A stretch of DNA of 64,000 bases from IMG/VR virus record IMGVR_UViG_3300037882_002341, positions 128,958 through 192,957 of that record. One strand, written 5' to 3'. The stretch comes from a virus. Taxonomy: Duplodnaviria > Heunggongvirae > Uroviricota > Caudoviricetes. The notes under the pieces were generated by a model. That model did no database searches. It was not told where the DNA came from and saw only the letters and a list, made by a program, of their open reading frames with translations. Shown here piece by piece: positions 1 through 64,000 of the stretch. Every line of letters starts with the position of its first letter. Positions within the stretch are counted from its first letter, which is position 1. The position numbers and the translations under genes were made by a program.

Positions 1-179
1 GATAAATCCCATAGACGGAGTCTTGTCTTCGTGATCAGGATTGATGCATTTAAAAAGCGGATTAGTCTCTCTAGACCAGTTTTCCGGAAGCACACTATGC
101 TTTATTAAATACTCGGGTAGCTTGGGACGTAGCTCTTCAATAATATCGTTAAGTTCCTTATTACCATAATCTACTCGCA

Positions 180-569
180 CTAGTTTCTCCTCAACTTGTC
201 TTGGATTACCCGAAGGGTTCTCCTATATGTCCTTGTCGGAATACCGTGGTCATCGCCATGGTAGAGAAGAAAAAGGAGCCACCTTTCTTGAAAGGTGAGC
301 TCCTCAAACTTCTCCGAACAAGTTACACCAACTACCCATGCCATGTCAATTTCGACGTCATTAGAAACTCTAATTTTAGGTTCCACGGGCTCAAAAGGTA
401 GGAGGCTTAATGCATGAAGTTCTTTAAGCTCCATCTTATAAATCTGTTTCTTAAGATTCTTTCCCCTTAATCCCTGTAGTCTAAGCAGTCTGGCATAACA
501 GAGCTTATCATCAGACCATCGCGGTCTCTTCACAAAGTGTCCTAACATGTGTAACAAAGTTTTCAACAA
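180..569 (-). CDS. hypothetical protein
   Basis: 129-aa ORF in the minus-strand gene array; no recognisable motif. Confidence 0.35.
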   Translation of the reverse strand: MLKTLLHMLGHFVKRPRWSDDKLCYARLLRLQGLRGKNLKKQIYKMELKELHALSLLPFEPVEPKIRVSNDVEIDMAWVVGVTCSEKFEELTFQERWLLFLLYHGDDHGIPTRTYRRTLRVIQDKLRRN

Positions 570-1731
570 ATATCTCAGACCCAGCTTTCCTCATAACTCT
601 CTCTTTTACTTCCGTGGATCTTAATGACCACTGCTCGAATGAACTTGTATCACCCGCTTTTGCTCTTTGTTTCAAGCTAGCAAGTTTCTTTAGTTCATCT
701 ATGGCAGCCTTCTCATCAATGTTGTACCAAAACTGGTTACTATCATAGGTTGACATACCAAGACATGGAGAAAAGGAACCAGGAAGAAGATAGTTGTTAC
801 CCAAAAATTCTATGTGACCACCATACTCACCGGCTATAACAGGTACACCAGCAGCAGCTGCCATAGCTGCTGGCACATTAAAGCCCTCTCCCCGACTAGG
901 ACAGAAGTAAATATCTATGGTGTTAAAGAACTTCTGCACCTCAATATCCGTAAGCTTCTCTGTAATAAGAAAGATATCCGGAGGAGAAGATAAACGACAA
1001 CTATCACGTACAACCTTAGCTGCTTTTATAACCTGAGAATCGTCGTTAAATTTTGAGCTACTATAAGTCTTGAGCAAACCAACAACATTCTTATTGCCAT
1101 TAAACGCAATAGAGACATCTCTAATAAATGCCTCAACGTTCTTTCTCGGAGTCCACTGGGCCATATAACCTATAACGACAGGTCTTGAAGAAACATCTAG
1201 AAAGTTACCACTCTTCTCGCTCTTTACAAGACCACCTACATTCAACTCACCCAGTGATTCCTCACAAGGGAAAACCGGTCCAGTTATAACCCTTACCGGG
1301 ATACTCACACCGGAATCTTTGAATGCATACATTGCAAAAGGACTTCCGGTCATTACGAGATCACACTTATTGAGCACCTTTACCCAATTAGAAGACTCAT
1401 CACCATTAACAGCATAATCTCTTATCCTAGTTGTCTCCCACTGGACAAAGGCAACTGTTTTAATACCAGGAGTAGGAGCAATGAAATGGGCTGGTTCAAA
1501 GAATACCCTAACATCAATATCACCTATGTTTCTGTTAAGATATGTCTCATACATCTCCCTGTCAGAATCATTAAACAGTACAACAGATTCTTCTTTTCTA
1601 CGAGACACTACTCTTAGCTTAATACCCTGTTCCTCTAAGCCGTGCAAGTGGAATGCTTTGACCATTGATCTGGCATGTGCTGCGTAACCCGCAGCGCTCT
1701 CCAAATCGCACACAAATTCTAAATTGATCAT
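511..1731 (-). CDS. glycosyltransferase, GT-B fold (GT4-like)
   Basis: 406 aa. C-terminal PSRGEGFNVPAAMAAAAGVPVIAGEYGGH resembles the nucleotide-sugar binding E-x7-E region of retaining GT4 enzymes. The 3' end overlaps 180..569, so the true start may be an internal Met. Confidence 0.55.
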   Translation of the reverse strand: MINLEFVCDLESAAGYAAHARSMVKAFHLHGLEEQGIKLRVVSRRKEESVVLFNDSDREMYETYLNRNIGDIDVRVFFEPAHFIAPTPGIKTVAFVQWETTRIRDYAVNGDESSNWVKVLNKCDLVMTGSPFAMYAFKDSGVSIPVRVITGPVFPCEESLGELNVGGLVKSEKSGNFLDVSSRPVVIGYMAQWTPRKNVEAFIRDVSIAFNGNKNVVGLLKTYSSSKFNDDSQVIKAAKVVRDSCRLSSPPDIFLITEKLTDIEVQKFFNTIDIYFCPSRGEGFNVPAAMAAAAGVPVIAGEYGGHIEFLGNNYLLPGSFSPCLGMSTYDSNQFWYNIDEKAAIDELKKLASLKQRAKAGDTSSFEQWSLRSTEVKERVMRKAGSEIFVENFVTHVRTLCEETAMV

Positions 1732-1733
1732 CC

Positions 1734-2291
1734 CTACTTCCTTAATAGCTCAATAATATCCCTAAGCTCTTTTATTGACCTATCTATATCTGCCATAGCA
1801 CGATGCACTTTTGGATTATTCGGGAAAGGTAAACCCAACATCGTTAACACAGGATAAAGAGAGGACACATCCATAACCCTATAGTGCAATCGCTCGGATA
1901 TCAGAGGGGCGAACCACTCTAGCCACTTCTTGTCAAAGTGTATAGAAGATCCGGCAAGCACCAACTCTTCACTCTTAATATTAAATTTGGGTAACTTCTT
2001 ATCAAAGAAAGCCACTACATCATTTTCCACTTGATCACAAGTAACGTAACTGCGAGCACTCTCTTCAAGTAGGCCATTCTCCGTATGCATATCATAGACA
2101 AATCTACAACTATGCTTCAGGGCTGCCCACTCCGATCGACTATGATGAACAACTCTTTCATACTCCCACAAAGAATTAAGATCAAATGTGGTTAATCTAA
2201 AAGCAAACTCGAGGATCTTATCCCCCTTGTAGGGCTCAAGACCCGTTGTTTCTAAATCACACCAGAGAAAAGCAGATGGATTAAGAGGCAT
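1734..2291 (-). CDS. orn: DEDDh 3'-5' exonuclease, oligoribonuclease (Orn)-like
   Basis: FLWCDLETTGLEP (Exo I), HYRVMDVSSL and HRAMADIDRSIKEL (Exo III with catalytic His) are colinear with bacterial oligoribonuclease. 185 aa. Confidence 0.7.
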   Translation of the reverse strand: MPLNPSAFLWCDLETTGLEPYKGDKILEFAFRLTTFDLNSLWEYERVVHHSRSEWAALKHSCRFVYDMHTENGLLEESARSYVTCDQVENDVVAFFDKKLPKFNIKSEELVLAGSSIHFDKKWLEWFAPLISERLHYRVMDVSSLYPVLTMLGLPFPNNPKVHRAMADIDRSIKELRDIIELLRK

Positions 2292-2733
2292 GTAAAGTCT
2301 CCAGGGTATTAAATTGATCTGTAATAGAGACTTCCACCTCTATTATTCTAAAGTGTGGTGACTTCAAAGTCTCATCTGGTAAATTAATATCAAACTTATC
2401 TCTAAAAAGAGTTGCATTAAAAATATCTTCGGTCCAGTGCCAACAACCGAAAGCATTGCGATCATTGCTAAGATAAACCTGTCTAGAATTTTCTTTTACA
2501 AGAGTATTTACTGCAATATATCTTATGGACACCGCATCTATAACCGGAATCGGTCTAACATCATTTACACTTACATGAGCCTCACACACTTGATATCCAA
2601 GAAGATCCTTGGATATCTCCATAGCAGCAAACTTATAGTCAAAAAGCGTTGCATCAATTACAAATGGCTGATCATCACTATCCTGACGATAAAATTGACC
2701 AGAGATTCTATTCCTAAGAACAAATCTTTGCAT
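2281..2733 (-). CDS. hypothetical protein
   Basis: 150-aa ORF, start/stop-coupled to its neighbours; no motif recognised. Confidence 0.4.
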   Translation of the reverse strand: MQRFVLRNRISGQFYRQDSDDQPFVIDATLFDYKFAAMEISKDLLGYQVCEAHVSVNDVRPIPVIDAVSIRYIAVNTLVKENSRQVYLSNDRNAFGCWHWTEDIFNATLFRDKFDINLPDETLKSPHFRIIEVEVSITDQFNTLETLHAS

Positions 2734-3146
2734 TACTTTACCTCTGTTTTATTATCCTGAGTTACATGAGTAATCGAATATTGAGGATTCACAAGAGGAC
2801 CAGACAATTCATACTTACTCTGAGTATATGAAACCTTAAACTCACGCTCAGAAACACTACGACCAGTGGGCACAACAAAAGATTCAACTTCTATAACGCG
2901 ACAACGACTAATTACAGATGGATAAATTTCCGTAAGTTTTTTCGCCGTGGACATAGCATGTCCAATGGAGTCGTATTGTTTCGCATATCCAAGGAAAGGT
3001 GTCAATAGACGAGGATTATATTTTCTGGACAACGATGGACCAATAAAATAAGATACAGCTCCAGACAGATGCATCACCTCAATAACAACTCTTATCGAGG
3101 TTGTAGCCCCTTTGTTTTCAAATGCTATTCTGACAGGATTTCTCAT
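2733..3146 (-). CDS. hypothetical protein
   Basis: 137-aa ORF, start overlaps upstream stop; no motif recognised. Confidence 0.4.
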   Translation of the reverse strand: MRNPVRIAFENKGATTSIRVVIEVMHLSGAVSYFIGPSLSRKYNPRLLTPFLGYAKQYDSIGHAMSTAKKLTEIYPSVISRCRVIEVESFVVPTGRSVSEREFKVSYTQSKYELSGPLVNPQYSITHVTQDNKTEVK

Positions 3147-4462
3147 TATATTCTTACCCCAACAGTCTCAACCAAGGGAATCTCATCTACCAATCTCATA
3201 ACATTCAACCACTGCTCAGCGATTAAATTATGATCAAAGTTCTTCTTAGCTATATCTCTTAAGATAGCACTCTTACCGGCCCAATAATCCCTGGATCTAT
3301 AAGAGTTATAGAACGCTTCCAGGCCCTCAGATATGTCCGGATACACCCATCTTATGTTATTAACAGGACAGGGTTCCCATCCAGTATAACCAACAGCCAC
3401 ACCGTGGCAGATACGACCTATCTCCCCGCAGCCTGCGTAATCCGTATAAACCGTAGGAATTCCACATGCCGTTGCTTCAATAATGGGAACACCAAATCCC
3501 TCTGATCCAGATAGCATACTGAGTATGTCGGAGATTTGGTATATCCTTGCCATTTGATCTGGTGGCAAGCCACGTTGATCAGAATAGCCAACTGTCTTTA
3601 ATACATGCTCAGCTATATTCCATTGCTTCTCAAGCAGATCAAAGTTCCATCTTGTGCCATCATTACCACTATGTACCCACAATTTAACGGGTATCCTATC
3701 AGCATAGACCTCAATACTCTTATCATCTTTATGTCTTCTAGCTACGGGATCCCACTCTAATCTCCGAGGTCTGTTCTCTCTGGTCCAGCCCCAAGCACCA
3801 GTGCTAAGATAGTGTATGATCTCAAAGGGAATCCATGGTCTCTTCCTTGCCTGATTCCTGCCGATATAAGAGATAAGATAGTCATCACTAGAGACAGTCC
3901 CATTAGTTACTTCTTTACGAAGTGCATCTCTTTCCTGTCTACTCACAGGATGAAAGACATCAAGATCAACTCCATGATAGATTACGGTGTAATCATCCCC
4001 TGTAATCTCTTTCCACTTATCGGCTGTGTACTTTGTAATAGCTACTGTCTTATCAGCTCCCTGTATGTAGGGGATATTTTCCCTATCAACAGGTTCCCCT
4101 TCCGATAGAGTCCAACGCACTAACTTAAAACCAAATCTACGCTTGTATGCATCTATATATTTCGACATATAGATGTCACCAAGATTCCACACAATCGTTG
4201 GCTTAAACTTAGTAAGCACGGCCTCAAAGGTTTCAGCACCCCACTTGTCTTCCTCTAAGAAACCTATCTTACCATCTTTCCTCTGTCCACTTTGGGTTGG
4301 CCATAGTTTCCATGTAACATCGTCCATGGATGGAACATTGAGCCAAGCATGCTGCTCCATCTGAAACTCACCAGACTTCAAGAGTCTTGTCCAAAGCTCC
4401 CTAATAATAGTTCCATAGGAAGCATGGGTTCTTGGAGAATAACCGGTAACCAAAACACGCAT
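3146..4462 (-). CDS. glycosyltransferase, GT-B fold (GT4-like)
   Basis: 438 aa. SGSEGFGVPIIEATACGIPTVYTDYAGCGEI is a GT4-type donor-binding segment. Confidence 0.5.
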   Translation of the reverse strand: MRVLVTGYSPRTHASYGTIIRELWTRLLKSGEFQMEQHAWLNVPSMDDVTWKLWPTQSGQRKDGKIGFLEEDKWGAETFEAVLTKFKPTIVWNLGDIYMSKYIDAYKRRFGFKLVRWTLSEGEPVDRENIPYIQGADKTVAITKYTADKWKEITGDDYTVIYHGVDLDVFHPVSRQERDALRKEVTNGTVSSDDYLISYIGRNQARKRPWIPFEIIHYLSTGAWGWTRENRPRRLEWDPVARRHKDDKSIEVYADRIPVKLWVHSGNDGTRWNFDLLEKQWNIAEHVLKTVGYSDQRGLPPDQMARIYQISDILSMLSGSEGFGVPIIEATACGIPTVYTDYAGCGEIGRICHGVAVGYTGWEPCPVNNIRWVYPDISEGLEAFYNSYRSRDYWAGKSAILRDIAKKNFDHNLIAEQWLNVMRLVDEIPLVETVGVRI

Positions 4463-4665
4463 TATTTATCCTTGAGTGTAATTTCACTATCGGCGTCAAC
4501 TTCACAACCACATCTAGAACACTTGTGACTAACTAACTTATAGTAAAAGGACTCTTTACCATCTGTTTCTTCTGTGGTCTTAGATTCCTTGGTGTTATAA
4601 AGAGAACAAGCCTCTCTCAAGAACGCAACTGTTCTACTGAAGAAAGAAACTCTTTCTTGTGCCAT
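4462..4665 (-). CDS. small Cys-rich protein (possible zinc ribbon)
   Basis: 67 aa; C-terminal HKCSRCGC cluster. Confidence 0.3.
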   Translation of the reverse strand: MAQERVSFFSRTVAFLREACSLYNTKESKTTEETDGKESFYYKLVSHKCSRCGCEVDADSEITLKDK

Positions 4666-5444
4666 GGCACTTCTCCATATCTTGCGTATTTAATCTGACA
4701 AGACCGATCATAAGGACAAGTTCTACAGTTAGCCTTAATGGGCTGCGGAACATAAATACCGTGTCTCATGCCCTGTATGGCGGCACCAGCCAGGGTCTCA
4801 AATTCATACTTGTCCTCTGGACCAACAGAGTACTCCTCAATCTTACGAGACCAGGGGTCTACGTTAACAATAGATACCGGGGATGTCTTAAGACCTTCTG
4901 TTAGCTGTCTAAAAGATCCGTAAGCAAAGCCCTCTCTAATCCTTTCCCATGCAGATCTAGAAGAAGGGCGCTGGGATATTGTCACAACGCCAAAACGAAG
5001 CTCTTGTCTTGACTCCACACTAAAAGCAATGAAGCCATCTAAATCACCAACGACCACATCATCTCCAATGGGATAAGAACAAGACACAGGTCCTAAGATT
5101 GGTCTATCTACAAGATGATTTATCTTCTCGTGAAATCTTCTTATCATTACCAGACCAAAGTTAAGATGCACAGCCCAGTTAATATCACCAGAGAACAATC
5201 CCAATTGATCATATTCAACAAGAGTCTTCTTAAATACTTTTGTGGCTTTGTCCAGTGCCAAACTAGGGCTTGCTATCTTATTGGTACCTTGACTCAGGTA
5301 AGCTCGTATAGCATTCTTAGAAGCAATACAAATCGCTTCTCGCGCATCAACAACCTTCTCCTCTGCTCCCCACTTCTTATATCTGAGACGCAAAGGACAC
5401 TTACAATAAGTAATAATGTCTTCTAAATCAAATACATTAGACAT
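4617..5444 (-). CDS. PD-(D/E)XK nuclease with Fe-S cysteine cluster (Cas4/RecB-nuclease-like)
   Basis: N-terminal YCKCP plus C-terminal CRTCPYDRSC gives the C...CxxC...C arrangement of Cas4/AddB-type 4Fe-4S nucleases. 275 aa. Confidence 0.45.
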   Translation of the reverse strand: MSNVFDLEDIITYCKCPLRLRYKKWGAEEKVVDAREAICIASKNAIRAYLSQGTNKIASPSLALDKATKVFKKTLVEYDQLGLFSGDINWAVHLNFGLVMIRRFHEKINHLVDRPILGPVSCSYPIGDDVVVGDLDGFIAFSVESRQELRFGVVTISQRPSSRSAWERIREGFAYGSFRQLTEGLKTSPVSIVNVDPWSRKIEEYSVGPEDKYEFETLAGAAIQGMRHGIYVPQPIKANCRTCPYDRSCQIKYARYGEVPWHKKEFLSSVEQLRS

Positions 5445-6084
5445 TTGTTCCAGGGCTAAGAGGAGCCGGAGGAGATCCCCTTCTTCTTAAAGGCCTCTGT
5501 AGAGCCTTCCATGGATCTTCTTCATGTGAGACAACCTGACCAGCATCAGACTTATTTTTCTCCTCAAAAACCTCGGGGACATTAGGCTGTAGACTAGTAA
5601 CAACCTGACTAGCTATAGCATCAAGATCTCCTACACTAAGATCCGTAGGATCATCTGACTCATGGATAAGAGTTGTTGGATTCTCTGCTGTGCCACCATC
5701 CTGGAGTGGAAAGTTATCTTCATCCAGATATCTCATATTGATGGGCATGGGTAGGTTACTATTATTAGCAATAGGTTCCTCTACCGTATAGAATCCTTTC
5801 TTCTTGAAAGCAAGAACAACCTGCCACAAAGTAATATAGCCTCTAAGATCACACCATGGGTCTTCTCCGGCAGCCTCTCCACGGATGATTCTACTAAGCT
5901 TGTCGTCTATTCTGGCAAAAATAATGTCAAGAGGATCTCCCTTGCTAGCGATGGCTATTGGGGCAAGAGCCTGACCACCATACGCTGTATTCTTAGCGCA
6001 AAGAAAGTCCGCTAATCTTTGACACTCTTGTCTGATCTCTTCATTCTGCTCCGCAAGAGTGGGCACTTTAAGATTTGGTTTCAT
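5437..6084 (-). CDS. hypothetical protein
   Basis: 215-aa ORF; acidic Pro-rich N-terminal half; no motif recognised. Confidence 0.4.
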   Translation of the reverse strand: MKPNLKVPTLAEQNEEIRQECQRLADFLCAKNTAYGGQALAPIAIASKGDPLDIIFARIDDKLSRIIRGEAAGEDPWCDLRGYITLWQVVLAFKKKGFYTVEEPIANNSNLPMPINMRYLDEDNFPLQDGGTAENPTTLIHESDDPTDLSVGDLDAIASQVVTSLQPNVPEVFEEKNKSDAGQVVSHEEDPWKALQRPLRRRGSPPAPLSPGTNV

Positions 6085-6094
6085 ATTTTCCTAT

Positions 6095-6667
6095 CTACGC
6101 CAGCTTAACAAGTGCCTTAGGTGGTACACCAATACACTTTGGTAGTCTGGCATTACTTCCCACACAAACTGCATGGAACCTATATGTAAAAGGAATATCA
6201 CGGCCAGGTATCATAGCCATTTTGGCCTGCTCAATGGCATCCACAAAGAACATAGACATCTCTTTGTTCTTATGCCGTACCTCTAGCGTATTAACAATAG
6301 ACAAGTCAGTAAAGAGCGGGTACCGAAGATACTTCTGAAAATTATCAATCTGTACCCAGTGCCAGTTGTCTCTCGTTACAAGTATGGGTAACAGACCCTG
6401 ACTCTTGACTGCGGGTTCCTTGGAAAGACAAGCCAGTTCTTGCATCATCCAAGAATTAGACGATGCACCATTACTTGTATACTTGCATTCTATAATAAAA
6501 GCAAAATCTCTTTTTATAGAACACTCTTTTGTCCCATCCCACTCTGCACCGTCTACAAAGACATCTGTTTGTACCTCACCCTGTACTCTATCGATACCAT
6601 GTAGAGCACGCCGAGTCCCAAAGAACTCGGCGGTCTCACGTTCATGTCTTTTCCAACTCATATCCAT
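6095..6667 (-). CDS. putative PD-(D/E)XK-fold nuclease
   Basis: VDGAEWDG ... DFAFIIECKY gives a D ... E-x-K arrangement. 190 aa. Weak call. Confidence 0.3.
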   Translation of the reverse strand: MDMSWKRHERETAEFFGTRRALHGIDRVQGEVQTDVFVDGAEWDGTKECSIKRDFAFIIECKYTSNGASSNSWMMQELACLSKEPAVKSQGLLPILVTRDNWHWVQIDNFQKYLRYPLFTDLSIVNTLEVRHKNKEMSMFFVDAIEQAKMAMIPGRDIPFTYRFHAVCVGSNARLPKCIGVPPKALVKLA

Positions 6668-6673
6668 GACTTA

Positions 6674-7330
6674 TTATCTTCCTGGAACTGAACCAAAGGA
6701 AGCGAAGGGATCATTATCGCTAGCCTTAGTGTTGGTAGGTGTCGCGCTTATGCTTAAAGCATCATCGAGTCTTGGATCACCTTCCATGTAGACATTGCCC
6801 TTGGTATCAGAGAAATATCTCTTACCCGATCTTCTATCTACGCTGGTGGTCCAACCAGCAGGGAGAACACCTGCAACAGCATTAGGCAGCACAGGCGCAG
6901 TAGTGGCGGGAGCCATAGCCCCCCTAGCAGAAGGGATACTGGGAGCCAGAGAAGAACCATCGTCATCAGGAGACTCGTTATTCTTACCACCATTCTGTAG
7001 CCATGTAGTATACGCAGCTACACATTCGTTCTGGAAAGCCTTAAACTTTTCATCCGTATTGCTAGTTACATTTCTGTTGCTGTCATAGGTTCTTGGCCAG
7101 AACTGAACATAGTTCCCATACACAGCCTTACCAGTCTGAGGATTGGTCTTGTTTGTCTTATACTGCGGACCACTGGCGAAGAGACCATTACGCCCATCTC
7201 TAATTTGCCACCCACGAGTTCTGACAATACAGGTACTATCTACCCAAAACTCAACAGTCATATTGGCTAAGGCGCCAGCCTGTTTCTCGGAAGCCTGAAA
7301 GAACTCAAACTTAAATCTTGCTTGTGCCAT
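6674..7330 (-). CDS. hypothetical protein (Ala/Pro-rich middle)
   Basis: 218 aa, immediately downstream of recA; function not recognisable. Confidence 0.35.
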   Translation of the reverse strand: MAQARFKFEFFQASEKQAGALANMTVEFWVDSTCIVRTRGWQIRDGRNGLFASGPQYKTNKTNPQTGKAVYGNYVQFWPRTYDSNRNVTSNTDEKFKAFQNECVAAYTTWLQNGGKNNESPDDDGSSLAPSIPSARGAMAPATTAPVLPNAVAGVLPAGWTTSVDRRSGKRYFSDTKGNVYMEGDPRLDDALSISATPTNTKASDNDPFASFGSVPGR

Positions 7331-7341
7331 TATTAAATTCC

Positions 7342-8691
7342 TTATTTCTTAATGTTTTCTTCATACATTACAGCACTTAGATCGTTCTCTATCTTTATTC
7401 TCTCTACTGGATGGGTCTCGAGCCACTCAATAGCTTTAGCTTGCCCTTGTCCAATACTCTCTCCGTTGTACTTAAACCAAGAGCCAGACTGCTCTATGAT
7501 CTTAAAGCCAACGGCAGTGTTGAACAGTGACATTAAGGTCTCAAACCCCACACCAATCATAAATGGTAAAGCCACCTTATGTCCATCATATGGACTTCTA
7601 GCTTTACGCAGTGTGGCCACAACGAAGTAGCCAGTATGAATCTTGCGAATCTCTCCGTCTTTACATCTAATCTCCTTTTCAAAAGAGGCATCATTCTTTC
7701 TATTAAGATTGATAATGTAGTGTGCAAAGTGTCTAAGACCCAGTCCACCCTTCATTACCTGACCGCCATAGCCACCAATGTCCATCATCATGTGGGCAAT
7801 TAAGAAGCAACAAGTATTAGATTTCAGAATCTCAGGTGCCCAAACCCTTAACATCTGATTAATCTTACGGGCAGAAGTAGCAACGTGATCAGTCCGGATA
7901 TCTACTTCTGCCTGAGTCTTCTTTTCTTTATCTTTCTTGCCCTCAAACTCTACGGCAGGAGCCATAGCGCCTAGAGAATCCACAAGACACATAGTGATCT
8001 TGATACCCTGCTCTCTAGCATGCTTAAGAATGCGTACACCATGCGTAGCCATGTCTTCTAGTGGTAGAGTACCTGGGATCACTATAACCCTGTCCATGGG
8101 CACGCCAAAGCGTGCACACCAGTGTTGATCCACGGCATTCTCAGCATCAAGGATAAGAGCATACTCATCTTCATGAGCAGTAAGCCTTCTGGCAATACAT
8201 TCCATAGCCAGAGTGGTCTTACATGAGCCCTCGCTACCGCAGAGAGCTACAAAGCGTCCATGTGGTGCTCCACCATTCTCGGGAGTACCATCATGACTGA
8301 GTAGAGCATTAAGATTAGGTAAACCAAAAGGGCTTCTCTCGTAATTGATATACTTATCAACAATGTCTGTGGTTGCTCTTCCAACAATCAGATTGGAGTT
8401 TTTGGACAACTCTCCTAGTAGTTGATCTAGCTTTGCATGGGGATTGTCTGATGCCTCTTCTTTAACGACTTCTTTCTTCTTACCTCTCTTGGCCTTCTCA
8501 AGGACTACAACAGCAAGTTCAGGTAGAGCAGCAGCAGTCTCTTCTGCTGTCTCTGCCACAACCTCATCTAATTTCTTACCAAGCTCAGCATCAAGCTCGA
8601 GTTCAGGCTCAGCAACCACAGGATAAGTCGTCACAGAAGTATCCAAGGCATCCTTGTTTTCTTTGTCCCTTTTGTAAATACCCTTTGGCAT
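7342..8691 (-). CDS. recA: RecA-family recombinase with ~140-aa charged N-terminal extension
   Basis: Walker A ALCGSEGSCKTT, ILDAENAVD, L2-like region and C-terminal GSWFKYNGESIGQGQAKAIEWLETHP are colinear with bacterial RecA. 449 aa. Confidence 0.85.
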   Translation of the reverse strand: MPKGIYKRDKENKDALDTSVTTYPVVAEPELELDAELGKKLDEVVAETAEETAAALPELAVVVLEKAKRGKKKEVVKEEASDNPHAKLDQLLGELSKNSNLIVGRATTDIVDKYINYERSPFGLPNLNALLSHDGTPENGGAPHGRFVALCGSEGSCKTTLAMECIARRLTAHEDEYALILDAENAVDQHWCARFGVPMDRVIVIPGTLPLEDMATHGVRILKHAREQGIKITMCLVDSLGAMAPAVEFEGKKDKEKKTQAEVDIRTDHVATSARKINQMLRVWAPEILKSNTCCFLIAHMMMDIGGYGGQVMKGGLGLRHFAHYIINLNRKNDASFEKEIRCKDGEIRKIHTGYFVVATLRKARSPYDGHKVALPFMIGVGFETLMSLFNTAVGFKIIEQSGSWFKYNGESIGQGQAKAIEWLETHPVERIKIENDLSAVMYEENIKK

Positions 8692-9100
8692 TTGATTTCC
8701 TTAATTCAATAACTTCGTTTCTCAAATTAGCAAGATAGTCAAGAGGCACTACAGCCAGTACCTCGTCATTAATAGACTTCCCAAACTGAAGCTCTACCGG
8801 TGGTCGATGAATCACAAGCACGGGTGTCTTGTGATATCTCTCCGCCTGTCTTCTTGTCTGACCCCACCAGGCATCAAGAGCTACCCTCTTGTGGCGCTTG
8901 GCTTCTAAACACAGTTCCGCGGTCAGCCCGTCTCCGTCGCTCCAAGTCTTCCCAGATCCCGAGGTGACCTTCGCGTCCGGGAACGCTTTGCGGATTTGAT
9001 TCTCGAACAACTTCCACTCGGGCTCTGTTGCCATTAAGTCTCTCCAGATAAAAGACCCCACCACAAGAGGGGCATGCCACCTCACTCTTTGGATACACAA
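8609..9100 (-). CDS. hypothetical protein, possible VRR-NUC/PD-(D/E)XK-like nuclease
   Basis: The real start is probably the internal Met near 9030 (MATEPEW...). SDGDG ... ELCLEAK gives a D ... E-x-K pattern. Sits in a locally GC-richer patch. Confidence 0.3.
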   Translation of the reverse strand: MCIQRVRWHAPLVVGSFIWRDLMATEPEWKLFENQIRKAFPDAKVTSGSGKTWSDGDGLTAELCLEAKRHKRVALDAWWGQTRRQAERYHKTPVLVIHRPPVELQFGKSINDEVLAVVPLDYLANLRNEVIELRKSNAKGYLQKGQRKQGCLGYFCDDLSCGC

Positions 9101-9307
9101 TAGGACTGTAGTACGGACTTGTAGGTTTCACTCTACCCATCCCTTTGTAATTATTTCCATTAACTATATTTCTACCAATGGCTGCGCCTATGGCGCTAAC
9201 TAAACCAATAGCAAATGTTCTAAGTAAGAGTTGTGGAAAAGGAAACATAACACCTCCAGCCCTCAGGCTTCTATTTAGAATGTAAAGAGGAAAGGAGGAA
9301 ATAAAGA

Positions 9308-9604
9308 CTATACAATCTTAACTTCTACATCCTTACGACTATTCCTTATGGACTGGAATATCCACTTAATTTGATCAGCTAAATTCACATGTATCTTTGC
9401 GGCATGGTCAAGACTCTCAAAATAGATATCCAGCTCATACATTAGATGCTCACCGTTATCTCCGTCTCCACCGGACTTCCATCCAAACGCATCACCACCG
9501 TGCACAAAATCTATATGAGCAAGTATTTTGTACAGTTCAATAGACATAGGATGGTGAGGAACATCTTTCTCCCAACGATCATTAATGTCTGTGTTAATCT
9601 CCAT
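9308..9604 (-). CDS. hypothetical protein
   Basis: 98-aa ORF coupled to the downstream gene. Confidence 0.4.
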   Translation of the reverse strand: MEINTDINDRWEKDVPHHPMSIELYKILAHIDFVHGGDAFGWKSGGDGDNGEHLMYELDIYFESLDHAAKIHVNLADQIKWIFQSIRNSRKDVEVKIV

Positions 9605-10311
9605 TACAGCTGAGCTCCTGTGCCTTCGGCACGTCTATTCCTACCCGCGACAAAATTCAAGAGTTCCACAAAGTTCCTAATAGAGTGGAAAGAGTTGTAC
9701 AGATACTTCTCCACAAACTCAAGATTGGCAGCTCGTTCTGATAGCTCTGCTGTTACTAATTTAGATAGCTCCTCAGCATCCAGATCAGTAACACGCGCGC
9801 CCTCTTCTGTAGCTGTTTTCTTCGCCTTAATATATGCCTTATTCCTATACCGTTTCTCTTCTGACCTTGCATGCTGAGCTTGAGACTGATATATGGCTAG
9901 CTCTTGAGACAAATCTGTTAAGAAAGCCGCCATCCTAGTTACATCACTGTCAGCAGTTATGTGATCAAAACCCTGCTTGTATTTATCCACTATGGCCTGA
10001 AGCTCATCCAGTACAGGACCATAGCTATCATCATTTCTAACCTCAATAAGAGAAGGCGGCTCAGAAAAACACCTCAGGCTCTCATCTGCCATAAGAACCT
10101 CAATGACAGCATCGATGCCAGGTACTATACTCACCTTACTCTTAAGAGCTTTCCTCGTACTATTTATGATCTTAGAAGTCTTATCGGCTCTGTCTATAAC
10201 AGTGCTGGGATTAGCTCCCTGGGGGATCTCAGGAGAGATAAACTCATCCACAATCTCTACCTCAGGAGCAAGATCAAAGAGACTCTTTACAGGCTTATGT
10301 TCATCGCTCAT
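9604..10311 (-). CDS. hypothetical protein
   Basis: 235-aa ORF; predicted coiled-coil C-terminal half. Confidence 0.4.
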   Translation of the reverse strand: MSDEHKPVKSLFDLAPEVEIVDEFISPEIPQGANPSTVIDRADKTSKIINSTRKALKSKVSIVPGIDAVIEVLMADESLRCFSEPPSLIEVRNDDSYGPVLDELQAIVDKYKQGFDHITADSDVTRMAAFLTDLSQELAIYQSQAQHARSEEKRYRNKAYIKAKKTATEEGARVTDLDAEELSKLVTAELSERAANLEFVEKYLYNSFHSIRNFVELLNFVAGRNRRAEGTGAQL

Positions 10312-10358
10312 AAGTACATCCTAACATAGAGCAGGGACAGTGTTTTTAGTGGCTAGTG

Positions 10359-10583
10359 TTACTCTTTCTTCCTAGCCTTCGTCTCCTTAAGAAGCTCTGA
10401 GGCAATCTCAAGAAGATCATCATCAGTGGCATGTCTTAGGCTTTCAATATACTCCGGTGGATTGATATCAAATCTTCCCCATCCCGTACGATCAATAGCC
10501 TCTTTGAAAGGAAAATCATCTTGCACAATCGGAGTTTCTTTCACAACACTAGCAAGCTCCCTAACTGGGAGCATAATTGCCAT
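10359..10583 (-). CDS. hypothetical protein
   Basis: 74-aa ORF. Confidence 0.3.
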   Translation of the reverse strand: MAIMLPVRELASVVKETPIVQDDFPFKEAIDRTGWGRFDINPPEYIESLRHATDDDLLEIASELLKETKARKKE

Positions 10584-10918
10584 AGGTCAAGGAACACCAC
10601 CTTCATTTACAACTTTACCATCTTTACAAATTGGTTTACCCTTTTGAATCCAGTTTATTAGTCTACGATAGGCGGCTCTATTTTTAGCTTGCCCAAGAGC
10701 AGCTTTTACTATTATCCACTGATGTTTATCTAACATGAGTTTTGCCCCTCTAAGATATGTGCTAGCTCATGTACATTAAGGCCCGCTCCAAGCAATGCCC
10801 TGGCTTCATTAAGACTTTCTTCACTAGGAACACCGCTTGATCTACATGACCAGCAATCAGTATCATCTTCTTCTAAATGACAACAAAGTAAGTCATTCAT
10901 TTTAAATAATCCCTCATC

Positions 10919-12508
10919 TTATAACGAGTCAAACCTAAGACCTCTATCTAGATTATTTACCTCACGCATACCAGTCTTCTTGATCCCAAGAGCCTCTGAA
11001 TAGGCACAACTAATCATAAATACATTATGTGTCTTCTGTTTGCGTAGACAAATCTCAAGACAGTATTCAACAGCAGACTCTACAGTAAAGTCATCGTTGG
11101 CAGACTCTCTATAACACAGTGAGTCTGACATAGTATGCATAAGGGTCCATACATACATAATAAGACCACGTACGTTCTGTGGCTTGCCAGGCATTACATA
11201 GGTATCAATTCTCTCTGAGCCCGCTTCTCTACCAACACACTCGGATACTTTCTCTGGCACATCCGCCAATGTCCCCAGTGTCTTACAGAGAATAAAATGT
11301 CTATCTGCTATTTTCTGATCAATACCATGTAACTCATTGTTGTAGATACGAACTAACTCATCCCTAATCTCATCTTCAGTGGGGTCATTTCTCAGTCTTG
11401 CGATAGGGAACTTCTGGATCTCATCTTCAAGAGTCTTCATATCTGTTGACGTTAGACAAGTTTTATACACGGGGAGAGACTGCGAAGCAGTCATGTACCG
11501 TATACCAGTATTGAATGTTCGGGGACTTATGGGATAAAGTCCTGCATCCAGTATGGTACAACCTCTTAATGGTGTATGGAAGGGAATAGTGGTATCTCCT
11601 GTACCAAAGAGCTTAGCCTTAGACTCAATAGCTCTTTCGTACAGAGTACCAACTATAGGTCCCCACTCAACATGGACATCTTTACTGTCTCCGGTTGCCC
11701 TTTGGATCTCAGCTCTCCACAAGACATTTCCAGGACCATTAACGCCCCAATACTTAGGATGCTTAGCTCCTTTACCAAAATAAAAATCACCGTCTACATC
11801 AACAAGCATTGTCTTAACGATATCGTATTCAATAATCTCACCAGGGAAAGCTGCCGAGAAGAACTCATCCGGTCTATTCTTAGCAGCAACCTCTGTAGGC
11901 AATTCTTGTGCAACACCTAGGAGATTGAAAGACTTATCATCTATCTTAATCTCTTTACCCGTTAAGACCTGAATCACATGCGCCACATCAGCTAAACTAA
12001 TGTTGTTTACCTTCTTACCAAGGACATTAGCAACGAAGTTAAATATACTTTCCTTGTCCCATACCTTTAACTCAGCTTTAGCTACCGACATAAGATCAAG
12101 CTCAAAGGATGTCCCACTGCGGATATACCTACACTTCAATAGAGTTTGCAGGAACGCCTTTAGACCAATATCCTTTGGTTGAAAGTCATTTCTCTCAATA
12201 GACTCAACCAACTTTATTGTTCCATAGAGTCTAAGCTCCGCAATAGCTGCATCATGAGCATTAAGATCTATGCTATCGGGAATGATTTCAGATCTATCAT
12301 CTGGAGATACACCAAACTCTTTCCAGTTTTCGAAGAGAGGTATGGGTATGTTGTCAGGATCAATAGGACCAACATCAACATCTTGACAGCAAGGCATAAC
12401 GCTGTTCTCGATCACCCAGGTGAAAGGTTTCTCAACAACCTCACACTCCATTGAAAGAAAATTGCTATTTGATCCTATCTTTACAAACTTAAGTTGCAGT
12501 ATTCTCAT
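10919..12508 (-). CDS. hypothetical protein (last gene of the AAA+/VWA operon)
   Basis: 529-aa ORF starting 10 nt after the upstream stop; no motif recognised. Confidence 0.45.
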   Translation of the reverse strand: MRILQLKFVKIGSNSNFLSMECEVVEKPFTWVIENSVMPCCQDVDVGPIDPDNIPIPLFENWKEFGVSPDDRSEIIPDSIDLNAHDAAIAELRLYGTIKLVESIERNDFQPKDIGLKAFLQTLLKCRYIRSGTSFELDLMSVAKAELKVWDKESIFNFVANVLGKKVNNISLADVAHVIQVLTGKEIKIDDKSFNLLGVAQELPTEVAAKNRPDEFFSAAFPGEIIEYDIVKTMLVDVDGDFYFGKGAKHPKYWGVNGPGNVLWRAEIQRATGDSKDVHVEWGPIVGTLYERAIESKAKLFGTGDTTIPFHTPLRGCTILDAGLYPISPRTFNTGIRYMTASQSLPVYKTCLTSTDMKTLEDEIQKFPIARLRNDPTEDEIRDELVRIYNNELHGIDQKIADRHFILCKTLGTLADVPEKVSECVGREAGSERIDTYVMPGKPQNVRGLIMYVWTLMHTMSDSLCYRESANDDFTVESAVEYCLEICLRKQKTHNVFMISCAYSEALGIKKTGMREVNNLDRGLRFDSL

Positions 12509-12517
12509 CGCAACTCC

Positions 12518-12772
12518 TTACTTCACCATAATCTCAACCTGAACAGGAACAATTTCAAAATCGGAAGCAATAGTTTGGGTATACCTACCACTAATTGCAA
12601 ACTGTCCACCGCGTTTCATTTTCCAACTCAATCCAGCCTTAGCGGATGTCACAGTTGTAAATAGAGACGCAGGACCAGGATGAGATCTACCACACTTACC
12701 AAACACTTGTCCAGTGGGCTTGTGTCTAAGGAGGAAATACTCTCTGGAATGAAGAACAACAAGATTACTCAT
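12518..12772 (-). CDS. small protein, tandem paralog family A
   Basis: 84 aa. Shares K/R-x-K-x-TG ... G ... E-I/L-V/I-PV-x-V/I-E-I/V with 12769..13002. ATGA start/stop overlap. Confidence 0.4.
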   Translation of the reverse strand: MSNLVVLHSREYFLLRHKPTGQVFGKCGRSHPGPASLFTTVTSAKAGLSWKMKRGGQFAISGRYTQTIASDFEIVPVQVEIMVK

Positions 12773-13002
12773 AGTTTCTCCGGCTTATCTGTGTGTACTT
12801 TAACTTCGATAGTGACAGGAATAAGTTCATAACTACCATGAGAGTAGTAACGAACCGAGTCGATTGCATTACCTCTACGATGAAAACATTTATTAATAGA
12901 TGTTAGATTACGAGGATCATGCCCACTGTCTCTACCATGTATTACTCCAGTTGTTTTATTCCTTACAAGCCAATAGGTCTTTATACCATCTAGCTTGTGC
13001 AT
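12769..13002 (-). CDS. small protein, tandem paralog family A
   Basis: 77 aa; paralog of 12518..12772; its start overlaps the stop of the AAA+ gene. Confidence 0.4.
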   Translation of the reverse strand: MHKLDGIKTYWLVRNKTTGVIHGRDSGHDPRNLTSINKCFHRRGNAIDSVRYYSHGSYELIPVTIEVKVHTDKPEKL

Positions 13003-14534
13003 TAAGCCACAGCCTTTGCAAGGATCTCCCTGAAATCTATTTGCTTATCCTCAATACGACGCTTCAACCTCTGGAAGTTGCCATCCGGTTCCGCAGAGAC
13101 AAACTCATGCACAGCTTCAACGGCAATAAGACCCTCAATAGGGTCACGCGCCATCGAAGACTCAATAAGAGTATTGATATCACCAATAGATCCTATCAAC
13201 TGACCAGGAAGCTTGGGAAGCTCAGGATCAATATGATTCTGTCTCACCTTCCTCTTCATAGAATCCAACACATTCTGAGGAAGAATACCATTCTTGCCGC
13301 TGCTACGCAGCTTAGCATCAACATTAATGGCAACGAAAGCAAGAAGATCGGCAGACCTCTCGTTCATTGAACTAATTCTCTGCCAGCCGGTATTAAGAAC
13401 TTCCTCAGAAGTTATCTTCCCAGAGATAAGAATACGGGCACGTTCAACAGGATCTCTTGAGCAGAATAGATCATACTGCAGTCTCTGCTCAGCAGCACTA
13501 TGTGTATCTAACGCATGATAGCTTTCGCGGATAGCAGTGTTAACAAACGTACGCATAGTCTGCCAAGGGAAGTCCTCTTCATTAATACCGACAGGAATAG
13601 TAGCATTAATGGCTTCCTGCATACTGTTTCTAAGATTAGTCGGATAGACATTAAGCTCCGAGTCAAGAGCCAATTCAATGGCCCTATTTGCAATGATGGT
13701 ACGACGAATATAAGCTAACCGTCTACCTGACAATCTAACAGGAGCGGGACTCTTATCATCCTTACTCTCAGTCATCCTCTGTAACAGGGAATCAGCAAAG
13801 AGAGACAGGAAGTCAGAAAGATTAGGCATATCATTTTCAATTTGCAGCCAGAACTTAGAAGCCTTTAGCATAAGCTTCTCAAACACGATAGAGGCAGCTT
13901 TATAATCAGTAGTGTCCTGGGTTCTAACAATATCACCAGCACTAGCACCGGCTTTCTTAAGCCAATCTCCCAAGGCAGGAGCATCGGATCTAGACATAGA
14001 GCTTGCAATCTTAGATCTATCCACTGTGTCCATGCTTAAGGCATCAGGAGCCCAAACATACACACTGAAGCGATCTACGATAGCAGGCGTAAGCTTATTG
14101 GCTCCAGCATGACCGACAGGGTTCATGTTGGCCCAGCACCAGCGTGTACCCGTGTCAACTCCGCCAATGGTACCAGATCTAAGATGCTCTAGCACCTTGC
14201 CCTGAATAGCAGGCTTGCAGCGGTTAATCTCTTCGTATGTCACGAAGGACTTACCCCAGATAGTGCCAGGGGCTTTCATGTAAGCCATCTCACCCTGTTG
14301 CATCTTTGGAATGTCTAACACACCAAGGATGTCATCGAAAGACACAGCATTCAAATCGAATGGAGCGAAGCTTACATTCATTACCTTAGCCAACTTCTGC
14401 GGCAATAAAGTCTTTGCTGCACCAGGATGACTAATAAGTAGGGCTCTGTCACCAGTTAAGATGGTTGATAGTAAGAGGTTCTCAAGTTGCTGAGGCCACC
14501 CGTATACTTGAATTTCGCCGAAGATCCTGGACAC
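13002..14534 (-). CDS. AAA+ ATPase, MoxR/CobS-like
   Basis: Walker A LLISHPGAAKTLL; 510 aa; the same operon carries a VWA-domain protein. Confidence 0.6.
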   Translation of the reverse strand: MSRIFGEIQVYGWPQQLENLLLSTILTGDRALLISHPGAAKTLLPQKLAKVMNVSFAPFDLNAVSFDDILGVLDIPKMQQGEMAYMKAPGTIWGKSFVTYEEINRCKPAIQGKVLEHLRSGTIGGVDTGTRWCWANMNPVGHAGANKLTPAIVDRFSVYVWAPDALSMDTVDRSKIASSMSRSDAPALGDWLKKAGASAGDIVRTQDTTDYKAASIVFEKLMLKASKFWLQIENDMPNLSDFLSLFADSLLQRMTESKDDKSPAPVRLSGRRLAYIRRTIIANRAIELALDSELNVYPTNLRNSMQEAINATIPVGINEEDFPWQTMRTFVNTAIRESYHALDTHSAAEQRLQYDLFCSRDPVERARILISGKITSEEVLNTGWQRISSMNERSADLLAFVAINVDAKLRSSGKNGILPQNVLDSMKRKVRQNHIDPELPKLPGQLIGSIGDINTLIESSMARDPIEGLIAVEAVHEFVSAEPDGNFQRLKRRIEDKQIDFREILAKAVA

Positions 14535-14540
14535 AGTAAG

Positions 14541-14759
14541 TTACTCCTTGGTTTCTGATACTTTAGATAGAAATTCTTCAGTAAGCGTATCGATATGTTG
14601 TTTGCCACATGGCAAGCAAAACCACGCATAGAGGACAAGGCCTTTGCGGACTGGGACATCATTCTCTTCAGCCAATGGCTCAACCTGAGCACCACCCAAT
14701 GGCATCTTAAAGAATGGATAAGTCTGGATTCTCTTGCACCCATAACATACGACTGGCAC
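14541..14759 (-). CDS. zinc-ribbon protein
   Basis: 72 aa; CYGCKRIQ ... CLPCGKQH. Confidence 0.4.
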   Translation of the reverse strand: MPVVCYGCKRIQTYPFFKMPLGGAQVEPLAEENDVPVRKGLVLYAWFCLPCGKQHIDTLTEEFLSKVSETKE

Positions 14760-15178
14760 TAGTCAGTCCTCTCAGCAATATGGATAATTTGCCGATCATC
14801 AATATCACTAAACACATAGGCCCATTGATAATCGGATTCTTTTAGATGAAAAACTCTGACAACATATTGAAGTGGCAAAGTTGGATAATCATCACGTATA
14901 CCCCAAAGACAGACTCCTGTATCAGATTCGTCATGTCTATCTTCCTCTATCCGATTTCTGATCTTCTTCTTGACAAATCTAGTCCAGTTCTTTGGATCAT
15001 TAGGATCCAGTCCAGAAAAGTGGTAGTCAAGATATTCTTTAGTAAATGTTTTGCCCTTCCACTTACCATTAGCTATCCAAAACTTAATACAAATATCAGA
15101 AGTAAGCTTGCCCATTAGATTTCTCTCATAGCTTTGACACCAAGCTTCTGTAGTTCTTCCGTCAATCCCAAAGCACAT
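14759..15178 (-). CDS. hypothetical protein
   Basis: 139-aa ORF in the operon. Confidence 0.4.
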   Translation of the reverse strand: MCFGIDGRTTEAWCQSYERNLMGKLTSDICIKFWIANGKWKGKTFTKEYLDYHFSGLDPNDPKNWTRFVKKKIRNRIEEDRHDESDTGVCLWGIRDDYPTLPLQYVVRVFHLKESDYQWAYVFSDIDDRQIIHIAERTD

Positions 15179-15333
15179 TCGCCATGGAAGAATCCCTGTC
15201 CACCAGGACCAGGATGCATAGAAAGAAAGACAGCTGCCTTATTTTTCTCAACATCTTTCTTGCACCATTTACAGGGAACTGGTTTCTTAGGACTGTCAAT
15301 CAAAGGTGTAACTCTGCCTCTTCTATCTTTCAT
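15115..15333 (-). CDS. small zinc-finger-like protein
   Basis: 72 aa; CKWCKK ... HGECALG. Overlaps 14759..15178 in another frame, so one of the two ends may be shorter. Confidence 0.3.
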   Translation of the reverse strand: MKDRRGRVTPLIDSPKKPVPCKWCKKDVEKNKAAVFLSMHPGPGGQGFFHGECALGLTEELQKLGVKAMREI

Positions 15334-16853
15334 TAGGTCTTATCCTTAAATGCATCAGAAAGCATGCACGCACTGTTATAGCGTTGACCAAGCCAGGTCT
15401 TAGTAAGGAACATGTCTAATATTTCCTTATTAGCCATGTAAAATGGATCCCCGCTTGTAACACCTGTAACCTCGTTACCTCTTACGTAATGAGAGCCACC
15501 GGGTAACTGGGTAACCATAAGAACCAGCACCTTACTAATCTTCTTATCCGCTTCCTCACGAATCTTTGGATTGTTTACATCTGCCCAGCCATCCGTAATG
15601 ATAAGTACCTTATCATAGTTGTGCTCTATTGCGTGAGCAAGAACACAATCAAAATCGGTACCTCCTGTGCTATTAATTCTTACTTTATTACCCTTGATAT
15701 CGTTAAATGGAATCTCAGCCACCATATTAGAGAACTGATATATCTTTTCAACCATATCCTCAACACACTGGATTACACCAAGAGTGTAAGGAATAAAGGA
15801 ATAGAAAGAACCAGACACATCCATATAGATAGCTAGTCCACCGTCTCCATCCTCAACTTCTTTCTCGGTTTCCTGCTCGAAGAAGATAGGTGTCCATCCC
15901 ATGGCTAGTTTAAACGCATCACGTTTAGTGAGCTTCAGTGGCAGCATACTTTGTTCTGGTTCATCGGGTTCAAAAGTCTTACGGATCTTTTTCTTAATAG
16001 TATCAAGAACGAAGTCCTCAACAAGAATGGTCTTGAGACTCTTGTTGGAGTTCATCCTCTCTACAACAAAGTCGCCCATTACATTAGAGTAACCCGCTGA
16101 TTGACAAGCTTCTTTAACACCATTACTCATATGTTCTACAAGGCTTGGTGGCAAACGATCCGACTTAGTTTTAATAACCTGTTGCTCACCCGCTCCCTCA
16201 AAACCATGAGCATAGTTTCCTTTCCCCTTGCTTTGGCCAGGGGTACCTTCTTCACCCTCTTCCCCCTCGCCCTCTCCTTCTCCCGCTTCACCTCCTCCTT
16301 GTCCAAACCCGGGAACCTGAATATCATTAGGATCTAATCCCTGAGGGATTAGACTGGTATCAAGGAAGAGAATACGAAGAGCCTGCTCCACGTTACTTAT
16401 ATTAGTAAACCGTGCTTCTCTATCCCAAATACCTCTATAAATACGCTTAAGACGGCTATGATAACCTCTAGCATTAGGTCTCATTAAACATTCAGGGAGA
16501 TCTTTGGCAGAATACATTGCTCTAGGCAACTCATGGTACCCAAAAGCATGGAATAAATAAGCATTAATAACTGCACCAGCAGCGACTTTACTTATCCAGT
16601 CGGGATTATGATACTGTACACCTAGTACGTGCTTCATAATCTCAGCAAAGACAACATGCTTAGCCTTCTCTGGTGTATCTATATTAGCATCCCACCAATC
16701 AGGGTCATAATAAAGAACGCCATCCGCACCAAGCATAATGCCGCATGTTATGGAATCCTCTTCCACTCTGGTGCAGAAATTCTGGAGTGTTACAGCTTCT
16801 GCACCAATAACTTGTCCCATAATACGATGTAACTTAGCAAGTGTAAGTTTCAT
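15333..16853 (-). CDS. VWA-domain protein (CobT-like partner of the AAA+ ATPase)
   Basis: MIDAS-like DVSGSF near the C-terminus; acidic Gly/Glu low-complexity tract; 506 aa. Confidence 0.55.
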   Translation of the reverse strand: MKLTLAKLHRIMGQVIGAEAVTLQNFCTRVEEDSITCGIMLGADGVLYYDPDWWDANIDTPEKAKHVVFAEIMKHVLGVQYHNPDWISKVAAGAVINAYLFHAFGYHELPRAMYSAKDLPECLMRPNARGYHSRLKRIYRGIWDREARFTNISNVEQALRILFLDTSLIPQGLDPNDIQVPGFGQGGGEAGEGEGEGEEGEEGTPGQSKGKGNYAHGFEGAGEQQVIKTKSDRLPPSLVEHMSNGVKEACQSAGYSNVMGDFVVERMNSNKSLKTILVEDFVLDTIKKKIRKTFEPDEPEQSMLPLKLTKRDAFKLAMGWTPIFFEQETEKEVEDGDGGLAIYMDVSGSFYSFIPYTLGVIQCVEDMVEKIYQFSNMVAEIPFNDIKGNKVRINSTGGTDFDCVLAHAIEHNYDKVLIITDGWADVNNPKIREEADKKISKVLVLMVTQLPGGSHYVRGNEVTGVTSGDPFYMANKEILDMFLTKTWLGQRYNSACMLSDAFKDKT

Positions 16854-16875
16854 ATGTTAATTTCCACTAGATATA

Positions 16876-17157
16876 TCAGTTGTCACAATGATCTCTCACA
16901 AGATTATACCAATTACGATGAACAGCTTTAAACTCAGGAGCAGCATATACCATATCAAGATATTCTCCCCCACGCTGGGCTGCCTTGTCTCTAGCTAGAC
17001 GAGCAGCCTCTTCTCTTGTGAGAGCAAGAAAAACATATACCTGATCGTCACTAGGATCAGTTATGTTGTTCATCCAGCAGAACCACTTCTTCTTTCTTTT
17101 CCCCTTAGGCATTCTCAGGCTCCACATCCAGATTCTGTACAGCAGTATAACCACCAA
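16876..17157 (-). CDS. hypothetical protein (KKKKW motif)
   Basis: 93 aa; shares KKKKW-F/Y ... EEA with 17105..17377, so possibly tandem paralogs. Confidence 0.3.
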   Translation of the reverse strand: MVVILLYRIWMWSLRMPKGKRKKKWFCWMNNITDPSDDQVYVFLALTREEAARLARDKAAQRGGEYLDMVYAAPEFKAVHRNWYNLVRDHCDN

Positions 17158-17377
17158 GACTTCCCTTAGAGTTTGTCTTTCTGGTTCCCTTTAATGCTTT
17201 GTAAGACAAGGGGAAAAGTCTCTTAAGCTGCTCTGTCCCAAGAATGGGATTATCATTAGAACAAATGTTGGGATAGGAAGCATCAAATGTAACTCTAGCT
17301 TCTTCAATGGTATGCTCTCTAATGCATACATACGTATCATTAACATACAGATACCACTTCTTCTTCTTGGTCTTCAT
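17105..17377 (-). CDS. hypothetical protein (KKKKW motif)
   Basis: 90 aa. Confidence 0.3.
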   Translation of the reverse strand: MKTKKKKWYLYVNDTYVCIREHTIEEARVTFDASYPNICSNDNPILGTEQLKRLFPLSYKALKGTRKTNSKGSLGGYTAVQNLDVEPENA

Positions 17378-17564
17378 TTTAATTTCCTTATAGTAAAAAC
17401 TTAGCCAGGTAAAATAATTTCCATAACAATTGCACCGATCTCAGAGTTCAAATCACTAATATAATCAAGATCGGGATCTCTCTTTAATAGCTCACCCTCA
17501 ATATCCTGATAAATAGTTAGGATATCATTAAGCTGTGATAATAGTTTCTCCTTATTTTTCTTTT

Positions 17565-17879
17565 TCATAACCACTCCGCTTTACTACGTTTCCTTGTAGG
17601 TAACTTGTAAGGATTAACATATCCAGAATGCTGATCAACTTCTTCTATAAAGTCCTGAACATAAAGTGGAGTCGGTATCTCTACTGTTTCACCAAAAGTA
17701 TCCACAAAGGCACAACTATTACCATAAGTAGAGCATTCTCTAGATATTGCCTTTGATATTGGACAAGTAGTAATTGACCGTGTCATACCAATAGGTAATT
17801 TCTTAAGTGGTTTCAATCCATTATCGGCTCTCACCCTATTTACCCACTTAAGAACTCTATCTAACTTGTTCTTTGTCAT
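17565..17879 (-). CDS. hypothetical protein
   Basis: 104 aa; several Cys residues. Confidence 0.35.
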   Translation of the reverse strand: MTKNKLDRVLKWVNRVRADNGLKPLKKLPIGMTRSITTCPISKAISRECSTYGNSCAFVDTFGETVEIPTPLYVQDFIEEVDQHSGYVNPYKLPTRKRSKAEWL

Positions 17880-18375
17880 GACGATCTAACTCCCTGGAAT
17901 AATATCTGTAGATATTTGCTTCTTTTAAACTACTTAAGTAACGTGGTGAACTATTACTTAGTACATCAAGTAAGAAAAGTTTTCTATTTATCTTCAGAGA
18001 AAGATATTCCTTTCTACTTATATTCATTTGAACAATGTAATACAAAACGTGAAGATAATATAGAACATCCTCTGTGTGTCTTTCCTCTACAACCAGAGGA
18101 CTCTCAATAACAAGCTTATGTTTAGGGTTAGTAGTCCAAAGGACAGCCCCTCTTTGATAGCCTGGTCTATCCAATCTCATTACTTCCTGAAGAACATCTG
18201 CTATATTCTTATCAAACCTGGTCTTAGGCCACCACATAGCTATAGTATGAGAGTTCTTCAGTAGAGCCTGATGGTCAACGGCACCAATAATTACAGGACC
18301 TATCTTATCAACAGTACCTCCCATGATACCGTCAGATACAATGTCCCAGTTCCCAATTTCTTGGAGCCATTGCAT
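17857..18375 (-). CDS. hypothetical protein
   Basis: 172 aa. Confidence 0.4.
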   Translation of the reverse strand: MQWLQEIGNWDIVSDGIMGGTVDKIGPVIIGAVDHQALLKNSHTIAMWWPKTRFDKNIADVLQEVMRLDRPGYQRGAVLWTTNPKHKLVIESPLVVEERHTEDVLYYLHVLYYIVQMNISRKEYLSLKINRKLFLLDVLSNSSPRYLSSLKEANIYRYYSRELDRHDKEQVR

Positions 18376-18398
18376 TAAAAGACTCCTAAGTAATACGG

Positions 18399-19007
18399 TT
18401 ATGCAGTTTGCAAACTCTTAGGTTCCTGATCCTTTTCAATAGTGCGCTTAAAGCACATATTACTAGCACTATGAAAGACAACAACACCCTCTGGTTTCAT
18501 AAACCCAGGAGAGGCAGAGCTTCCTCTTTCCCGAAGTAAGGTAAGACAATCTTCAATATAGCCCATGTCAAATATACCACGATATAATACTGGAACAAGA
18601 TTACAACATGCAGGAGGATCACCATCTCCTGTTGCAGACCATCTAGTGGTATTAAAGAGACTCCATTTCTTCTCACCCTTCGGTAGCCCATACCCGCGCT
18701 GGATACCAGAGCCCCACCACTCACCGAAATGTCGTCCAGGACCAAGCTTAACAAGTTCCTCCGCATGGTCTTTGACCCATGTTGCAAACCCATGATTATC
18801 ATCACCAGGGACAATATACTTAGTGCGAGAGCCTGCGAGGATTGCATATCCATTTATATAAGCAACAGCAGGCACTGTTGGATCTGACAATAGTCTTGTA
18901 TCAATAATAAATACCTGCGCATTTGTTCCGTCGATCTTCTCGGTAACAATTATGTCGCGCTGTAAGCGTGCAATTTTTGGGAACTCCATAAAATCTTCGT
19001 CGGCCAT
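18399..19007 (-). CDS. ATP-dependent RNA ligase-like nucleotidyltransferase (Rnl2-type, minimal domain)
   Basis: Motif I EKIDGTN (KxDG lysine adenylylation site), motif III HFGEWWG, motif IV PEGVVVF and motif V K in FKRTIEK are all in the canonical order. Only 202 aa, so nucleotidyltransferase domain only. A DNA ligase fragment cannot be excluded. Confidence 0.5.
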   Translation of the reverse strand: MADEDFMEFPKIARLQRDIIVTEKIDGTNAQVFIIDTRLLSDPTVPAVAYINGYAILAGSRTKYIVPGDDNHGFATWVKDHAEELVKLGPGRHFGEWWGSGIQRGYGLPKGEKKWSLFNTTRWSATGDGDPPACCNLVPVLYRGIFDMGYIEDCLTLLRERGSSASPGFMKPEGVVVFHSASNMCFKRTIEKDQEPKSLQTA

Positions 19008-19040
19008 ATCCCCTCGTTTTCAAAACAGAAATAGTACTAC

Positions 19041-19074
19041 GAAACTTCCACCAGAATTTTTTATACCGTTTTCT
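19041..19074 (-). promoter_or_regulatory. conserved ~34-nt intergenic motif, copy 1 (promoter or 5'-UTR candidate)
   Basis: Plus strand GAAACTTCCACCAGAATTTTTTATACCGTTTTCT. On the minus strand it reads AGAAAACGGTATAAAAAATTCTGGTGGAAGTTTC, containing TATAAAAAAT, and ends 33 nt upstream of the ATG of 18399..19007. Confidence 0.35.
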
Positions 19075-19228
19075 CACTCCTATAACTCAACATCGTCTAT
19101 AGTTTTATCTATGTAAGCTTTAAGTGTAAGAACAATATTAATTGCCTCGTCGCAATCGAACGTTCCCTCTTCAATCTCGTGCAATAAGTCTTTCAAAGCC
19201 CGGCAATACCCCTCTTCATAATCAGACA

Positions 19229-19840
19229 CTATAGCGCCTCATCTACTAGCATCCAAATAAGTTCTTTACCGGTAGGATCTATACCAAAGATTCTACCCTC
19301 GATAAAGACATTATCTTTTGGATTGATATCAATACTTGCTTCGGGACTAAGTACCATTTGGTATACTCTTTCCTTCCACTTACTAGAAGGATCCTTCTCC
19401 TTAGGATTAGTATAAGAGTACTTCAGATTCAATCTATTCCCATCTCTCGATACCATCTCACCATCAAAATAGATTTTATTTCTTGCAGGAAAGGGGAGGT
19501 CTTGAATCTTTACTTGGCGCCAAGGGGCGTCAACATAGAGAGACGCAGGGAACCTTCCATCGGCACTAGCCTCTCTTGGTTTAACAGAACCCCTCATGAA
19601 TATATGCTTGTTAGCTACAAGCAGAGTTCTAAAAGTATTAAATCGAGAGTTGGTTATATCTTGAGCAGTGTACTTTACACCAACAAATATAGGATGCTCC
19701 TTTATCATACGTGTCCCAATATATTGGACAGGTATGTGAAGTCTAAGTCTAAAAGACCCATAGGGTCTTTCCTGTGTCGGTGGATTATCTTGACAGTAAG
19801 TAATCCTACCAGTCAACTGAAAATCACATGTCCCTGGCAT
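19229..19840 (-). CDS. hypothetical protein
   Basis: 203 aa. Confidence 0.4.
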   Translation of the reverse strand: MPGTCDFQLTGRITYCQDNPPTQERPYGSFRLRLHIPVQYIGTRMIKEHPIFVGVKYTAQDITNSRFNTFRTLLVANKHIFMRGSVKPREASADGRFPASLYVDAPWRQVKIQDLPFPARNKIYFDGEMVSRDGNRLNLKYSYTNPKEKDPSSKWKERVYQMVLSPEASIDINPKDNVFIEGRIFGIDPTGKELIWMLVDEAL

Positions 19841-20328
19841 TATTGTTCATCCTTCTTCACAACGTTAAAGGGATCATAAGTTAACGGACTCTTGAAAGCC
19901 TTCATCTCAGCCAGGACCATCTTCTGTTGTGGTAGATTTAGCTGTCTACAGCGAGAGGCCACACTATACACATGATTGACGTAGATGTCCCTGTAGGCCT
20001 CGCCAATGGCTCTAGCGGCCCCATTAGCGAATGCTCTCGCAATTATTGCGGACTTAACAGGATCAAGCATAGCCTTGGGATCAATAAGATCCCAGAACCA
20101 TTTAAAGCTTATCTCTGTACTCTGACCAAACTTTTCATTCTCAAAGTTACCTTTATTAATATTGCGATTTCCGCTAACCTTAATACTAGTAACTCTTGAT
20201 GTACTATGTACGAGAGATTCTAACTGTTCCACTGTTAAGCGAACCATCTCTCTCTCGGGCCCGTACAACTGAAGTTCAACACTGTCTTCAACAACATCCT
20301 GTTCCTTGTTCAGTTCTTCTGTAGACAC
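19840..20328 (-). CDS. hypothetical protein
   Basis: 162 aa. Confidence 0.4.
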   Translation of the reverse strand: MSTEELNKEQDVVEDSVELQLYGPEREMVRLTVEQLESLVHSTSRVTSIKVSGNRNINKGNFENEKFGQSTEISFKWFWDLIDPKAMLDPVKSAIIARAFANGAARAIGEAYRDIYVNHVYSVASRCRQLNLPQQKMVLAEMKAFKSPLTYDPFNVVKKDEQ

Positions 20329-20552
20329 TTTATTCTCTCCAACCTTGACCTAGGGAAAAAAGACTTAACAAGAAGTACAACACTACCTTCTTCCAACTTT
20401 GCTTTACTACCTCTTACTAGATTGATTTCTTCTACATCGAAAGGCAAACAGTCATCAGCTATTGCTTTTGGAAAGTTAGCCCTTGTAGCAATGACAACAT
20501 CTCTACCGCCAACAGTATTAATAAACTGATAAGCTAGTGGTTCATCTACCAT
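20310..20552 (-). CDS. hypothetical protein
   Basis: 80 aa. Confidence 0.3.
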   Translation of the reverse strand: MVDEPLAYQFINTVGGRDVVIATRANFPKAIADDCLPFDVEEINLVRGSKAKLEEGSVVLLVKSFFPRSRLERIKCLQKN

Positions 20553-21016
20553 TTTCTAGGATCCGAATCCGGGGTAAGAGTAAAACCACCGGACCCACTT
20601 CCCTTTCCAGAGAAGCCAGTGGGCTCACTCTCCTTTCCAGAGAGATCTGATGAATCTAGATCGGTCAGCTTCAAAGACGGAGTAGGGTCCGAGCGTATCT
20701 CTCGTGTTTCTTTTACTTCATCACTAGGATTCTCGGGTACTTTTTCTCTATCACCAAAAGACTCATTCGTGTTCCACTCTTCAAGAACAACCGCTACCCG
20801 AGGCTTTATGCCCTTTACAACATTAACAATCAGATATCTAATGTCTTTTACAAGAGCGCCATCGGCATCCTTTAACATCTTACGCAAGTGTTCTTCGGCC
20901 TCAACCGAACTTTTGTGTCCCATAGAAAAACAAGTCCAGTTAGCCTCGTTTACTATTTCAAGACCCTGGTACATAACAGCAAAGGTATTGGCGGGTTCCT
21001 CATTATCTTTTTGCAT
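20546..21016 (-). CDS. hypothetical protein (acidic, Ser/Gly-rich C-terminus)
   Basis: 156 aa. Confidence 0.4.
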   Translation of the reverse strand: MQKDNEEPANTFAVMYQGLEIVNEANWTCFSMGHKSSVEAEEHLRKMLKDADGALVKDIRYLIVNVVKGIKPRVAVVLEEWNTNESFGDREKVPENPSDEVKETREIRSDPTPSLKLTDLDSSDLSGKESEPTGFSGKGSGSGGFTLTPDSDPRKW

Positions 21017-21962
21017 TTATCTTTGCTCCTAACTGCGTAAAAGTATTTAGATATTCAACAACCTCTGGTATCTCAGATGGCAAATTACCAGAGCTCTTTA
21101 CTATTCTCATGATATAAGAAGGATGAAAAGTTGTTAGGACAGGTACATCAACATCCTCAATACCGCTACTGTGCCATCCTTTAACACGATTAATAGAGAT
21201 ATCTCTCATATTAAGTTCAGTGTTCTTCTTAACAGCGGCCATTAATCTCTTGTTTTCAGCTAACTGTACCCAAGAATACTTACCAAGGCAAACGACAGCA
21301 ACAAGAGGATTACCTGGCCGTTCCGCAAGAGTTCTAATGATATCTATAACCCTAACTCTCTGTTCCAATAGATCAAGAGTGCTTGGTTTACCTATATCAT
21401 TTGTATTATGTACACGATCAGGGATAGTGCATACGGTGTTAATAAGCATCACATCATTAGCTCTGCTAATGCCGGATGCATTAAGAACACCACTTAATAC
21501 CTGTCCAGCATCCCCTATGAAATTAATACCAAACTTGTCCTCTTGCCAGCCAGGAGCCTCTCCTATCATGAGTACTTTAGCTGTTGCAGGATTACCAGAT
21601 CCCCAGACGAAAGTCTTCTTATTAGCATAAGGCGATAGATTATGGAGATTAAGACACAGACTATATACTTGTTCCAAAGGTGGGTTTCTAGATATCTCTG
21701 CACTAGTAACCAATTCTTGCGGAGAAATTCCCGCATGAACAGGTAAGACAATTGTATGAGACATTCTATTCATCTCCACTTGGTTAATACCAAGACCAGC
21801 AGCACCACCGGTAAAATTAAATAAATCAATAGGCTCACTAAGAGCAATAAGTTCATTGCCCCTAAGAGATTCATTACAATGGGGGCAATTAAGACTAAGC
21901 TTAGGGGTAAGTAAAACTAGATCCCTAGTAACCTTACTACTTCTATTGCCGATTTGTACCAT
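21003..21962 (-). CDS. uracil-DNA glycosylase, family 4, with ~120-aa N-terminal extension
   Basis: VLMIGEAPGWQEDKFG (motif A GEAPG) and NFIGDAGQVL (F-x-G-x-AG) are family-4 UDG signatures. CPHC cysteines are consistent with the Fe-S cluster of this family. 319 aa. Confidence 0.65.
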   Translation of the reverse strand: MVQIGNRSSKVTRDLVLLTPKLSLNCPHCNESLRGNELIALSEPIDLFNFTGGAAGLGINQVEMNRMSHTIVLPVHAGISPQELVTSAEISRNPPLEQVYSLCLNLHNLSPYANKKTFVWGSGNPATAKVLMIGEAPGWQEDKFGINFIGDAGQVLSGVLNASGISRANDVMLINTVCTIPDRVHNTNDIGKPSTLDLLEQRVRVIDIIRTLAERPGNPLVAVVCLGKYSWVQLAENKRLMAAVKKNTELNMRDISINRVKGWHSSGIEDVDVPVLTTFHPSYIMRIVKSSGNLPSEIPEVVEYLNTFTQLGAKINAKR

Positions 21963-23113
21963 GAGAATTCATCCTTCATTTTATAAGCAATAGACTCATA
22001 AGGATTTATAGAACAACTAGGGCGAGAAGCCATATGTGCAATAGCTTTTGCTATATCGGAAGAGTCAACCTGATACCAGAAACCTTCTCCATTAAAAAAT
22101 GGAGGGTCCTTGCCTAACTGAAAATTCCCACCTATACTTATCCTGTTAGAAAACCCAGTCTTGGCTTTAACAAAAGCATCATAGATACCAAAGAAATCAC
22201 TGCTTCCCGTAAGGCCAGTAGAAAGCGTTGGTATACCAAGACCAATAGATTCTCCTATTGGTAAACCCCAACCCTCACTCTTGGTTGGGAAGACCATTGT
22301 TCCAACCCCTTCCCAATCTTGAACCACATCCTCTTGCCATTTACTATGGCCGAGTATTTCTATACTACAACCCTTACCAAAGAAGTATTTCCCACCATGA
22401 TCTTTCCATTTTAAGGCAAGTAAATGGTTACGAAGACCATGGAGATTCCACCAGTTATGTCCCCAAAACTTAAAGTTAATATAAAGACCTTCAGCGTCAA
22501 GACTTTGCAGGGCATCTATTAATTCATAATGTCCTTTACGTCTTTCAAACTTACCCACAGTACCAATGGTAAGATTGGGATAACCATACACAGGGTCTTG
22601 TCTCTTGTGATCAAAATTAGCTATACCCTCTGGGACAACTTGCACCTTATAAAGATGATGAGGGAAACAATGATCAATTACCCTCTTGCCCCATATACTT
22701 GGAACCCAAATACGGTCAAATCTATCGAGTTTAACAAGCTCATTACGATAACTAAATTCTATGGTCTCATTCCCAGGATAATCTACTGGTATTAATTCAA
22801 ATACTGTATATGCAATAAGAGAAACACCCGTCTCAACAAAACTATAATTTTCATCAAACCACTGATTACATTTACGTGGTGTATCTAAAACAATAATTGC
22901 ATTAGGTTTTTCTGTAACATTCTGAGTTAGTAAGAATGAACCAATTCTCCTTGCTATATCTCTTTTGGTACTATAAGAAACAGTACCAATAGGACAGATT
23001 TGAAGCTTAAGCAAAGCAGATTCCGACAGTTGTATTAACTCATTAAGAAGATACTGAGCATGAGTACCTATACCGGTAGGATTAATAGGAGCATGGATTC
23101 TTACAGTAAGCAT
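21917..23113 (-). CDS. glycosyltransferase, GT-B fold (GT4-like)
   Basis: 398 aa; VFPTKSEGWGLPIGESIGLGIPTL is an E-x7-E type segment. Confidence 0.5.
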   Translation of the reverse strand: MLTVRIHAPINPTGIGTHAQYLLNELIQLSESALLKLQICPIGTVSYSTKRDIARRIGSFLLTQNVTEKPNAIIVLDTPRKCNQWFDENYSFVETGVSLIAYTVFELIPVDYPGNETIEFSYRNELVKLDRFDRIWVPSIWGKRVIDHCFPHHLYKVQVVPEGIANFDHKRQDPVYGYPNLTIGTVGKFERRKGHYELIDALQSLDAEGLYINFKFWGHNWWNLHGLRNHLLALKWKDHGGKYFFGKGCSIEILGHSKWQEDVVQDWEGVGTMVFPTKSEGWGLPIGESIGLGIPTLSTGLTGSSDFFGIYDAFVKAKTGFSNRISIGGNFQLGKDPPFFNGEGFWYQVDSSDIAKAIAHMASRPSCSINPYESIAYKMKDEFSWYKSAIEVVRLLGI

Positions 23114-23301
23114 TATCTACGCTTTCTTGATATAAGACTTATCTTTACAAATAACCATCGAGGGATTTCTTCCTCTCTATCAAGACAATCTTTAGCCAAC
23201 AGAATGCTTTGAAGATCAGCATCAGTAAACATGGCAGAATTTCTCTCAAGCTCTAGTACAACAGCTCTGACCTTTTCTGGATCATAACTTGGTTCGCTCA
23301 T
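23113..23301 (-). CDS. hypothetical protein
   Basis: 62 aa. Confidence 0.3.
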   Translation of the reverse strand: MSEPSYDPEKVRAVVLELERNSAMFTDADLQSILLAKDCLDREEEIPRWLFVKISLISRKRR

Positions 23302-23933
23302 GTTCTATGAAACACTCCTAACATAAGTCTCATGTGAGAATTATCTCTAAGGGGCATAAGATCTGTTGGCTCATACTTCCAATTTTTAGACTGTAATCGC
23401 TCAACAGCATATAGATCTCTTGCAAGAGAGCGTTGTTCAGCGCTAGAGAAACGCCACTGTATACCAGTGACATCTTCCATGCCCTTGGTATTTGTTTCTC
23501 TTGCTACATACCAAGAGAATGCCATAGGTATCTTACGATACTTTGGGTCAAGTGAATTGGGCAACTTTTCAAATATCTTTGAGTAGGTATCAGAACCAAG
23601 GTTCCCCATAAGATCTATCCAACCAGCTCCTACTCTTAATGCTTCGGGATAGTCAAGAAGATCCACAAGATCAGCATTAAATAACTTACACCAATAAGGA
23701 CAGTTACTTCTTGCTCTATTAAAGATACTCTTTCTTCTTTCTACACCTATACCATACTCAATTGCCCTACAGTTTTCTTTAACAGTATGAAAATCAGCCC
23801 AATTGATATTGGGTAACCCTAGGTAAATACGGTTCCCCTGAGGAACATGTCTATTAATCATCCTTGACACAGCTAGTCTAGCTTCTTCCCGTACACCACC
23901 ATGATTAAAGACAGGCATGGATAATGACGTCAT
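23298..23933 (-). CDS. hypothetical protein
   Basis: 211 aa. Confidence 0.4.
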   Translation of the reverse strand: MTSLSMPVFNHGGVREEARLAVSRMINRHVPQGNRIYLGLPNINWADFHTVKENCRAIEYGIGVERRKSIFNRARSNCPYWCKLFNADLVDLLDYPEALRVGAGWIDLMGNLGSDTYSKIFEKLPNSLDPKYRKIPMAFSWYVARETNTKGMEDVTGIQWRFSSAEQRSLARDLYAVERLQSKNWKYEPTDLMPLRDNSHMRLMLGVFHRT

Positions 23934-24493
23934 ACAAAGATACCCTTCCTTCTTTTATTCTCTATAGCAAGCTCAAACATTGGTTTAATTCTATCGCAAC
24001 CAGCATAGATAGAAGCAGAGTAACCTTTTACATAAGAAGCAAGATCTTCTGCGGTAACCCAGCCTATTAAATGTATATTTGGCATATGAATAGCTGCCAT
24101 TACATAATGATCGGCTTTAGCTGACTGTAGTACGCGTGCAGCAACCCTAAACTTTACCTTTGTCCCTGTTTCTTCTAACTTCTCATTTACCCTACCCGAA
24201 GTTAAACTTATTCTCTTGTTACCATGAGTGAAATCAAAGTCCTTCTGATAAGAGAATGACTTGATCTCCATTTTCATGAACTGATCTTCCTTGTCATAAA
24301 TATCAGCGAAGGCCATTGAAACAAGGGCTCTTTCAAATACCGATCTTATCTTATTGTCAGGAAAATCAGGATTATTTAACTTAAGTTGTGCTATCTGTCT
24401 CTGAATATAAAATATATGTTGCGGACCAACTTTAAAATCGACATAAGGTAATGGATAAATTCTTAGGCTCTTTTGTTGAAAAGAAAAGTTCAT
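23930..24493 (-). CDS. hypothetical protein
   Basis: 187 aa. Confidence 0.4.
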   Translation of the reverse strand: MNFSFQQKSLRIYPLPYVDFKVGPQHIFYIQRQIAQLKLNNPDFPDNKIRSVFERALVSMAFADIYDKEDQFMKMEIKSFSYQKDFDFTHGNKRISLTSGRVNEKLEETGTKVKFRVAARVLQSAKADHYVMAAIHMPNIHLIGWVTAEDLASYVKGYSASIYAGCDRIKPMFELAIENKRRKGIFV

Positions 24494-24502
24494 GTTTTTC
24501 TC

Positions 24503-26596
24503 TTACGTAGATGCTGGTGTAAGTCTAAATTCACCTACGCTATCTTGTATATGTAATTGAAGAATCTCAGTACCTTTCTTATTGAGCGTACTCATTTTCT
24601 TAATATTCTCATCTTTATCATTTACTATCTTGTACTTGAGTTTCACTTCTAATCTTCTGTCTTGCGCAATAATTCTTGTAGCATGCTCTGTTATAAACAG
24701 AACTTCAGAAGACATACCCTGATGTGCCAAGGCATCTAATACAAACTCATAAAGATTCTTGGCCCCAGTGCGACCACCATACTTAAGATTAAACTCCTCG
24801 TTCTTCTTGCTCGAGTTCTCTTGTACGGAAGCTATACGCTGTTCAGCTGCAACCACAGCCTCAGGACTATCGATATCTTCCCTAGCAACCATGGGTACAA
24901 ACTTCCATGTGGGTTGCATTCTACCGGTAATGCTATTCCTAATGTACTTTTGTCTACGAACATAGTGGAAGTAATATGCCCAGGCTATTCTTCTCCAAGT
25001 GTCGTGATCAAATTCATTAGCTGGTACACAGTGACTATAGGAATTTCTAAAGGCGTCCATGTCAAGATTAACAGATAGAGTACCGTCTCTTAACATCTCT
25101 TCCACAAAGCAATTTTGCAGATAGTCTTTTAATAGTCTCAGGCAATCTATTCTATCTCTATCAAGAGGTATACCCTCTGTGTTAGAGAATCTAGTGGAGT
25201 ATATAAGAATTGCCTGTACATCTATGAGTTCCGCTTCACTAAGCGTAACATCGTTAGTACCTTCCTTCTCCATTAACTGAGATATGAGCTTACGCTTAGC
25301 GCGGATCTTGGTCTTACGTTGCTTCTTAACCCTAGCAGTCTTAGGCTGATTATCGTTTATCAAACTCAGGGACCAGTCTTTAACTAATGCCCCGTATCTT
25401 CCTATCTCATCCATAACGGAGACTAAGTTAAATCTATCTTTTGTAACCTCTCCAGTTGTCGGATCTCTAATGATCCGAGCACCTCTACCAACCATTTGCA
25501 TCCATAAAGACTCACTCTTGGTTGGCCTAGTCAGGAAGATGGTATTAATAGTGGGCTCATCATAACCCTCTACGAAGATCTGGCAGTTTATGGCAACCTT
25601 AGGGGTATGCCTATCGCCTTCTTCTAACCAAGACTTAAAATCATGTCGTTCAACATCATTGGTTCCACCTGTTATGACTTTAACATCAATATCAGGATTA
25701 AGAAGCTTGAACTCTTCAGCCAAATGATAACAATGGGAAACGTTAACGGCAAAGATTAGTGTCTTACCCCAACCGTGTATCTTGTTTCCCTTGTCATCTG
25801 TCTTAAAGGAACCATCTGCCTCAGTTCTCCACACAGCATGGCGTATATACTCTTGTGCTATCTTCTTGTTACGTATTGGATTATCAAGCTGACGTAAATC
25901 TGCATCAGTGTAATCTCTCTTGCCATTAGCTTTCTCTACAGTATCTAGATGGAACTCTTGTCTTGTTCTCATCTCGTAAAGCATAGGGCTAGCGAGAAAT
26001 CCTTCTCTAACACCATCAGTAAACTTCATTTGGTAGACAATAGTCTTAAACCCAAGAGGTTTACCATCTAATCTTTCTATTGTTGCGGTAAGACCATAAC
26101 AGAAAGAAAGCATGCCACCATTCTTCATAGAAGTGAATAGATCGGCATACATATTAGAGTAACCAGTGGACTCATCTGGGGCACTAAAATGGTGACACTC
26201 ATCAATTGCCAAAACAAACTTATTAATATTCGTGCCATACAGTGCCTCAAGAGTTTCTACAAGTCCTCTTGTTGACTGAATGCTAGTAAAGATTACATCG
26301 CCTGTGGCATCCTTCTTGTTAGCAATCCACTGTGTATATCTTAGAGAAGGCTCGGCTTTTAAATGAGACTCAATTGCTTGCTTAATTAACTCATCACGAT
26401 GAGCCACCCAGATTATCTTTAAGCCAAGCTGTCTAATTACTTCAGTATTAAAATAAGAAGCAATAAATGTTTTACCCGCCCCAGTTGGTAGAACAATAAT
26501 GCCAGCATCAGTTGATCGTTTCGTAATGAACTGATCAGCCATAGCAATCAAAGCGTTCTTCTGATACGGTCTTGGCTTATCTTTAATAACAGACAT
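24503..26596 (-). CDS. SF2 DNA helicase (DEAH box; UvsW/RAD25-like)
   Basis: Motif I IVLPTGAGKTFIAS, motif II LAIDECHHF, arginine finger QMVGRGAR; 697 aa. Confidence 0.7.
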   Translation of the reverse strand: MSVIKDKPRPYQKNALIAMADQFITKRSTDAGIIVLPTGAGKTFIASYFNTEVIRQLGLKIIWVAHRDELIKQAIESHLKAEPSLRYTQWIANKKDATGDVIFTSIQSTRGLVETLEALYGTNINKFVLAIDECHHFSAPDESTGYSNMYADLFTSMKNGGMLSFCYGLTATIERLDGKPLGFKTIVYQMKFTDGVREGFLASPMLYEMRTRQEFHLDTVEKANGKRDYTDADLRQLDNPIRNKKIAQEYIRHAVWRTEADGSFKTDDKGNKIHGWGKTLIFAVNVSHCYHLAEEFKLLNPDIDVKVITGGTNDVERHDFKSWLEEGDRHTPKVAINCQIFVEGYDEPTINTIFLTRPTKSESLWMQMVGRGARIIRDPTTGEVTKDRFNLVSVMDEIGRYGALVKDWSLSLINDNQPKTARVKKQRKTKIRAKRKLISQLMEKEGTNDVTLSEAELIDVQAILIYSTRFSNTEGIPLDRDRIDCLRLLKDYLQNCFVEEMLRDGTLSVNLDMDAFRNSYSHCVPANEFDHDTWRRIAWAYYFHYVRRQKYIRNSITGRMQPTWKFVPMVAREDIDSPEAVVAAEQRIASVQENSSKKNEEFNLKYGGRTGAKNLYEFVLDALAHQGMSSEVLFITEHATRIIAQDRRLEVKLKYKIVNDKDENIKKMSTLNKKGTEILQLHIQDSVGEFRLTPAST

Positions 26597-26606
26597 ATGA
26601 CCCCAA

Positions 26607-29600
26607 CTAGTTAATTGAAATTACTCTTCCATCTACATTCCTAACAAGAGAAAAGATGTCAGAGTGATTGAATTTACCTATACTTATAACTACTTCATTC
26701 TTACTATCCTGAAGTAGTAACGATAGCTCAGTCTCCCCACTGGGTAATATAGAGAGCTTGCCCAGAAAGAACTCTGTCTTATCCTGTCCAAAACCACACA
26801 GGATTTTCTTTGGAGGAGGTGTGTCTACAGTAGGAAGAACCAAATAAAGATACTCTTGCGCAGCGTCAGATCGTTCCTTAGCTGTTGCAGGAACAATATC
26901 CTTTGGTAATTCAATATCAGTAAGACCAAAGAATTTCTGCATTCTTGCCTTACCCTTCTTAGACCGAAGGTCAGACATCTCTTCTACCATAGCAAGGACA
27001 AGATTACGCTCTCCCAGTCTATCAAATGCACCAGCATGAACAAGTCCAAGTACTACTGCTTTATTAACACCAGTAGCAAATACGGTTCTAATAGCAGAGG
27101 TAAGACTATTCAGTCCATAACGAATCTCTGGCACAGGACCAAGCTCTTTAATCTCTTTTACAATACTCTTACCTTCCTCTTTAAAGAAAGGTAACCTAAA
27201 AGGATCATCTTTCTTTGCAGCTTCCACGGCAAGTGTATTTGAGTGTAGACTCTTCTCGAGATCACTTAGTTTTCTTTCGTGTTCAAGGATCTCTTCTGGT
27301 TCTCTATCTATTATCTCTTTGATCTTCTCGAGTTTAAGACCTGCGGAGGCAACTCCACGGCATGCACCAAACCCAAGTCGAATAGAAGACGGTCCTTCAG
27401 GTACCGCATACGCCTTCGAAAACTCAATGTCTGGTGCAAGGATCGAGATTCCTTTTCTATTAGCTTCTGAAACGAAGTCATGTAGTAATCCTATACGCCT
27501 AGTCTTATCTCCCTTGTCACAAGCAATAGTTATTGCGGCGGCAAGGAACTCGACAGGGTATCTCCCCTTAATATAAGCCATTTGATAGGACAATTTCCCA
27601 TAAGCTGCTGAGTGACTTTTATTAAAACCATACTTCCCGAATGTCTCTAACATATCCCAAAGCTTATGAGTTAAGTGCTCCCCAAACTCTGGCGTAGCCC
27701 GTAGACAATCTGGTATAAAAAGATCCTTCTGCTTATCAATACCCTTCTTCTTAGCTACTGCTTTACGTAGATAGTCTGCTTGTGTGAAAGTCCAGTCACA
27801 CATAGTTCTAGCAATGAACATAATCTGTTCTTGGAATACTACTACGCCATAGGTTTCTTTAAGGATAGACTCTAGCTTTGGATGATCATATGTAACAGGA
27901 AGAAGCCTGTGCTTTCTTCTTACATACATCTCAACCATGTTCAAAGAAGAATCTGTATCTTGATAATCCAGTGGACCCGGTCTGTACAAGGCACAGATAG
28001 CGGCAATCTCGTTTAGATCCTTTGGCATAAGAGAAACACACAGTTCTCGCATGCCACTGCTGCTCATTTGCCATATGCCAGCAAGTTCACCATCACTAAA
28101 GATCTTAAGAGCTATCTCATCGTCATATGTATCATCAACTTCTTTAAGTAGCTCAAAATTAGGATTGGATCTTTTTCTAATAAACTTAATGGCAAGGTCA
28201 ATGATGGACAAGCCATCCACAACAAGAAGATCTTGCTTAAGCAAGCCTATATCTTCTAGATGATCAAAGGGAATCTCTGTGGCTATGGATGTTGGATCAT
28301 CTCTATCGTGGAGTACCAAAGGCACTAATCCATCCAGAGAAGTACCTGAGACGACAATACCGGCTGCGTGTTGTCCTCTACTAATCTTAATATCATCTAG
28401 CTTTACAGCTATGTCCAAGAATCTCTGCGCTAAGTCACCACCAGCTTCCTTGAACTTTCTAATAGTCCCGGAAGCCCTAGATCTATTATCCTCTATCACG
28501 GATGATAATCTTGTCCTAGTCTCCCCCGATTCATCATCCAACTGGGAAGAAATATCATTAACCCACTCTGGACTTAGGCACATTGCTCTACCTAATCTAC
28601 GTACGCTACCCTTGGCATGGAGAGAAGCATAAGAAGATATGCGCGCAATGTTTTCTTTACCATACTTATTAATACAGTACTGATAGATCTCATCTACTCT
28701 TTGAGGATCAAAGTCTACATCCAGATCAGCCGCTGAAGCTCTATCAGGATTAAGATAACGCTCAAACAGTAATCCATGTCGCAAAGGATCCAGGTCTGTA
28801 ATACCTAAGCAGTACACTACCACTGAACCTGCACCAGATCCTCTTCCTGGACCCACACGGATACCATTCTTATGGGCAAACTCTACATAGTCAGCCACCA
28901 TTAAATGGTAACTTTCTAGTCCCAGTTTTTCCATTACAGACAATTCATAGTCCAATTGCTTTAATGCATTGGTACGAGATTCTTTACTGCGCCATGGATA
29001 CTTATCATCACCAGGATATCTACTATCAAATCCCTCTAGGGCTTTGGCTCGTAACTTACTTATAGGAGTTTCACCAGGTTCAAGATCAATAGCGGGGAGA
29101 TTCCACTTAACTCTACCCTTCTCATCCTTTAGTGGAGAGAGATCGACTTCCTCAATCATTTCTGCCACAGCAAGAGTATTCCTTGCCAAGAAAGGATAGT
29201 CTATAAAGTGAGAAGCAATTGCCATTTCATCAGGACTCTTAAGATAAAGCTGACCTGTTATCTCATGAACACCGCCAGAGTCTTCTGATTCGTCTAAAGC
29301 AACATGATCCGCCATGGTGCCAGAGAACTTCTCATTCATGAAACCTCTGCCACCTATAGCTAATACGGCCTGTCTAGAGTCCATTGTGTCATGAGTAAGA
29401 TAATGTAAATCATTAGTCACAACCATAGGTACATTGGTCTGACGACTAACTTTCCAAGACTCTGTAAAAACTTTATGTTGAGCTTCTTTCATCCATAGAT
29501 AATCTGTTTTCTGTTCTTCTGTCATCCCAAGGAAGACACTATCAGATACCTGATGGTTCTGGACCTCAAGAAAGAAGGAATCAGGTTCAAAGATATCCTT

Positions 29601-30167
29601 CATTTTAGTTACTATAACAGGTACATTATCTAGATCGGGTGGTTGCACCAGATAAGTCTTTGTCTTCCTGTCGTAATATCGCCAGCCCAGCATATACTTC
29701 TGAGGCAATCCACCCATACATGAGGTAAGACCCACAAGACCCTCTCTGTGCTCGTATAACATCTCCAGATCGACTCTTGGGTGTCTACTGAAGTGTTGGT
29801 CCAAAGAGGCCTTACGAAGCAACAGACAGAGGTTCTGATAGCCTTTAGAGTTCTTGGCCAGTAAGATAATATGACCCGTTGGGTTATCAAAGGAGTGAGG
29901 ATGATTTATAGCATCAGCTGAGCGTAAAGCAACATAGGCTTCCATGCCAAAAATGGGTTTAATATCCCATTTCTTACACTCTTTCCAAAATTCCACCACA
30001 CCAGCCATTGTTCCATGGTCAGTAATAGCGCATGCTTTCATGCCAAGTTTACTTACCATTTCAGGTAAGCCTATTACACCATTATCGGGATCACTTTTAA
30101 TAAGTGTAGTGGCATCTCCAAGACTAAAGTGAGTATGGGCATGTAGATGAACAAATTCTTTTGGCAA
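26607..30167 (-). CDS. dnaE: DNA polymerase III alpha subunit (DnaE-type; PHP plus Pol III alpha core)
   Basis: N-terminal PHP motif FVHLHAHTHFSLGDA, 1186 aa, the GSGAGS region and overall DnaE architecture. Confidence 0.85.
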   Translation of the reverse strand: MPKEFVHLHAHTHFSLGDATTLIKSDPDNGVIGLPEMVSKLGMKACAITDHGTMAGVVEFWKECKKWDIKPIFGMEAYVALRSADAINHPHSFDNPTGHIILLAKNSKGYQNLCLLLRKASLDQHFSRHPRVDLEMLYEHREGLVGLTSCMGGLPQKYMLGWRYYDRKTKTYLVQPPDLDNVPVIVTKMKDIFEPDSFFLEVQNHQVSDSVFLGMTEEQKTDYLWMKEAQHKVFTESWKVSRQTNVPMVVTNDLHYLTHDTMDSRQAVLAIGGRGFMNEKFSGTMADHVALDESEDSGGVHEITGQLYLKSPDEMAIASHFIDYPFLARNTLAVAEMIEEVDLSPLKDEKGRVKWNLPAIDLEPGETPISKLRAKALEGFDSRYPGDDKYPWRSKESRTNALKQLDYELSVMEKLGLESYHLMVADYVEFAHKNGIRVGPGRGSGAGSVVVYCLGITDLDPLRHGLLFERYLNPDRASAADLDVDFDPQRVDEIYQYCINKYGKENIARISSYASLHAKGSVRRLGRAMCLSPEWVNDISSQLDDESGETRTRLSSVIEDNRSRASGTIRKFKEAGGDLAQRFLDIAVKLDDIKISRGQHAAGIVVSGTSLDGLVPLVLHDRDDPTSIATEIPFDHLEDIGLLKQDLLVVDGLSIIDLAIKFIRKRSNPNFELLKEVDDTYDDEIALKIFSDGELAGIWQMSSSGMRELCVSLMPKDLNEIAAICALYRPGPLDYQDTDSSLNMVEMYVRRKHRLLPVTYDHPKLESILKETYGVVVFQEQIMFIARTMCDWTFTQADYLRKAVAKKKGIDKQKDLFIPDCLRATPEFGEHLTHKLWDMLETFGKYGFNKSHSAAYGKLSYQMAYIKGRYPVEFLAAAITIACDKGDKTRRIGLLHDFVSEANRKGISILAPDIEFSKAYAVPEGPSSIRLGFGACRGVASAGLKLEKIKEIIDREPEEILEHERKLSDLEKSLHSNTLAVEAAKKDDPFRLPFFKEEGKSIVKEIKELGPVPEIRYGLNSLTSAIRTVFATGVNKAVVLGLVHAGAFDRLGERNLVLAMVEEMSDLRSKKGKARMQKFFGLTDIELPKDIVPATAKERSDAAQEYLYLVLPTVDTPPPKKILCGFGQDKTEFFLGKLSILPSGETELSLLLQDSKNEVVISIGKFNHSDIFSLVRNVDGRVISIN

Positions 30168-30169
30168 GA

Positions 30170-30382
30170 TTACTCCAGGAAATCTATCCCGTGTTTTGTG
30201 CCATGATGATTAAGACAACTAGTAACTTCTGTCTCATCATCAACCTCTAAATTTGAATCTATTAGAGCTTTATAAGCCAAGGCAGCAATACTACAGTCAT
30301 AAATACCTGGCTCATGTTGCTCAAATAAAGTCATTGTAATGATCTCATTGAGCATCTCTTCGACTGTTTCTGAATTTGACAT
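30170..30382 (-). CDS. small acidic protein, tandem paralog family D
   Basis: 70 aa; LNEII ... C ... AA ... A ... L pattern shared with 30599..30823. Confidence 0.35.
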   Translation of the reverse strand: MSNSETVEEMLNEIITMTLFEQHEPGIYDCSIAALAYKALIDSNLEVDDETEVTSCLNHHGTKHGIDFLE

Positions 30383-30633
30383 TAGCGTACCTCGACTAAG
30401 TTTGTGGCACCAAAGATATGCAGTATGCCCTCTTTATTCTCAACTACATATCGAATCTTCCCAGATAATTTTGCGAATCTTGCAACAACAATACCATCAA
30501 AAGTATAATCTCCACCTGTCTTTATGACATGTGCACCCACCACAAGATCTAAATTAGTACTCTTCTCATTTGTTCTCTTCTTCGAGCTAATAAATGGATT
30601 AGTGAATATAGTCAAAGTTATACTCCTTCCCAT
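30382..30633 (-). CDS. hypothetical protein
   Basis: 83 aa. Confidence 0.35.
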   Translation of the reverse strand: MGRSITLTIFTNPFISSKKRTNEKSTNLDLVVGAHVIKTGGDYTFDGIVVARFAKLSGKIRYVVENKEGILHIFGATNLVEVR

Positions 30634-30823
30634 ATCCAGTTAGACTTCTTACAACATCATCCTTATTGCTAATTGTAAGATTCAGAACCTCAAGAACCAT
30701 AAACGCATTACCAGCTGCCACGCACTGACTATGATCGGGGTCAGAAGCCGGCCAACCTAGAGATGCCTCAATAATCTCATTTAACAATAGCTCTATTGCT
30801 TTTTCCTTAGACTTTTTAGACAT
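30599..30823 (-). CDS. small acidic protein, tandem paralog family D
   Basis: 74 aa; paralog of 30170..30382. Confidence 0.35.
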   Translation of the reverse strand: MSKKSKEKAIELLLNEIIEASLGWPASDPDHSQCVAAGNAFMVLEVLNLTISNKDDVVRSLTGYGKEYNFDYIH

Positions 30824-30827
30824 TTAC

Positions 30828-31082
30828 CTATTCCTTTGGTCCCCAGGTAATATTACTAACAGAATAGATAGTATCCATCTTGATGTTATTGTGCCAAATC
30901 TCTACATTGTCAGAAACAACTCTGACTTCATACTCTGGATCAATAATATAGTCAAAACGTTGATGACCCTTATCTCGTACCTGGATAAGAATATACGATG
31001 TATCAGTAGGCTTGTACACAATAGGCACAGTGCTGGTACAAGCAGTAAGGATTAGAATAAAAGAAAGAAGAACCTTATACAT
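30828..31082 (-). CDS. putative lipoprotein
   Basis: 84 aa; N-terminal MYKVLLSFILILTACTS carries a signal peptide with a lipobox-like LTAC. Confidence 0.4.
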   Translation of the reverse strand: MYKVLLSFILILTACTSTVPIVYKPTDTSYILIQVRDKGHQRFDYIIDPEYEVRVVSDNVEIWHNNIKMDTIYSVSNITWGPKE

Positions 31083-31431
31083 TACACGCTCCCATTTGTT
31101 CCTTTACAAGACCCAGAACATTAGGGACAAGTATTCCATTATCAGGATTAAGAATATCTTCTGCAATTTCAGTAAATGTGTTTCCATGTTCATCATTTAA
31201 TGCAATAAGAGAATCCTGTGCATCTAAATTCAATCCCAGAGAATCTTGATCTTCTTTATCTAAACCAGTATCGTCCTCGCCATACCCTTTCTTTAAAACA
31301 ATCGCGGCAACACCAAGACAACAGTAGCTACCATCCTTTAAAGATAACAGTCCCTGTCCCTGCCTAAAATCTCCTGACTTTAATGCCTTAATCCATTTAA
31401 CAACATTATCTGCACGTTCTTGGTCAGTCAT
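31075..31431 (-). CDS. hypothetical protein, tandem paralog family B
   Basis: 118 aa; VKWIKAL-K/R-SG-D/K-F-R/K-QG-Q/H-G ... YCCLGVA is shared with 31615..32010. Confidence 0.4.
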   Translation of the reverse strand: MTDQERADNVVKWIKALKSGDFRQGQGLLSLKDGSYCCLGVAAIVLKKGYGEDDTGLDKEDQDSLGLNLDAQDSLIALNDEHGNTFTEIAEDILNPDNGILVPNVLGLVKEQMGACNV

Positions 31432-31614
31432 TTGTTTACTCTATCGTAACTAAATAGTCACATTTAGCCGCCAATATCTTACATACCATCGAAAGTCTTC
31501 TTACCAAATGTCTATCACAGTTTCTTATCTCAAGATCGTCAAGATACTCAAGAGTATCTATCACATCATTTAATGTGGAATTACCAGTATGTATATCATC
31601 AGTAATCAAATTCA

Positions 31615-32010
31615 TTATTTGCTTACCTTCTTTCTGGACTTCTTAACGATACGACAACCAGACAAAAGCTTTGCGACACCAGGAGAGAACAGAGTGTCTT
31701 TGTTCTTGACGATGATATTAGCTATCTCCCAGAAATCCTCTCTATAAGTATCATTATCGACAACCAGTGAACTTGCCTCGGTACCCGATTGATAATCTCC
31801 CGAGGATGAATTAAGACCAAGAATTCTCCTGCCTCTTTCGCCTAATGAAAGACAAGTATCAGAAAGTCCTATATTTAAAACCTTATTAGCAACACCTAGA
31901 CAACAATATCCCAGACTACCTTTTAACTGACCATGACCCTGTTTAAATTTACCAGATCTTAATGCCTTGATCCATTTCTTAACATTATTAGCACGCTGTT
32001 GATTGTTCAT
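31615..32010 (-). CDS. hypothetical protein, tandem paralog family B
   Basis: 131 aa; paralog of 31075..31431. Confidence 0.4.
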   Translation of the reverse strand: MNNQQRANNVKKWIKALRSGKFKQGHGQLKGSLGYCCLGVANKVLNIGLSDTCLSLGERGRRILGLNSSSGDYQSGTEASSLVVDNDTYREDFWEIANIIVKNKDTLFSPGVAKLLSGCRIVKKSRKKVSK

Positions 32011-32931
32011 TTATCTTTCCTTTACACTAATAAGGTAGTCATAGATACTTTCAAAAACCAAGTCTATTGACATTGATGTTATATCTGTTTGAATTGTTGG
32101 GCTAGCCTCAAGACTCTTTTTACAGTCTGGTTTAAAATCTATAAACCTTCTCTTACCTAGTCCTTCGGCTACTACGTAGCAAGAGCTTGCACAACCAACA
32201 AAGCAATCCGATTGTTGAATATTAGTTGCGACATTCAAAAAGTCGCCACACTCTACATTAATATAATTACGCCAAAAATGTCTATCTTCCTCACTCCCTA
32301 TTACTTTGCACTTAATTTGCTTACTACGTAGCAGGTTTATGAGAGATACATAATCTGACTCATGTCTTGTTAATCTATGTTTTGGCAGATGGAAGACCAC
32401 ACTAGCAGGGTTTCTTATCTTGTTACTATTCTCAAGCCATGGAGTATCGGGAGACCAAGGGACATCCCAGTGAGCGGCATATCTCTTGGGTATTGATATA
32501 TTCCCTGGCCAATTAACACCATTCCACTCGGGGAACTTATCTGGATTGTAGTCCCCCTCTGCTCTGGTAAGGTTAAAAGTTACATCAGGAAAGCTCATAT
32601 CAGGAAACAGTGGATCAAAATCAAGAAAAGAGTATGGGGATCTCTTGTCTTCAGGTAAACTTAGCCAAGTTACCTTACCTATATACCACTGATCAAGTAA
32701 AAGAGGCGTAAGACTCTTTGCTGCTTCTTGAGACCATCCTCCTCGATGATAATCAGAAAGAATTACATGAGCTTTTCTCTGTAAGACATTAGATATCATC
32801 ATGACCGTATACATAGCGTAAAGACAATCTCCTAGTCTTCCACCATGATGAAATACAGCAAGGTCTTTATACATGACAAAAGAAATCCTCTGGAACAAGA
32901 ACCAAACAATAGGATATTTTCCCGTAGACAA
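32011..32931 (-). CDS. glycosyltransferase family 9-like (heptosyltransferase-like)
   Basis: 306 aa; N-terminal HHGGRLGDCLYAMYTVMMISNVL resembles the GT9 N-terminal SLGD-containing fold; weak call. Confidence 0.3.
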   Translation of the reverse strand: MSTGKYPIVWFLFQRISFVMYKDLAVFHHGGRLGDCLYAMYTVMMISNVLQRKAHVILSDYHRGGWSQEAAKSLTPLLLDQWYIGKVTWLSLPEDKRSPYSFLDFDPLFPDMSFPDVTFNLTRAEGDYNPDKFPEWNGVNWPGNISIPKRYAAHWDVPWSPDTPWLENSNKIRNPASVVFHLPKHRLTRHESDYVSLINLLRSKQIKCKVIGSEEDRHFWRNYINVECGDFLNVATNIQQSDCFVGCASSCYVVAEGLGKRRFIDFKPDCKKSLEASPTIQTDITSMSIDLVFESIYDYLISVKER

Positions 32932-33496
32932 GTGGTTAGAGGAAAATAAGAAAGACCATCCCTATGACCAAGACTACTTCAAAAAGTATGAGTACTATGC
33001 TAGCACACCTATGGGTGTCAGTATTACTCAAGCAAGACTAGATCTCATCTTGAAATACAATCCAGGTGAGATCCTAGACATAGGGATAGGCTCAGGGGCC
33101 TTTATGGATTTATGTAATAGTATAGGAGTAACAACATACGGTTATGATGTTAATCCTATTGCTGTTAATAAATTAGGTAAGATGTTTAGAGACCCAGAGT
33201 TGGGATTCTTTGATTCCCTTTCCTTCTGGGACTCTCTTGAGCATATGAAGAATCCTAGATCAGCTCTATTTGCAGCAGATAGGTTTGTATTCTTAACTAT
33301 ACCTATTTTTGAGGATCCGGATCATGCAAGGAGATCCAAGCACTTCCGACCAGACGAACACTACTGGTATCTAACCCATCATGGGTTAATAGATTTAATG
33401 TTTGCTTCTGGGTTCTATCTTGTGGAACACAATAGAATGGAAGAGGATCTTGGTAGAGAAGATGTTGGCAGCTATGTGTTCAGGAGAGGTCTGTAG
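32873..33496 (+). CDS. class I SAM-dependent methyltransferase
   Basis: Motif I EILDIGIGSGAFMDL, an acidic residue at the end of beta-2 (GYDVNP), motif IV-like DSLSFWDSLEHM; 207 aa. This is the only convincing plus-strand gene. Its 5' end overlaps the 5' end of the minus-strand gene 32011..32931. Confidence 0.65.
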   Translation: MTKEILWNKNQTIGYFPVDKWLEENKKDHPYDQDYFKKYEYYASTPMGVSITQARLDLILKYNPGEILDIGIGSGAFMDLCNSIGVTTYGYDVNPIAVNKLGKMFRDPELGFFDSLSFWDSLEHMKNPRSALFAADRFVFLTIPIFEDPDHARRSKHFRPDEHYWYLTHHGLIDLMFASGFYLVEHNRMEEDLGREDVGSYVFRRGL

Positions 33497-33731
33497 AATC
33501 TGGCTTCTCTCTTTCCTTTAGCCACTTCTTCCTGATCTTAATACCCTCTTTACAAAGATGATGATGCATGGAGGGATTGTCTTTAAGGTGCTTGCCTATG
33601 CCCCATGGCCAACAACAATAGACTCTATCCTGCTTTTTCTTTACTTTGTCAGGAGAGACTATTGCGATACCAATTTCTTTGAGATCGGAAACAAGATCAG
33701 AGTCTTCTTTTACTTTCTTTTCCAAGGCCAA
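33480..33731 (-). CDS. hypothetical protein
   Basis: 83 aa; Lys-rich with several Cys/His. Confidence 0.3.
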   Translation of the reverse strand: MALEKKVKEDSDLVSDLKEIGIAIVSPDKVKKKQDRVYCCWPWGIGKHLKDNPSMHHHLCKEGIKIRKKWLKEREKPDSTDLS

Positions 33732-33974
33732 CCCTCAGCCATCACCATTAAATAGAAGAGAAATGCACAAATTACTATTGCTCCGCAAACTGCTTCTGCA
33801 GTTGACATTGGTTCTCCCCAAAGATAAATAGTCTCTCCGAGTCGTCACCCGGTATGAGCCACACCTTTGATTCTATCCAGTCGATCTTGGTAGACTGTCT
33901 CTGTCGGCTACCAACCTGACAGATTAAGACCGGATCATTCTATGGGCCACTCTCATAGCCAATAAAGGCAGAGA

Positions 33975-34190
33975 CTATTTATCAGTACTCTTAAGTGTTC
34001 TGATCGAATACACAGCATGATCAATAAGATTTCTCAATCCTATTGCCTTATCTACGTCATACGAAATTTCAATATAAGAAGTTGTACCAGATTTGGTAAG
34101 AGTACTTATGTGTAATTTAATAAGCCTAGTAGATAAGCAAGAAGAGACTTCTAAAGAACCAGATACAGCTTCAAGGTTAGCATTACTCAT
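33975..34190 (-). CDS. hypothetical protein
   Basis: 71-aa ORF inside an ORF-poor region. Confidence 0.25.
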   Translation of the reverse strand: MSNANLEAVSGSLEVSSCLSTRLIKLHISTLTKSGTTSYIEISYDVDKAIGLRNLIDHAVYSIRTLKSTDK

Positions 34191-34454
34191 TTATTATAGT
34201 CTTTAGATGATAGTATCAGTTTAAAAATGATTGTTAAGACCGTGACAAATCCACCTATGAAACAACCAAGGAGAAAATCTGATAAGTTTTCACACATTTA
34301 TCCTCTCTCCACTAAAACAAGGCGCATCCTAATTTTGCCACAGCACCTACATTCCTTATACTGACAAGCACCATCAATTAACTTCCACTTACAATACTCA
34401 TGTATATGCAAGAAGCAAATAATACGCTCAAACCAGCTACCTCTGTCTTGCGTA

Positions 34455-35216
34455 CTAGTAACCTTTTCTGTCATCTATATCCCACATTCTAAAGGAACGA
34501 CCATCATTAAAAGGAGTTGAAAAGGTTTCAAGACCAGGTTGCCCACCCCACTTTAACCCATAGTAATAACGATTAGCTTCAAATGCCTTATTGGTAATAA
34601 CGGGAACCTGGGCAACACTGCTCTTAAGAGTCTGACTTCCTCTATGCCAATGAGGAACATTTGCCATATTGGCTGCAATAAATCCAGCAAGATGAATTCT
34701 ATGATGATAATCGTTATCTTCAAAACAACCAGGCTTAAAGTTCTCATCGAACCAACCCACTTCATCTATTGTTCTCTGTGTAATCATAAAACAAGAGAAG
34801 TCTGGTGAATCACCTTCTAGACTACCAACGTAGTCTTTAGGTGGTTTCATGTGTTCAAGACCATCTATGGTATGATCAAATCTCTCGTTACCCTTCTGTT
34901 GCCTAGCAGAGACGAGGATTACCTCATCACACTTATCTAAGCGCCGTGCCATATCATAGGCACCGCGAAAAACCAACATAGTATCATCATTGGTTATTAG
35001 AACGTGTGAGCAACCAGCCTCAAGAGCCTGCTTGGTACCCTCATTCCAAGAAACGGCCACACCACGATTAAAATTCCAGTTATCAAGGATAACGGGGAAT
35101 ACTGTTGTCCCAAGCAGGGAACGTATAAGTTCACAGTATCCTCTGAAGTTATTCAATACAGGCGTAACTAATCCTATCTTCATCTCTGTCTTCGGCAAAG
35201 AATTATGAGAATTCAT
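34455..35216 (-). CDS. glycosyltransferase family 2-like
   Basis: 253 aa; N-terminal Rossmann-like VTPVLNNF ... HVLITNDD gives a DxD-type motif. Confidence 0.45.
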   Translation of the reverse strand: MNSHNSLPKTEMKIGLVTPVLNNFRGYCELIRSLLGTTVFPVILDNWNFNRGVAVSWNEGTKQALEAGCSHVLITNDDTMLVFRGAYDMARRLDKCDEVILVSARQQKGNERFDHTIDGLEHMKPPKDYVGSLEGDSPDFSCFMITQRTIDEVGWFDENFKPGCFEDNDYHHRIHLAGFIAANMANVPHWHRGSQTLKSSVAQVPVITNKAFEANRYYYGLKWGGQPGLETFSTPFNDGRSFRMWDIDDRKGY

Positions 35217-35220
35217 AATA

Positions 35221-35255
35221 GAAACTTTCCCCAGAATTTTTTATCACGTTTTTGG
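35221..35255 (-). promoter_or_regulatory. conserved ~34-nt intergenic motif, copy 2
   Basis: Plus strand GAAACTTTCCCCAGAATTTTTTATCACGTTTTTGG, near-identical to copy 1; on the minus strand it ends 4 nt upstream of the ATG of 34455..35216. Confidence 0.35.
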
Positions 35256-35256
35256 C

Positions 35257-36366
35257 CTATAAGGAGTTCCACTTATTAACAATTTCAATAATTCTGGTTT
35301 GATCTTGATCTGTTACCCACCAACCACAAGGTATAGCAACATTTCTTGCAGAGAAATAATCTATGCCTTTCCTATCTTCAGGAGACTCTGTCTTTGGTGG
35401 GAAACAAGGATGTCTATCGTTTCTTGCGTGTACAGGAGAGGCAGCAATATCGTGGACTTCTAGATACTTAATAAAAGCGTCTCTGTCTTCTACTAAAATA
35501 GTATAAATCCAGTAAGAAGAACGAGCATCATATAGAGGAACATAAACAACCCTCTTTCCAATTGCTAGTTCCTCACTATATCTCAATGCCTGTATTTGAG
35601 AATCAAAAACAGACAGCACCGCTTTGGTCATATTGGCTATACCAATAGCCGCAGCAATATTGTTCATTTGGAACTTAAAGCCAGATTCACCAATAGTTTG
35701 GCTACAGCGGAAGTTTTGACTACTCTTCCTGTCTAGACCATACCACTTAAGAAGCTCTGCTCTCTTTTCCATTCCGACAGGAACAACCAAGGCTCCGCCA
35801 TCACCAGTAGTGAGATGTTTAATGGCCTGAAAAGACCATGCTACATAATCCCCACCAGTATTAGAGATATGCTTACTTTTATATAAAGTAAGGAAGGAAT
35901 GGGCAGCATCCTCGATTATCGGTATGCCAGAAGCCACTTTCCTAATCTCATCATAATCTACAGGTGTACCACCCCAATCTACGCAAAGAATAGCTCTTAC
36001 CCTCTCTCCGTATTTATCGATAAGCTTACCAACAGAGTCTGCTGTAATATTTCCAGTAAACTGATCTACATCTGCCCAAAGTATCTTCCCACCTCTACTA
36101 ATAATAGCAGTATTAGAGGCTGTGCAAGTTTGCGGTGTGCTAATTACATAATCATCTTTTACTTCACACATGTGAAGAGCTAGTTCAAGAGCGCTAGTAC
36201 AACTATTGAGAGCTAATACTCTTCTTTCGCTTTGCCAATAAGATTTAAGTCTACTTTCAAATAGTTCTACCCACTCACCCTCACCAATGTAGCCAGACTT
36301 TAATACTTCAGCAACATTAGATAGACACTCTTCTGTTTCTACATTAACTTTAAAAAGTGGTATCAT
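35257..36366 (-). CDS. DegT/DnrJ/EryC1/StrS-type PLP-dependent sugar aminotransferase
   Basis: 369 aa; DYVISTPQTCTASNTAI and WSFQAIKHLTTGDGGALV with the PLP-binding Lys are typical of this family. Confidence 0.7.
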   Translation of the reverse strand: MIPLFKVNVETEECLSNVAEVLKSGYIGEGEWVELFESRLKSYWQSERRVLALNSCTSALELALHMCEVKDDYVISTPQTCTASNTAIISRGGKILWADVDQFTGNITADSVGKLIDKYGERVRAILCVDWGGTPVDYDEIRKVASGIPIIEDAAHSFLTLYKSKHISNTGGDYVAWSFQAIKHLTTGDGGALVVPVGMEKRAELLKWYGLDRKSSQNFRCSQTIGESGFKFQMNNIAAAIGIANMTKAVLSVFDSQIQALRYSEELAIGKRVVYVPLYDARSSYWIYTILVEDRDAFIKYLEVHDIAASPVHARNDRHPCFPPKTESPEDRKGIDYFSARNVAIPCGWWVTDQDQTRIIEIVNKWNSL

Positions 36367-37319
36367 TATTTACCATCTATTCTCATGCGACCGCATGAAG
36401 GATTCCATCCAGGATACCAAAATCCACCTTTTCTTATATGCTGATGCTCAATTTCCTGATTAGGCTTAACTCTAAGAGGGATAAATCCAGTCTCGAGAAA
36501 CATCTTATGGAAATCCTTCTCAGATTCTATATAAGTCTGACTTCTCTCATTATCCTTACTATAGGCTATGCCTCTCCCATCAAGAAAATCTCTACAGAGC
36601 TTTGCGGCATTAGGTATTCCACCCGCAATGCCACCAGAAAAGTGGTCACAAGAGATACCATTCACAGCAATCCACTTACCAGCTTTTAAGATCTCACAGC
36701 ACAAGATTCGATCATAAAAGTGCTCTGGAGCAAGATTTCCCTCTTGTGGAGTGGTATGAGCAACTAGATCAGAGGTACGGAATATTAGAGAGCAATGATC
36801 CAATACCGCAGCAGCAGCTAAGCCTGCCTCTCTTCTGCCATGTTGTTCCGCTTTCGAAGCCTGACCAATACCAGGATAAAAGGCCCCCAGGTAATTGAGC
36901 ATAGTGCCACCGCCTCTGCCACCACGCTCATCAATCTCATTAGATCCAACAAATCCCTGGAGAGCAAGTTGAGGATAGTTATCAAATGCATTTATGACTT
37001 TCTTGTCCCAACCCTTTTCACGGATATAAAGATCACAGTGGAGGAATGCCAAGAATTCTGGAATATCATTACCAAACCAGCGACCTTGTCTCCAACGATG
37101 GAAAACAGCATTTCCTCCAATGTTTTCTTCATATCTAATGATCTTAGTATTTCTAGACCACTCAAAATGGCTATACGGTGGCTCGCTTCCATTATCCACT
37201 AAGTAAACTTCTGTTAACTCTGGATCAGAGTTAGCTAAAGCATACCTGGTAGCCTCTGGAGTCTGAATAAAATTATTTACACCATAGATAACAACTACCA
37301 TACGCGGACTAGTCATCAA
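36366..37319 (-). CDS. glycosyltransferase family 2-like
   Basis: 317 aa; VVVIYGVNN ... YLVDNGSEPP resembles the GT2 N-terminal DNGS region. Confidence 0.4.
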   Translation of the reverse strand: MMTSPRMVVVIYGVNNFIQTPEATRYALANSDPELTEVYLVDNGSEPPYSHFEWSRNTKIIRYEENIGGNAVFHRWRQGRWFGNDIPEFLAFLHCDLYIREKGWDKKVINAFDNYPQLALQGFVGSNEIDERGGRGGGTMLNYLGAFYPGIGQASKAEQHGRREAGLAAAAVLDHCSLIFRTSDLVAHTTPQEGNLAPEHFYDRILCCEILKAGKWIAVNGISCDHFSGGIAGGIPNAAKLCRDFLDGRGIAYSKDNERSQTYIESEKDFHKMFLETGFIPLRVKPNQEIEHQHIRKGGFWYPGWNPSCGRMRIDGK

Positions 37320-38244
37320 TGGTCACTTTCCGATGATTAACTGGAACAAACTTAATCTTCTTTTTCTTAAGCATAAATACGAAAAAGTCCTGAAGCATGG
37401 GATTTTTCATATCCTTAATATAAGTTCTATGCTCAACATTAAACTTACTGACAATTGACAGAAGAAGATTTTCATCTATACCAGTAGAAAACCTAAAGTC
37501 CAATATAGCATCTTGCCATATCTTTCGTTTTTCTACTGATTCCCCTGGTTTATAAGGAGGTCCTAGTTTTCCAGTTAAATCCTTAGCAGGATTACCTCCC
37601 CAAACTTGATCTGGACCCATCCCCTTGGTTAGATTAGATTCTGTAAGTGCCACAGAATAGCTTGAATGGTACACAGGGGCGCTTGTACATCTGCCTACAA
37701 GCCAAACATCATCTCCAGCACAGAATCCCTTGCTGAGATCATGATATACACATCCATGGAGGACATCACCATGAGCAATATGCCCCCACATGTGTGTATC
37801 TTGTCCTGCGCCAAAGTTGTTTCCCACTTCCCAATATTCACCTTCACAATCCAAAGTACAGCGCATGCCAAACCAAGAATTATGTCCAATTACACAATGA
37901 GATCTACCGTAAACAAAAACATCTTTATGAATGGTGACATAGTCACCACACACAAAGGTGGACGGAGCGATCAAACCACCATAAATAACGGTTCCATCAC
38001 CAATCACAAGTTTTTCAATAGGATTGTTTGGTGTACCAAAAGTAGTATCAGGTGACACAAGAGCAAAAGGAGATATTCTTATATCAGCATAAGGAAAAGC
38101 ATGTAAATTGGTAATAAAACTAAGACCACCACCCGTTATTCTATGTCTAATCTGCCAAACATTATTATTAGAGTATTCTATAGCTTCTACTTTAAGAGGA
38201 GGAGTGAGCATAGTACTAGCTCCCAGAAACAATAGGGGCGCCAT
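37309..38244 (-). CDS. left-handed beta-helix (hexapeptide-repeat) acyl/acetyltransferase
   Basis: 311 aa; repeated small-residue hexads across the middle (for example VIGHNSWFGMRCTLDCEG and GDDVWLVGRCT) and C-terminal VWGGNPAK typical of sugar O/N-acetyltransferases. Confidence 0.45.
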   Translation of the reverse strand: MAPLLFLGASTMLTPPLKVEAIEYSNNNVWQIRHRITGGGLSFITNLHAFPYADIRISPFALVSPDTTFGTPNNPIEKLVIGDGTVIYGGLIAPSTFVCGDYVTIHKDVFVYGRSHCVIGHNSWFGMRCTLDCEGEYWEVGNNFGAGQDTHMWGHIAHGDVLHGCVYHDLSKGFCAGDDVWLVGRCTSAPVYHSSYSVALTESNLTKGMGPDQVWGGNPAKDLTGKLGPPYKPGESVEKRKIWQDAILDFRFSTGIDENLLLSIVSKFNVEHRTYIKDMKNPMLQDFFVFMLKKKKIKFVPVNHRKVTIDD

Positions 38245-38605
38245 GTGCTGTTACTAAGCCAGAAGAATTTCTATTATGTCTAGCTATAGTAGCTGCCTGG
38301 AAGACCATACTATCGTTTAGAACTCTAGTAAATAAGGTATTTGTTGTATGCAGAACAATAAACTGAATATCCATGGAGGGTATATTCCAAGGCTGAACTA
38401 GCTTTTCGGACTCAAGAACTTCTTTTGGTGTCCAAAGAACCAAAAGATCGTGGTATGCGTCAAAGTACTCTTTAATTTTGCCTTCAGAGGCAAAACTAGC
38501 CATACTCTGTAGACAGACTTTAGAAGCTTGTTTAATAGCAAGGAGAGCAGCTTGCTCATCTGTTAATTCAGGAGAGGAGAAAGCATCTTCTGTTTGATCC
38601 GACAT
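38216..38605 (-). CDS. hypothetical protein
   Basis: 129 aa. Confidence 0.4.
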   Translation of the reverse strand: MSDQTEDAFSSPELTDEQAALLAIKQASKVCLQSMASFASEGKIKEYFDAYHDLLVLWTPKEVLESEKLVQPWNIPSMDIQFIVLHTTNTLFTRVLNDSMVFQAATIARHNRNSSGLVTAHGAPIVSGS

Positions 38606-38893
38606 TTATTCCTTTATAGGATTAAGGTAAAGGTAAATTCTAGAGAGACCATAAAGTACCTTATCACAAGAAACACTTACATTTCTGTCTCTAGTGCTAA
38701 CTGTAACAAGAAACCATTGATCGGATGCAAAAGAGACATTTCTATTATCATCAGTAAAATACCATACGAAGGCATCCATGACATCTTCTCTGTTGCTCTT
38801 TAATCGTTCAATGGATTGAGCAAGTTCACGCTCACATTCTTCTTTGCCCCATGTATCACATGAACACGCAAAAGGTAAGTTAATATTATCCAT
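38606..38893 (-). CDS. hypothetical protein
   Basis: 95 aa. Confidence 0.35.
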   Translation of the reverse strand: MDNINLPFACSCDTWGKEECERELAQSIERLKSNREDVMDAFVWYFTDDNRNVSFASDQWFLVTVSTRDRNVSVSCDKVLYGLSRIYLYLNPIKE

Positions 38894-38894
38894 A

Positions 38895-39086
38895 TTACTT
38901 TCCTAATATAAACTTCATTATCTTCAAAAGTCTCTTCTCAGATTCTATAAATTCCAGAGAATCAGTATAACCCTGTGGATCAGGATCCATAATAACACCA
39001 ATGTCTTTCCAACTACTGCGTAATCCAAAACCAGATCTAGGAACATTCTTTCTTTTGCGCTTTGCCAACGGTAAAGCAATTACCAT
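38895..39086 (-). CDS. hypothetical small basic protein
   Basis: 63 aa. Confidence 0.3.
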   Translation of the reverse strand: MVIALPLAKRKRKNVPRSGFGLRSSWKDIGVIMDPDPQGYTDSLEFIESEKRLLKIMKFILGK

Positions 39087-39234
39087 TGGTCAATAAACAC
39101 CATTTTCTGTAACACTTCCATCAAGTAGAACAGGTTTACCATCTTCAAGATGCTTTAGTAGTCTCTTTAAATGTTTTCTAGGTATTTGCTTAATACCATC
39201 AACAAAAGCTAGTTCTGCCGAAAGCAATTTAAAT

Positions 39235-39675
39235 TTAGGCATCTTGATCCTTACTCAGACATCTTTGCCCCAGCAAAGAGATAATAATGTCTTGAAGTTC
39301 TTCGTTCTCTTTCTCTAGTTTCGCATAAGTCGGCCACCCACCTTGCTCACACCTATTCTTAATAAATCTCTTGCAGTTTTCCAGCATATCTTCCTTGCTA
39401 CCAACTCTTCTATCACACTTAACACCATCTCCAAGAGCTTCATAAAGTCTGTCATCATCTTCTATGCAGCGATCATCTGCTTTTTGCGAACGGTGAGTCC
39501 TAATGGCTTCTTCAAGACACCGTACTCTAGACAAGAGATTAGCTTGTCGTGCAATAAGAGAGGTAACACTTTCCAGTGGGCTACCTATATAAAGAAAATT
39601 CTTTCTAAGAACTTCCTTTATGTCAGCAAGCATTTTCTCATCCTCATTAAGAGGATACGTTGTGTCATAATACAT
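39235..39675 (-). CDS. hypothetical protein
   Basis: 146 aa. Confidence 0.4.
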   Translation of the reverse strand: MYYDTTYPLNEDEKMLADIKEVLRKNFLYIGSPLESVTSLIARQANLLSRVRCLEEAIRTHRSQKADDRCIEDDDRLYEALGDGVKCDRRVGSKEDMLENCKRFIKNRCEQGGWPTYAKLEKENEELQDIIISLLGQRCLSKDQDA

Positions 39676-39683
39676 AAAAGCTC

Positions 39684-39893
39684 CTACGGGGCTATTCCTG
39701 TCTCCCAGTCATAGGTATCGGGTCCTTCATCACCATTCTTAGAACTTTTAACCCATTCTTCATAACCAGAACCAGTTAAAGCACGTACCATTTGGTCAAT
39801 AACCCATGCCTTATGATGGGATCCTTCTATGCTACCGAAACCATGTGCAATAGCCAAAGCTTCATTAATACGCTTTTCATAAGACTTTGACAT
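39684..39893 (-). CDS. hypothetical protein (start moved to internal ATG)
   Basis: The track ORF 39684..39974 starts at a GTG that lies inside a tRNA-like 3' element. The ATG at 39893 (MSKSYEKR...) gives a 69-aa product and avoids the overlap. Confidence 0.3.
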   Translation of the reverse strand: MSKSYEKRINEALAIAHGFGSIEGSHHKAWVIDQMVRALTGSGYEEWVKSSKNGDEGPDTYDWETGIAP

Positions 39894-39903
39894 ACCAATC
39901 CTT

Positions 39904-39930
39904 TGGTGGTAGACCGGGAATCGAACCCGT
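39904..39930 (-). other. orphan tRNA 3'-end-like fragment (T-arm plus acceptor 3' strand plus CCA)
   Basis: The minus strand reads ACGGG-TTCGATT-CCCGG-TCTACCA-C-CA. No complementary acceptor 5' strand, D-arm or anticodon arm is present in the canonical upstream position; only a TGGTAGA lies about 130 nt upstream. Confidence 0.4.
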
Positions 39931-40026
39931 GAGCTATTTGTCCTAATGTAACCATGGCTTTCAAGCCTGCTCACTAAGAAGGGTGGTTTAGCCGGTTCCC
40001 ATTCTTAGACAACACCAGCTGCATAT

Positions 40027-40446
40027 CTACCACTGTGGTGGAGTTTGGCCCTCACCCTTACACGTATTGCATTTTAACCAATTACCAGCAGGATTCTCAA
40101 CCCAGCCCCAATAACCTCTACAGTCGGGGCATATTTCTCTACGATCCGTAAAATCCCTAATTTCTAAGACCTCTTCGTCAACAATATACTCAATAATATC
40201 AATTTGATTATGATCATCTATCGTGTATTGCCTATCGCTACCCTTAATAGAGAATGTTCTTGAAAACCAATTATTATTGGTACTAGACCAGCCAAATAAA
40301 TTTACTGGTTCGATGGACATGATCTTCTGATATGCGCTATCTGCCTTCTCTTTATCTAAAAAGAGAGCAATATTCTCACTAAAATCATAACCAGAATATC
40401 TAAGTATCCATATATTTTTCATCAGTTCCAACCTCGGCATCCACAA
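40027..40446 (-). CDS. hypothetical protein with C-terminal C4 zinc ribbon
   Basis: 139 aa; CPDCRGYWGW ... CNTCKGEG. Confidence 0.4.
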   Translation of the reverse strand: MWMPRLELMKNIWILRYSGYDFSENIALFLDKEKADSAYQKIMSIEPVNLFGWSSTNNNWFSRTFSIKGSDRQYTIDDHNQIDIIEYIVDEEVLEIRDFTDRREICPDCRGYWGWVENPAGNWLKCNTCKGEGQTPPQW

Positions 40447-40685
40447 TAAAAGAGATCAGAATCTTTATTTGGCCGATACTCAAAGAACGCAAGACAAGTA
40501 TCGGATACAAAGAATCTTTCACACGAACTACATTTGGCATATCTTCCATTTAAGTCGTGTACTACTTCTTCAAATTCGCTAGCACCAGGTTCTAGTTGAT
40601 AACAGATGGAACAGCAAGGTTGGTTTAAAGGATTGGTAGCATTCGGAGCATGACCACATTTCATTAGGCGCTGAGGTAAAGTCAT
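40422..40685 (-). CDS. Cys-rich zinc-finger protein
   Basis: 87 aa with 10 Cys. Confidence 0.35.
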   Translation of the reverse strand: MTLPQRLMKCGHAPNATNPLNQPCCSICYQLEPGASEFEEVVHDLNGRYAKCSSCERFFVSDTCLAFFEYRPNKDSDLFYCGCRGWN

Positions 40686-41161
40686 TTTATCTTTATCTCA
40701 AATGTCAAGGCCACACTTTCTAAAGACACATTAGCCTCATTGAACATTAAGCTAGTAATCATCTGGTCCTGTTCCCATGCACCACTAGCACCAGAACCAA
40801 ATGTTCCGTCTGCATTGACCACAACTCTTGTAATTCCACTTTGGATAATAGATTTTGCACACTCTTTGCAAACAAATACCTTGTTACAGTATAGAGTTGC
40901 ACCAACTGGTCTTATTTGACAAAGATCAATAGCATTTCTCTCTGCATGAGCAACCAACTGATATTTCAATGGTCTATCTTTATATCTTTCTACTAAGTCT
41001 TCTACACCTCTAGGAAATCCATTAAAACCAGTTGACAGTACCTTATTGTCCTTTGTGAGGATAACTGCTCCGACCTTTGTACTAGGGTCCTTGCTCTTAA
41101 AAGAGACCACTTCAGCTAAAACAAGACCATATTCGTCCCACGTAAGAGCTCTATCAAGCAT
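40682..41161 (-). CDS. deoxycytidylate (dCMP) deaminase
   Basis: 159 aa; zinc motifs HAERNAI and CNKVFVCKECAK (PCxxC-type) with the allosteric-type spacing of phage/bacterial dCMP deaminases. Confidence 0.65.
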   Translation of the reverse strand: MLDRALTWDEYGLVLAEVVSFKSKDPSTKVGAVILTKDNKVLSTGFNGFPRGVEDLVERYKDRPLKYQLVAHAERNAIDLCQIRPVGATLYCNKVFVCKECAKSIIQSGITRVVVNADGTFGSGASGAWEQDQMITSLMFNEANVSLESVALTFEIKIK

Positions 41162-41723
41162 ATCTTCTCTCTAAATTTATATAATGGAAAAAGTCTTTTG
41201 CGCATTGTGCAAGATCATCTAATGTCCCATTATTAACAACTTCATGATCCCAGTCTTCCCAAGTATCCAGAGCCATATCAAATGAATCAGAAGAGTCACT
41301 TTCGATACCTGGTCTCTCGATCTTAATAAGTAGGCCATGATTTTCTCGAATATACGCAGCTTCATTGGGAAATCTCATATTAGTAATAATGGTGATCTGG
41401 TCGGGTGGCGAAGAAGCTATCAAACTCTTGATCATTGTGTCAGGATCAATTGATCTACACAAATTAGCTAAGCCCTTAGCTATAGTTCTAGGTGTTATAC
41501 CTTCTAGCTTTGCCAGATCTACATCTTTTTGTTCATAAAAAGAATTATAGTATTCTGCATTTCCAACACCAGCCCAGCCAAATAAGAGATTTGCAGCATT
41601 AAAAAGAGGATCTGATATTGATACCTTTCTTACTCTAACTCCATATTCCTTACACCTAAGCATAAGAAAATTAGCAAAGGTATCCTTACCCACATTTTTC
41701 TTATGGCCTAAACCTATAATCAT
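41154..41723 (-). CDS. deoxynucleoside monophosphate kinase (T4 gp1-like P-loop kinase)
   Basis: 189 aa; N-terminal MIIGLGHKKNVGKDTFANFL parallels T4 gp1 LIFLSGVKRSGKDTTADFI; coupled to the dCMP deaminase gene. Confidence 0.5.
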   Translation of the reverse strand: MIIGLGHKKNVGKDTFANFLMLRCKEYGVRVRKVSISDPLFNAANLLFGWAGVGNAEYYNSFYEQKDVDLAKLEGITPRTIAKGLANLCRSIDPDTMIKSLIASSPPDQITIITNMRFPNEAAYIRENHGLLIKIERPGIESDSSDSFDMALDTWEDWDHEVVNNGTLDDLAQCAKDFFHYINLERRYA

Positions 41724-41741
41724 CTCTCACCATTTCTTAAT

Positions 41742-41783
41742 GAAAAAGGCCAGGTCTTTCGACCTGGCCTTACCTCTTTTCAG
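41742..41783. terminator. bidirectional rho-independent terminator
   Basis: Perfect 9-bp stem GGCCAGGTC / GACCTGGCC with a TTTC loop, flanked by GAAAAA on one side and TTACCTCTTTTC on the other. Lies between the stop of 41840..43411 and the start of 41154..41723. Confidence 0.6.
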
Positions 41784-41839
41784 GGTTGCAGTCCCTTGGA
41801 ATAAGGCTCACCCTTCTGGTTTACACCAGCTTTCGTGCA

Positions 41840-43411
41840 CTACTTACGAATACGTTCTTTTACAAAATTACTAGCTTTGAGCTCTACTCTAGGAGAAGTG
41901 GACTCGGGTACATTGGCCGGAACAGTAATACCTTGTTCAGGTTCACAAAGATCAGAGAAATCCTTAACCGTTTCTTCAACAACAGAACCCTTACCCATTA
42001 GACTTGCAACACCTGCTGTTCCAAGACTTCTACCACGAAGAGAGTTATTAGATGCATAACGAAGAGAATTTCCTGTACTTACTTTATAAGATTGTGCAGT
42101 AAGGTCAGAACCAACTTGTGCACAATTCTGAAGAGCATGAGAAGCAAGAGCAGAACCTCTTGCTTCTAAATTCTTCCAATTAACTTCGACAGCACCACAA
42201 TAGACTTTTGCACCAGCCCAGTCTTGCAGATCAGCTTTAACAGAAGCTTCTAGATAAGCTTTGGCTGTTGTCAAAATAGCTAATTGCTCTGCAACAGTTA
42301 AATCAGATTCTTTATCAGCATCCTCTGCCTTAACATAAGAGACTTTAACAACTTCTTCTGTTTTATTAACAACTGCATCAATAACATTAAACCATGACAC
42401 AGTTAGACTTACAACAGTTGAGGCTCTTGGCTTAGCAGTGGGTACAGCAGGTAAGCTAAGCTTGATTAGAATATGTTTAGTTTCACCAGCATAGATATCA
42501 TCTACAGTAATAACCGCATTACCGTTAAGATCCTCGACCTTAAAATCATTAAGAATCTCAGAGACCTTAACGTCCTTATTAGGCTTAATGGTTAACTTGA
42601 TATTCTGCGCAACACAAGAAATAGCACCACCAAGCTCTTCAGCAAAAGCATCTCTAACCTGGTCAGCACTCTCAATATAATGATAGTTCCCACCACCTGC
42701 TTTTGCCATATCGGCCAAAAGTTCTTGATCTGCTGCATTGCCAAAACCAAAAGTACTAACTACAGTATTACTAGGTTTGGCAGAACAAATCTTAAGAAGA
42801 CCGTCTCTACTAAATTCTCCATGATTAGCATGACCATCGGTCATCAGGAGAATTCTTGTGGAACCAACAAAATCAGGTTTAACCTGTTCATAACCACTTA
42901 AAATACCACTTGAAGTATTTGTCATACTTCCAGGACGTATTTGAGAGATAGCAGCAAGAGCTAGATGCTTATTCTTAGCGTCTGTATTAGCACAAACAGT
43001 ATTACTAATACTATCAAAAGCTATAACGCTGATCCGATCCCCATCGTGAAGATACTCAACTAGCTTGTTGGCAACTTCCCTCATTACATATAGCTTAGTT
43101 TTGAAGTCATATGGGAATTTTGTATTTGATACCGATACGCCACTAACACAAGGTTCTCCCATTGAGCCAGATACATCAAGAACAAGTACGATCTGAACCG
43201 GTACTCTCTTATTAGCCTCTAGGCTAGGAGCGGTAACAGAAACCATAAGATGGTTTTCTTTAGCGACTGTGCGATCTACCTTTGAGAACTCCATACGTGT
43301 ACGAAACTGCAGACTATCAGACATTTGTTTTTCCTTATTAGGGTCTGTGAAGTCTATTATCCTTTCTGGTGGGCTCCTCAAGCCCCTACATACAGGAAAC
43401 AAGTACTTCAA
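41840..43411 (-). CDS. VWA-domain protein
   Basis: 523 aa; MIDAS VLVLDVSGSMG, further DGHANHG and TFGFG segments. Confidence 0.55.
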   Translation of the reverse strand: MKYLFPVCRGLRSPPERIIDFTDPNKEKQMSDSLQFRTRMEFSKVDRTVAKENHLMVSVTAPSLEANKRVPVQIVLVLDVSGSMGEPCVSGVSVSNTKFPYDFKTKLYVMREVANKLVEYLHDGDRISVIAFDSISNTVCANTDAKNKHLALAAISQIRPGSMTNTSSGILSGYEQVKPDFVGSTRILLMTDGHANHGEFSRDGLLKICSAKPSNTVVSTFGFGNAADQELLADMAKAGGGNYHYIESADQVRDAFAEELGGAISCVAQNIKLTIKPNKDVKVSEILNDFKVEDLNGNAVITVDDIYAGETKHILIKLSLPAVPTAKPRASTVVSLTVSWFNVIDAVVNKTEEVVKVSYVKAEDADKESDLTVAEQLAILTTAKAYLEASVKADLQDWAGAKVYCGAVEVNWKNLEARGSALASHALQNCAQVGSDLTAQSYKVSTGNSLRYASNNSLRGRSLGTAGVASLMGKGSVVEETVKDFSDLCEPEQGITVPANVPESTSPRVELKASNFVKERIRK

Positions 43412-43518
43412 AATTGAGAATTCAATATGCCGATGTGACTTACGTCCTAATCGGCCAGCTGAGGTTATGTCCTGTGGCTAAACCCTAAGGATCATAATAA
43501 TTGGATCTTATCCAACTA

Positions 43519-43537
43519 CTTAAAGATTGTCAAAGAC
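43519..43537. other. perfect 8-bp hairpin (AGATTGTC AAA GACAATCT)
   Basis: Seen directly; sits between the VWA gene start region and the tRNA block. Confidence 0.4.
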
Positions 43538-43560
43538 AATCTAAAATTCTTGAGAAGCGG

Positions 43561-43597
43561 GGTGGCACACGTATCCGGTGCACCACCCCTTTTTCAC
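43561..43597 (+). terminator. hairpin followed by T-tract (plus-strand orientation)
   Basis: GGTGGCAC ... GTGCACCACC stem with one bulge, followed by CCTTTTTC. No plus-strand gene is evident upstream, so its role is uncertain. Confidence 0.3.
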
Positions 43598-43660
43598 GAA
43601 ATAACATTCGTAAACTCTTTTAATAGATTTGTATCCCTAACTTATTCTGACATGGTCTTA

Positions 43661-43762
43661 TTTACATAAGCTTGCTCTACCACTGAGCTACAGGTCCGCA
43701 AAAAGATTTATACCAAGAAACCACTTTGAGGACCCGGGTGGATTTGAACCACCGACCAGCTT
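43661..43762 (-). tRNA. circularly permuted (split) tRNA-like gene with its 3' half upstream of its 5' half; candidate anticodon GUA
   Basis: The minus strand at 43762->43729 reads AAGCT-GGTC-GGTGG-TTCAAAT-CCACC-CGGGTCC-T, which is anticodon-stem 3' strand, variable loop, T-arm, acceptor 3' strand and discriminator. After a 31-nt linker, 43697->43661 reads GGACCTG-TA-GCTC-AGTGGTA-GAGC-A-AGCTT-ATGTAAA, which is acceptor 5' strand, D-arm, anticodon-stem 5' strand and a 7-nt loop. The acceptor strands pair 7/7 with one G-U, and the anticodon-stem strands pair 5/5, but only between the two pieces. Confidence 0.45.
43706..43715 (-). promoter_or_regulatory. extended -10-like element (TGGTATAAAT) inside the linker of the permuted tRNA
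   Basis: The minus strand reads TGGTATAAAT, with 9 nt (TCTTTTTGC) between the TATAAA hexamer and G1 of the tRNA 5' half. Confidence 0.3.
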
Positions 43763-43904
43763 TATAACCTGTCTTGTCTGGGAAACCTATTTTAGATTGT
43801 TTAGCCTCTGTGCGATAACCTAATTTTAAGGTTTTCGCCTTGCATTAAGCAAGGCTACAGCGTTTAACCTGAGTTTGAGACTAAACCTAGCTTCTCGAAG
43901 AAAA

Positions 43905-44675
43905 TTAGGATAGAGGATAAAGGATGTAATCCTTCATAGGACCAAAGATACGTTTCTGTTCAATTGCATGGCAGTTAGCGCGTGCTCTAGCTTCAACAAC
44001 GGCGTTCTTAAGCTTAATAGCTCTCTCAATAAGTTCAGACTTCTGATGTGTAGTGGGGAGACTAGTCCACTGATACTTAGTAACATTACCAACAACTACA
44101 TCCTTAACCTGCTTAACCACCTGAGCAGCATGTTCTTTAGTAGCAGGAACAACCGTAAGGAACTCCTCAATCTTCGAGGTTCTATGCCTCACGATGGGAC
44201 TAGCCTGAAGAACATTAGCTCCCATACTGTTATCAGGAGCAAATCCCATTGCAGGATCAGCTGTAGGAATGCTCTCAATGAGCTTAATAATCTGATTGAA
44301 TCGCTTTTCAAGATGAACAAGGAAGGTAGAGGGAACTCCTGTAGCGAATACCTCTCCATCAACAACAATATCTGCTTTAGCTTCACAGTTAGCAAGATCA
44401 ATAGTATGCAGAAGATCAATAGTTTCCGCAAACTTATTAAAAATAAAGCCAGCTTCCTTAGCAACAGTCGTTACTAAAGGAGTTTCATCTTCAACAACAG
44501 GCTGAGCTAACTCTCCCTCTTTCTCACTGTTAGGAGTAAATACAGTCTTACTCTTCTTAAAGAGCTGATGCTTATCCTTAAAGGTGCTCATATGCTCCTT
44601 TAACAGAGCATCAATCTCACCCTCTTTAGTGGTCTTAACAGCGAGAAGTTCATGAAGCTTACTACTCTTTGCCAT
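43905..44675 (-). CDS. hypothetical protein
   Basis: 256 aa. Confidence 0.4.
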   Translation of the reverse strand: MAKSSKLHELLAVKTTKEGEIDALLKEHMSTFKDKHQLFKKSKTVFTPNSEKEGELAQPVVEDETPLVTTVAKEAGFIFNKFAETIDLLHTIDLANCEAKADIVVDGEVFATGVPSTFLVHLEKRFNQIIKLIESIPTADPAMGFAPDNSMGANVLQASPIVRHRTSKIEEFLTVVPATKEHAAQVVKQVKDVVVGNVTKYQWTSLPTTHQKSELIERAIKLKNAVVEARARANCHAIEQKRIFGPMKDYILYPLS

Positions 44676-44781
44676 GTCTATCTTCCTTTTCTTAATTTTC
44701 TAACAACTTCATAAATAGTTATAAAAAGAAGTATTGCCCAAGCAATAACTCCTAGACCAATAACAACATAGAAGGGATCTA

Positions 44782-45807
44782 TTATTTTGAAATCTCCTTT
44801 AGATCAAGAAGCATGGTAGGCGAACCGGACATCACAACACCTGGAACTGTACCAGCCCACTTCTGAATCTGATGAAGTTGAAGGACTCGTGCTCCGTCTG
44901 TCCCAGACAGAGATTCTGCAAGACGCAAGTTTGCATTTGCCTCTGCCGTAGAAGTTGCGGTGCGGTAGTAGGCATCTGTATCAGCTTTTGCCGTAAACGT
45001 TACGGTACGGTGATAAGCTTCTGCATCAGCCTTAAGTCGCTGAGCATCTGCAGCACCACGCGCTGCCTCAATTGCGGCGTCTGCTACGCCTGCTGCTTGA
45101 GCTTTAGTAATTTCTGCCTGTTTCTCTGCTGACTGAAGCTCATACGTCTTCTGAAGAGCACGCTGTTCCTGAACCTGTTTTTCTTCAATTGCTTTTGTAT
45201 AATCATCAGAGAAGTCAATATTCCGCATACTAACTTCAACAAGCGCAATACCGTATTTCCCCAACCATTCTGCTATATCAGCCTGAATTGCATCTTTAAT
45301 TGAAGCCCGATTCTGAAGAATCTCAGAGGCATTGTGGTTTGCCATTTCGGCTTTAGCCACTTCCTGTTCCGCATTCGGTATAATAACAGAAGCCCAGTCA
45401 ATACCGATTTCACGGTAAATACGCGGAGCCGTTGCTGCAGTAAGACGGTAGTTTGAGCCAAGGATAAGATTTACTTCCTGTAAATCCTTTGAAGCTGCAG
45501 CAAGATTATCTTCACGAGCTTGGACCTGCACATTCATCTTAACAACATTAACAAGTGGATTGATGAAATGTGCACCAGCCTCAAGTGGAGTGTCTTCTAC
45601 ATCGCCAAAAAGCACCACAACACCGACATGACCAGCTGGAACAGTGGTCCAGCTTGCTATAGTGACAAGTACGATAGGTGCGATTGAGCCCACACCGTAA
45701 AAAATCTTACCGCCGATACGCTCGGCCGGATCCTTTGATCCAGTTAACTTTTTCCCAACAGGAAAACAAATAGCAACTAACAAAAGAGCAACTATCAGTA
45801 AGATCAT
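44782..45807 (-). CDS. SPFH/band-7 family membrane protein (HflC/prohibitin-like)
   Basis: 341 aa; N-terminal TM helix MILLIVALLLVAICF, SPFH core, Ala/Glu/Gln-rich coiled-coil C-terminus. Confidence 0.6.
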   Translation of the reverse strand: MILLIVALLLVAICFPVGKKLTGSKDPAERIGGKIFYGVGSIAPIVLVTIASWTTVPAGHVGVVVLFGDVEDTPLEAGAHFINPLVNVVKMNVQVQAREDNLAAASKDLQEVNLILGSNYRLTAATAPRIYREIGIDWASVIIPNAEQEVAKAEMANHNASEILQNRASIKDAIQADIAEWLGKYGIALVEVSMRNIDFSDDYTKAIEEKQVQEQRALQKTYELQSAEKQAEITKAQAAGVADAAIEAARGAADAQRLKADAEAYHRTVTFTAKADTDAYYRTATSTAEANANLRLAESLSGTDGARVLQLHQIQKWAGTVPGVVMSGSPTMLLDLKEISK

Positions 45808-45935
45808 GAATTTTTCCTTGTCCCAAAGAAAATAAGCAAACCGCCAATAACTAAAATTGTCCAGTAACTAAACATAAATAGTAAAGGATTATGAATAATC
45901 CACTCAGCCATTTTCATTATTCCTTTACACCAATA

Positions 45936-45980
45936 CAAAATAAAATAAGCCCACTGGTCGTGAAACCAGCAGGCTTATTT
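45936..45980 (-). terminator. rho-independent terminator (minus strand)
   Basis: Minus-strand nested hairpin AAGCC-TG-CTGGT-TTCACG-ACCAG-TG-GGCTT followed by ATTTTATTTT, immediately 3' of the tRNA-like element at 45987..46018. Confidence 0.55.
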
Positions 45981-45986
45981 TATAGA

Positions 45987-46018
45987 TGGTGGACCCGGGG
46001 GGTATCGAACCCCCGTCC
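45987..46018 (-). other. orphan tRNA 3'-end-like minihelix (GGAC / T-arm / CGG-GTCC-A-CCA)
   Basis: The minus strand reads GGAC-GGGGG-TTCGATA-CCCCC-CGGGTCC-A-CCA. It has a T-arm, an acceptor 3' strand and an encoded CCA. No canonical 5' half lies upstream; only a 4-nt GGAC can pair with GTCC. Confidence 0.4.
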
Positions 46019-46426
46019 TGAGTTCTTTCTAATTATCTTACTACACGTTTATCTACTTTTAAGTTGTAGCAAACTTGGGGTGTAGAACACCTCCACCAGG
46101 ATCTTTAATGTCATATCCAAGACATACTGCATTTAAGACATACCCACACTTGTATCCATGGTAGGGGTCACCACGTGTTCCCGAAGGAACAAGTCCAATT
46201 AGGCACAGAGAGCGAGCTTAGACGAGCGATAGTCGCTCATCTTGAACACAGGGGTGTTACCACCCCAGCTTGCAGCAAACTCACTGGCGGTCATCGGAGC
46301 CACATCCTTGATGTTGGCAGATAGTTTTCCCTATCATTTTTAACGTGGCCAAGATAGGATCCACGACGTGCAAGATAAATCGAACAGAACCAGTCGATTC
46401 CAGTCGGGCCCTTTATTTCAAAGAAG

Positions 46427-47152
46427 CTAAACAGGCGACACTTCTTTACTTGCCATATAGTTTATCCTATCGGATAATAAGTTGGCAAGAGAAGAAATAA
46501 AAGCATTTTCTAGACCACCTCTTACAACTATAGCATCAAGTAAGTTTCTAGATTCTCTAAGATATACTGCGTCTTTTCCCCAAGCAAATGAATCAGTTTC
46601 AGGCCAGGAAAATAGATTATGTATTCTATCCACTAGCTTTATTAGCTTAACCTTTATACCTACGCTGCATATTCTTATTCTTTCAATCTCTTTCCTATCT
46701 TTTCTATTTAGTCGTATATACCATTTTCCGCTTGGTTTAGTGCAATGATAAATAGTCTCAAAACATTCGAATCCAAACTTGTCTAGTATAATCTCTGCCC
46801 ACTCAGGATCACAATCTTCTATTACATCATGCAATAAAGCAGAAATAACCAAGTAACTTAGTGACTTCTGTTCAAATGCGCTAAGAGGAGGACTATTTGT
46901 TCCTTGTACCAGGATTTCATATACACCAATAGCAACAGCTACTGGGTGTAATGCATAAGGAGTATTAGAAGTAAGATCACCTTTATCTCTAAATTGACCC
47001 CTATGTGCCTCAATGCATAATTCTAGAGCTTCAGAAGTATTCTCTAAAAGAGTTAATGGAAGTCTTTCTCTAGCAAGACTTCTAATATCTTCTTCATTAT
47101 CTATAGCTATTAGTTGAGTCCAAGGTAGTTTATAGAAGTTACTCATATTCAC
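46427..47152 (-). CDS. HD-domain (p)ppGpp hydrolase, SpoT/Mesh1-like small alarmone hydrolase
   Basis: 241 aa; ALELCIEAHRGQFRDKGDL ... PYALHPVAVAIGV ... ALLHDVIEDCD matches the RelA/SpoT HD hydrolase signature. Confidence 0.6.
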   Translation of the reverse strand: MNMSNFYKLPWTQLIAIDNEEDIRSLARERLPLTLLENTSEALELCIEAHRGQFRDKGDLTSNTPYALHPVAVAIGVYEILVQGTNSPPLSAFEQKSLSYLVISALLHDVIEDCDPEWAEIILDKFGFECFETIYHCTKPSGKWYIRLNRKDRKEIERIRICSVGIKVKLIKLVDRIHNLFSWPETDSFAWGKDAVYLRESRNLLDAIVVRGGLENAFISSLANLLSDRINYMASKEVSPV

Positions 47153-47696
47153 TTACTTGCTTAAGAATAAATCTATAAGTTTCTCTATGCTGTATATCTA
47201 TATTCTTATTATCTGGATTCATAAGTATCTGAAAATCTGTTGAGCACTTTAGATTCGTATAAGAGAAATCTCCCTTCGATTTCTCATTCTCCAATAACCA
47301 TCCAAGTACAGCAGATCTTATTACAGGTATATCTTCTTTATTGCGTGCAAAATTTCCATTACTATTTTGATAGCTATCTTCTGCAATAAGACAGATCACA
47401 GTTTTCTTAAAGAATCCAGTTAAAGCAGCAAAAAGCTCTGTTTTAACTTTATCTGGATCACCTTCCCATGTTCCCTTCCAAAGTAGAACACTAGGGTGAT
47501 CAACAGCTAATCTACTAATTAATCTAACATGGGTTCCTTTCTTAGTGAAAGGATACTTCTCAGTGTTGGCATAAAAAACGAGGACAACACGAACAATCTT
47601 GGTGTTTTCTTCATAGTCTATACCAATACCACAATTCAGATACATATGTCTATGTTTATCTAAGGGGATAGAACCCCAAGCAGCTAAAGATCTCAT
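47139..47696 (-). CDS. hypothetical protein
   Basis: 185 aa; lies between the HD hydrolase and tRNA-Arg. Confidence 0.4.
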   Translation of the reverse strand: MRSLAAWGSIPLDKHRHMYLNCGIGIDYEENTKIVRVVLVFYANTEKYPFTKKGTHVRLISRLAVDHPSVLLWKGTWEGDPDKVKTELFAALTGFFKKTVICLIAEDSYQNSNGNFARNKEDIPVIRSAVLGWLLENEKSKGDFSYTNLKCSTDFQILMNPDNKNIDIQHRETYRFILKQVSEYE

Positions 47697-47717
47697 CAGG
47701 ACCTCGCTTTAAAATGA

Positions 47718-47792
47718 TGGTGCCCTTAGTAGGATTTGAACCTACAAAAACAGCTTAGAAGGCTGTCGTTTTTCCAATTAGACTATAAGGGC
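47718..47792 (-). tRNA. tRNA-Arg (anticodon UCU), CCA encoded
   Basis: Cloverleaf: acceptor GCCCTTA/TAAGGGC 7/7, D-arm GTCT-AATTGGAA-AAAC, anticodon arm ACAGC-CTTCTAA-GCTGT, T-arm GTAGG-TTCAAAT-CCTAC, discriminator A and CCA; 75 nt. Confidence 0.8.
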
Positions 47793-47799
47793 AATAGAT

Positions 47800-49290
47800 T
47801 TAGTTAGCTAATAATCTCTCTCTAATTTCACCAAGAGTACATTCACGTACCATGATTCCATTACTATAAACAAGTTTAAGTAAACCACCAGGTTCTTCTT
47901 CAAGTGAGCATTGATCTATGACAAAGAAGTTTCCTTCATCATCCTGTTCTACACAGAGTAAACCGGTTGCGGATTTCTTGTCACCATTATCAGTAATTGG
48001 ATCTTTACTAAGATTTCTTTGTTCACCATTAACAATACCAAAGGTGGTCTTAATGGCAAATCCATGTGTATCTCTAGTTACATATTGATATGTATAACTA
48101 CCGATACCAAGAACTATATTACTAGAACAGAATCCCTTTAACATAAGCCCATGTAAAATGTCTTCTGCTCTAGTATAGTTTATGGCATCGCCATATATTA
48201 GACCAACTCTTGGATTCAGAACACGGAACCCTGCTGAATTAACCGCCCCACCAAAAGTTTCCCAGAGACACTGTATAGCCCCTTTAAAAGCGGGACTACC
48301 GGGTTCTGCACCGGAATCACCAAGGACTATTTTAACAGGATCTCCAGAATCGGGTCTAAAGACTACTTTAGCAAAACCTAATTCATTAGGTTTTCTTGCC
48401 AAAATCTCTTCTCTTAAAATATTAGCTGTACTAGTAATAACATTCCAGAAATTCCAGGTGTCGGAAACAATAGAAACAATACCTGTAGGGTTAACCTTAG
48501 TAATAATCCTACGGATAGTTTCTATTTCATTGTTTCTCTCTCCCATGCACATAACAGAATGTTCTGTTGCGGGTACACTTCCACCTATAAACTGAGTTCT
48601 TCCATAGTAGTAGTCTTCTAGATAATCTATAGCAGGAATAGTATCTGTACCAAGGAAGGAAAGCAAGTGTGCTGCGCCGGATTTTGCAGCATCCTCAATA
48701 CCACTCATGCCACGGAAACTAAAGTCATGTCCCTGAAAAGGAACAAATTCTTTAGAACCACCAGTCAAGTTTGCATAGTGATCAAAGAGTAATCTAAATT
48801 TATAGGCAGTTGTTGCACTGGTCGTCATTTTCCAGAGTTCTGCAGAAAGAGCAGTCTCTAGATAATTAACTAACCAGTAGAAATCAGAATGAGTATTATG
48901 AATAGTAAAGAGAGGAACATTAATGTTAACTCGAGAGCCTTCGGGTAATGCAGAAATAGAGATAGGTAGATAACCAAGCTTATGTAAAGCAAGGATATGA
49001 TCTACCTTAACTACTCCTTGACCAAGACTGGAATTCATTCTTCTAAGATAGCGATCTCTTATGTCCTGTGCGGGTAATGCAAAGAACTCTTTTCCCCATT
49101 TATCTATTAAGAGATCCTTTATTACACCTTGCAATCCAAAGAAAACAACTTTATCTCCCAATAGACCAGGATCAGAGTGTCTATTGGATCTAGGAGTAAA
49201 GTTTGAGTAGACGAATTGCGTTCCATCTGGATACTGATAGATATGTCCAGACTTATAGAAATCAATAGCACTTTCAGGACGAATTCTCAT
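47800..49290 (-). CDS. nadV: nicotinamide phosphoribosyltransferase (NAMPT/NadV)
   Basis: 496 aa; N-terminal [25 protein letters not shown] parallels NAMPT [33 protein letters not shown] ... [10 protein letters not shown] and [11 protein letters not shown] match NAMPT active-site segments. Confidence 0.75.
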   Translation of the reverse strand: [496 protein letters not shown]

Positions 49291-50117
49291 GAAACTATCC
49301 TTAAACGCGATTCACATAAAAAGGGTCTTGCACCAGGTAGAACATTTTTGCAAAAGATTACATTATATATTTGTAACAAATGTTCAATACCACGTGAGAA
49401 TATGCCATGACTAACATATAAATAAATAGGACCAGTTGTTATTTCTTTTAATCTTCCACCCAAGTTGATGAAAGTTCTTCCTCCATCACAAATATCATCT
49501 ACAACTAATAGAGATTCATTTCCAAGATTTTCAGAATAAACCTTGGCATCAGTAACATTACCCGTTTGGGAATCTCTCTTTTTATCTGCTTTAATAACCC
49601 TTATACCTAGGGATTTACCAACACTCTCTACTTTTTTATTTGCTCCTGCGTCAGGAGATACAAGAGTAAACTCACCGAAGTCCCTAAGTATCCTTGCTAC
49701 AGTATCATTTATCGTACTAATTCGTATATTGTTAACTAAAGCGCCAACTACATCACTATGTGGATCGAAGACACTAACCTTACTAAAACCCAATCCATTA
49801 ATAAAGTCAGCTACTACTTTAACAGATAAGCTCTCTCCCTTATTACACACTCTATCTTGTCTAGCATAGGGAAAATAAGGTACATCTAGTTGTATTTCGG
49901 GAGTAACAAAAGAAGATCTTCTTATTGCATCAACGAGTAGAGCAAGATTCCAAAGATCATTATTGCTTTCAAATTCCAGTAATATCCTAAAAAACTGCCA
50001 GTTTGGTTGGTTAAGCGTAATCTGCTTAACATCCAATAGGGTTTCCCCTGCGGGAAATCGTTCAAGCTTTATAGGTATTTCAGTAGTTCCAAAACTATTT
50101 ACATATAATCTTAACAA
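49287..50117 (-). CDS. prs: ribose-phosphate pyrophosphokinase (PRPP synthetase)
   Basis: 276 aa; DAIRRSS ... VPYFPYARQDR matches the Prs DALRRASA ... IPYFGYARQDR signature, and LLVVDDICDGGRT is the PRPP-binding loop. Confidence 0.65.
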   Translation of the reverse strand: MLRLYVNSFGTTEIPIKLERFPAGETLLDVKQITLNQPNWQFFRILLEFESNNDLWNLALLVDAIRRSSFVTPEIQLDVPYFPYARQDRVCNKGESLSVKVVADFINGLGFSKVSVFDPHSDVVGALVNNIRISTINDTVARILRDFGEFTLVSPDAGANKKVESVGKSLGIRVIKADKKRDSQTGNVTDAKVYSENLGNESLLVVDDICDGGRTFINLGGRLKEITTGPIYLYVSHGIFSRGIEHLLQIYNVIFCKNVLPGARPFLCESRLRIVS

Positions 50118-50124
50118 TTTCTAC

Positions 50125-50358
50125 CTAAACTTTCTTAGTTTTACCATCTACTGTAACATTAATAAAGATAGGCATGTTCTCTAATTTTCCATCAATACGA
50201 CAGATCATTTCTTCCCATATCGTCCACTCGATAATATTCTTTGTTATAAGTTCATTTACATTATCAAAGAGAAAAGCTCTCCACTCTCTTAGCTTATTAG
50301 CATCTTTACATCCTTTAATCTCTAACATAGTAGGAGGCTTAATCTTTTTATCTTGCAT
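50125..50358 (-). CDS. hypothetical protein
   Basis: 77 aa. Confidence 0.3.
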   Translation of the reverse strand: MQDKKIKPPTMLEIKGCKDANKLREWRAFLFDNVNELITKNIIEWTIWEEMICRIDGKLENMPIFINVTVDGKTKKV

Positions 50359-52246
50359 CAGGATTCTTTATAGAGTTTTTAGCAGGGCCATCTATTGCTG
50401 CAACAGTTTCTACAAGTACCTGCATTCCAGCAGGCGTATCCCCTAATAGGGCACGGAGGGTATTCGGCATGCCTCTAGAGATTATTACAATAGCTTTGCT
50501 GGGATCAAGAGACTGTCCTGCGGTAGAAGCTATATCGGGTAGAAGTCCTTCTCCAGTAAGCGGTCTATCTGTTCCAACAGCAGAAAGCCGTCTACTGGAT
50601 ATACCAGATTTAACAATACGCATCCAGGGAACATATCCCCAAAAGACCTTATTGGGTAATAGCCCACACTTAAAATAAGCTTCGCTTTTTCTTCTATGAT
50701 TCATAGAAGCCCAAGTGAAGCTTAAGGGATGTTCGTCACCCATAGCAATAATTTGTTTCCCAGTAGCTTCATGTTCTTTACCTATTGCTGCTTCAAGAAG
50801 CATACCTAGGGTACCTCTTTTAAATATGCTTCTATGGGATACACAAATATCCACAATCCTACCTTCTATTACGGGCATTTCATTGTTCGGAAGAACAATA
50901 ACAACTCCCTTACAACCAGAGAAACAAGTAATCTTATCACCCGTTCTCATAGGAAGGAAACTACGTAAGGAGAAGATTGTTCTAACACCAAGAACACCTG
51001 CATAATAAGCAGGTATAGTCTCAATAGTCTCTAAAATAGCTTCTTCTTTAAGTTCAGAGGCAATAAGAGAAATTCTTGTTTCTTCTTCCTCTTTAACAGA
51101 AGAATCTATTTTCTCTGAAGAGTTCTCTACTACTATATTCTTAATTCTTGTTGCAAGCAAACCAAAGGGTTTAACAAGATCTCCCTTTTGAACACTTAAA
51201 TTAACAAGAGGCTCAGGAGACCATCTTGTTATTCTAGTGACAGATTGCGCTTCCATATGGATAGCACAAGTCTCAGACATAGCAATAGTGTCTTCGAAGG
51301 TCGAGGGTCCAAGATCCATAACTGCAGTAAGAAGATTTCTAGTCTGGACTATTGATCCTTCTGCTTGAACAGGTCTAGCTTGAGGATAAGTAAGTTCACA
51401 AGAGTTCATTACAGCAGCTCTTGCTAAGCAAGCTCTGCTAGGACTTAAGTCCAAAAGAACAGTATTTCTTCTTGTGAACTCACAAAATTGGCTTATACCC
51501 TTTGTTATCTGACCTCTTTCAACACGAGCCCCATCACAAAGAGTATAAATACTATTGATAGTTTCAGATGAACTTGTTGAACAAGGATCGAGTCTAAAGA
51601 GCATTTCTTCAGGGAACTTAAGAGGGTCAATCTTTATACCATCTTTACGATGGTATAAAAGTACCATGTCTTTTGATCCTCTAATCTGTACTTCTGAATT
51701 CTGTACCTGTCTAACAAAAGGATGAGTCACTAATCTAGAAAGAAGCAAAGATTGCAATCTTTCATTATTAATATGAACTATGCCAAAGGCATTGGTCTGG
51801 AAGAAGAAGTTGGCAAGAGGAGAGTAATTATTACTATTAGTGTCCCCAGCAGGTACCATTACTCCCTTACTGCCAAACATTCCTTCGAGTACACGAATTG
51901 CTACTTTATTCTTATCCAGAAAGTGGTACTTACCATTTGAAAACGGTTCCCAAGGACTAACAAAACCAACATTTACAAAGGTAAAAAGAGTTGAACCAAC
52001 TACAAAGAAACCATCTTTATTGGGCCTAGGTAAAGTGAATTTTACAGGGCTTCTTACCCAGAATCCCTTAGCAACTCTTCCCTCAATAAATCCTTCATAA
52101 CTAATATTTTCCAAATTACCAATAGAAGAATTCTCTTGGGAAGTAGCACGCATTATCTTTGCGGATACGGTGACAAAGAGACCATAAGGTCTCACGGGTA
52201 GGACATTTTCCCCAAAGTCCCTATAATACCTGGCAGGAAGAAACAT
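50348..52246 (-). CDS. multisubunit RNA polymerase beta-subunit-like protein (C-terminal module)
   Basis: 632 aa; RTGDKITCFSGCKGVVIVLP corresponds to the universally conserved beta GDK-x3-RHGNKGV motif, and downstream LEAAIGKE matches the beta anchor region. Confidence 0.5.
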   Translation of the reverse strand: MFLPARYYRDFGENVLPVRPYGLFVTVSAKIMRATSQENSSIGNLENISYEGFIEGRVAKGFWVRSPVKFTLPRPNKDGFFVVGSTLFTFVNVGFVSPWEPFSNGKYHFLDKNKVAIRVLEGMFGSKGVMVPAGDTNSNNYSPLANFFFQTNAFGIVHINNERLQSLLLSRLVTHPFVRQVQNSEVQIRGSKDMVLLYHRKDGIKIDPLKFPEEMLFRLDPCSTSSSETINSIYTLCDGARVERGQITKGISQFCEFTRRNTVLLDLSPSRACLARAAVMNSCELTYPQARPVQAEGSIVQTRNLLTAVMDLGPSTFEDTIAMSETCAIHMEAQSVTRITRWSPEPLVNLSVQKGDLVKPFGLLATRIKNIVVENSSEKIDSSVKEEEETRISLIASELKEEAILETIETIPAYYAGVLGVRTIFSLRSFLPMRTGDKITCFSGCKGVVIVLPNNEMPVIEGRIVDICVSHRSIFKRGTLGMLLEAAIGKEHEATGKQIIAMGDEHPLSFTWASMNHRRKSEAYFKCGLLPNKVFWGYVPWMRIVKSGISSRRLSAVGTDRPLTGEGLLPDIASTAGQSLDPSKAIVIISRGMPNTLRALLGDTPAGMQVLVETVAAIDGPAKNSIKNPDAR

Positions 52247-53955
52247 TATTTTGTCTCCCAGATATATCTGAAAACAGAACCTCTATCTTCCCGATCCAAG
52301 TGAAACACGTGGCTAAAGAGACATATAGCTCTATCCAGGTCTGACCCAATAGTCTTATGGGTTAAAGCGAAACCAGGATAGTAAGTGTTAACAAGTTCAG
52401 TTAATCCTATTACATACTTTTCTTTTATCTCTCTGTTCACATCTTTATGATTTATCTCTGTCCCAAGAATACCTGACATATCCTTTGCTATTTCATCCAA
52501 GACAGAGACAAAACATCCTAATTTCCTATTAGCATTACCATTACTATCAATAGTAAGCTCTCTTAACTTACTAATGTAATACTCTTTTCTATCTTTTAGA
52601 TTTACTTCTATAAAGAGTATTACAGGTAACTCAAGCCTAAAATGGTAGACTATTCTTGATGCATCTTCTTCCTTGATACCTGCTCTAACAAGTAAATCTA
52701 TAGATTCAGATATAGTGGAATTCTTCCACTTACTGCGCCTTTCGAACATTTCCATAATATCTATTGGACTAAATGTTCTTTCCTCGGATATCTTATGCTT
52801 TGCATCAAGTGTAGCTTGTTGAATAGTTTCCGAAAATCTATTTGCCGCACTAGAGAGCCAAGGATCCTCTCCCATAATGAGCAATATTCTTCTTGCTGTT
52901 GCACCAACTATTCCAAGATAACCTTTCATAAAGAGGTTGGCAAAGTTGGTTTCCAGTATAATCTTATTACGGGTTTCTTTCTTACTAGAGATATCCTTAT
53001 TCACGATACCTCTATCGATTTTACCGGTAATCTTTTCCATTTCACGGACTGTATTTGTGGGTGAAATCCATCCACACACATCACCAGGTCCATAGGAAAA
53101 TCCATTAACTGTAAAACGATTTAAGGTATCTTGTATTATATTAGACCAATCAGGATCTTCTGGGAGATTATCATGACAAAGATACTTAGGCCATTTTGCA
53201 TGAAGCAAAGTGTGCTTAAGCAAATTGTCATTCATCTCTCTCAGAACTTCTGGTTCCTGAGGAGGCTTTACAAAAGCAACTTGATCACCATCGCAATCTG
53301 CATTTAACTGTTTAAACAAGAGAGGATGTAAAGCAATAACATTATCATCTATAGGATAAGCTCTAACAACTTCCATAGAACCAGTCCAAATTACAGGATC
53401 TCTGAAGATTATTATTAAATCTCCCTCTTTGATACCTGTATTCTTCATTGCAATAGTGCTTATTCCCACCCATTCTGGACTACGAGAAATCTGGGGGATA
53501 AGTACCAATCTACCAGAGTGTGCCATTCTGGTACCACTTATATTAGTGGCTATTACACCTCTATTGCCTATGACTCTATTCATTAGGCTTAAGTAGAAAA
53601 GCTTAACAAGTCTTTCAATTACAACTATACTAAGGTTACCTTCGTTTTGCTCGAAGTACGCAAGTAACTGATTACCTGCTACTGTTACAGGGTGAAGGAA
53701 GACCATTTCTCCCGATTTCTCAATTCTTCCATCGGGGGAAAGAGCAGGAATCATTATATGATTTATTGTTCTACCAAAAGGATCAGATACAAAAAAATTC
53801 TGAGGTAAATTGATCCGAGCTCCTCTTTTAAGGATAGCAGGATCAATTAATGTATCTTTAACATCTTTAGGTATTTGACCAAGTCTGACAGTTCTTCCTA
53901 CATCAAGAGTTGTAATATCAGAGTCTAAACTTACTTTAAGCCTAATGGCTTTCAT
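52246..53955 (-). CDS. multisubunit RNA polymerase beta'-subunit-like protein (catalytic NADFDGD module)
   Basis: 569 aa; GTRMAHSGRLVLIPQ matches beta' GKRVDYSGRSVIVVGP, and DPVIWTGSMEVVRAYPIDDNVIALHPLLFKQLNADCDGDQVAFV matches beta' NRAPTLHRLGIQAFEP ... [21 protein letters not shown], including the Mg-binding aspartates. Confidence 0.7.
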   Translation of the reverse strand: MKAIRLKVSLDSDITTLDVGRTVRLGQIPKDVKDTLIDPAILKRGARINLPQNFFVSDPFGRTINHIMIPALSPDGRIEKSGEMVFLHPVTVAGNQLLAYFEQNEGNLSIVVIERLVKLFYLSLMNRVIGNRGVIATNISGTRMAHSGRLVLIPQISRSPEWVGISTIAMKNTGIKEGDLIIIFRDPVIWTGSMEVVRAYPIDDNVIALHPLLFKQLNADCDGDQVAFVKPPQEPEVLREMNDNLLKHTLLHAKWPKYLCHDNLPEDPDWSNIIQDTLNRFTVNGFSYGPGDVCGWISPTNTVREMEKITGKIDRGIVNKDISSKKETRNKIILETNFANLFMKGYLGIVGATARRILLIMGEDPWLSSAANRFSETIQQATLDAKHKISEERTFSPIDIMEMFERRSKWKNSTISESIDLLVRAGIKEEDASRIVYHFRLELPVILFIEVNLKDRKEYYISKLRELTIDSNGNANRKLGCFVSVLDEIAKDMSGILGTEINHKDVNREIKEKYVIGLTELVNTYYPGFALTHKTIGSDLDRAICLFSHVFHLDREDRGSVFRYIWETK

Positions 53956-54331
53956 AAGGATCTTCCTCTATATTCTCTTCTTCTTTATCTTCAGTAGAAG
54001 AAAACTCTGTAGGAACAAAATCCGTATTCATAGTCAGATTAATAGGTGATCTATGTCCTGATTTAAGATTCTCAGTAAGGATCCAGCGAACACCAACTAT
54101 AGGTATTACTAGAAACCTTGCGCCTGTTAGCTTTGAAGTACCTATATCAAACTCTTTACTCGATCCACATATCACTCCACCGCTTTTACCTGATATAAGT
54201 AACTCAGCTCCTTGGCGTAAGACCTCTAGTAATTCCGAGTTCGCAGGCAATCTACAAAGAAATCCCTCAGGATTCATTAACGTGGCTTCCCATCCATTTG
54301 GGCCGCCTCTTGACATGAATCCGTTTAGCAC
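53942..54331 (-). CDS. hypothetical protein
   Basis: 129 aa; overlaps the beta'-like gene start; could be another RNAP fragment. Confidence 0.35.
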   Translation of the reverse strand: MLNGFMSRGGPNGWEATLMNPEGFLCRLPANSELLEVLRQGAELLISGKSGGVICGSSKEFDIGTSKLTGARFLVIPIVGVRWILTENLKSGHRSPINLTMNTDFVPTEFSSTEDKEEENIEEDPYESH

Positions 54332-54361
54332 TATCCCCTCCCCGGTACTTAGGAAATAGAA

Positions 54362-54799
54362 CTACTCTGCCTCACTACATAGAACACTTAGTCTACTTTC
54401 AGTATTACCAAACCATCGAGAAAGATCTTGTCTAGCTTTCTCACGATTTGTGCGGTTATTCCCTGGTAAACCCACCATGACCAAGTCATTTCTAGTTACA
54501 AAATCATTTTCACTAGAACCTGACATTATTCCAAATATAGCAGTAGAAAGAAGGTCTTTATCATAAGAACCTGTTTTATCTAGTGTTCTTATAAAGATAA
54601 CATTCTCTTCTGAAACAAATTTCAGGGGATGACTGCCAGAACTTCTTAACCATACCGTACAAGCAGGGAGAAGATGTATACCTAAAACTCTTCCTATTTC
54701 AATTTGCTCATCTTCCAATAAATTCTGAGCATCTGGAATAATGACAGTTTGGTTTTTACGTAATTCTCTTAATCTAGAGATATTAGTAACGAGGATCAT
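54362..54799 (-). CDS. hypothetical protein
   Basis: 145 aa. Confidence 0.4.
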   Translation of the reverse strand: MILVTNISRLRELRKNQTVIIPDAQNLLEDEQIEIGRVLGIHLLPACTVWLRSSGSHPLKFVSEENVIFIRTLDKTGSYDKDLLSTAIFGIMSGSSENDFVTRNDLVMVGLPGNNRTNREKARQDLSRWFGNTESRLSVLCSEAE

Positions 54800-54950
54800 T
54801 CTTCCTCTTTTTCTTGATTAGACACTTTATCTTCAACCATTGATCTAATAGATCGATTGCGTAGATCCCTATTTTTAACAGAGGTTTTTTCAGAAACTCT
54901 GCTACTTTTTGTACTACGCTTTTTGGATCCTTTTTCAGGTTTTCTGTTTT

Positions 54951-55223
54951 TCAATTACTCCCACTCTTTAGATTTGAGATAACCATTCCACAAGTTACCA
55001 TACTAAGTAAACAACCAAAACTTAGGATAAACATAGCATAGTCTTTATAAATAATAAAAGCTGTCATTAGCCCAAATGCACTAAGCATATTAAAGACAAT
55101 TACAAAGAACAAAACAGTGGCCAGTGGCATTTTCAGTAGGAATAAAACAAGCATGTCGAAGAGAGAAAATTCTCCATGTTCTAGTATTTCTTTCGCAACA
55201 TCTTCCTTTTCTTCTTCAGACAT
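54951..55223 (-). CDS. small membrane protein (two predicted TM helices)
   Basis: 90 aa; hydrophobic stretches LFLLKMPLATVLFFVIVFNMLSAFGLMTAFIIY and FILSFGCLLSMVTCGMVI. Confidence 0.4.
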   Translation of the reverse strand: MSEEEKEDVAKEILEHGEFSLFDMLVLFLLKMPLATVLFFVIVFNMLSAFGLMTAFIIYKDYAMFILSFGCLLSMVTCGMVISNLKSGSN

Positions 55224-55480
55224 TCGTTTTCCTTAACAGATTTTTGGCACAAAAAGGTTACTATGTAAGATCAGTAGGAAACTGACTAAGCTAAGTCGTT
55301 ATTAGATAACGGCTTAATGTCTATTTACTAACTTTTATAAATCTCTAAAGTTTGGGCAGGGGGAGTTAATTGCTTGTGAATTAGGGAAGGGAGGGCAAAT
55401 TAACTTTACGGGTGGGCACCCAACCCCTATTTGGAGTATTAGAAGAATCTATTAAGTATTAAGTAAGAAGGAAAAGAAGA

Positions 55481-56068
55481 TTACTTGTTTGGCAGAGAAA
55501 GCTCAAACTTTATCTCAAGAAGTTCAAGTTCAGATTTAATAACACTTCTAGTTGTATGGAGTTCAGGGAAGTCGGGGATTTTACTGAGTAGATAGTCAAG
55601 ATATTCATCGGGCTCAGCATCAAGTGCTCTTTCTCTCTTCCTACTCTCAAGATCCTTACGCTTACTAACAAGAGCAGTTATTTCCTTAATTCTGTTCCTG
55701 AGATGTTCTACTCTTCTCTTAGCCAGTCTCTTTTTAACAGTAGGATCTACTTTACGTTCTTCTTTTCTTAACTCTCGATCTCTCTTCTTATCTATAGATT
55801 TAGTCAGGGTCTTACGTAACATATTTATAAGAGCAGGATCTATCTTAGATCTAGCTCTCTTAGTATGCAGTTTACCCTCTATAAAGTTCTCCGCTTCTTT
55901 AACAGTATTACTATGGACAAGATTCCTTACCTTTTTATGCTGATCAGGTCTACTTGCTCTATATCTTGATCTCTTAGAACTAGAAGAAGACGAAGTCTTA
56001 GAAGACTTGTCTTTCTTTTTCTTAGTAATTCTAGTATCAACTTCTGTTGCATCTTCCTTGGAGTTCAA
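55481..56068 (-). CDS. highly basic Lys/Arg/Ser-rich protein (nucleic-acid-binding or internal virion protein candidate)
   Basis: 195 aa; KKKKDKSSKTSSSSSSKRSRYRASR and repeated KRxxRE/K coiled-coil segments. Confidence 0.4.
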   Translation of the reverse strand: MNSKEDATEVDTRITKKKKDKSSKTSSSSSSKRSRYRASRPDQHKKVRNLVHSNTVKEAENFIEGKLHTKRARSKIDPALINMLRKTLTKSIDKKRDRELRKEERKVDPTVKKRLAKRRVEHLRNRIKEITALVSKRKDLESRKRERALDAEPDEYLDYLLSKIPDFPELHTTRSVIKSELELLEIKFELSLPNK

Positions 56069-56370
56069 TTTATCCCCTGTTTGCTAATTTCTCTAGAGAT
56101 AAAGCAAGTATGACCATATATATCAATAAAGCTTCTCAGACCAGAAAATCTACCTCTTAATAAAGCAAGAGAAACGATTAATGGCTCATTACAGATTTTA
56201 AGTATTTCTATTATGGGTAAGTTAAGCTGTTCTAGTCTATTTATGAGTTCCTGTACTTCTGTTTCGGTTTCAGCTAATGCTGCTCTTCTTTTCTTAAGTA
56301 GCTCAGCTCGATCCCACAATTTACCTATAAGATCGGGATCTGGAGACATTTCATTTGCTGAAGTGCTCAT
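56065..56370 (-). CDS. hypothetical protein
   Basis: 101 aa, coiled-coil. Confidence 0.35.
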   Translation of the reverse strand: MSTSANEMSPDPDLIGKLWDRAELLKKRRAALAETETEVQELINRLEQLNLPIIEILKICNEPLIVSLALLRGRFSGLRSFIDIYGHTCFISREISKQGIN

Positions 56371-56375
56371 TGTCT

Positions 56376-56816
56376 TTAAAACTCCGGTAGCGGGCCTAAG
56401 AGGTCGTGTATGTCCTCAAAGGCCATACCCATGTCTGCTGCCGCAACTCTTTCCTTAATGGCTTTAAGACTACTTTCTGACAGTCCCATAGGGTTATTAT
56501 CAAGAATCTGTAGATGAGCACTTCTCATTTGACATGCTTTCAGTGCCATACCACCAAGCACTCTTCCTGCAACATTACCTTCATCTTTATTAATTAGGTA
56601 CTCTACTAGAGCATAAATAACGTTTTCTCTAGACGTTAGAGCCTTTAATAATTGTTCTGCTATGGCTAAAGCCATATTTTTGGTCATCTCCTGGTTAGTT
56701 CCAGAAAGTTGATCACTAATCATCAATCTTTCATGGTTACTTACACCAGGTAGTTGTATAGGTCTGTCTTTTTCCATTCCTAACCAAATACAGAAACAGA
56801 TTTTTGGGGATAGCAA
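56376..56816 (-). CDS. hypothetical protein
   Basis: 146 aa. Confidence 0.4.
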   Translation of the reverse strand: MLSPKICFCIWLGMEKDRPIQLPGVSNHERLMISDQLSGTNQEMTKNMALAIAEQLLKALTSRENVIYALVEYLINKDEGNVAGRVLGGMALKACQMRSAHLQILDNNPMGLSESSLKAIKERVAAADMGMAFEDIHDLLGPLPEF

Positions 56817-57385
56817 CTAGAGCAATTGGCATCTCCACATGGACCTTTTGCATTATTAAGGTCAGATAAGATTGCATTAAGGTTATCAGGTGTAAGATTA
56901 AACAATTCCGGACTAGAGCGGATTTGATCAACTAACTTTTCATATTCTCTTGTATTAGTAATTCTGAGTACCCCTAAGGCTGCATTAATTGCATTTATAG
57001 TCTCTTGACCGGCTTGTTTTGCTGAGTCATCCTTTAATAGATCTGTTATCTTTTCTAAAGTAGACTTCTTAACTCGGTTAACAATATCCGTTGTCCATGA
57101 ACTCATAATGTTATTACTAACTTCATCTATAGAATTAAGCATCCTGCCCAATTCTTTATTCCTAGTACTTGAAACAAAATCATAAATGTCAGAGATATCT
57201 TTTTCCGAAAGACATTGTTTTATACCATCAATAAGTCTTTTCTGGATTTCATTATCTTCTAATGATTTAGTTATAATCCGTCGTAGAACAGATTCATCAG
57301 GTAATCTTTGTACTGTGACACGTATACTTTCAACAGTCTCTCTTATCTCTACTATCGCATGAATCATATCATCTATTGTAGGCAC
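56780..57385 (-). CDS. hypothetical protein
   Basis: 201 aa. Confidence 0.4.
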   Translation of the reverse strand: MPTIDDMIHAIVEIRETVESIRVTVQRLPDESVLRRIITKSLEDNEIQKRLIDGIKQCLSEKDISDIYDFVSSTRNKELGRMLNSIDEVSNNIMSSWTTDIVNRVKKSTLEKITDLLKDDSAKQAGQETINAINAALGVLRITNTREYEKLVDQIRSSPELFNLTPDNLNAILSDLNNAKGPCGDANCSSCYPQKSVSVFG

Positions 57386-57608
57386 TTGTTATTCCTTGTA
57401 AAAATTTAATACTAAGAGAAATGATTATTCTCTTTATTATTCAATATTAATCTCACTAGATCTATTACTACAGCTATTAGAAATACAAATGGAAGTAAGA
57501 GTAGAAATTTCATAATTATCCTATTAGTTGTGAGCCCTACAAGTTTCTATTATCTGTTTTTAAGTGTGTTGTATCTATATTAAGTAGAGCCCACATCTAA
57601 GAGTATTA

Positions 57609-58109
57609 TTACGATACTACTTCTACATTATCCGGTAAATCAAGAAGCAAGGGTTTAACTTCCTCTTGTTTTAGACCACCAAGTCCTATACCGGGGAAGT
57701 TGACTCTAAGAGTCCATTCATTATAACGAAGAGCTATTTCTCTTAGCCTAACTACAGATTCCTTTATAAGGATAAGATCTGCTTTATTCCCATAATAATA
57801 CTTTACCTGAAAACCACCTAATATCACATTGTTCCAATTTCCCATTCTACAAATGTGATATTCATATATTGCGAGGTTTCCGTAGGTACCAAGAAAGGTT
57901 GCTATACCATCTTGTTGTTTCTTTAATATATCAAGAGCGGCTACTCCATCACAGCCTCCTACTTGAGCTCTCATGGCAAGAGCTGCGCCTTTGCCCATAA
58001 CAAGAGTTCTTCTTGTCATGTTGATTGTGCCATTGGTTGTACAAAAGATCATGAGCTTTTCTTTATCCTTAGGAGGAGTCATTAAACTCTTTTGTATAAA
58101 CCTTGGCAT
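57609..58109 (-). CDS. hypothetical protein, possibly macro-domain-like
   Basis: 166 aa; IFCTTNGTINMTRRTLVMGKGAALAMRAQVGG loosely parallels the macro-domain IVNAAN ... GGGVAGAI ... AAG core; weak. Confidence 0.25.
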   Translation of the reverse strand: MPRFIQKSLMTPPKDKEKLMIFCTTNGTINMTRRTLVMGKGAALAMRAQVGGCDGVAALDILKKQQDGIATFLGTYGNLAIYEYHICRMGNWNNVILGGFQVKYYYGNKADLILIKESVVRLREIALRYNEWTLRVNFPGIGLGGLKQEEVKPLLLDLPDNVEVVS

Positions 58110-58117
58110 TTTTAATC

Positions 58118-58564
58118 CTATCTCTGATATACAGAAGGTAACAACTTCTTTATTTCATTATCTATTCTGAGCAAGAAATCTTTAGGACCAGTTAACTTAA
58201 TAGCCGTATATGCACCTTGCATTCTTTCTTCCCACTTTAAATGTCCATTACTCCAAAAATGATCCCTTAAATACAATACTACCTTATTGTATTCATCTCC
58301 TTTTCTTAAGAAATAATCAAGGGTTATATTATCAACTAACACCTTTTCTATTTCTTCTCTTGCATCTCTTTTCTTCTGACTCTCTGCTAACATTGCAAGG
58401 GTCTTATCTTCAAAACCATTCTTCCAATCTATAGCAAACTTAGTTGCGAGGGCATGATGTTCTTCATCATCTATATATTTATCGCCTAATACAAGATCAC
58501 TTTCATTAGCACATAGTGCCACTAATCTTGTATTAATACGACGAAGTCTTATAGCCATATTCAC
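58118..58564 (-). CDS. hypothetical protein
   Basis: 148 aa. Confidence 0.4.
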   Translation of the reverse strand: MNMAIRLRRINTRLVALCANESDLVLGDKYIDDEEHHALATKFAIDWKNGFEDKTLAMLAESQKKRDAREEIEKVLVDNITLDYFLRKGDEYNKVVLYLRDHFWSNGHLKWEERMQGAYTAIKLTGPKDFLLRIDNEIKKLLPSVYQR

Positions 58565-59034
58565 CCCGTTACGATACTAACATTTCTAATAGTTCTATCT
58601 TTTGCATATTTCTTGATAAGCTTTTGTACGTATTTACGTACATCTCTCACACTAGTTCCATAATATCTTTCTTCTGGACCCGAATAAAACAATCTTCTGA
58701 TTTCATCAAGAGTTAGACCTAGCGTATTACAAGTATCAGGGCTTTTACTATAAGCTGCATCAAAAGGTAGATGGCGAAGTACGTGTCCTTTATTGAATCT
58801 TTCTCTAAACCATAGATCTACGCAAGCATGACCCGCAACACAAGCAATAGTTTTACACTTAGGTGATATATTGCTCTGTCCCGGATGATCAGCTAATAAT
58901 CTTGTGTGGCTCCTATATGTATCTCTAAGTATCTCAATGTCAAAAGCAAGCTTATCTCTTTCTACTTTTGCAAGAACTCTATCTATATTCTTTAGAAAAG
59001 ATAGAGTTGTAAACGAAAGCTTCTTTTTGGACAT
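58561..59034 (-). CDS. hypothetical protein, paralog family C
   Basis: 157 aa; C-x-T/I-x-AC-x-AG ... D-x-WF ... Y-x-G ... LF-x-GP ... KLI-K/R-KY-x-K pattern shared with 60248..60748. Confidence 0.4.
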   Translation of the reverse strand: MSKKKLSFTTLSFLKNIDRVLAKVERDKLAFDIEILRDTYRSHTRLLADHPGQSNISPKCKTIACVAGHACVDLWFRERFNKGHVLRHLPFDAAYSKSPDTCNTLGLTLDEIRRLFYSGPEERYYGTSVRDVRKYVQKLIKKYAKDRTIRNVSIVTG

Positions 59035-59042
59035 TATTCTTA

Positions 59043-59240
59043 TTATTTCCTAAAGAATGAACCAATAAAATAAAGCAAACCTATGATTCCCATTCCCTGT
59101 AAAAGGGAAATTTCTGGGCCGTTAGAGAGACCCGGAACTAACCAGTTCCAGAATAACATAAGAATTAGACCTGGTATAATAAACAAGATTACACACACAA
59201 AGATCAGAGCCAGGAGAAAACCAAGTAAGGTATATATCAT
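59043..59240 (-). CDS. small membrane protein
   Basis: 65 aa, two hydrophobic helices. Confidence 0.35.
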   Translation of the reverse strand: MIYTLLGFLLALIFVCVILFIIPGLILMLFWNWLVPGLSNGPEISLLQGMGIIGLLYFIGSFFRK

Positions 59241-59461
59241 TTCTTTAGTAACTCCTTAGCTGCTTTATAGACACCAGATCTACCTTCAGAGCGTAAAGCT
59301 GCAGTATAACCTGGGGGATTTATCTCAAATCCTTTTACTAGCTGTTTCCATTTCTCAGACAAGGATACAGCTCCACGAGGAAACGCTGAACCTCCATCAA
59401 GAGCACCAAGTGTTCTTGATATAAACTCTTTTCTTACTTCCTCCGGAAGCATTATTACCAT
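59237..59461 (-). CDS. hypothetical protein
   Basis: 74 aa. Confidence 0.3.
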   Translation of the reverse strand: MVIMLPEEVRKEFISRTLGALDGGSAFPRGAVSLSEKWKQLVKGFEINPPGYTAALRSEGRSGVYKAAKELLKK

Positions 59462-59600
59462 TGGTCAAAAGACATGTTGGTTAGAGATAAAACCAGTAGT
59501 TTCAATAGGTTTTCCCTCTTCTAGCCATTCTAGTAAACGCTGATAAGCCTTCTTATCATTGGCTTGGCCAAGCACTTCCACAAGAACAGTATGAGGATTG

Positions 59601-59810
59601 TCAAACATTCTTTTCCCTATTCTTCTTACGCGTAATAGCTGCTTTCTGACCAGGGGTTAAGACACTATTGATCTTGTCGATTCTTTCTCTAAAGATTCTT
59701 TGTGCCTCTTTCTCACCTACCTTTAGACCATGGGCAAATCCTAGAGAGAAAGCTTCCTCTGCGAACATACTCTGTCTCTCTTTTATAACCCTAAGTGTGT
59801 ACTTTTTCAT
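59601..59810 (-). CDS. hypothetical protein
   Basis: 69 aa. Confidence 0.3.
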   Translation of the reverse strand: MKKYTLRVIKERQSMFAEEAFSLGFAHGLKVGEKEAQRIFRERIDKINSVLTPGQKAAITRKKNREKNV

Positions 59811-59818
59811 AATGTCCT

Positions 59819-60244
59819 TTATCTAATAACAAATTCCATACTATGCTTAATTTCAATGATATGTATAACTCTATTTCTACTTTCATCTACTATTTGGTTA
59901 TACCAATCTGTATATAAGATTCTCTTAACACCACTTTTAATAAGAAGAGACATGCAAGCTTTGCATGGTCTGGCCATACTAATAGCGGTACTATTCTTTG
60001 TAAGTCTTACTACAAATACGGTAGAATCTTTTATATCTCTACCGCTATTGTTGAACATTGCTAATTCAGCATGAGTCTTGCGTGTTCTATTTAATGCCTG
60101 AGTGCTTGTTTTATGAGGGTCATTACAGCCTATACCTATGATTCTTCCATTTCTATAGGCTGACGCTCCTACTTTATATCGAGATCCCTCTGAGATCTGT
60201 GCTACATCTAGAGCGGCTTTTACTAGTCTATCTATGATAGCCAT
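59819..60244 (-). CDS. cytidine/deoxycytidylate deaminase-fold protein (second deaminase)
   Basis: 141 aa; zinc motifs HAELAMF and PCKACMSLL (H-A-E ... P-C-x-x-C). Confidence 0.5.
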   Translation of the reverse strand: MAIIDRLVKAALDVAQISEGSRYKVGASAYRNGRIIGIGCNDPHKTSTQALNRTRKTHAELAMFNNSGRDIKDSTVFVVRLTKNSTAISMARPCKACMSLLIKSGVKRILYTDWYNQIVDESRNRVIHIIEIKHSMEFVIR

Positions 60245-60247
60245 ATG

Positions 60248-60748
60248 CTAATTCTTAATTTTCAAACCAGACTTTGTTTTATACTTTCTAATAAGTTTTC
60301 TAGCATATGAAACAATGTCTTTTGCGGTTACATCTTCTACATTATTACGAATGTCTGGACCATTAAGAAATAGTTGTTCAGTTTCGGCTTCACTAAGACC
60401 AAAGTATCTTTCAAGATTAGCATTTCCATACATTGCTAAAATTCCTGCCCTAGATCCATTTATCTTAATGAAACCCTTTTTAGATGTTTCTAGACCATTC
60501 TTCATAAACCAAGGATCTAATCCACACCATCCAGCAGTGCAGGCCTGAGTAGCACAGGACGGTAAATCTTTCTTTTCTAATTGACTAAAGGCACTTGCCA
60601 TATCATCAAATGACTTCCATCTTGAAAACCAAGAATTAATCTCAAAGGCAAGAGGAGGTTTCTTTGATACTTCAAGCATTACCCGAAGTAAATTCTCTAA
60701 TCGCTTTACACGAGTTATTCCAGAAATCTCTTTTATCTTTGTTTTCAT
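60248..60748 (-). CDS. hypothetical protein, paralog family C
   Basis: 166 aa; paralog of 58561..59034. Confidence 0.4.
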   Translation of the reverse strand: MKTKIKEISGITRVKRLENLLRVMLEVSKKPPLAFEINSWFSRWKSFDDMASAFSQLEKKDLPSCATQACTAGWCGLDPWFMKNGLETSKKGFIKINGSRAGILAMYGNANLERYFGLSEAETEQLFLNGPDIRNNVEDVTAKDIVSYARKLIRKYKTKSGLKIKN

Positions 60749-60784
60749 TACTCTCTCCCTTAAATAAACTCTATCTTAATAAGA

Positions 60785-60861
60785 TGGTAGGCTCGGTGAG
60801 ACTCGAACTCACTGTCACCCGATTATGAGTCGGACGCTTATACCACTTAAGCTTCGAGCCC
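60785..60861 (-). tRNA. tRNA-Met (anticodon CAU; elongator-type or Ile2-type), CCA encoded
   Basis: Cloverleaf: acceptor GGGCTCG/CGAGCCT, D-arm GCTT-AAGTGGTAT-AAGC, anticodon arm TCCGA-CTCATAA-TCGGG, variable TGACA, T-arm GTGAG-TTCGAGT-CTCAC, discriminator A and CCA. The anticodon stem lacks the three G-C pairs of initiator tRNA. Confidence 0.75.
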
Positions 60862-61387
60862 CTGATTCTATTTTAGGCGGGGCCTTTTAGACTCATGCCC
60901 AGGAGTAATGATTAATCGATCACTACTCTGTTGGATAGTTCATTAAGCTATTCAACAGGCTCCGAAGTTAGACTTTTAACAGTCACACTGTAGTCTTTCT
61001 TCTTCATCGTGACCGATAAACCTATAACGGATTTCAAATCCGCCCAGATCCCGGTTAGTCTAGCTCTTTCTTAGAGATACCAGTTATCCCGGTCTGTTAT
61101 AGGTCAAGCTCTGTGTTTCATAGGCTTGCCACCATCACAGGATCATGTGTCCTGTGGCCATATTAATAGACCGGTCCCGGAATCAGATCTTTACCTTATT
61201 AGGGTTACTTCCGGCCAGTCTAACTTAGGCACCAATTGATCCTAATCGATTTTCCTCGTGGTCCTAAGCTTGGTCTTGAAACTCCTGATTAGGGGTTTGC
61301 AAATTCCCTAAGGTAAATTTCAGGAGAAGACCTTCTGTTTCGCTCTTACCAAGAGCTCATCAGTGAGGAGTACCTCAGACAGATTTA
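60862..61387. other. ORF-free, stem-rich region (candidate structured ncRNA or cis element)
   Basis: About 525 bp without any ORF of 60 aa or more. Perfect 8-bp hairpin CCACAGGA-TCATGTG-TCCTGTGG at 61131-61153, nested hairpin AGACT-TTTA-ACAGT-CAC-ACTGT-AGTCT near 60968-60994, duplicated octamer ATCCCGGT at 61048 and 61084, and long-range CCGGAA/TTCCGG and TGGCC/GGCCA pairings. Confidence 0.35.
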
Positions 61388-61651
61388 TTAGAGCGATTTC
61401 AGGAAATCCCATAAACTCTTTATTAATGATTTCCTGATAGGTTTAGCAACCTTTCTCTTTTCAATTAGATAATTAGCTAGTTTCCACATAGCATTATCAT
61501 GTAGGTCTCTACCAACTCGAGTGCCTACTACATCTATCGGTGCATTAAAGTACCACTCATACCATCTTGCATAAGCTTCTGTAAATTCAATTGCAAGCTC
61601 ATCTAACTTATTATCGGATTTCATTAACATATTTTTCAGGAAGGAATCCAA
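61388..61651 (-). CDS. hypothetical protein
   Basis: 87 aa. Confidence 0.35.
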   Translation of the reverse strand: MDSFLKNMLMKSDNKLDELAIEFTEAYARWYEWYFNAPIDVVGTRVGRDLHDNAMWKLANYLIEKRKVAKPIRKSLIKSLWDFLKSL

Positions 61652-61994
61652 CTACGGCATTTTTAACTTTAGCAAAAGTAGATTTCTGGAGCTTAATATA
61701 GCTCTCTAGGAATAATGCTAGGTCTTCAACAAGTATCAATTTGCAGTGCAAGTTGCATTCAGAAATACATCTTGCATTTTCAATGGCGACACCAAGAGCA
61801 TCATCACAACAGTAGTGGAAAATTAGCCACTGTTTACTTTTAGGACAATAACAATATTGAAGGCTACTAGAAGAATTCCCATGTTTATAAACTACTTGGT
61901 GACTTAGTTTTATAGGTATATCATTAAAGCACCTTTCTACTTCTTTGATAAAGGTATCAATGATAGCAACTGCTTTACCAAGTTCATCTTCCAT
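61611..61994 (-). CDS. hypothetical Cys-rich protein
   Basis: 127 aa; LQYCYCPKSKQWLIFHYCCDD and CISECNLHC. Confidence 0.4.
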   Translation of the reverse strand: MEDELGKAVAIIDTFIKEVERCFNDIPIKLSHQVVYKHGNSSSSLQYCYCPKSKQWLIFHYCCDDALGVAIENARCISECNLHCKLILVEDLALFLESYIKLQKSTFAKVKNAVVGFLPEKYVNEIR

Positions 61995-62072
61995 TATCTA
62001 TTCTTTTCCGAGTTAGTTATAAGATAAAGTCATAATAGATAGAAAGAGGAAGGAAGATTATGTCGAGAAAAT

Positions 62073-62255
62073 CTATTCTCTTTCTACCTTTACTCTAATT
62101 TCTTTAGGTTCCATAGAGCAGGTTATTGCTATAGCATAAGTAGCTATAATTGCAGCTATATAACCTATACAGATGATCATCTTACTTATTCTAATCTTTG
62201 GATTGGGATAAACAACATCTGTACAACCACAAGTATCTTCTGAGCAATTACTCAT
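62073..62255 (-). CDS. small membrane protein
   Basis: 60 aa; hydrophobic ICIGYIAAIIATYAIAITC. Confidence 0.3.
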   Translation of the reverse strand: MSNCSEDTCGCTDVVYPNPKIRISKMIICIGYIAAIIATYAIAITCSMEPKEIRVKVERE

Positions 62256-62256
62256 A

Positions 62257-62706
62257 TTAGAGCTCCGAACGAACTTTCATTAAGATCTTGCCTAGATGAT
62301 TAAGACCATTCCTATTATGCTCTCTGCATATACATATGCCCCAAAAGAGGTCATGCCACCAAGTTTCTTCTACTAGTTCTTCTTCTCCAGTAGCTTTTAA
62401 AGATTCTCTAAGTACTGGATTAGTAAACTTTGCTCTAACTATATCTTCCATGAATCTAAGTTTAACTCTATCCCAGTCTTTTCTTAAAGTTACCTTTTGT
62501 CCTGCTTCTTTAGCATTCTTAGGCTTAAGAAATCTTATTTCCTCTTGCTCATTTAGATCAAGGGTCTTCATTGCCTGATAAGCAGCTTCTGAACTTAACC
62601 AATTTCTTCCGTCGAACTCAAAGTTAGATTCAAAGAAGTTGCTCAGGAATCCGTAATTGCTTCCACTTCTAAAGTATATTATCATTTTAGGTCCACATGT
62701 GTCCAC
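62257..62706 (-). CDS. NADAR-domain protein (YbiA-like; NAD/ADP-ribose-associated)
   Basis: 149 aa; IYFRSGSNYGFLSNFFESNFEFDGRNWLSSEAAYQAMK parallels E. coli YbiA INFYSTSDDYGDFSNFAAWPIKVDGKTWPTSEHYFQAQK, and ETWWHDLFWG parallels YbiA DAYWGDG. Confidence 0.65.
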   Translation of the reverse strand: MDTCGPKMIIYFRSGSNYGFLSNFFESNFEFDGRNWLSSEAAYQAMKTLDLNEQEEIRFLKPKNAKEAGQKVTLRKDWDRVKLRFMEDIVRAKFTNPVLRESLKATGEEELVEETWWHDLFWGICICREHNRNGLNHLGKILMKVRSEL

Positions 62707-63130
62707 GAAGTCTCATTAGTAACTGAAGCTGTTCAGTATCCCAATTCTCAAGTTCCTGATCTTCATCAAAACACTCCATAACTTCTCTTATTTCATAGAA
62801 GTCATAAGGATCATAATTCTTACGCCACTGCCACCAATCATAGAGATCAAGTAAGATTGCTAAGTCGTGGCGATGATTAGCGAGACAGGGTTCATTCATT
62901 AGTAAGAAAAGACAATTTTTATAAATTCTAGGGTCTTCTCCTTCACACCACCAAGAAACGGGTTTCTCTTCCTCAATAAACTCTTCCAAGAGAGCAAAAC
63001 AAGCATATGTTAATCTATGATCAATATCATAGTACTGAGGCTTGAGCTTAGTATTAACAAGATGAAACTTCCATCTTGATAAGAATCTATAAGCAAACCA
63101 ATACCAGATAGCAACAATCTTGTTTTTCAT
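62687..63130 (-). CDS. hypothetical protein
   Basis: 147 aa, Trp/Tyr-rich. Confidence 0.4.
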   Translation of the reverse strand: MKNKIVAIWYWFAYRFLSRWKFHLVNTKLKPQYYDIDHRLTYACFALLEEFIEEEKPVSWWCEGEDPRIYKNCLFLLMNEPCLANHRHDLAILLDLYDWWQWRKNYDPYDFYEIREVMECFDEDQELENWDTEQLQLLMRLRGHMWT

Positions 63131-63333
63131 GATTCAGTTTTCCAGCCTATTAACTTTGCTACTTCATCAACATCCATTGGTACAGAGATCGTATAAGAAT
63201 CCAGTGCGCTATAAGCTAATCGTATATCGGTCCAACCTGTTGCTTCTTTTCTAATGCTTATGGAAAGAATATCATCCATATTTACATAAGCATAGGCATG
63301 TCTTTCACTACCAATCCGGGTAAACCCACTCAT
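63127..63333 (-). CDS. hypothetical protein
   Basis: 68 aa. Confidence 0.3.
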   Translation of the reverse strand: MSGFTRIGSERHAYAYVNMDDILSISIRKEATGWTDIRLAYSALDSYTISVPMDVDEVAKLIGWKTES

Positions 63334-63537
63334 ACAGTGCTCTTTTCATCTACCCATTGCTGAGCAAGAGATACATCAAGATTAAATCCTTGTCCAACTC
63401 TCAAGAGTCCATTAGGCCAACAATGAAGATCTATTATTATAGAGTGAAGAGCTTCTACTGTACTTTGTGTATCTCTCTTGCTCACTTAGTCTCCTTTGCT
63501 CTTACAGTGTGGTAGGTGGTGAACTAGCTTTCGAGAT

Positions 63538-63786
63538 TCACGATTGCTCTATGTTTTCCTCAGTCAGCGTTGGGCCCTTCTGCAGTTCTCGTATGATCTC
63601 TTGACGCCGGATATCGGGAAGAGCGACGAGAGCCTTATAGGCGGAGATCACCGATGCGATGGCGAGCCGCTCGGAGGTCGAGAGCGGGCGGTTGGCATAG
63701 CGGAGTGTGTGCTCTAGTTCATCGAGCCGCTCGCTAGGCACCGGCCAGACCTTCCCGCCGAAGCGTCGATAGAGCGGATTACACAC
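63538..63786 (-). CDS. hypothetical protein encoded mostly in the GC-rich terminal segment
   Basis: 82 aa; Arg/Ala/Leu-rich with high-GC codons; its C-terminus runs into AT-rich DNA. Confidence 0.3.
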   Translation of the reverse strand: MCNPLYRRFGGKVWPVPSERLDELEHTLRYANRPLSTSERLAIASVISAYKALVALPDIRRQEIIRELQKGPTLTEENIEQS

Positions 63787-63991
63787 CGGGCGCCTCCTCT
63801 CCCGCGACGAGGGCGGAGATGTCGTCGTCGGTTAGGACACTAGCGTGATAGAGCCTCACCGCCCGCGCCCCCTCCTCCCGCGCCGCGAGAATGGCGGCGG
63901 CCAGGATGCGGCGGAGGCAGGCGTCGCAGTCCCGGCGTTGGAAGGTTGGTCCACGGCAGACACAGTTGAAGTGATCGAGCGTCTCCGCCAC
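63779..63991 (-). CDS. hypothetical protein in the GC-rich segment (may be partial at the window edge)
   Basis: 70 aa; Ala/Arg-rich; CVCRGP ... DCDAC cysteines. Confidence 0.3.
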   Translation of the reverse strand: MAETLDHFNCVCRGPTFQRRDCDACLRRILAAAILAAREEGARAVRLYHASVLTDDDISALVAGEEAPGV

Positions 63992-64000
63992 GTCGTCGGC

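Follow-up and report, generated by a model that had tools for sequence, protein, structure and literature searches.

Two adjacent genes of an uncultivated phage (genome of at least 193 kb) encode proteins with motifs of the two large subunits of multisubunit RNA polymerase (RNAP), and the question is whether they are pieces of a split enzyme or a whole catalytic pair. An earlier note on this DNA had described them as highly diverged beta' and beta homologues in a large phage, divided into modules as in phiKZ and AR9. Profile and structure comparisons with RpoB/RpoC and with AR9 subunits gave RNAP matches, so the homology and the motifs stood, but the split-module reading was not supported. We put the probability at roughly 0.78 that the pair represents the catalytic subunits of a miniaturized DNA-dependent RNAP of the multisubunit (beta/beta') lineage. 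This reading is based on the window, i.e., the whole 64-kb stretch of DNA that was analyzed out of the 193-kb contig, and further subunits could lie elsewhere. Each subunit would be a single unsplit polypeptide trimmed to roughly the conserved core (569 aa for beta' and 632 aa for beta), giving a compact, putatively active, phage-encoded enzyme with a candidate third subunit.

The beta'-like gene (positions 52246 to 53955) and the beta-like gene (50348 to 52246), both assigned from landmarks together with profile and structure matches, are located on the minus strand. They belong to a tightly overlapping operon on that strand encoding, in order, proteins of 52, 145 and 129 aa, beta', beta, and a protein of 77 aa. 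The 129-aa gene (53942 to 54331) has a GTG start and a GGAGG ribosome-binding site, its product has an acidic C-terminal tail, and its end overlaps the start of the beta' gene by 14 nt. The beta' and beta genes share 1 nt (TAATG), and the last 11 nt of the beta gene are shared with the start of the 77-aa gene (50125 to 50358). Upstream of the 129-aa gene, at a distance of 30 nt, is the 145-aa gene (54362 to 54799), whose own start is overlapped by 4 nt by a lysine/arginine-rich 52-aa micro-ORF with a TTG start (54796 to 54954). Wherever a locus offered enough sequence, the order was that of a ~125-aa protein, beta' and beta, down to ~25% identity. The 52-, 145- and 77-aa genes were operon members in the closer clade, and the 145-aa gene was conserved there only. 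In every relative, the ORFs were intact and syntenic. A search with hmmsearch revealed a single RNAP set and no second one in the 64-kb window. Window ORFs of at least 185 aa contained no other RNAP domain, nor did the 10 kb on either side in relatives; no alpha or omega assembly-subunit domain was present in the scanned window ORFs, and no sigma domain in the cassette or those ORFs. An unannotated 529-aa ORF (10919 to 12508) was considered as a missing RNAP module and rejected, with no match in Pfam, PHROG or the PDB.

In a PDB profile search, the beta' family profile aligned to residues 313 to 488 of bacterial beta' (E = 5e-26), and the best matches for regions C-D were bacterial and cyanobacterial. 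The Pfam Rpb1_2 score was just under the gathering cut-off, and Rpb1_1, Rpb1_3, Rpb1_4 and Rpb1_5 gave no signal in this protein. A switch-2/region C motif (GKxGRxRxNLxGKRVDxSxRxVI) was present N-terminal to the barrel, at residues 130 to 152, with G133, R143, R149 and V151 conserved. It is followed by R185-x-P187, where FRDPVIW aligns to bacterial NRAPTLH, and by NADCDGDQ (residues 218 to 225; codons at 53281 to 53304 on the minus strand, computed from the ORF start) with the Mg2+-binding triad D220/D222/D224. The first 121 residues stand in place of the first 323 of Escherichia coli beta'. Profile matches were confined to regions C-D, and neither the Zn-binding/clamp regions A-B nor the C-terminal region H was detected. 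An AlphaFold model built from an alignment of 10 sequences (pLDDT, 77.9) superposed on full-length largest subunits over 255 to 299 residues, compared with 134 to 162 residues on subunits holding the N-terminal half only. Therefore, the beta' protein spans the site at which the phiKZ/AR9 subunits are split. The C-terminal domain (~440 to 569) is helical and differs between clades. The model also contains a long helix at 326 to 361 and a second helix at 368 to 387, with a disordered tip. Judging from the model and from motif resemblance, the 36-residue first helix and the following E-x3-Q-x-TLD-x-KH element may correspond to the bridge helix and trigger loop; K344, G348, G351, E376, Q380 and K386 are conserved. 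At the sequence level, a sub-profile of this region had no matches in the PDB, and in Smith-Waterman alignments with E. coli beta' it scored no higher than shuffles did; a pairing of SETIQQATLDAKH (residues 375 to 387, the putative trigger loop) with E. coli GEPGTQLTMRTFH emerged only in a search restricted to that region.

The beta protein scored over the gathering cut-off for Pfam Rpb2_6 and matched the PHROG family "RNA polymerase beta subunit" (E = 5e-12). The top PDB sequence match of its profile was the AR9 non-virion beta C subunit (E = 7e-18). Its landmarks were colinear with E. coli beta from residue ~128 to ~1293. The N-terminal landmark, LPRPNKDGFFVVGSTLF..SPW at residues 72 to 99, corresponds to E. 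coli 128 to 156, a weak domain but in register. A fork-like motif, LDPCSTSSSETIN (219 to 231), corresponds to the CPIETPEG block (559 to 571), and TFED (316 to 319) corresponds to the ED motif (811 to 819). An SBHM flap-type insert is present within the barrel (~344 to 430). The GDK..KG motif GDKITCFSGCKG (436 to 447; codons at 50906 to 50941 on the minus strand) corresponds to E. coli 1063 to 1076 and carries K438 and K446, the two universally conserved active-site lysines. Residues 406 to 605 align with E. coli 1034 to 1293, the C-terminal ~200 residues, including a C-terminal block (540 to 603, equivalent to 1230 to 1293) with AGQSLDPSK at 576 to 584. The structure model (pLDDT, 68; last 86 residues unmodeled) superposed on full-length beta/Rpb2 over 440 to 482 residues, and on the AR9 beta C and beta N subunits over 279 and 188 residues, respectively. 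The beta protein thus holds landmarks from its N to its C terminus, and the N-terminal half reported as missing is represented within it.

As proposed in the earlier note, the two short motifs from which the genes were recognized are the Mg-binding loop of beta' and the GDK...KG loop of beta. The two-barrel polymerases share eight universally invariant active-site residues (PMC2919709). In the Rpb1/Rpb2 numbering of that paper, the DxDGD triad (Rpb1 D479/481/483) is matched by D220/D222/D224 of beta', the barrel Arg and Pro (Rpb1 R446 and P448) by R185/P187, and Rpb2 K979, K987 and D837 by K438, K446 and D319 of beta. All eight were kept throughout a family diverged to ~20% identity. Among 79 family representatives, R143, R185, P187, D220, D222, G223, D224 and K344 of beta' were invariant; among 15 beta sequences, D319, K438 and K446 were invariant and E318 was at least 90% conserved. 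The E. coli counterparts of K438, K446 and E318/D319 in the alignment are K1065, K1073 and E813/D814. The active site is built as in all two-barrel polymerases, with the beta' double-psi barrel providing D220/D222/D224 for Mg2+ together with R185/P187 and the beta barrel contributing K438/K446 and E318/D319. Between the two lysines, which are both retained, the RHGN of cellular enzymes is changed to FSGC. The RH-to-FS and N-to-C substitutions had been singled out as striking at normally invariant positions. The substitutions are real, but the positions (442 to 445) are not invariant: they vary among the 15 family members and deviate in AR9 (RYGN) and in Cobetia phage Carin-5 (TSAA) as well.

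Compact beta' proteins formed ~85 clusters at 50% identity, every one of them metagenomic. A scan of GTDB genomes found no relative, and when 50,697 GenBank phage records were searched by tblastn with both proteins and with two distant members of the family, no match was obtained at E = 1e-5 or 1e-3; when E values up to 10 were allowed, only short barrel matches to phiKZ-like, AR9-like, Carin-5 and Arash phages appeared. The family is so far known from metagenomes alone. The combined length of beta' and beta, 1,201 aa, is 44% of that of E. coli beta plus beta'.

The small neighboring genes had been suggested to be further RNAP fragments. The 129-, 145- and 77-aa proteins were compared with omega, alpha, the beta' N terminus and Pfam, PHROG and PDB profiles, and nothing significant was found; no similarity to pieces of beta was detectable either. 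The 129-aa protein had no recognizable fold and no Pfam, PHROG or PDB homology, and hhalign of its family with E. coli omega and alpha gave probabilities of 3.6 and 0.1. No Pfam or PHROG match or profile homologue was found for the 145-aa protein, nor any meaningful PDB match for the 77-aa protein. The best match for the small proteins, the FtsK gamma winged helix (E = 0.084), was treated as noise. An apparent upstream conservation of DNA proved to be the coding 52-aa micro-ORF, which two relatives keep at the equivalent position (L012 and L001, with tblastn E values of 2e-8 and 2e-6, respectively), with weak syntenic matches in two others (L004 and L011). A homologue of the 129-aa protein lay immediately upstream of beta' in 16 loci, distant ones included. 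Because this synteny with beta' extends across the whole family, the ~125-aa protein may be a third subunit, acting in assembly or promoter specificity.

The phage-specific promoter motifs that the earlier note had proposed to look for received no support in the window. A k-mer enrichment analysis of 27 intergenic regions yielded only ACTATTTA, in five regions and with no extended conservation. TTTTACTATAAG with up to two mismatches was found 14 times, against 13.97 expected, and sigma-70-like sites showed no enrichment (20 observed, 28.1 expected). The operon is surrounded by replication and nucleotide-metabolism genes, coding for DnaE, a helicase, UvsX, NAMPT and PRPP synthetase. Because of these surroundings, synthesis of the enzyme probably follows infection, and its role would be to transcribe phage genes without the host RNAP or its sigma factors.

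Other explanations have to be weighed against a miniaturized enzyme. If the pair were part of a phiKZ/AR9-type split polymerase, we would have a beta' N-terminal and a beta C-terminal module here, and the missing modules would be elsewhere or in the flanking ORFs. The best single PDB match of the beta profile, an AR9 beta C subunit, fits this, as do the failure to detect beta' regions A/B and H in the window protein, the two thirds of the contig that lie outside the window, and the frequent dispersal of jumbo-phage RNAP genes (PMC7598289). However, beta has its N-terminal landmark and its 440- to 482-residue superposition includes the part held by the AR9/phiKZ beta N subunits, beta' aligns over more residues with full-length subunits than with N-terminal halves, the small ORFs resemble neither beta, beta', alpha nor omega, and further RNAP domains were absent from the window ORFs of at least 185 aa and from the 10 kb on either side in relatives. 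We therefore regard a split enzyme as unlikely.

A function other than general transcription is more doubtful still. The pair could form a two-barrel polymerase that makes primers for the neighboring DnaE-type replicase, for example, or that carries out RNA-templated synthesis like the YonO/QDE-1 branch. Its location among DnaE, helicase, UvsX, NAMPT and PRPP synthetase genes would suit such a role; that no primase was recognized in the window is uninformative, as the window covers about a third of the genome. Against this, the pair has the switch-2/region C motif, the SBHM flap insert and the beta C-terminal block, which are hallmarks of the multisubunit, DNA-dependent branch and are lacking in RdRP/YonO-type enzymes (PMC2919709, PMC7824862). 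Least credible of all is that the genes are relics in decay or without catalytic activity, with FSGC as a sign of lost function. The RHGN positions are indeed replaced and much of the canonical subunits is absent, but the eight catalytic residues are strictly conserved at such divergence, the ORFs are intact and syntenic in all relatives, and RHGN also deviates in AR9 and Carin-5.

Multisubunit RNAPs are normally enzymes of ~400 kDa, and those known from phages have either full beta/beta' in four to five pieces (phiKZ and AR9) or the single chain of the YonO/crAss branch. If the miniaturized-enzyme reading is correct, this lineage would have lost more than half of the mass while retaining the two-gene beta/beta' organization and the flap, fork and switch 2 elements, showing which parts of the cellular enzyme are dispensable. 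Its small size could make it a convenient system for structural and mechanistic studies as well as for orthogonal transcription, and reconstructions of RNAP evolution would gain a new branch. The ~125-aa gene, with its universal linkage, would point to an initiation or assembly factor. More tentatively, the pair and this partner might constitute the smallest self-sufficient RNAP of the multisubunit lineage, with catalytic subunits of ~1,200 aa, no alpha, omega or sigma, and the small protein as an assembly or promoter-specificity factor of a new type. In that case, nature would have supplied a minimal model for beta/beta' transcription, and the family would represent a separate, widespread lineage among phage RNAPs.

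Compared with known systems, the pair resembles the phiKZ/AR9 RNAPs in being phage-encoded, diverged beta/beta' without an alpha, omega or sigma homologue. An extra noncanonical subunit occurs in both, the candidate here being the ~125-aa protein; with gp68 and gp226, phiKZ and AR9 have fifth subunits that far exceed the 129-aa partner in size. In those phages, the split in beta' comes after the barrel and beta is divided into two to three polypeptides, giving four to five core polypeptides that total full-length beta/beta' (PMC7598289). In contrast, the compact pair has one short polypeptide per subunit, crossing the phiKZ/AR9/cyanobacterial split sites, and only one RNAP set in the 64-kb window. 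Carin-5 (sigma; beta', 1,083 aa; beta, 927 aa) and the mReC enzymes share with it unsplit, adjacent genes in the beta'-then-beta order. Over 316 columns, the fork motif among them, the beta profile aligned with Carin-5 beta (hhalign probability, 95.8; E = 6.6e-9); the beta' alignment was marginal (probability, 7.5). However, the Carin-5 subunits are 1.5 to 1.9 times longer, and a sigma factor gene precedes them where the ~125-aa gene is found here. The mReC enzymes were identified with HMMs from cellular beta and beta' (COG0085/COG0086), chosen for still-alignable enzymes (PMC7481178), and the compact pair has neither the near full-length subunits of the mReC/Carin-5 type nor, in the cassette or the scanned window ORFs, its sigma.

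YonO, P23-45 gp96 and crAss-like phi14:2 gp66 have both barrels in one chain, and YonO-type single-chain phage RNAPs are without the SBHM flap insert (PMC7824862), whereas the compact pair is encoded by two ORFs and shows the flap insert, fork motif and beta C-terminal block of multisubunit enzymes. With the bacterial core enzyme, beta' regions C-D and the C-terminal 200 residues of beta align. It differs in the reversed gene order (beta' before beta here), and no Zn-binding/clamp N terminus, lobes, SI insertions, region H, alpha or omega was detectable in the compact enzyme. The metal loop of LEF-9 is NTDCDGD, compared with NADCDGD in compact beta', and LEF-9 was among the Foldseek matches (E = 6e-4), with TM-scores of only 0.17. 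The baculovirus/nudivirus subunits LEF-9 and LEF-8 are likewise reduced to near the two barrels, switch 2 and the funnel (PMC2919709). They belong to insect viruses, are thought to be derived from eukaryotic Rpb1/Rpb2 and have other partners (LEF-4 and p47); the likeness is one of convergent miniaturization, not of membership.

Judged from profile matches, the 569-aa and 632-aa proteins are RNA polymerase (RNAP) subunits. Both ORFs named in the earlier note were found on the minus strand at precisely the coordinates given there, one encoding a beta'-like protein (52246-53955) and the other a beta-like protein (50348-52246). The peptides quoted from them were confirmed, with HSGRLVLIPQ at residues 146 to 155 and LHPLLFKQLNADCDGDQVAF at residues 209 to 228 of the 569-aa protein and GDKITCFSGCKGVVIV at residues 436 to 451 of the 632-aa protein. 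The claim that they belong to an RNAP was borne out by Pfam, PHROG, and homologue-profile matches. The 632-aa protein matched Pfam RNA_pol_Rpb2_6 at 36.1 bits, above the curated threshold of 23.4, and the PHROG "RNA polymerase beta subunit" (E = 5e-12); the 569-aa protein scored 23.9 against RNA_pol_Rpb1_2, just below the threshold of 25.3. For both proteins, profiles built from homologues gave far stronger matches than single sequences. With the beta profile, an E value of 7e-18 was obtained for 7S00_C, the non-virion beta C subunit of AR9, and one of about 1e-14 for bacterial beta; the beta' profile, built from 79 sequences, matched residues 313 to 488 of bacterial beta' (E = 5e-26).

The catalytic constellation is conserved. 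Eight residues are invariant in all two-barrel polymerases, according to Ruprich-Robert and Thuriaux (PMC2919709), and all eight are present and conserved in the beta'/beta pair. R185, P187, D220, D222, and D224 of beta' were invariant in 79/79 sequences, with divergence down to about 20% identity, as were D319, K438, and K446 of beta in 15/15 sequences. The substitutions that the earlier note had flagged in the beta signature (RH to FS and N to C) are present. However, we rejected inactivity as their meaning because these positions vary within the family (CFSGC, DRSCC, TRGAI, and GFAGC) and also deviate in AR9 (GRYGN) and Carin-5 (FTSAA).

The architecture of both proteins is compact and unsplit, with a combined length of 1,201 aa, or 44% of that of E. 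coli beta plus beta'. They had been read as split modules of the phiKZ/AR9 kind. This reading fails, since the canonical beta landmarks are colinear in the 632-aa protein and its model superposes on full-length subunits. At the sequence level, the landmarks are LPRPNKDGFFVVGSTLFTFVNVGFVSPW (residues 72 to 99; E. coli 128 to 156), in a weak domain that is in register, LDPCSTSSSETIN (residues 219 to 231; counterpart CPIETPEGPNIGL), TFEDT (residues 316 to 320; counterpart NFEDS), GDK..KG (residues 436 to 447; counterpart 1063 to 1074), and a C-terminal block (residues 406 to 605; counterpart 1034 to 1293) that includes AGQSLDPSK versus GGQRFGEME. Structure models of the subunits were built from shallow alignments. 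In that of the beta-like protein, 440 to 482 residues, essentially all those confidently modelled, superposed on the full-length plastid, Pol I, ASFV, bacterial, and vaccinia second-largest subunits, compared with only 279 on the AR9 beta C subunit and only 277 on the phiKZ equivalent.

In the beta'-like protein, region C starts at residue 130 versus 333 in E. coli, and neither regions A/B nor region H were detected in the 569 aa. The barrel with NADCDGDQ is followed by a further 340 residues. The model predicts a 36-residue helix after the barrel (residues 326 to 361), in which K344 is invariant and G348 and G351 are nearly so, and a second helix ending with E376-x3-Q380-x-TLD-x-K386-H387, followed by a disordered tip. 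Because SETIQQATLDAKH resembles E. coli GEPGTQLTMRTFH, the first helix and the element after it were taken as a putative bridge helix and trigger loop. A sub-profile of this region found nothing in the PDB, and its pairwise scores were not above those of shuffles.

The two genes lie in an operon with conserved partners. In every locus with enough sequence, a compact beta gene (551 to 646 aa) directly follows the compact beta' gene. A homologue (111 to 159 aa) of the 129-aa ORF (53942-54331, minus strand) precedes beta' in 16 loci and is kept even in distant ones, where beta' identity is 25 to 35%. Because of this linkage, the ~125-aa protein is proposed, from synteny alone, to be a third subunit. 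Many homologues end with an acidic tail. The protein had no detectable homologues outside its own family, with omega, alpha, and the beta' N terminus among the candidates compared, which is at odds with the earlier suggestion of a further RNAP fragment. The source's own gene call is 124 aa (P0173); two features favour the 129-aa form, namely an upstream GTG codon behind a GGAGG site and an MLNGF N terminus conserved in orthologues. Conservation is confined to the closer clade for the 145-aa (54362-54799) and 77-aa (50125-50358) proteins and for a basic 52-aa micro-ORF (54796-54954), all on the minus strand. The micro-ORF overlaps the 145-aa gene by 4 nt, and a 30-nt gap separates the latter from the 129-aa gene, which overlaps beta' by 14 nt; the overlap is a single base (TAATG) between beta' and beta and 11 nt between beta and the 77-aa gene. 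A predicted 90-aa membrane protein (54951-55223, minus strand) reaches 4 nt into the micro-ORF, the first gene of the RNAP operon, and similar-sized genes sit at this position in the related loci L011 and L012. Relatives also encode, immediately ahead of the operon, a TROVE/Ro60-like protein, with an EF-Tu homologue and PTH2 nearby (L001, 6785-8665, also L002 and L003; L011, 17825-19003).

Word-indexed searches returned only 10 relatives per protein, each time with beta' and beta together on one contig. When 1.84 billion representatives were searched exhaustively with a profile, 587 proteins matched at an E value of ≤1e-3 and 52 at ≤1e-30. About 85 were compact beta'-like proteins (430 to 650 aa) with a match along most of the chain; below them came 1,400- to 1,860-aa proteins matched in the barrel only. 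All family members checked were metagenomic, and none was found in GenBank phages or GTDB genomes. IMG/VR yielded one weak locus only, and a metagenome scan added ten more, whose sources were diverse environmental metagenomes, among them a microbial mat. Three large single-chain proteins matched the family profiles: a 996-aa protein (L010, 7328-10318; both profiles), a 1,525-aa protein encoded beside a portal gene (L009, 3682-8259; Salmonella phage Arash gp206; beta profile), and an 1,828-aa protein (L023, 605-6091; beta' profile). These may be fused beta/beta'-type polymerases.

The window, a third of the genome, is densely packed and phage-like, with 87/89 ORFs of ≥70 aa on the minus strand, a GC content of about 0.40, and a negative GC skew throughout; the features below are all on that strand. 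A replication module includes a 1,186-aa Pol III alpha of the DnaE type that carries a PHP domain (26607-30167) and to which no GenBank phage relative is more than 33% identical, an SF2/ResIII helicase (24503-26596), and a UvsX/RecA recombinase (7342-8691). Directly downstream of the RNAP operon is an NAD salvage set, nicotinamide phosphoribosyltransferase (NAMPT; 47800-49290) and PRPP synthetase (49287-50117), syntenic in the related loci L001 to L003; a protein with a NADAR domain is encoded further upstream (62257-62706). Three GT4 glycosyltransferases, a GT2-like protein, and a DegT/EryC1 aminotransferase (511-4462, 21917-23113, and 35257-37319), with a UDG-superfamily protein (21003-21962), a dCMP deaminase (59819-60244), and a dNMP kinase (41154-41723), might serve sugar-based DNA or surface modification. 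Also encoded are a MoxR-type AAA ATPase (13002-14534), a VWA-domain protein (41840-43411), an SPFH/Band-7 protein (44782-45807), and a DUF7873 protein (43905-44675), the last also found near the RNAP genes in locus L004. A full-length tmRNA (45987-46411; Rfam RF00023; E = 2e-43; 113 bits versus a gathering cutoff of 47), missed by ARAGORN, occupies an apparent 619-nt intergenic gap. Huge phages have been reported to carry tmRNA genes of their own. ARAGORN and Rfam found tRNA-Arg(TCT) (47718-47792) and tRNA-Met(CAT) (60785-60861).

We infer that the two barrels would form a standard Mg-dependent nucleotidyl-transfer centre. By analogy with the jumbo-phage enzymes, the polymerase would transcribe phage DNA independently of the host RNAP, and the synteny of the ~125-aa protein suggests that it could supply assembly or promoter specificity. 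The enzyme is probably non-virion, since its genes sit among replication and nucleotide-metabolism genes (those for DnaE, the helicase, UvsX, NAMPT, and PRPP synthetase). A promoter motif search in the window found no motif.

A compact two-gene form is not described in reviews from 2020, 2021, and 2026 (PMC7598289, PMC7824862, and PMC13282480) or in the papers reached by targeted literature searches, where absence is no proof of absence. The compact enzyme presumably works in the manner of the jumbo-phage and mReC polymerases. However, the phiKZ/AR9 type is defined by split subunits, a feature that the compact enzyme lacks, and from the mReC/Carin-5 type the compact enzyme differs in both size and sigma factor. 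Nor is it of the single-chain type represented by YonO. In degree of reduction, the closest analogy is with baculovirus LEF-8/LEF-9, which are unrelated in origin.

What the first reader, a model, noticed from the sequence alone, without database searches (positions are those of the whole stretch)
60862..61387. About 525-bp ORF-free, stem-rich region between tRNA-Met and the next gene
In a genome with almost no intergenic space, this stretch has no ORF of 60 aa or more on either strand. It is visibly less AT-rich than its surroundings and is packed with helices: a perfect 8-bp hairpin CCACAGGA-TCATGTG-TCCTGTGG (61131-61153), a nested 10-bp helix AGACT-TTTA-ACAGT-CAC-ACTGT-AGTCT (~60968-60994), a duplicated ATCCCGGT (61048 and 61084), and long-range CCGGAA/TTCCGG and TGGCC/GGCCA pairings (61155-61218). 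It starts right at the 5' end of tRNA-Met with CCCCTGATTCT. Candidates are a structured ncRNA (ribozyme, riboswitch-like leader or a phage sRNA), a replication origin, or a packaging (pac/cos) region.
Basis: seen in the sequence. Interest (0 to 1): 0.6.

Follow-up and report, generated by a model that had tools for sequence, protein, structure and literature searches.

The report
Two self-cleaving ribozymes before a phage tRNA
The gene-free stretch is a non-coding piece of a phage transcript that holds a hammerhead and a twister self-cleaving ribozyme, plus about 400 bases of orphan hairpins just ahead of a tRNA-Met gene; the ribozymes are known kinds, and the role of the rest is unknown.

Summary
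60749-61387 is the largest ORF-free gap in the window, it is GC-richer than its flanks, and it folds far better than shuffled sequence. The structure reads on the minus strand, the strand of every gene here.

It is a composite:
- A complete type III hammerhead lies at 61385-61332 and should cut at 61378|61377, 10 nt after the upstream gene's stop codon.
- Three hairpins follow.
- A type-P1 twister lies at 61169-61103 and should cut at 61165|61164.
- A 241-nt multi-hairpin domain follows, then tRNA-Met.

Both ribozymes score below Rfam's thresholds. Both have close sequence relatives in unrelated phage contigs, and all stems and both twister pseudoknots are kept. Every ribozyme examined, here and in those relatives, sits just after a stable hairpin.

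Most likely the two ribozymes cut a polycistronic transcript into hairpin-capped pieces. One piece is a 213-nt RNA. Another is a 303-nt leader that RNase P would separate from the tRNA.

The roughly 400 nt outside the ribozymes match no Rfam family. They are absent from six syntenic relatives of this jumbo phage, where the whole 5.4-kb island is missing. No evidence supports an origin or a packaging site.

The ribozymes are new members of known classes. The remainder is an unexplained orphan RNA.

The parts
61399..61437 (-). 10-bp perfect hairpin (UCAGGAAAUC ... GAUUUCCUGA) inside the 3' end of the upstream 87-aa ORF. It ends 21 nt before the hammerhead cleavage site and would be the 3'-terminal hairpin of the upstream mRNA after cleavage.
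   Evidence: Inverted repeat I5. Local fold -14.1 kcal/mol, z = -2.8. Hammerheads in other phages are also directly preceded by a strong hairpin.
61332..61385 (-). Type III hammerhead ribozyme. Stem III is UCUGU/ACAGA. The cleavage triplet is GUC, with the predicted cut between 61378 and 61377. Stem I is UGAGG-UACU-CCUCA, the core is CUGAUGA, stem II is GCUCUU-GGU-AAGAGC, then GAAA.
   Evidence: Rfam RF00008: 45.0 bits (gathering score 48.5), E = 2.3e-8 locally and 1.4e-6 for the whole window, full model 1-54. Aligned with phage hammerheads from L070-L074, which share CUGUCUGAGG..CCUCACUGAUGAG..CGAAACAG. 100% of cells are paired in the three stems, and three pairs change on both sides.
61273..61331 (-). 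Hairpin A: an outer 5-bp and a 7-bp stem, an 8-nt bulge (AAUUUACC), and an inner stem UUAGGG/CCCUAA with an 11-nt loop that contains the palindrome UUUGCAAA. Function unknown.
   Evidence: Fold of 61270-61331: -18.8 kcal/mol, 75% of the ensemble, z = -2.9. No Rfam match.
61223..61269 (-). Hairpin B: GCUUAGG-CCA ... UGG-CCUAAG(U) with a 24-nt interior that contains AUCGAU and GAUC. Function unknown.
   Evidence: Fold -13.0 kcal/mol, z = -2.1. No Rfam match.
61168..61222 (-). Hairpin C: a 13-bp stem (AGACUGG-CCGGAA / UUCCGG-GA-CCGGUCU) with a 26-nt loop. It ends 2-3 nt before the twister cleavage site, so it would be the 3'-terminal hairpin of the 213-nt fragment. Its 3' arm CCGGUCU can instead pair with AGACCGG at 61089-61095, on the far side of the twister.
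   Evidence: Folds (-19 kcal/mol, z about -2.2). Alternative pairing I4: 11 nt, 91% complementary. The four T1-variant twisters (L051, L058, L059, L060) are each preceded by a hairpin.
61103..61169 (-). Type-P1 twister ribozyme, with the predicted cut between U61165 and A61164. P2 is UAUG/CACA (one A.C mismatch). P3 is CACAGGA/UCCUGUG. P4 is AUG/UAU. The loop is GUGGCAAGCC. Pseudoknot T1 is GGC:GCU and T2 is GC:GC. P1 is degenerate.
   Evidence: Rfam RF03160: 26.9 bits (gathering score 67.2), E = 0.0028 and 0.0012. Four independent twisters with the same T1 variant were found by pattern search; L051 scores 45.8 bits, E = 2.8e-8. Alignment A1 has invariant UUAAU, GCC, GGUGGCAAGCC, AAA and CAGAGC. 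Pair counts: P2 3/4, P4 3/3, T1 3/3, T2 2/2 in the window sequence. The subgroup model R1 gives 57.8 bits, but the window sequence is in its training set.
61021..61103 (-). Multi-branched element closed by CCUAUAAC/GUUAUAGG. It contains two near-identical small hairpins, ACCGG-GAUAA-CUGGU and CCGG-GAU-CUGG, plus CUCU-AAGAA-AGAG and CGGAUU-UGA-AAUCCG. The outline resembles a cloverleaf, but the loops are not tRNA loops. Function unknown.
   Evidence: Inverted repeat I3: 12 nt, 92% complementary. Fold -25.7 kcal/mol, z = -2.9. ARAGORN and Rfam tRNA models do not call it. The CCGGGAU duplication is shown.
60872..61020 (-). 3' hairpin array: UUUAUCG..CGAUGAA; GAAG-AGACU-ACAGU..ACUGU-AGUCU-CUUC; CUGUUG-AUAG..CUAU-CAACAG; the 10-bp GAGUAGUGAU..AUCAUUACUC; GGGC..GCCC. 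A 10-nt single-stranded leader then runs up to the tRNA. Function unknown.
   Evidence: Fold -45.7 kcal/mol, z = -4.94, 0 of 200 shuffles as good, and MFE equals centroid. The whole 241-nt 3' domain has z = -4.45. No Rfam match.
60785..60861 (-). tRNA-Met (anticodon CAU) with an encoded CCA. The next ORF starts 36 nt downstream.
   Evidence: ARAGORN. Rfam tRNA 58.1 bits.

Best explanation
The block is the non-coding middle of a minus-strand polycistronic phage transcript. The order is: 87-aa gene, hammerhead, three hairpins, twister, a 241-nt hairpin domain, tRNA-Met, 166-aa gene.

Two self-cleaving ribozymes of known classes cut it without any host nuclease. The type III hammerhead cuts 10 nt after the upstream stop codon (61378|61377). 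That leaves the upstream mRNA ending in a 10-bp hairpin and a 2',3'-cyclic phosphate. The type-P1 twister cuts at 61165|61164, 2-3 nt after the 13-bp hairpin C. This releases a 213-nt RNA made of the hammerhead body and hairpins A-C, with a 5'-OH and a cyclic-phosphate 3' end. The downstream piece starts with the twister body. RNase P would cut it at 60862|60861, giving a 303-nt leader RNA and pre-tRNA-Met.

Shown here: the sequence and structure identity of both ribozymes, their strand and predicted cut sites, and the hairpin-before-ribozyme arrangement in all eight cases folded, counting the two in the window.

Inferred: that both ribozymes are active, that the stretch is co-transcribed with its neighbours, and that the purpose is to make stable, hairpin-capped ends and free the tRNA precursor from the mRNA.

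Unknown: what the roughly 400 nt of non-ribozyme hairpins do.
For: Hammerhead:
- Full-length match to RF00008, E = 2.3e-8, with an intact CUGAUGA / GAAA / GUC core.
- Close relatives in unrelated phage contigs; 100% pairing in three stems, with compensatory changes.

Twister:
- RF03160 match at E about 1e-3.
- All invariant nucleotides are shared with four independent twisters of the same T1-variant subgroup.
- P2, P4, T1 and T2 are kept, with compensatory changes. A second L058 twister has T1 CGC:GCG and P2 UGUG/CACA, one base different from the window's.

Strand and context:
- All genes, both ribozymes and the tRNA are on the minus strand.
- tRNA-Arg in the same window follows directly after an ORF, so tRNAs here sit inside operons.

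Hairpin before the ribozyme:
- Six of six upstream flanks of relatives' ribozymes (four twisters, two hammerheads), and both flanks in the window, have a hairpin.

Literature:
- Bacterial and phage ribozymes cluster near one another.
- Clustered hammerheads cut polycistronic phage-related RNAs in vitro.
- Processing into transcripts of different stability has been proposed (PMC3088659, PMC6765202).
Against: - No transcription or cleavage data exist.
- Both ribozymes score below Rfam gathering thresholds (45.0 against 48.5; 26.9 against 67.2).
- The twister has an A.C mismatch in P2, a weak 3-bp P4 (AUG/UAU) and almost no P1 (1 of 4 pairs), so it may be slow or dead.
- Nearest-neighbour folding does not choose hammerhead stem III as the MFE.
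- The hammerhead's upstream hairpin ends 21 nt from the cut, further than in the other phages (2-12 nt).
- In other phages these ribozymes flank protein genes. The model does not explain why about 400 nt of well-folded non-coding RNA sits here.
- A hammerhead-to-twister pair at this spacing was not found in IMG/VR.
Confidence: 0.7

Rival explanations
1. The functional unit is one large (about 470-nt) ornate phage ncRNA linked to a tRNA, working like GOLLD or ROOL. The ribozymes only trim its ends or are built-in modules, and the biology lies in hairpins A-C and the 3' domain, for example as a scaffold, a decoy or a multimeric assembly.
For: Size, high structure (z = -5.95 overall; 3' domain z = -4.45 to -4.94) and raised GC. 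It is adjacent to, and on the same strand as, a phage tRNA, as described for GOLLD and ROOL (PMC5737381). The phage lineage is rich in RNA genes: tmRNA, Y-RNA-like, RNA ligase. Mutually exclusive helices surround the twister (I3, I4 and the base of hairpin C).
Against: No match to GOLLD, ROOL or any other large-RNA family, even at E <= 10 with relaxed filters. No homologue anywhere, so there is no covariation: blastn of GenBank phages, nhmmer/blastn of 74 loci, six syntenic relatives. The predicted fold is mostly a row of independent hairpins. Loop-loop complementarity is at chance level (P = 0.28).
Confidence: 0.2
2. It is a decaying remnant. A ribozyme-flanked cassette, of the kind seen around small ORFs in other phages, arrived with the accessory island and lost its coding content. 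The hairpins would then be leftovers or mere insulators, and the twister is partly degenerate.
For: In other phages, twisters lie 300-650 nt apart and flank roughly 100-aa ORFs. The window's twister has a mismatched P2, a weak P4 and no real P1. The whole 5.4-kb interval is missing in relative L061. The region's GC (0.44) is above the genome's (about 0.35), and the twister's closest relatives come from GC-richer contigs (0.53-0.61).
Against: Folding energy is far better than shuffled sequence in every sub-segment, which is not expected of a dead ORF. The hammerhead core is perfect. Every conserved twister nucleotide and both pseudoknots are intact. There is no trace of a disrupted reading frame: no AUG in the 213-nt interval and no ORF above 37 aa.
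Confidence: 0.12
3. It is a DNA-level element: a replication origin or a packaging (pac/cos) site.
For: It is ORF-free, has many inverted repeats, and both strands fold equally well.
Against: No direct-repeat iterons or tandem repeats. No AT-rich unwinding stretch; the region is GC-richer than its flanks. Cumulative GC skew keeps falling through it without a turn. Two strand-specific RNA catalytic motifs and a tRNA explain the sequence.
Confidence: 0.02
4. It contains small genuine protein genes missed by the 60-aa cutoff.
For: ORFs of 27-37 aa exist: 61126-61239 (+), 61145-61228 (+) and 60948-61037 (-).
Against: The longest two are on the plus strand of a genome whose genes are all on the minus strand. 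The minus-strand one starts with UUG inside a hairpin stem and has no Shine-Dalgarno sequence. The hammerhead-to-twister interval has no AUG. These ORFs overlap the ribozyme and hairpin structures.
Confidence: 0.02

Closest known systems
Type III hammerhead ribozymes of phages (Rfam RF00008; clustered hammerheads in prophage and phage operons, Perreault et al. 2011, PMC3088659)
   Same: Complete catalytic core, a three-stem junction with an open stem III, and a GUC cleavage site. It lies between genes of a phage operon. It is near-identical in stems I and III to hammerheads in five IMG/VR phage contigs.
   Different: It scores 3.5 bits below Rfam's gathering score. What follows is about 470 nt of non-coding RNA and a tRNA, not the next ORF. 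Its partner ribozyme is a twister, not another hammerhead.
Type-P1 twister ribozymes (Rfam RF03160; Roth et al. 2014), specifically the subgroup with loop GUGGCAAGCC and 3' strand GAGCY
   Same: All conserved nucleotides are present, along with P2, P3, P4 and both pseudoknots. The T1 variant GGC:GCY is shared with twisters in L051, L058, L059 and L060. It is directly preceded by a hairpin, as they are.
   Different: A.C mismatch in P2, an AU-rich 3-bp P4 and a degenerate P1. Its score is far below the gathering score. Its relatives sit between protein genes, often several per contig, with no tRNA nearby.
Ribozyme clusters in bacterial and phage genomes (Weinberg et al. 2015; reviewed in PMC6765202)
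   Same: Two different self-cleaving ribozyme classes lie within about 220 nt on the same strand in a phage gene context. The proposed role, processing of polycistronic transcripts, is the same.
   Different: The segment between the two ribozymes is non-coding and highly structured, and the unit ends in a tRNA. No hammerhead-twister pair at this spacing was found in IMG/VR.
GOLLD and ROOL large ornate RNAs (PMC5737381; PMC12286853)
   Same: Several hundred nucleotides of structured RNA lie next to a tRNA gene in a phage, possibly co-transcribed with it.
   Different: No sequence or structure match to either Rfam model. No homologues, so there is no evidence for a conserved complex fold. The prediction is mostly serial hairpins. 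GOLLD and ROOL are not described as carrying self-cleaving ribozymes (my own knowledge).
HDV-like theta ribozymes next to phage tRNAs (PMC10879173)
   Same: Self-cleaving ribozymes physically linked to phage tRNA genes and thought to take part in maturing the tRNA transcript.
   Different: The ribozyme classes differ (hammerhead and twister, not HDV-like). Here they lie 240-520 nt upstream, not adjacent to the tRNA. That paper mentions neither hammerhead nor twister.
Phage T4 stable RNAs 'species 1 and 2' (rnaC, rnaD), co-transcribed with the T4 tRNA cluster (recalled from memory, not checked here)
   Same: Stable non-coding RNAs of unknown function encoded beside phage tRNAs and released by processing of a shared precursor.
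   Different: The T4 RNAs are released by host RNases, not by ribozymes. No sequence relationship was tested.

Membership tests
Hammerhead ribozyme, type III (RF00008) | Conserved catalytic core: CUGAUGA, GAAA, and an NUH (here GUC) cleavage triplet | tested here: met
   All core positions are identical to the consensus in the cmscan alignment. They are invariant in alignment A2.
Hammerhead ribozyme, type III (RF00008) | Three helices around the core, with stems I and II closed by loops and stem III open | tested here: met
   Stem I 5 bp, stem II 6 bp, stem III 5 bp. 100% of cells are paired across 4 sequences, and 3 pairs change on both sides.
Hammerhead ribozyme, type III (RF00008) | Score at or above Rfam's curated gathering threshold | tested here: not met
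   45.0 bits against 48.5. The E-value is still 2.3e-8 locally and 1.4e-6 for the window. The loss comes from the two outer stem III positions.
Hammerhead ribozyme, type III (RF00008) | Site-specific self-cleavage giving a 2',3'-cyclic phosphate and a 5'-OH | not testable with these tools
   Needs in vitro transcription or end-mapping.
Twister ribozyme, type P1 (RF03160) | Conserved nucleotides: U-AA at the cleavage site, GCC after P2, loop G-U-N-N-C-A-A-G-C-C, AAA, and GAG before the T1 strand | tested here: met
   All are present. UUAAU, GCC, GGUGGCAAGCC, AAA and CAGAGC are invariant among the window sequence and four other twisters.
Twister ribozyme, type P1 (RF03160) | Double pseudoknot: T1 (loop with the 3' internal-loop strand) and T2 (loop GC with the GC after P2) | tested here: met
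   T1 is GGC:GCU (G.U, G-C, C-G) and T2 is GC:GC, so 3/3 and 2/2 pairs. T1 covaries across the family: CCC:GGG in the consensus, GGC:GCC in four relatives, CGC:GCG in the second L058 twister.
Twister ribozyme, type P1 (RF03160) | Stems P2 and P4 (P3 optional) | tested here: met
   P2 has 3 of 4 pairs (one A.C, one compensatory C-G to U-A). P4 has 3 of 3 (A-U, U-A, G.U). P3 is a perfect 7-bp stem.
Twister ribozyme, type P1 (RF03160) | Stem P1 closing the motif next to the cleavage site | tested here: not met
   Only 1 of 4 pairs in the model's register. GGUC/GACC, or the 11-nt helix I4, could substitute with bulges. From memory, P1 has been reported as dispensable for twister activity; I did not check this.
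Twister ribozyme, type P1 (RF03160) | Score at or above Rfam's gathering threshold | tested here: not met
   26.9 bits against 67.2 (E = 0.0012-0.0028). The clear-cut twister in L051 also fails, at 45.8 bits, because the model penalises the T1 variant.
Twister ribozyme, type P1 (RF03160) | Self-cleavage between U and A | not testable with these tools
   Needs experiment.
GOLLD (RF01998) / ROOL (RF03087) large ornate RNAs | Match to the family covariance model (conserved multistem junctions and pseudoknots) | tested here: not met
   No hit at E <= 10 in searches of 1.1 kb and 0.48 kb with relaxed filters.
GOLLD (RF01998) / ROOL (RF03087) large ornate RNAs | Located next to tRNA genes in phages or prophages | tested here: met
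   Directly upstream of tRNA-Met in a phage-like genome. This is context only and is not sufficient for membership.
Replication origin / pac site | Iterons or terminase-site repeats, an AT-rich unwinding element, a strand-skew switch | tested here: not met
   No tandem or multi-copy direct repeats. The region is GC-richer than its flanks and the skew is monotonic.

The most novel reading that the evidence does not exclude
The two ribozymes are there to excise a defined 213-nt structured RNA (61377-61165) carrying a 5'-OH and a 2',3'-cyclic phosphate. These are the ends an RtcB-type ligase joins. With end-healing, the phage's own RNA ligase (18399-19007) could join them too. The RNA would then accumulate as a stable, possibly circular, phage ncRNA. 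Separately, the 241-nt domain fused to tRNA-Met would be the first member of a new class of tRNA-linked ornate phage RNA, comparable to ROOL and GOLLD. The evidence does not exclude this, because nothing is known about the roughly 400 nt of well-folded non-ribozyme sequence.
Probability: 0.1. Interest if true: 0.75.

Novelty: new member of a known kind. Interest (0 to 1): 0.45.

Why it matters
What self-cleaving ribozymes do in bacteria and phages is still largely unknown (PMC6765202). This locus is a compact test case. Two different ribozyme classes lie on one transcript, each just after a stable hairpin. Together they bracket a non-coding RNA instead of a gene, and a tRNA follows. The same hairpin-before-ribozyme arrangement appeared in all six upstream flanks folded from unrelated phages (four twisters, two hammerheads). 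That suggests a general role in making hairpin-capped, cyclic-phosphate 3' ends without stopping transcription, which is easy to test.

There is also a practical point. Both ribozymes, and the clear twister in L051, fall below Rfam gathering scores. Standard annotation therefore misses this subgroup. The twister T1 variant GGC:GCY could be added to the family model.

Tried and rejected
Homologues of the whole region
- blastn 'distant' against 50,697 GenBank phages matched only the tRNA. At E <= 10 there were only chance-level 26-34-nt hits.
- One of those hits is a 26-nt hairpin match in Gamaleyavirus phages, E = 0.1, on the strand opposite their genes. I judged it chance.

Flanking proteins as anchors
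- The 166-aa, 87-aa and RNAP-beta-like proteins have no relatives in IMG/VR or in GenBank phages.
- The 166-aa protein and the deaminase match only themselves among 5.8e9 proteins.
- The source contig is not on record for context look-ups. It was not returned by the metagenome scan or by the IMG/VR scans that use a pattern the window matches.

Phage relatives
- Relatives were finally reached through the RNAP beta'-like protein. Six syntenic loci were read.
- None has a hammerhead, a twister or any similarity to the RNA.

Other tests
- A hammerhead-twister pair at fixed spacing in IMG/VR gave 47 hits, none with a twister 3' half.
- Paralogues inside the window: none.
- Other ribozyme classes, RNase P RNA, Y RNA, GOLLD and ROOL: no Rfam hit. 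By eye, the RNase P CR-I/CR-V resemblance does not give a P4 helix.
- tRNA-like reading of 61021-61103: the outline resembles a cloverleaf, but the loops are wrong and ARAGORN/Rfam do not call it.
- Tertiary loop-loop pairing among hairpins A-C: one 6-bp match, P = 0.28 against shuffled loops.
- A shared promoter motif upstream of the window's ncRNA genes: none seen. The GCTGTGAAG motif of relative L061 is not enriched in the window.
- tRNA-Met neighbours in Vibrio phage D239 and a Manatee Spring phage are ordinary tRNA regions.
Full report
CHECK OF THE OBSERVATION

The window is an AT-rich (about 35% GC) phage-like genome. Every convincing gene is on the minus strand. Its genes include multisubunit-RNAP-like proteins, NAMPT, PRPP synthase, DnaE, RecA and an RNA ligase. 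The source contig is 192,957 bp.

Positions 60749-61387 form the longest stretch in the window with no ORF of 60 aa or more on either strand. The next two such gaps hold the tmRNA and a Y-RNA-like element. GC is 0.41-0.46 in the stretch and 0.33-0.40 beside it.

The 526 nt fold to -171 kcal/mol with z = -5.95 on the minus strand (z = -5.75 on the plus strand). None of 100 shuffles did as well. Sliding 200-nt windows stay at z of -2.2 to -4.3 across the whole block.

WHAT IS THERE

tRNA-Met (60861-60785) is on the minus strand. The block is therefore the tRNA's upstream region.

A relaxed Rfam scan of 60600-61700 gave two ribozyme matches on that strand:
- Hammerhead type III at 61385-61332: 45.0 bits, E = 2.3e-8, gathering score 48.5.
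- Twister type P1 at 61169-61103: 26.9 bits, E = 0.0028, gathering score 67.2.

Nothing else matched in two relaxed scans.

HAMMERHEAD

The sequence is UCUGUC|UGAGG-UACU-CCUCA-CUGAUGA-GCUCUU-GGU-AAGAGC-GAAA-CAGA. It has every core nucleotide and all three stems. It begins 3 nt after the UAA stop of the upstream 87-aa ORF, which is followed by a second in-frame UAA. It should cut after C61378.

A pattern taken from it retrieved type III hammerheads in five IMG/VR contigs of unrelated phages. These share CUGUCUGAGG..CCUCACUGAUGAG..CGAAACAG. In the four-sequence alignment all 14 stem pairs are paired in every sequence, and three pairs change on both sides. I regard the hammerhead as established at the sequence level.

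TWISTER

The low Rfam score has an identifiable cause. The loop reads GUGGCAAGCC instead of GUCCCAAGCC, and the 3' strand reads GAGCU instead of GAGGG. These are the two strands of pseudoknot T1, which a covariance model cannot pair. GGC:GCU still forms three pairs.

A pattern requiring this variant found one clear twister in IMG/VR (L051, duplicated as L056). It has perfect P2, P3 and P4 and scores 45.8 bits, E = 2.8e-8, also below the gathering score. The same approach found three more in metagenomes (L058, L059, L060).

Aligned with these, the window sequence shares every invariant block: UUAAU, GCC, GGUGGCAAGCC, AAA and CAGAGC. Pair counting gave 88.8% of cells paired overall. The window sequence keeps:
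- P2 3/4, with one A.C and one compensatory C-G to U-A change;
- P4 3/3;
- T1 3/3;
- T2 2/2.

Only P1 is poor, at 1/4. A second twister in L058 has T1 CGC:GCG and P2 UGUG/CACA, one base away from the window's UAUG/CACA.

The motif is therefore a genuine twister relative. Whether it still cleaves well is uncertain, given the weak P1, P2 and P4. The predicted cut is U61165|A61164.

THE REST

Between the hammerhead and the twister lie three irregular hairpins, A, B and C (61331-61168). After the twister comes a multi-branched element closed by CCUAUAAC/GUUAUAGG, which holds two near-identical ACCGG..CUGG hairpins. Then comes a 149-nt array of hairpins with z = -4.94.

These roughly 400 nt have no Rfam match, no paralogue in the window and no detectable homologue in GenBank phages.

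Relatives of the phage were found through the RNAP beta'-like protein, at 37-64% identity. Six loci were read. They are syntenic, sharing some or all of RNAP beta' and beta, PRPP synthase, NAMPT, tRNA-Arg, tmRNA and Y-RNA-like RNA with Ro60. None has a hammerhead, a twister or any similarity to this RNA. In L061, the NADAR gene and the homologue of the window's 146-aa gene are about 830 nt apart. In the window they are about 5.4 kb apart, and the RNA, tRNA-Met and roughly ten small genes lie in that extra DNA. The locus therefore sits in a lineage-specific accessory island.

HOW IT MOST LIKELY WORKS

tRNAs in this genome lie inside operons; tRNA-Arg starts 7 nt after the NAMPT stop codon. The block is probably co-transcribed with its neighbours, and self-cleavage would then give three pieces:
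1. The upstream mRNA, ending ...hairpin(61437-61399)...UCUGUC>p.
2. A 213-nt RNA, HO-[hammerhead body, A, B, C]-AUU>p. It folds with z = -3.67.
3. An RNA starting with the twister body. RNase P would cut it at the tRNA 5' end, giving a 303-nt leader and the pre-tRNA.

A regularity supports a role in end formation. All six upstream flanks of relatives' ribozymes that I folded (four twisters, two hammerheads) have a stable hairpin that ends 2-12 nt before the cut. The window has the same feature for both ribozymes: hairpin C ends 2-3 nt before the twister cut, and a 10-bp hairpin ends 21 nt before the hammerhead cut. Cleavage would leave each upstream RNA with a terminal hairpin and a cyclic phosphate, and transcription would not stop. 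This fits published ideas that such ribozymes process polycistronic phage RNAs into species of different stability.

These steps are inferred, not shown. There are no expression or cleavage data.

RIVALS

- The block could be one large tRNA-linked ncRNA in the manner of GOLLD or ROOL. Against this, it matches neither model, it has no homologues, the predicted fold is mostly serial hairpins, and loop-loop complementarity is at chance.
- It could be a decayed ribozyme-flanked cassette, since other phages use such ribozymes around roughly 100-aa ORFs. Against this, every sub-segment folds much better than shuffled sequence, and the catalytic cores are intact.
- An origin or pac site, or hidden small genes, are not supported.

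NOVELTY AND VERDICT

The two ribozymes are new members of known classes. Both fall below Rfam thresholds and belong to recognisable phage subgroups. The composite arrangement (hammerhead, structured RNA, twister, structured RNA, tRNA) was not seen elsewhere in my searches. It is a single instance.

The function of the non-ribozyme RNA remains unexplained. The most novel reading still open is an excised, possibly ligated or circular, 213-nt RNA together with a new tRNA-linked large RNA.

Overall interest is moderate. Most of what can be proven fits known ribozyme biology.

Noticed in passing
window 45987-46411 (-): The phage encodes a full-length tmRNA (Rfam 113 bits, E = 2e-43), followed by a terminator-like hairpin. 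Relatives L061, L066 and L068 also carry one.
   Followed up: partly
window 43643-43781 (-), next to 41840-43411 (-): A Y-RNA-like (YrlA) match (39 bits, E = 4.8e-5, below the gathering score) lies beside a 523-aa VWA-domain protein. In relatives L061, L065 and L069 a TROVE/Ro60 protein is present, with a YrlA-like hit just upstream in L061 and L065; L068 has a YrlA-like hit but no TROVE call. The window probably encodes a Ro60/Y-RNA pair.
   Followed up: partly
window 63540-64000: GC jumps abruptly from about 0.35-0.43 to 0.55-0.69. The minus-strand ORFs there (63538-63786, 63779-63991) are GC-rich and have no Pfam match. This could be foreign DNA or an assembly chimera.
   Followed up: partly
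window 60248-60748 (-) and 58561-59034 (-): The 166-aa protein just downstream of tRNA-Met has a paralogue 1.2 kb further on (28% identity, E = 2e-11; shared C..AC.AG and LF..GP motifs). Neither matches a Pfam family, and a homologue search for the 166-aa protein (the only one of the two searched) returned only itself.
   Followed up: partly
window 18399-19007 (-): An RNA ligase (PF09414, E = 9e-13) is encoded in the window. Relatives carry RNA ligases of two families, and one relative (L066) also carries EF-Tu and PTH2. This is an RNA- and translation-centred accessory gene set.
   Followed up: no
L066 4598-5130: In a related phage, a tRNA with anticodon CAU (5' half GGGCCGGUAGCUCAGG..UUGACUCAU, 3' half ..GGUUCGAUUCCUACCCGGCCUACCA) appears split by about 450 nt. 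The insert carries an opposite-strand ORF (4608-4940) that I did not scan against Pfam, and a tRNA-Ile(UAU). It could be an intron or a homing-endonuclease insertion.
   Followed up: no
L061 5200-6790: A related phage has about 1.5 kb without called genes between tRNA-Ile and Ro60. The motif GCTGTGAAG occurs four times there, each before a tRNA-like or YrlA-like fragment. It may be a promoter or processing signal. It is not enriched in the window.
   Followed up: partly
L058 710-775 and 38-104; L059 814-910 and 448-522; L051 5779-5875 and 6193-6267: Phage contigs with the T1-variant twister carry further twister or twister-like matches 300-650 nt away on the same strand, flanking small ORFs. 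In L058 and L059 these matches are strong (E = 9e-13 and 4.5e-6). In L051 the extra matches are weak (E = 0.002-0.008). All score below Rfam's twister gathering score or were found only with a subgroup model.
   Followed up: partly
window 57386-57608 (-): An ORF-poor gap contains a 12-bp long-range stem (GUGGGCUCUAC/GUAGGGCUCAC) and a possible 33-aa hydrophobic peptide gene (MKFLLLLPFVFLIAVVIDLV...). A 200-nt window here scored z = -5.8, but the exact gap scored only -1.7.
   Followed up: partly
window 60929-60954 (-) and E. coli Gamaleyavirus phages (e.g. PQ362703.1 42718-42743): A 26-nt hairpin (UGAAUAGCUUAAUGAACUAUCC) is 25/26 identical to a sequence in an unannotated region of about 2 kb, which also holds tRNA genes, in N4-like Gamaleyavirus phages. 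There it lies on the strand opposite the tRNAs. With E = 0.1 against 2.3 Gb it is probably chance.
   Followed up: partly

Follow-up and report, generated by a model that had tools for sequence, protein, structure and literature searches.

The window analysed here, a stretch of 64,000 nucleotides, is AT-rich along almost its entire length and ends in a short block of GC-rich DNA. Within this block lies an 82-aa gene on the minus strand (63786..63538), with a GTG start, a TGA stop (63540..63538), a GC content of 0.59 and a GC3 of 0.68. Its start codon is preceded, with a spacing of 6 nt, by GGAGAGGAGG, part of a Shine-Dalgarno site read from the sequence on the same strand (63793..63803, GGGAGAGGAGG), with the core GGAGG at 63797..63793. 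The gene overlaps by 8 nt (GTGTGTAA) with a putative ORF on the minus strand (63779..64000, TAA at 63781..63779), designated ORF-X in the following, of which 73 codons are visible before it runs off the window end. On the other side, a spacer of 52 nt (63486-63537, GC 0.44) separates the 82-aa gene from the first AT-rich resident past the junction, a 51-aa gene on the minus strand (63330..63485) with a GTG start, a GC content of 0.39 and a GC3 of 0.22, which has no PHROG or Pfam match and is an ORFan. The Shine-Dalgarno sequence of this gene, AAGGAG (63496..63491), is found inside the spacer, 5 nt before the GTG. Both genes beside the junction are intact, share the same orientation and are preceded by strong Shine-Dalgarno sites.

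GC content in 200-bp windows amounts to 0.33-0.43 over 63000-63599 and to 0.64-0.69 over 63600-63999. A two-segment maximum-likelihood fit places the changepoint of raw GC at 63558 (0.375 up to this point, 0.655 from there on), and the compositional junction as a whole, a feature without strand, spans 63486..63560. The final 450 bp have a GC content of 0.647, corresponding to z=7.1 relative to all other 450-bp windows (mean 0.397, sd 0.035, maximum 0.509), and 1-kb bins over the remaining 63 kb stay between 0.336 and 0.475 throughout. In tetranucleotide distance to the remaining sequence, the GC-rich end reaches z=10.9, and its GC-normalised dinucleotide signature is surpassed in just 4 of 421 windows. 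At the level of codon positions, the resident ORFs (n=43) have a GC3 of 0.316±0.060 and do not exceed 0.436, and GC1/2/3 values are 0.66/0.44/0.68 for the 82-aa ORF and 0.77/0.51/0.82 for the putative ORF-X; the 82-aa gene alone exceeds the GC3 of the resident set by about 6 sd. An abrupt switch to GC-rich DNA with GC3-dominated codons had been proposed in a preliminary description of this sequence, which illustrated it with a string at 63894-63927 and suggested sliding-window GC and tetranucleotide profiles as a check; both profiles show the switch, and the codon positions agree with the description.

Judged by GC3, the switch occurs either at the stop codon of the 82-aa gene (63538) or inside the spacer. 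GC3 is 0.70 over the first 70 codons of this gene, 0.58 over the last 12 and 0.22 in the next gene. The dip of raw GC in the final 7 codons is due to a tail rich in E, N, I and Q, and this C-terminal tail (KGPTLTEENIEQS) is like the tail of a homolog, P0003 (KGPGIAREEIEKGVKG). Since GC3 remains donor-like up to the stop and the tail resembles that of P0003, the 82-aa gene can be considered intact, ending at the boundary rather than forming a fusion ORF with resident DNA. The earlier statement that the ORF at 63538-63786 reads straight across the boundary gives a misleading picture in this respect, as no more than about 7 of its codons lie past the changepoint of raw GC. The visible boundary coincides with a gene boundary, and the GC-rich block runs past 64000.

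We found no intrinsic terminator or sigma-70-like promoter in 63300-64000, which includes the visible part of the block, no tRNA-like match in 63000-64000 (Rfam, E<=1) and, within the window, no convincing repeat, inverted repeat or target-site duplication at the boundary. A 12-mer common to 63520-63531 and 38394-38405 was considered as an intergenic motif and rejected, because the second copy is located inside a coding sequence and such matches arise by chance.

The frame of ORF-X contains a CxC-x9-CxxC motif and is composed of 19% Ala and 11% Arg. The preliminary description had mentioned two Ala/Arg-rich ORFs at the window end, which is accurate for ORF-X but not for the 82-aa ORF on the minus strand, with its 7% Ala. 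Opposite ORF-X, an antisense frame on the plus strand is open from a GTG at 63845 to 64000, and a codon model trained on a phage of 63% GC rates the two about equally, assigning 5.4 bits to this antisense frame and 3.6 bits to the minus frame of ORF-X, so that either strand may be the coding one. Neither of the two frames has a homolog by phmmer, tblastn, Pfam or PHROG; ORF-X reaches no significant Pfam, PHROG or PADLOC family, the best being phrog_26046 with E=0.13. All 188 phmmer relatives obtained for this region align to the 82-aa ORF and none to ORF-X, and one hit that seemed to span both ORFs (P0038) was dismissed, as BLASTP gives no support for it. No form of the ORF-X product is present in the protein collection, though the proteins of its neighbours are. 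The idea that the contig ends at 64000 was also considered and is without support, the collection holding no truncated product of ORF-X or of the antisense frame.

The 82-aa protein and its phage relatives

As judged from its sequence, the 82-aa gene is a member of PHROG 3472, a widespread family of small phage genes without assigned function. Its product matches phrog_3472 with E=4.6e-6 (residues 11-70 against profile positions 14-77 of 84), and a phmmer search of 1.84 billion representatives returned 188 relatives at E<=1e-3, 12 of them at E<=1e-10. Identities to these relatives range from 35 to 57%, the closest reaching 57%. In the alignments, the 82-aa protein keeps the family residues W14, P15, P17, A44, AASV..AY (A49-Y50), R61 and RELxKGP, and the ORF is of full length relative to the family, whose members have 70-115 aa. 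An AlphaFold model (70 sequences, pLDDT 87.7) predicts a beta-hairpin followed by three helices. Fold matches to this model in BFVD are only uncharacterized actinophage proteins, namely those of Gordonia phage Paries and Mycobacterium phage EleanorGeorge (TM 0.66-0.71, probability 1.00). No match to the protein was obtained in Pfam, PADLOC or PDB sequences, and the model has no fold analogue in the PDB.

Named relatives include MrGordo gp61, Avani gp92, Baka gp80, NormanBulbieJr gp84 and the homologs of EleanorGeorge and of Gordonia phage Paries; the text of the NormanBulbieJr screen, whose results table is an image, does not discuss the gp84 homolog. Carriers of the family are mycobacteriophages, Gordonia phages and proteobacterial prophages, in which the gene resides in early or replication-recombination regions. 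In MrGordo it is surrounded by genes for a primase, a helicase and endonuclease VII; in locus L002 it immediately follows a family-A DNA polymerase (PolA), in L006 it is part of arrays of small overlapping early genes and in L008 it adjoins an integrase, while the sole distant relative from the metagenome scan (L001) is situated downstream of RecT and a YqaJ-like exonuclease. A narrower alignment additionally recovered family loci in a Pseudorhodoferax chromosome and in an Ignavibacteriaceae MAG. Based on this genomic company, i.e., the RecT/exonuclease, PolA and primase/helicase neighbours of its relatives, our best guess is that the 82-aa protein serves as a small accessory factor early in infection, acting in DNA replication/recombination or on a host protein.

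Searches by tblastn with P0002 as query detected the family gene in 36 mycobacteriophages, including MrGordo, Avani and Baka, which belong to different genera. The copies of MrGordo (cluster A) and Avani (cluster F) share 99.7% DNA identity and have differing flanks, which indicates that the PHROG 3472 gene is a mosaic module moving between phages.

The DNA stretch shared by MrGordo, Avani and Baka (2597-3213 in L003, 2597-3213 in L004 and 2506-3213 in L005, respectively) is 90-99.7% identical across the three genera and comprises the family gene as well as portions of the gene upstream of it, with different flanks beyond. This upstream gene is annotated as an HNH endonuclease in MrGordo (gp62) and as hypothetical in the counterparts of Avani and Baka.

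The GC content of the family gene and that of its surroundings differ by no more than about 4 points in each of ten comparison loci, for which locus GC ranges from 0.48 to 0.66, gene GC from 0.46 to 0.68 and GC3 from 0.42 to 0.87. Homologs in loci of 59-66% GC have a GC3 of 0.66-0.73, and the 82-aa gene (0.68) equals them. It is the only member found that is at odds with its own genome, with a GC content of 0.59 in a background of 0.40.

The HNH annotation upstream of the MrGordo homolog, the sharp boundary of the block and the zinc-knuckle-like CxC-x9-CxxC of ORF-X could all be read as signs of an element that inserted itself, be it a transposon, a homing-endonuclease cassette or a phage-parasitic or satellite element, of which the window would show the edge. 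ORF-X is, however, unlike MrGordo gp62 or its counterparts, and the same holds for the genes upstream of homologs in all eight loci compared. It can be placed in no Pfam, PHROG or PADLOC family, the boundary has no inverted repeat or target-site duplication, and there is no transposase or integrase in view. We consider insertion by a self-mobile element very unlikely.

The resident AT-rich genome

All ORFs of at least 150 aa with family assignments are encoded on the minus strand. Across 1-64000, nearly all sizeable ORFs have this orientation, and all 1-kb bins show a negative GC skew. Among the resident genes we find a DnaE-type polymerase (26607-30167, minus strand) that was recognised by a family match and shows only about 30% identity to anything, and an adjacent, split pair of ORFs on the minus strand (50348-53955) that resemble RNA polymerase beta (632 aa) and beta-prime (569 aa) subunits. 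The matches of this pair are weak, to Rpb2 domain 6 and Rpb1 domain 2, respectively, and a tblastn search of 50,697 records of cultured phages with the 632-aa ORF gave no match; from its sequence the pair looks like a very divergent phage RNA polymerase. Genes for NAMPT (47800-49290) and PRPP synthetase (49287-50117) form a NAD-salvage pair on the minus strand, with a tRNA-Arg(TCT) immediately downstream (47718-47792, minus), and a NADAR gene (62257-62706, minus) and a possible macro/phosphatase-like ORF (57609-58109, minus) are located near the NAD-salvage region. Other phage genes in the window encode a SNF2/ResIII helicase, RecA, RNA ligase, dCMP deaminase, MoxR/VWA proteins and several glycosyltransferases. 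The MoxR-type AAA+ ATPase and the VWA-domain protein (13002-14534 and 41840-43411, both minus) are 27 kb apart; the genes of these partners are usually adjacent in bacteria.

Two tRNAs and one tmRNA are present in the window. The tmRNA (45987-46411, minus) was missed by ARAGORN and is a full-length match to the Rfam model RF00023 (113 bits, E=2e-43) with a CCA end. Two ORFs of 157 and 166 aa (58561-59034 and 60248-60748, both minus) look like paralogs, sharing the motifs C..C.AG..C.D.WF and YFG.s..e...LF..GP; the larger one matches phrog_889, to which no function is assigned, and a tRNA-Met adjoins it at 60785-60861. Direct repeats of 32 nt (GAAACTTCCACCAGAATTTTTTATACCGTTTT) occur at 19041-19072, 35221-35252 and 50348-50379 with 72-88% identity, at or near gene ends, and this repeat family may represent a regulatory or terminator-like motif of the phage. 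An ORF with a primase-like zinc-finger motif (CINPDHEDKTPSM) runs off the window start (1-200, minus), so that a gene is cut at this end as well.

No relatives of the AT-rich phage were recovered from IMG/VR, using the 147-aa ORF, the RNA polymerase beta-prime-like ORF and NADAR as queries, or from cultured phages (INPHARED). It looks like a novel, large genome of lytic style, its own RNA polymerase, DnaE-type polymerase, RecA, NAD salvage and single gene direction being what we take to be typical of lytic large phages.

This gene content bears on another reading put forward in the preliminary description, namely that the junction marks the end of a prophage against a high-GC host. The AT-rich phage would then be integrated in a high-GC chromosome, and the GC-rich DNA would belong to the host or to a neighbouring prophage. 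A GC contrast of this size has been seen for some jumbo phages relative to their hosts (PMC6892783), and the contig, with its 193 kb, exceeds the visible AT-rich part. Yet the gene met first beyond the junction, in the GC-rich DNA, is a member of a phage family and not chromosomal, and no integrase, recombinase or excisionase was found within 10 kb of the junction (ORFs at 53942-63485). Att-like duplications or tRNA fragments, which had been suggested as a further check, are absent from the junction (Rfam E<=1, repeat search), and the split RNA polymerase, together with the other genes and the unidirectional arrangement just described, speaks for a lytic style. The far-side gene of phage type and the lack of integration signatures leave hardly any room for a prophage-host junction.

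Origin of the GC-rich block

In our view the GC-rich end is best explained as DNA that was acquired recently from a high-GC phage and has not been ameliorated, a reading to which we assign a probability of roughly 60%. The preliminary description had listed recently acquired DNA among several foreign origins, and it is this one that fits best with a gene of a phage family, a donor-like GC3 and a boundary at a gene end, while the prophage-host origin is not supported, on the points given above. In composition, the block is unlike the genome next to it and agrees with a different gene pool, with a GC3 of 0.68-0.82 against 0.316±0.06. Illegitimate recombination of the AT-rich phage with a phage or prophage from a GC-rich bacterium would have introduced the block, and the window end would show its transcription-downstream edge. 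The donor may have had a composition of about 60-65% GC, retained by the 82-aa gene, and the absence of amelioration suggests that the transfer was evolutionarily recent. Given that the block and the resident genes point the same way without an intervening terminator, the 82-aa gene is probably co-transcribed with the resident phage genes downstream.

Searches for a donor gave no match, neither by blastn with the GC-rich DNA as query against phage and plasmid sequences, the BLAST search of this part that the preliminary description had suggested, nor by tblastn of the 82-aa protein against phages, nor in single-protein scans of GTDB genomes and IMG/VR. The block is visible over only about 450 bp, with one boundary inside the window. 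On database level, the 82-aa protein, the 51-aa ORF and nine AT-rich proteins are singletons on one 192,957-bp JGI metagenome contig, of which the window is a slice, and the JGI annotation has gene calls on either side of the junction on this one contig.

The sequence being a metagenome contig, an assembler could also have joined the AT-rich phage to an unrelated high-GC fragment, of phage or bacterial origin, from the same sample. In favour of such a chimera, the switch is abrupt and the foreign part shows no amelioration, there is no relative or donor that corroborates the arrangement, and ORF-X is missing among the gene calls of the contig. Against this stands the architecture of the junction. 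A random break in two genomes that are each at least about 90% coding would rarely spare both flanking genes, and a random join would rarely hit the 52-nt spacer between a stop codon and a Shine-Dalgarno site, keep the strand and meet a gene of phage type; by rough estimate, the joint probability of this architecture would be well under 1%. Moreover, the junction contains no tRNA, IS, conserved RNA or within-window repeat that could have seeded a mis-join. We therefore regard an assembly chimera as unlikely, albeit as an explanation to be taken seriously, and favour acquisition from a high-GC phage in what follows.

Comparison with known systems and implications

Morons or mosaic modules with atypical composition have reportedly been described from lambdoid phages and mycobacteriophages, in the work of Hendrix/Juhala in 2000 and of Pedulla et al. 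in 2003. Surviving junctions at gene boundaries are a classic signature of phage mosaicism in both groups. The block at the window end has in common with such modules its foreign composition, a boundary at a gene end and the orientation of its neighbours, as well as a gene family that is exchanged between unrelated phages (clusters A and F). It differs in its unusually large contrast (GC3 0.68-0.82 versus 0.32) and in its recipient, which is not a temperate siphophage but a large AT-rich phage encoding an RNA polymerase of its own. In contrast to the classical definition of a moron, the visible part of the block has no promoter or terminator of its own. Compared to the PHROG 3472 members of mycobacteriophages and Paries, the 82-aa protein is of the same length class and has the same motifs and predicted fold, but its identity to them is 35-57% and its composition disagrees with its own genome. 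As a feature, the junction is most probably ordinary phage mosaicism and a new instance of a known phenomenon.

Pseudomonas phage MIJ3 is a jumbo phage with a GC content far from that of its host (PMC6892783). Being a large, AT-rich phage that carries transcription and replication genes of its own, the phage analysed here is comparable to MIJ3 and phiKZ-type jumbo phages, but the comparison is an analogy only and implies no membership. Phages of the phiKZ type have about 37% GC in a host of 66%. By analogy, a phage of 38% GC could plausibly meet phage DNA of 60-70% GC if its host were itself GC-rich.

A more far-reaching interpretation, which we judge to be improbable, is that the block reflects gene flow from high-GC temperate phages into a deeply novel, AT-rich large phage, or else the edge of a mobile element parasitising the large phage. 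If gene flow from temperate phages were true, the host would have a GC content at least 25 points above that of the phage, and a phage of jumbo type would recruit small early genes from resident prophages, possibly as factors of counter-defence or host takeover.

Should the contig be a chimera, the junction would matter only as a quality flag on its 193 kb; either way it is of a known kind and would hold no surprise for a phage genomicist. If the junction is real, it represents a clean, unameliorated transfer across compositions into a large AT-rich phage, and it would draw attention to PHROG 3472 as an early gene family that phages trade often. An acquired block would also suggest that the AT-rich phage replicates in, or meets, cells that contain high-GC phage DNA. 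A real junction would thereby offer a rare clue to the host of an otherwise unplaceable metagenomic phage, as this phage must then occur in the same cells as phages whose bacterial host has about 60-70% GC.
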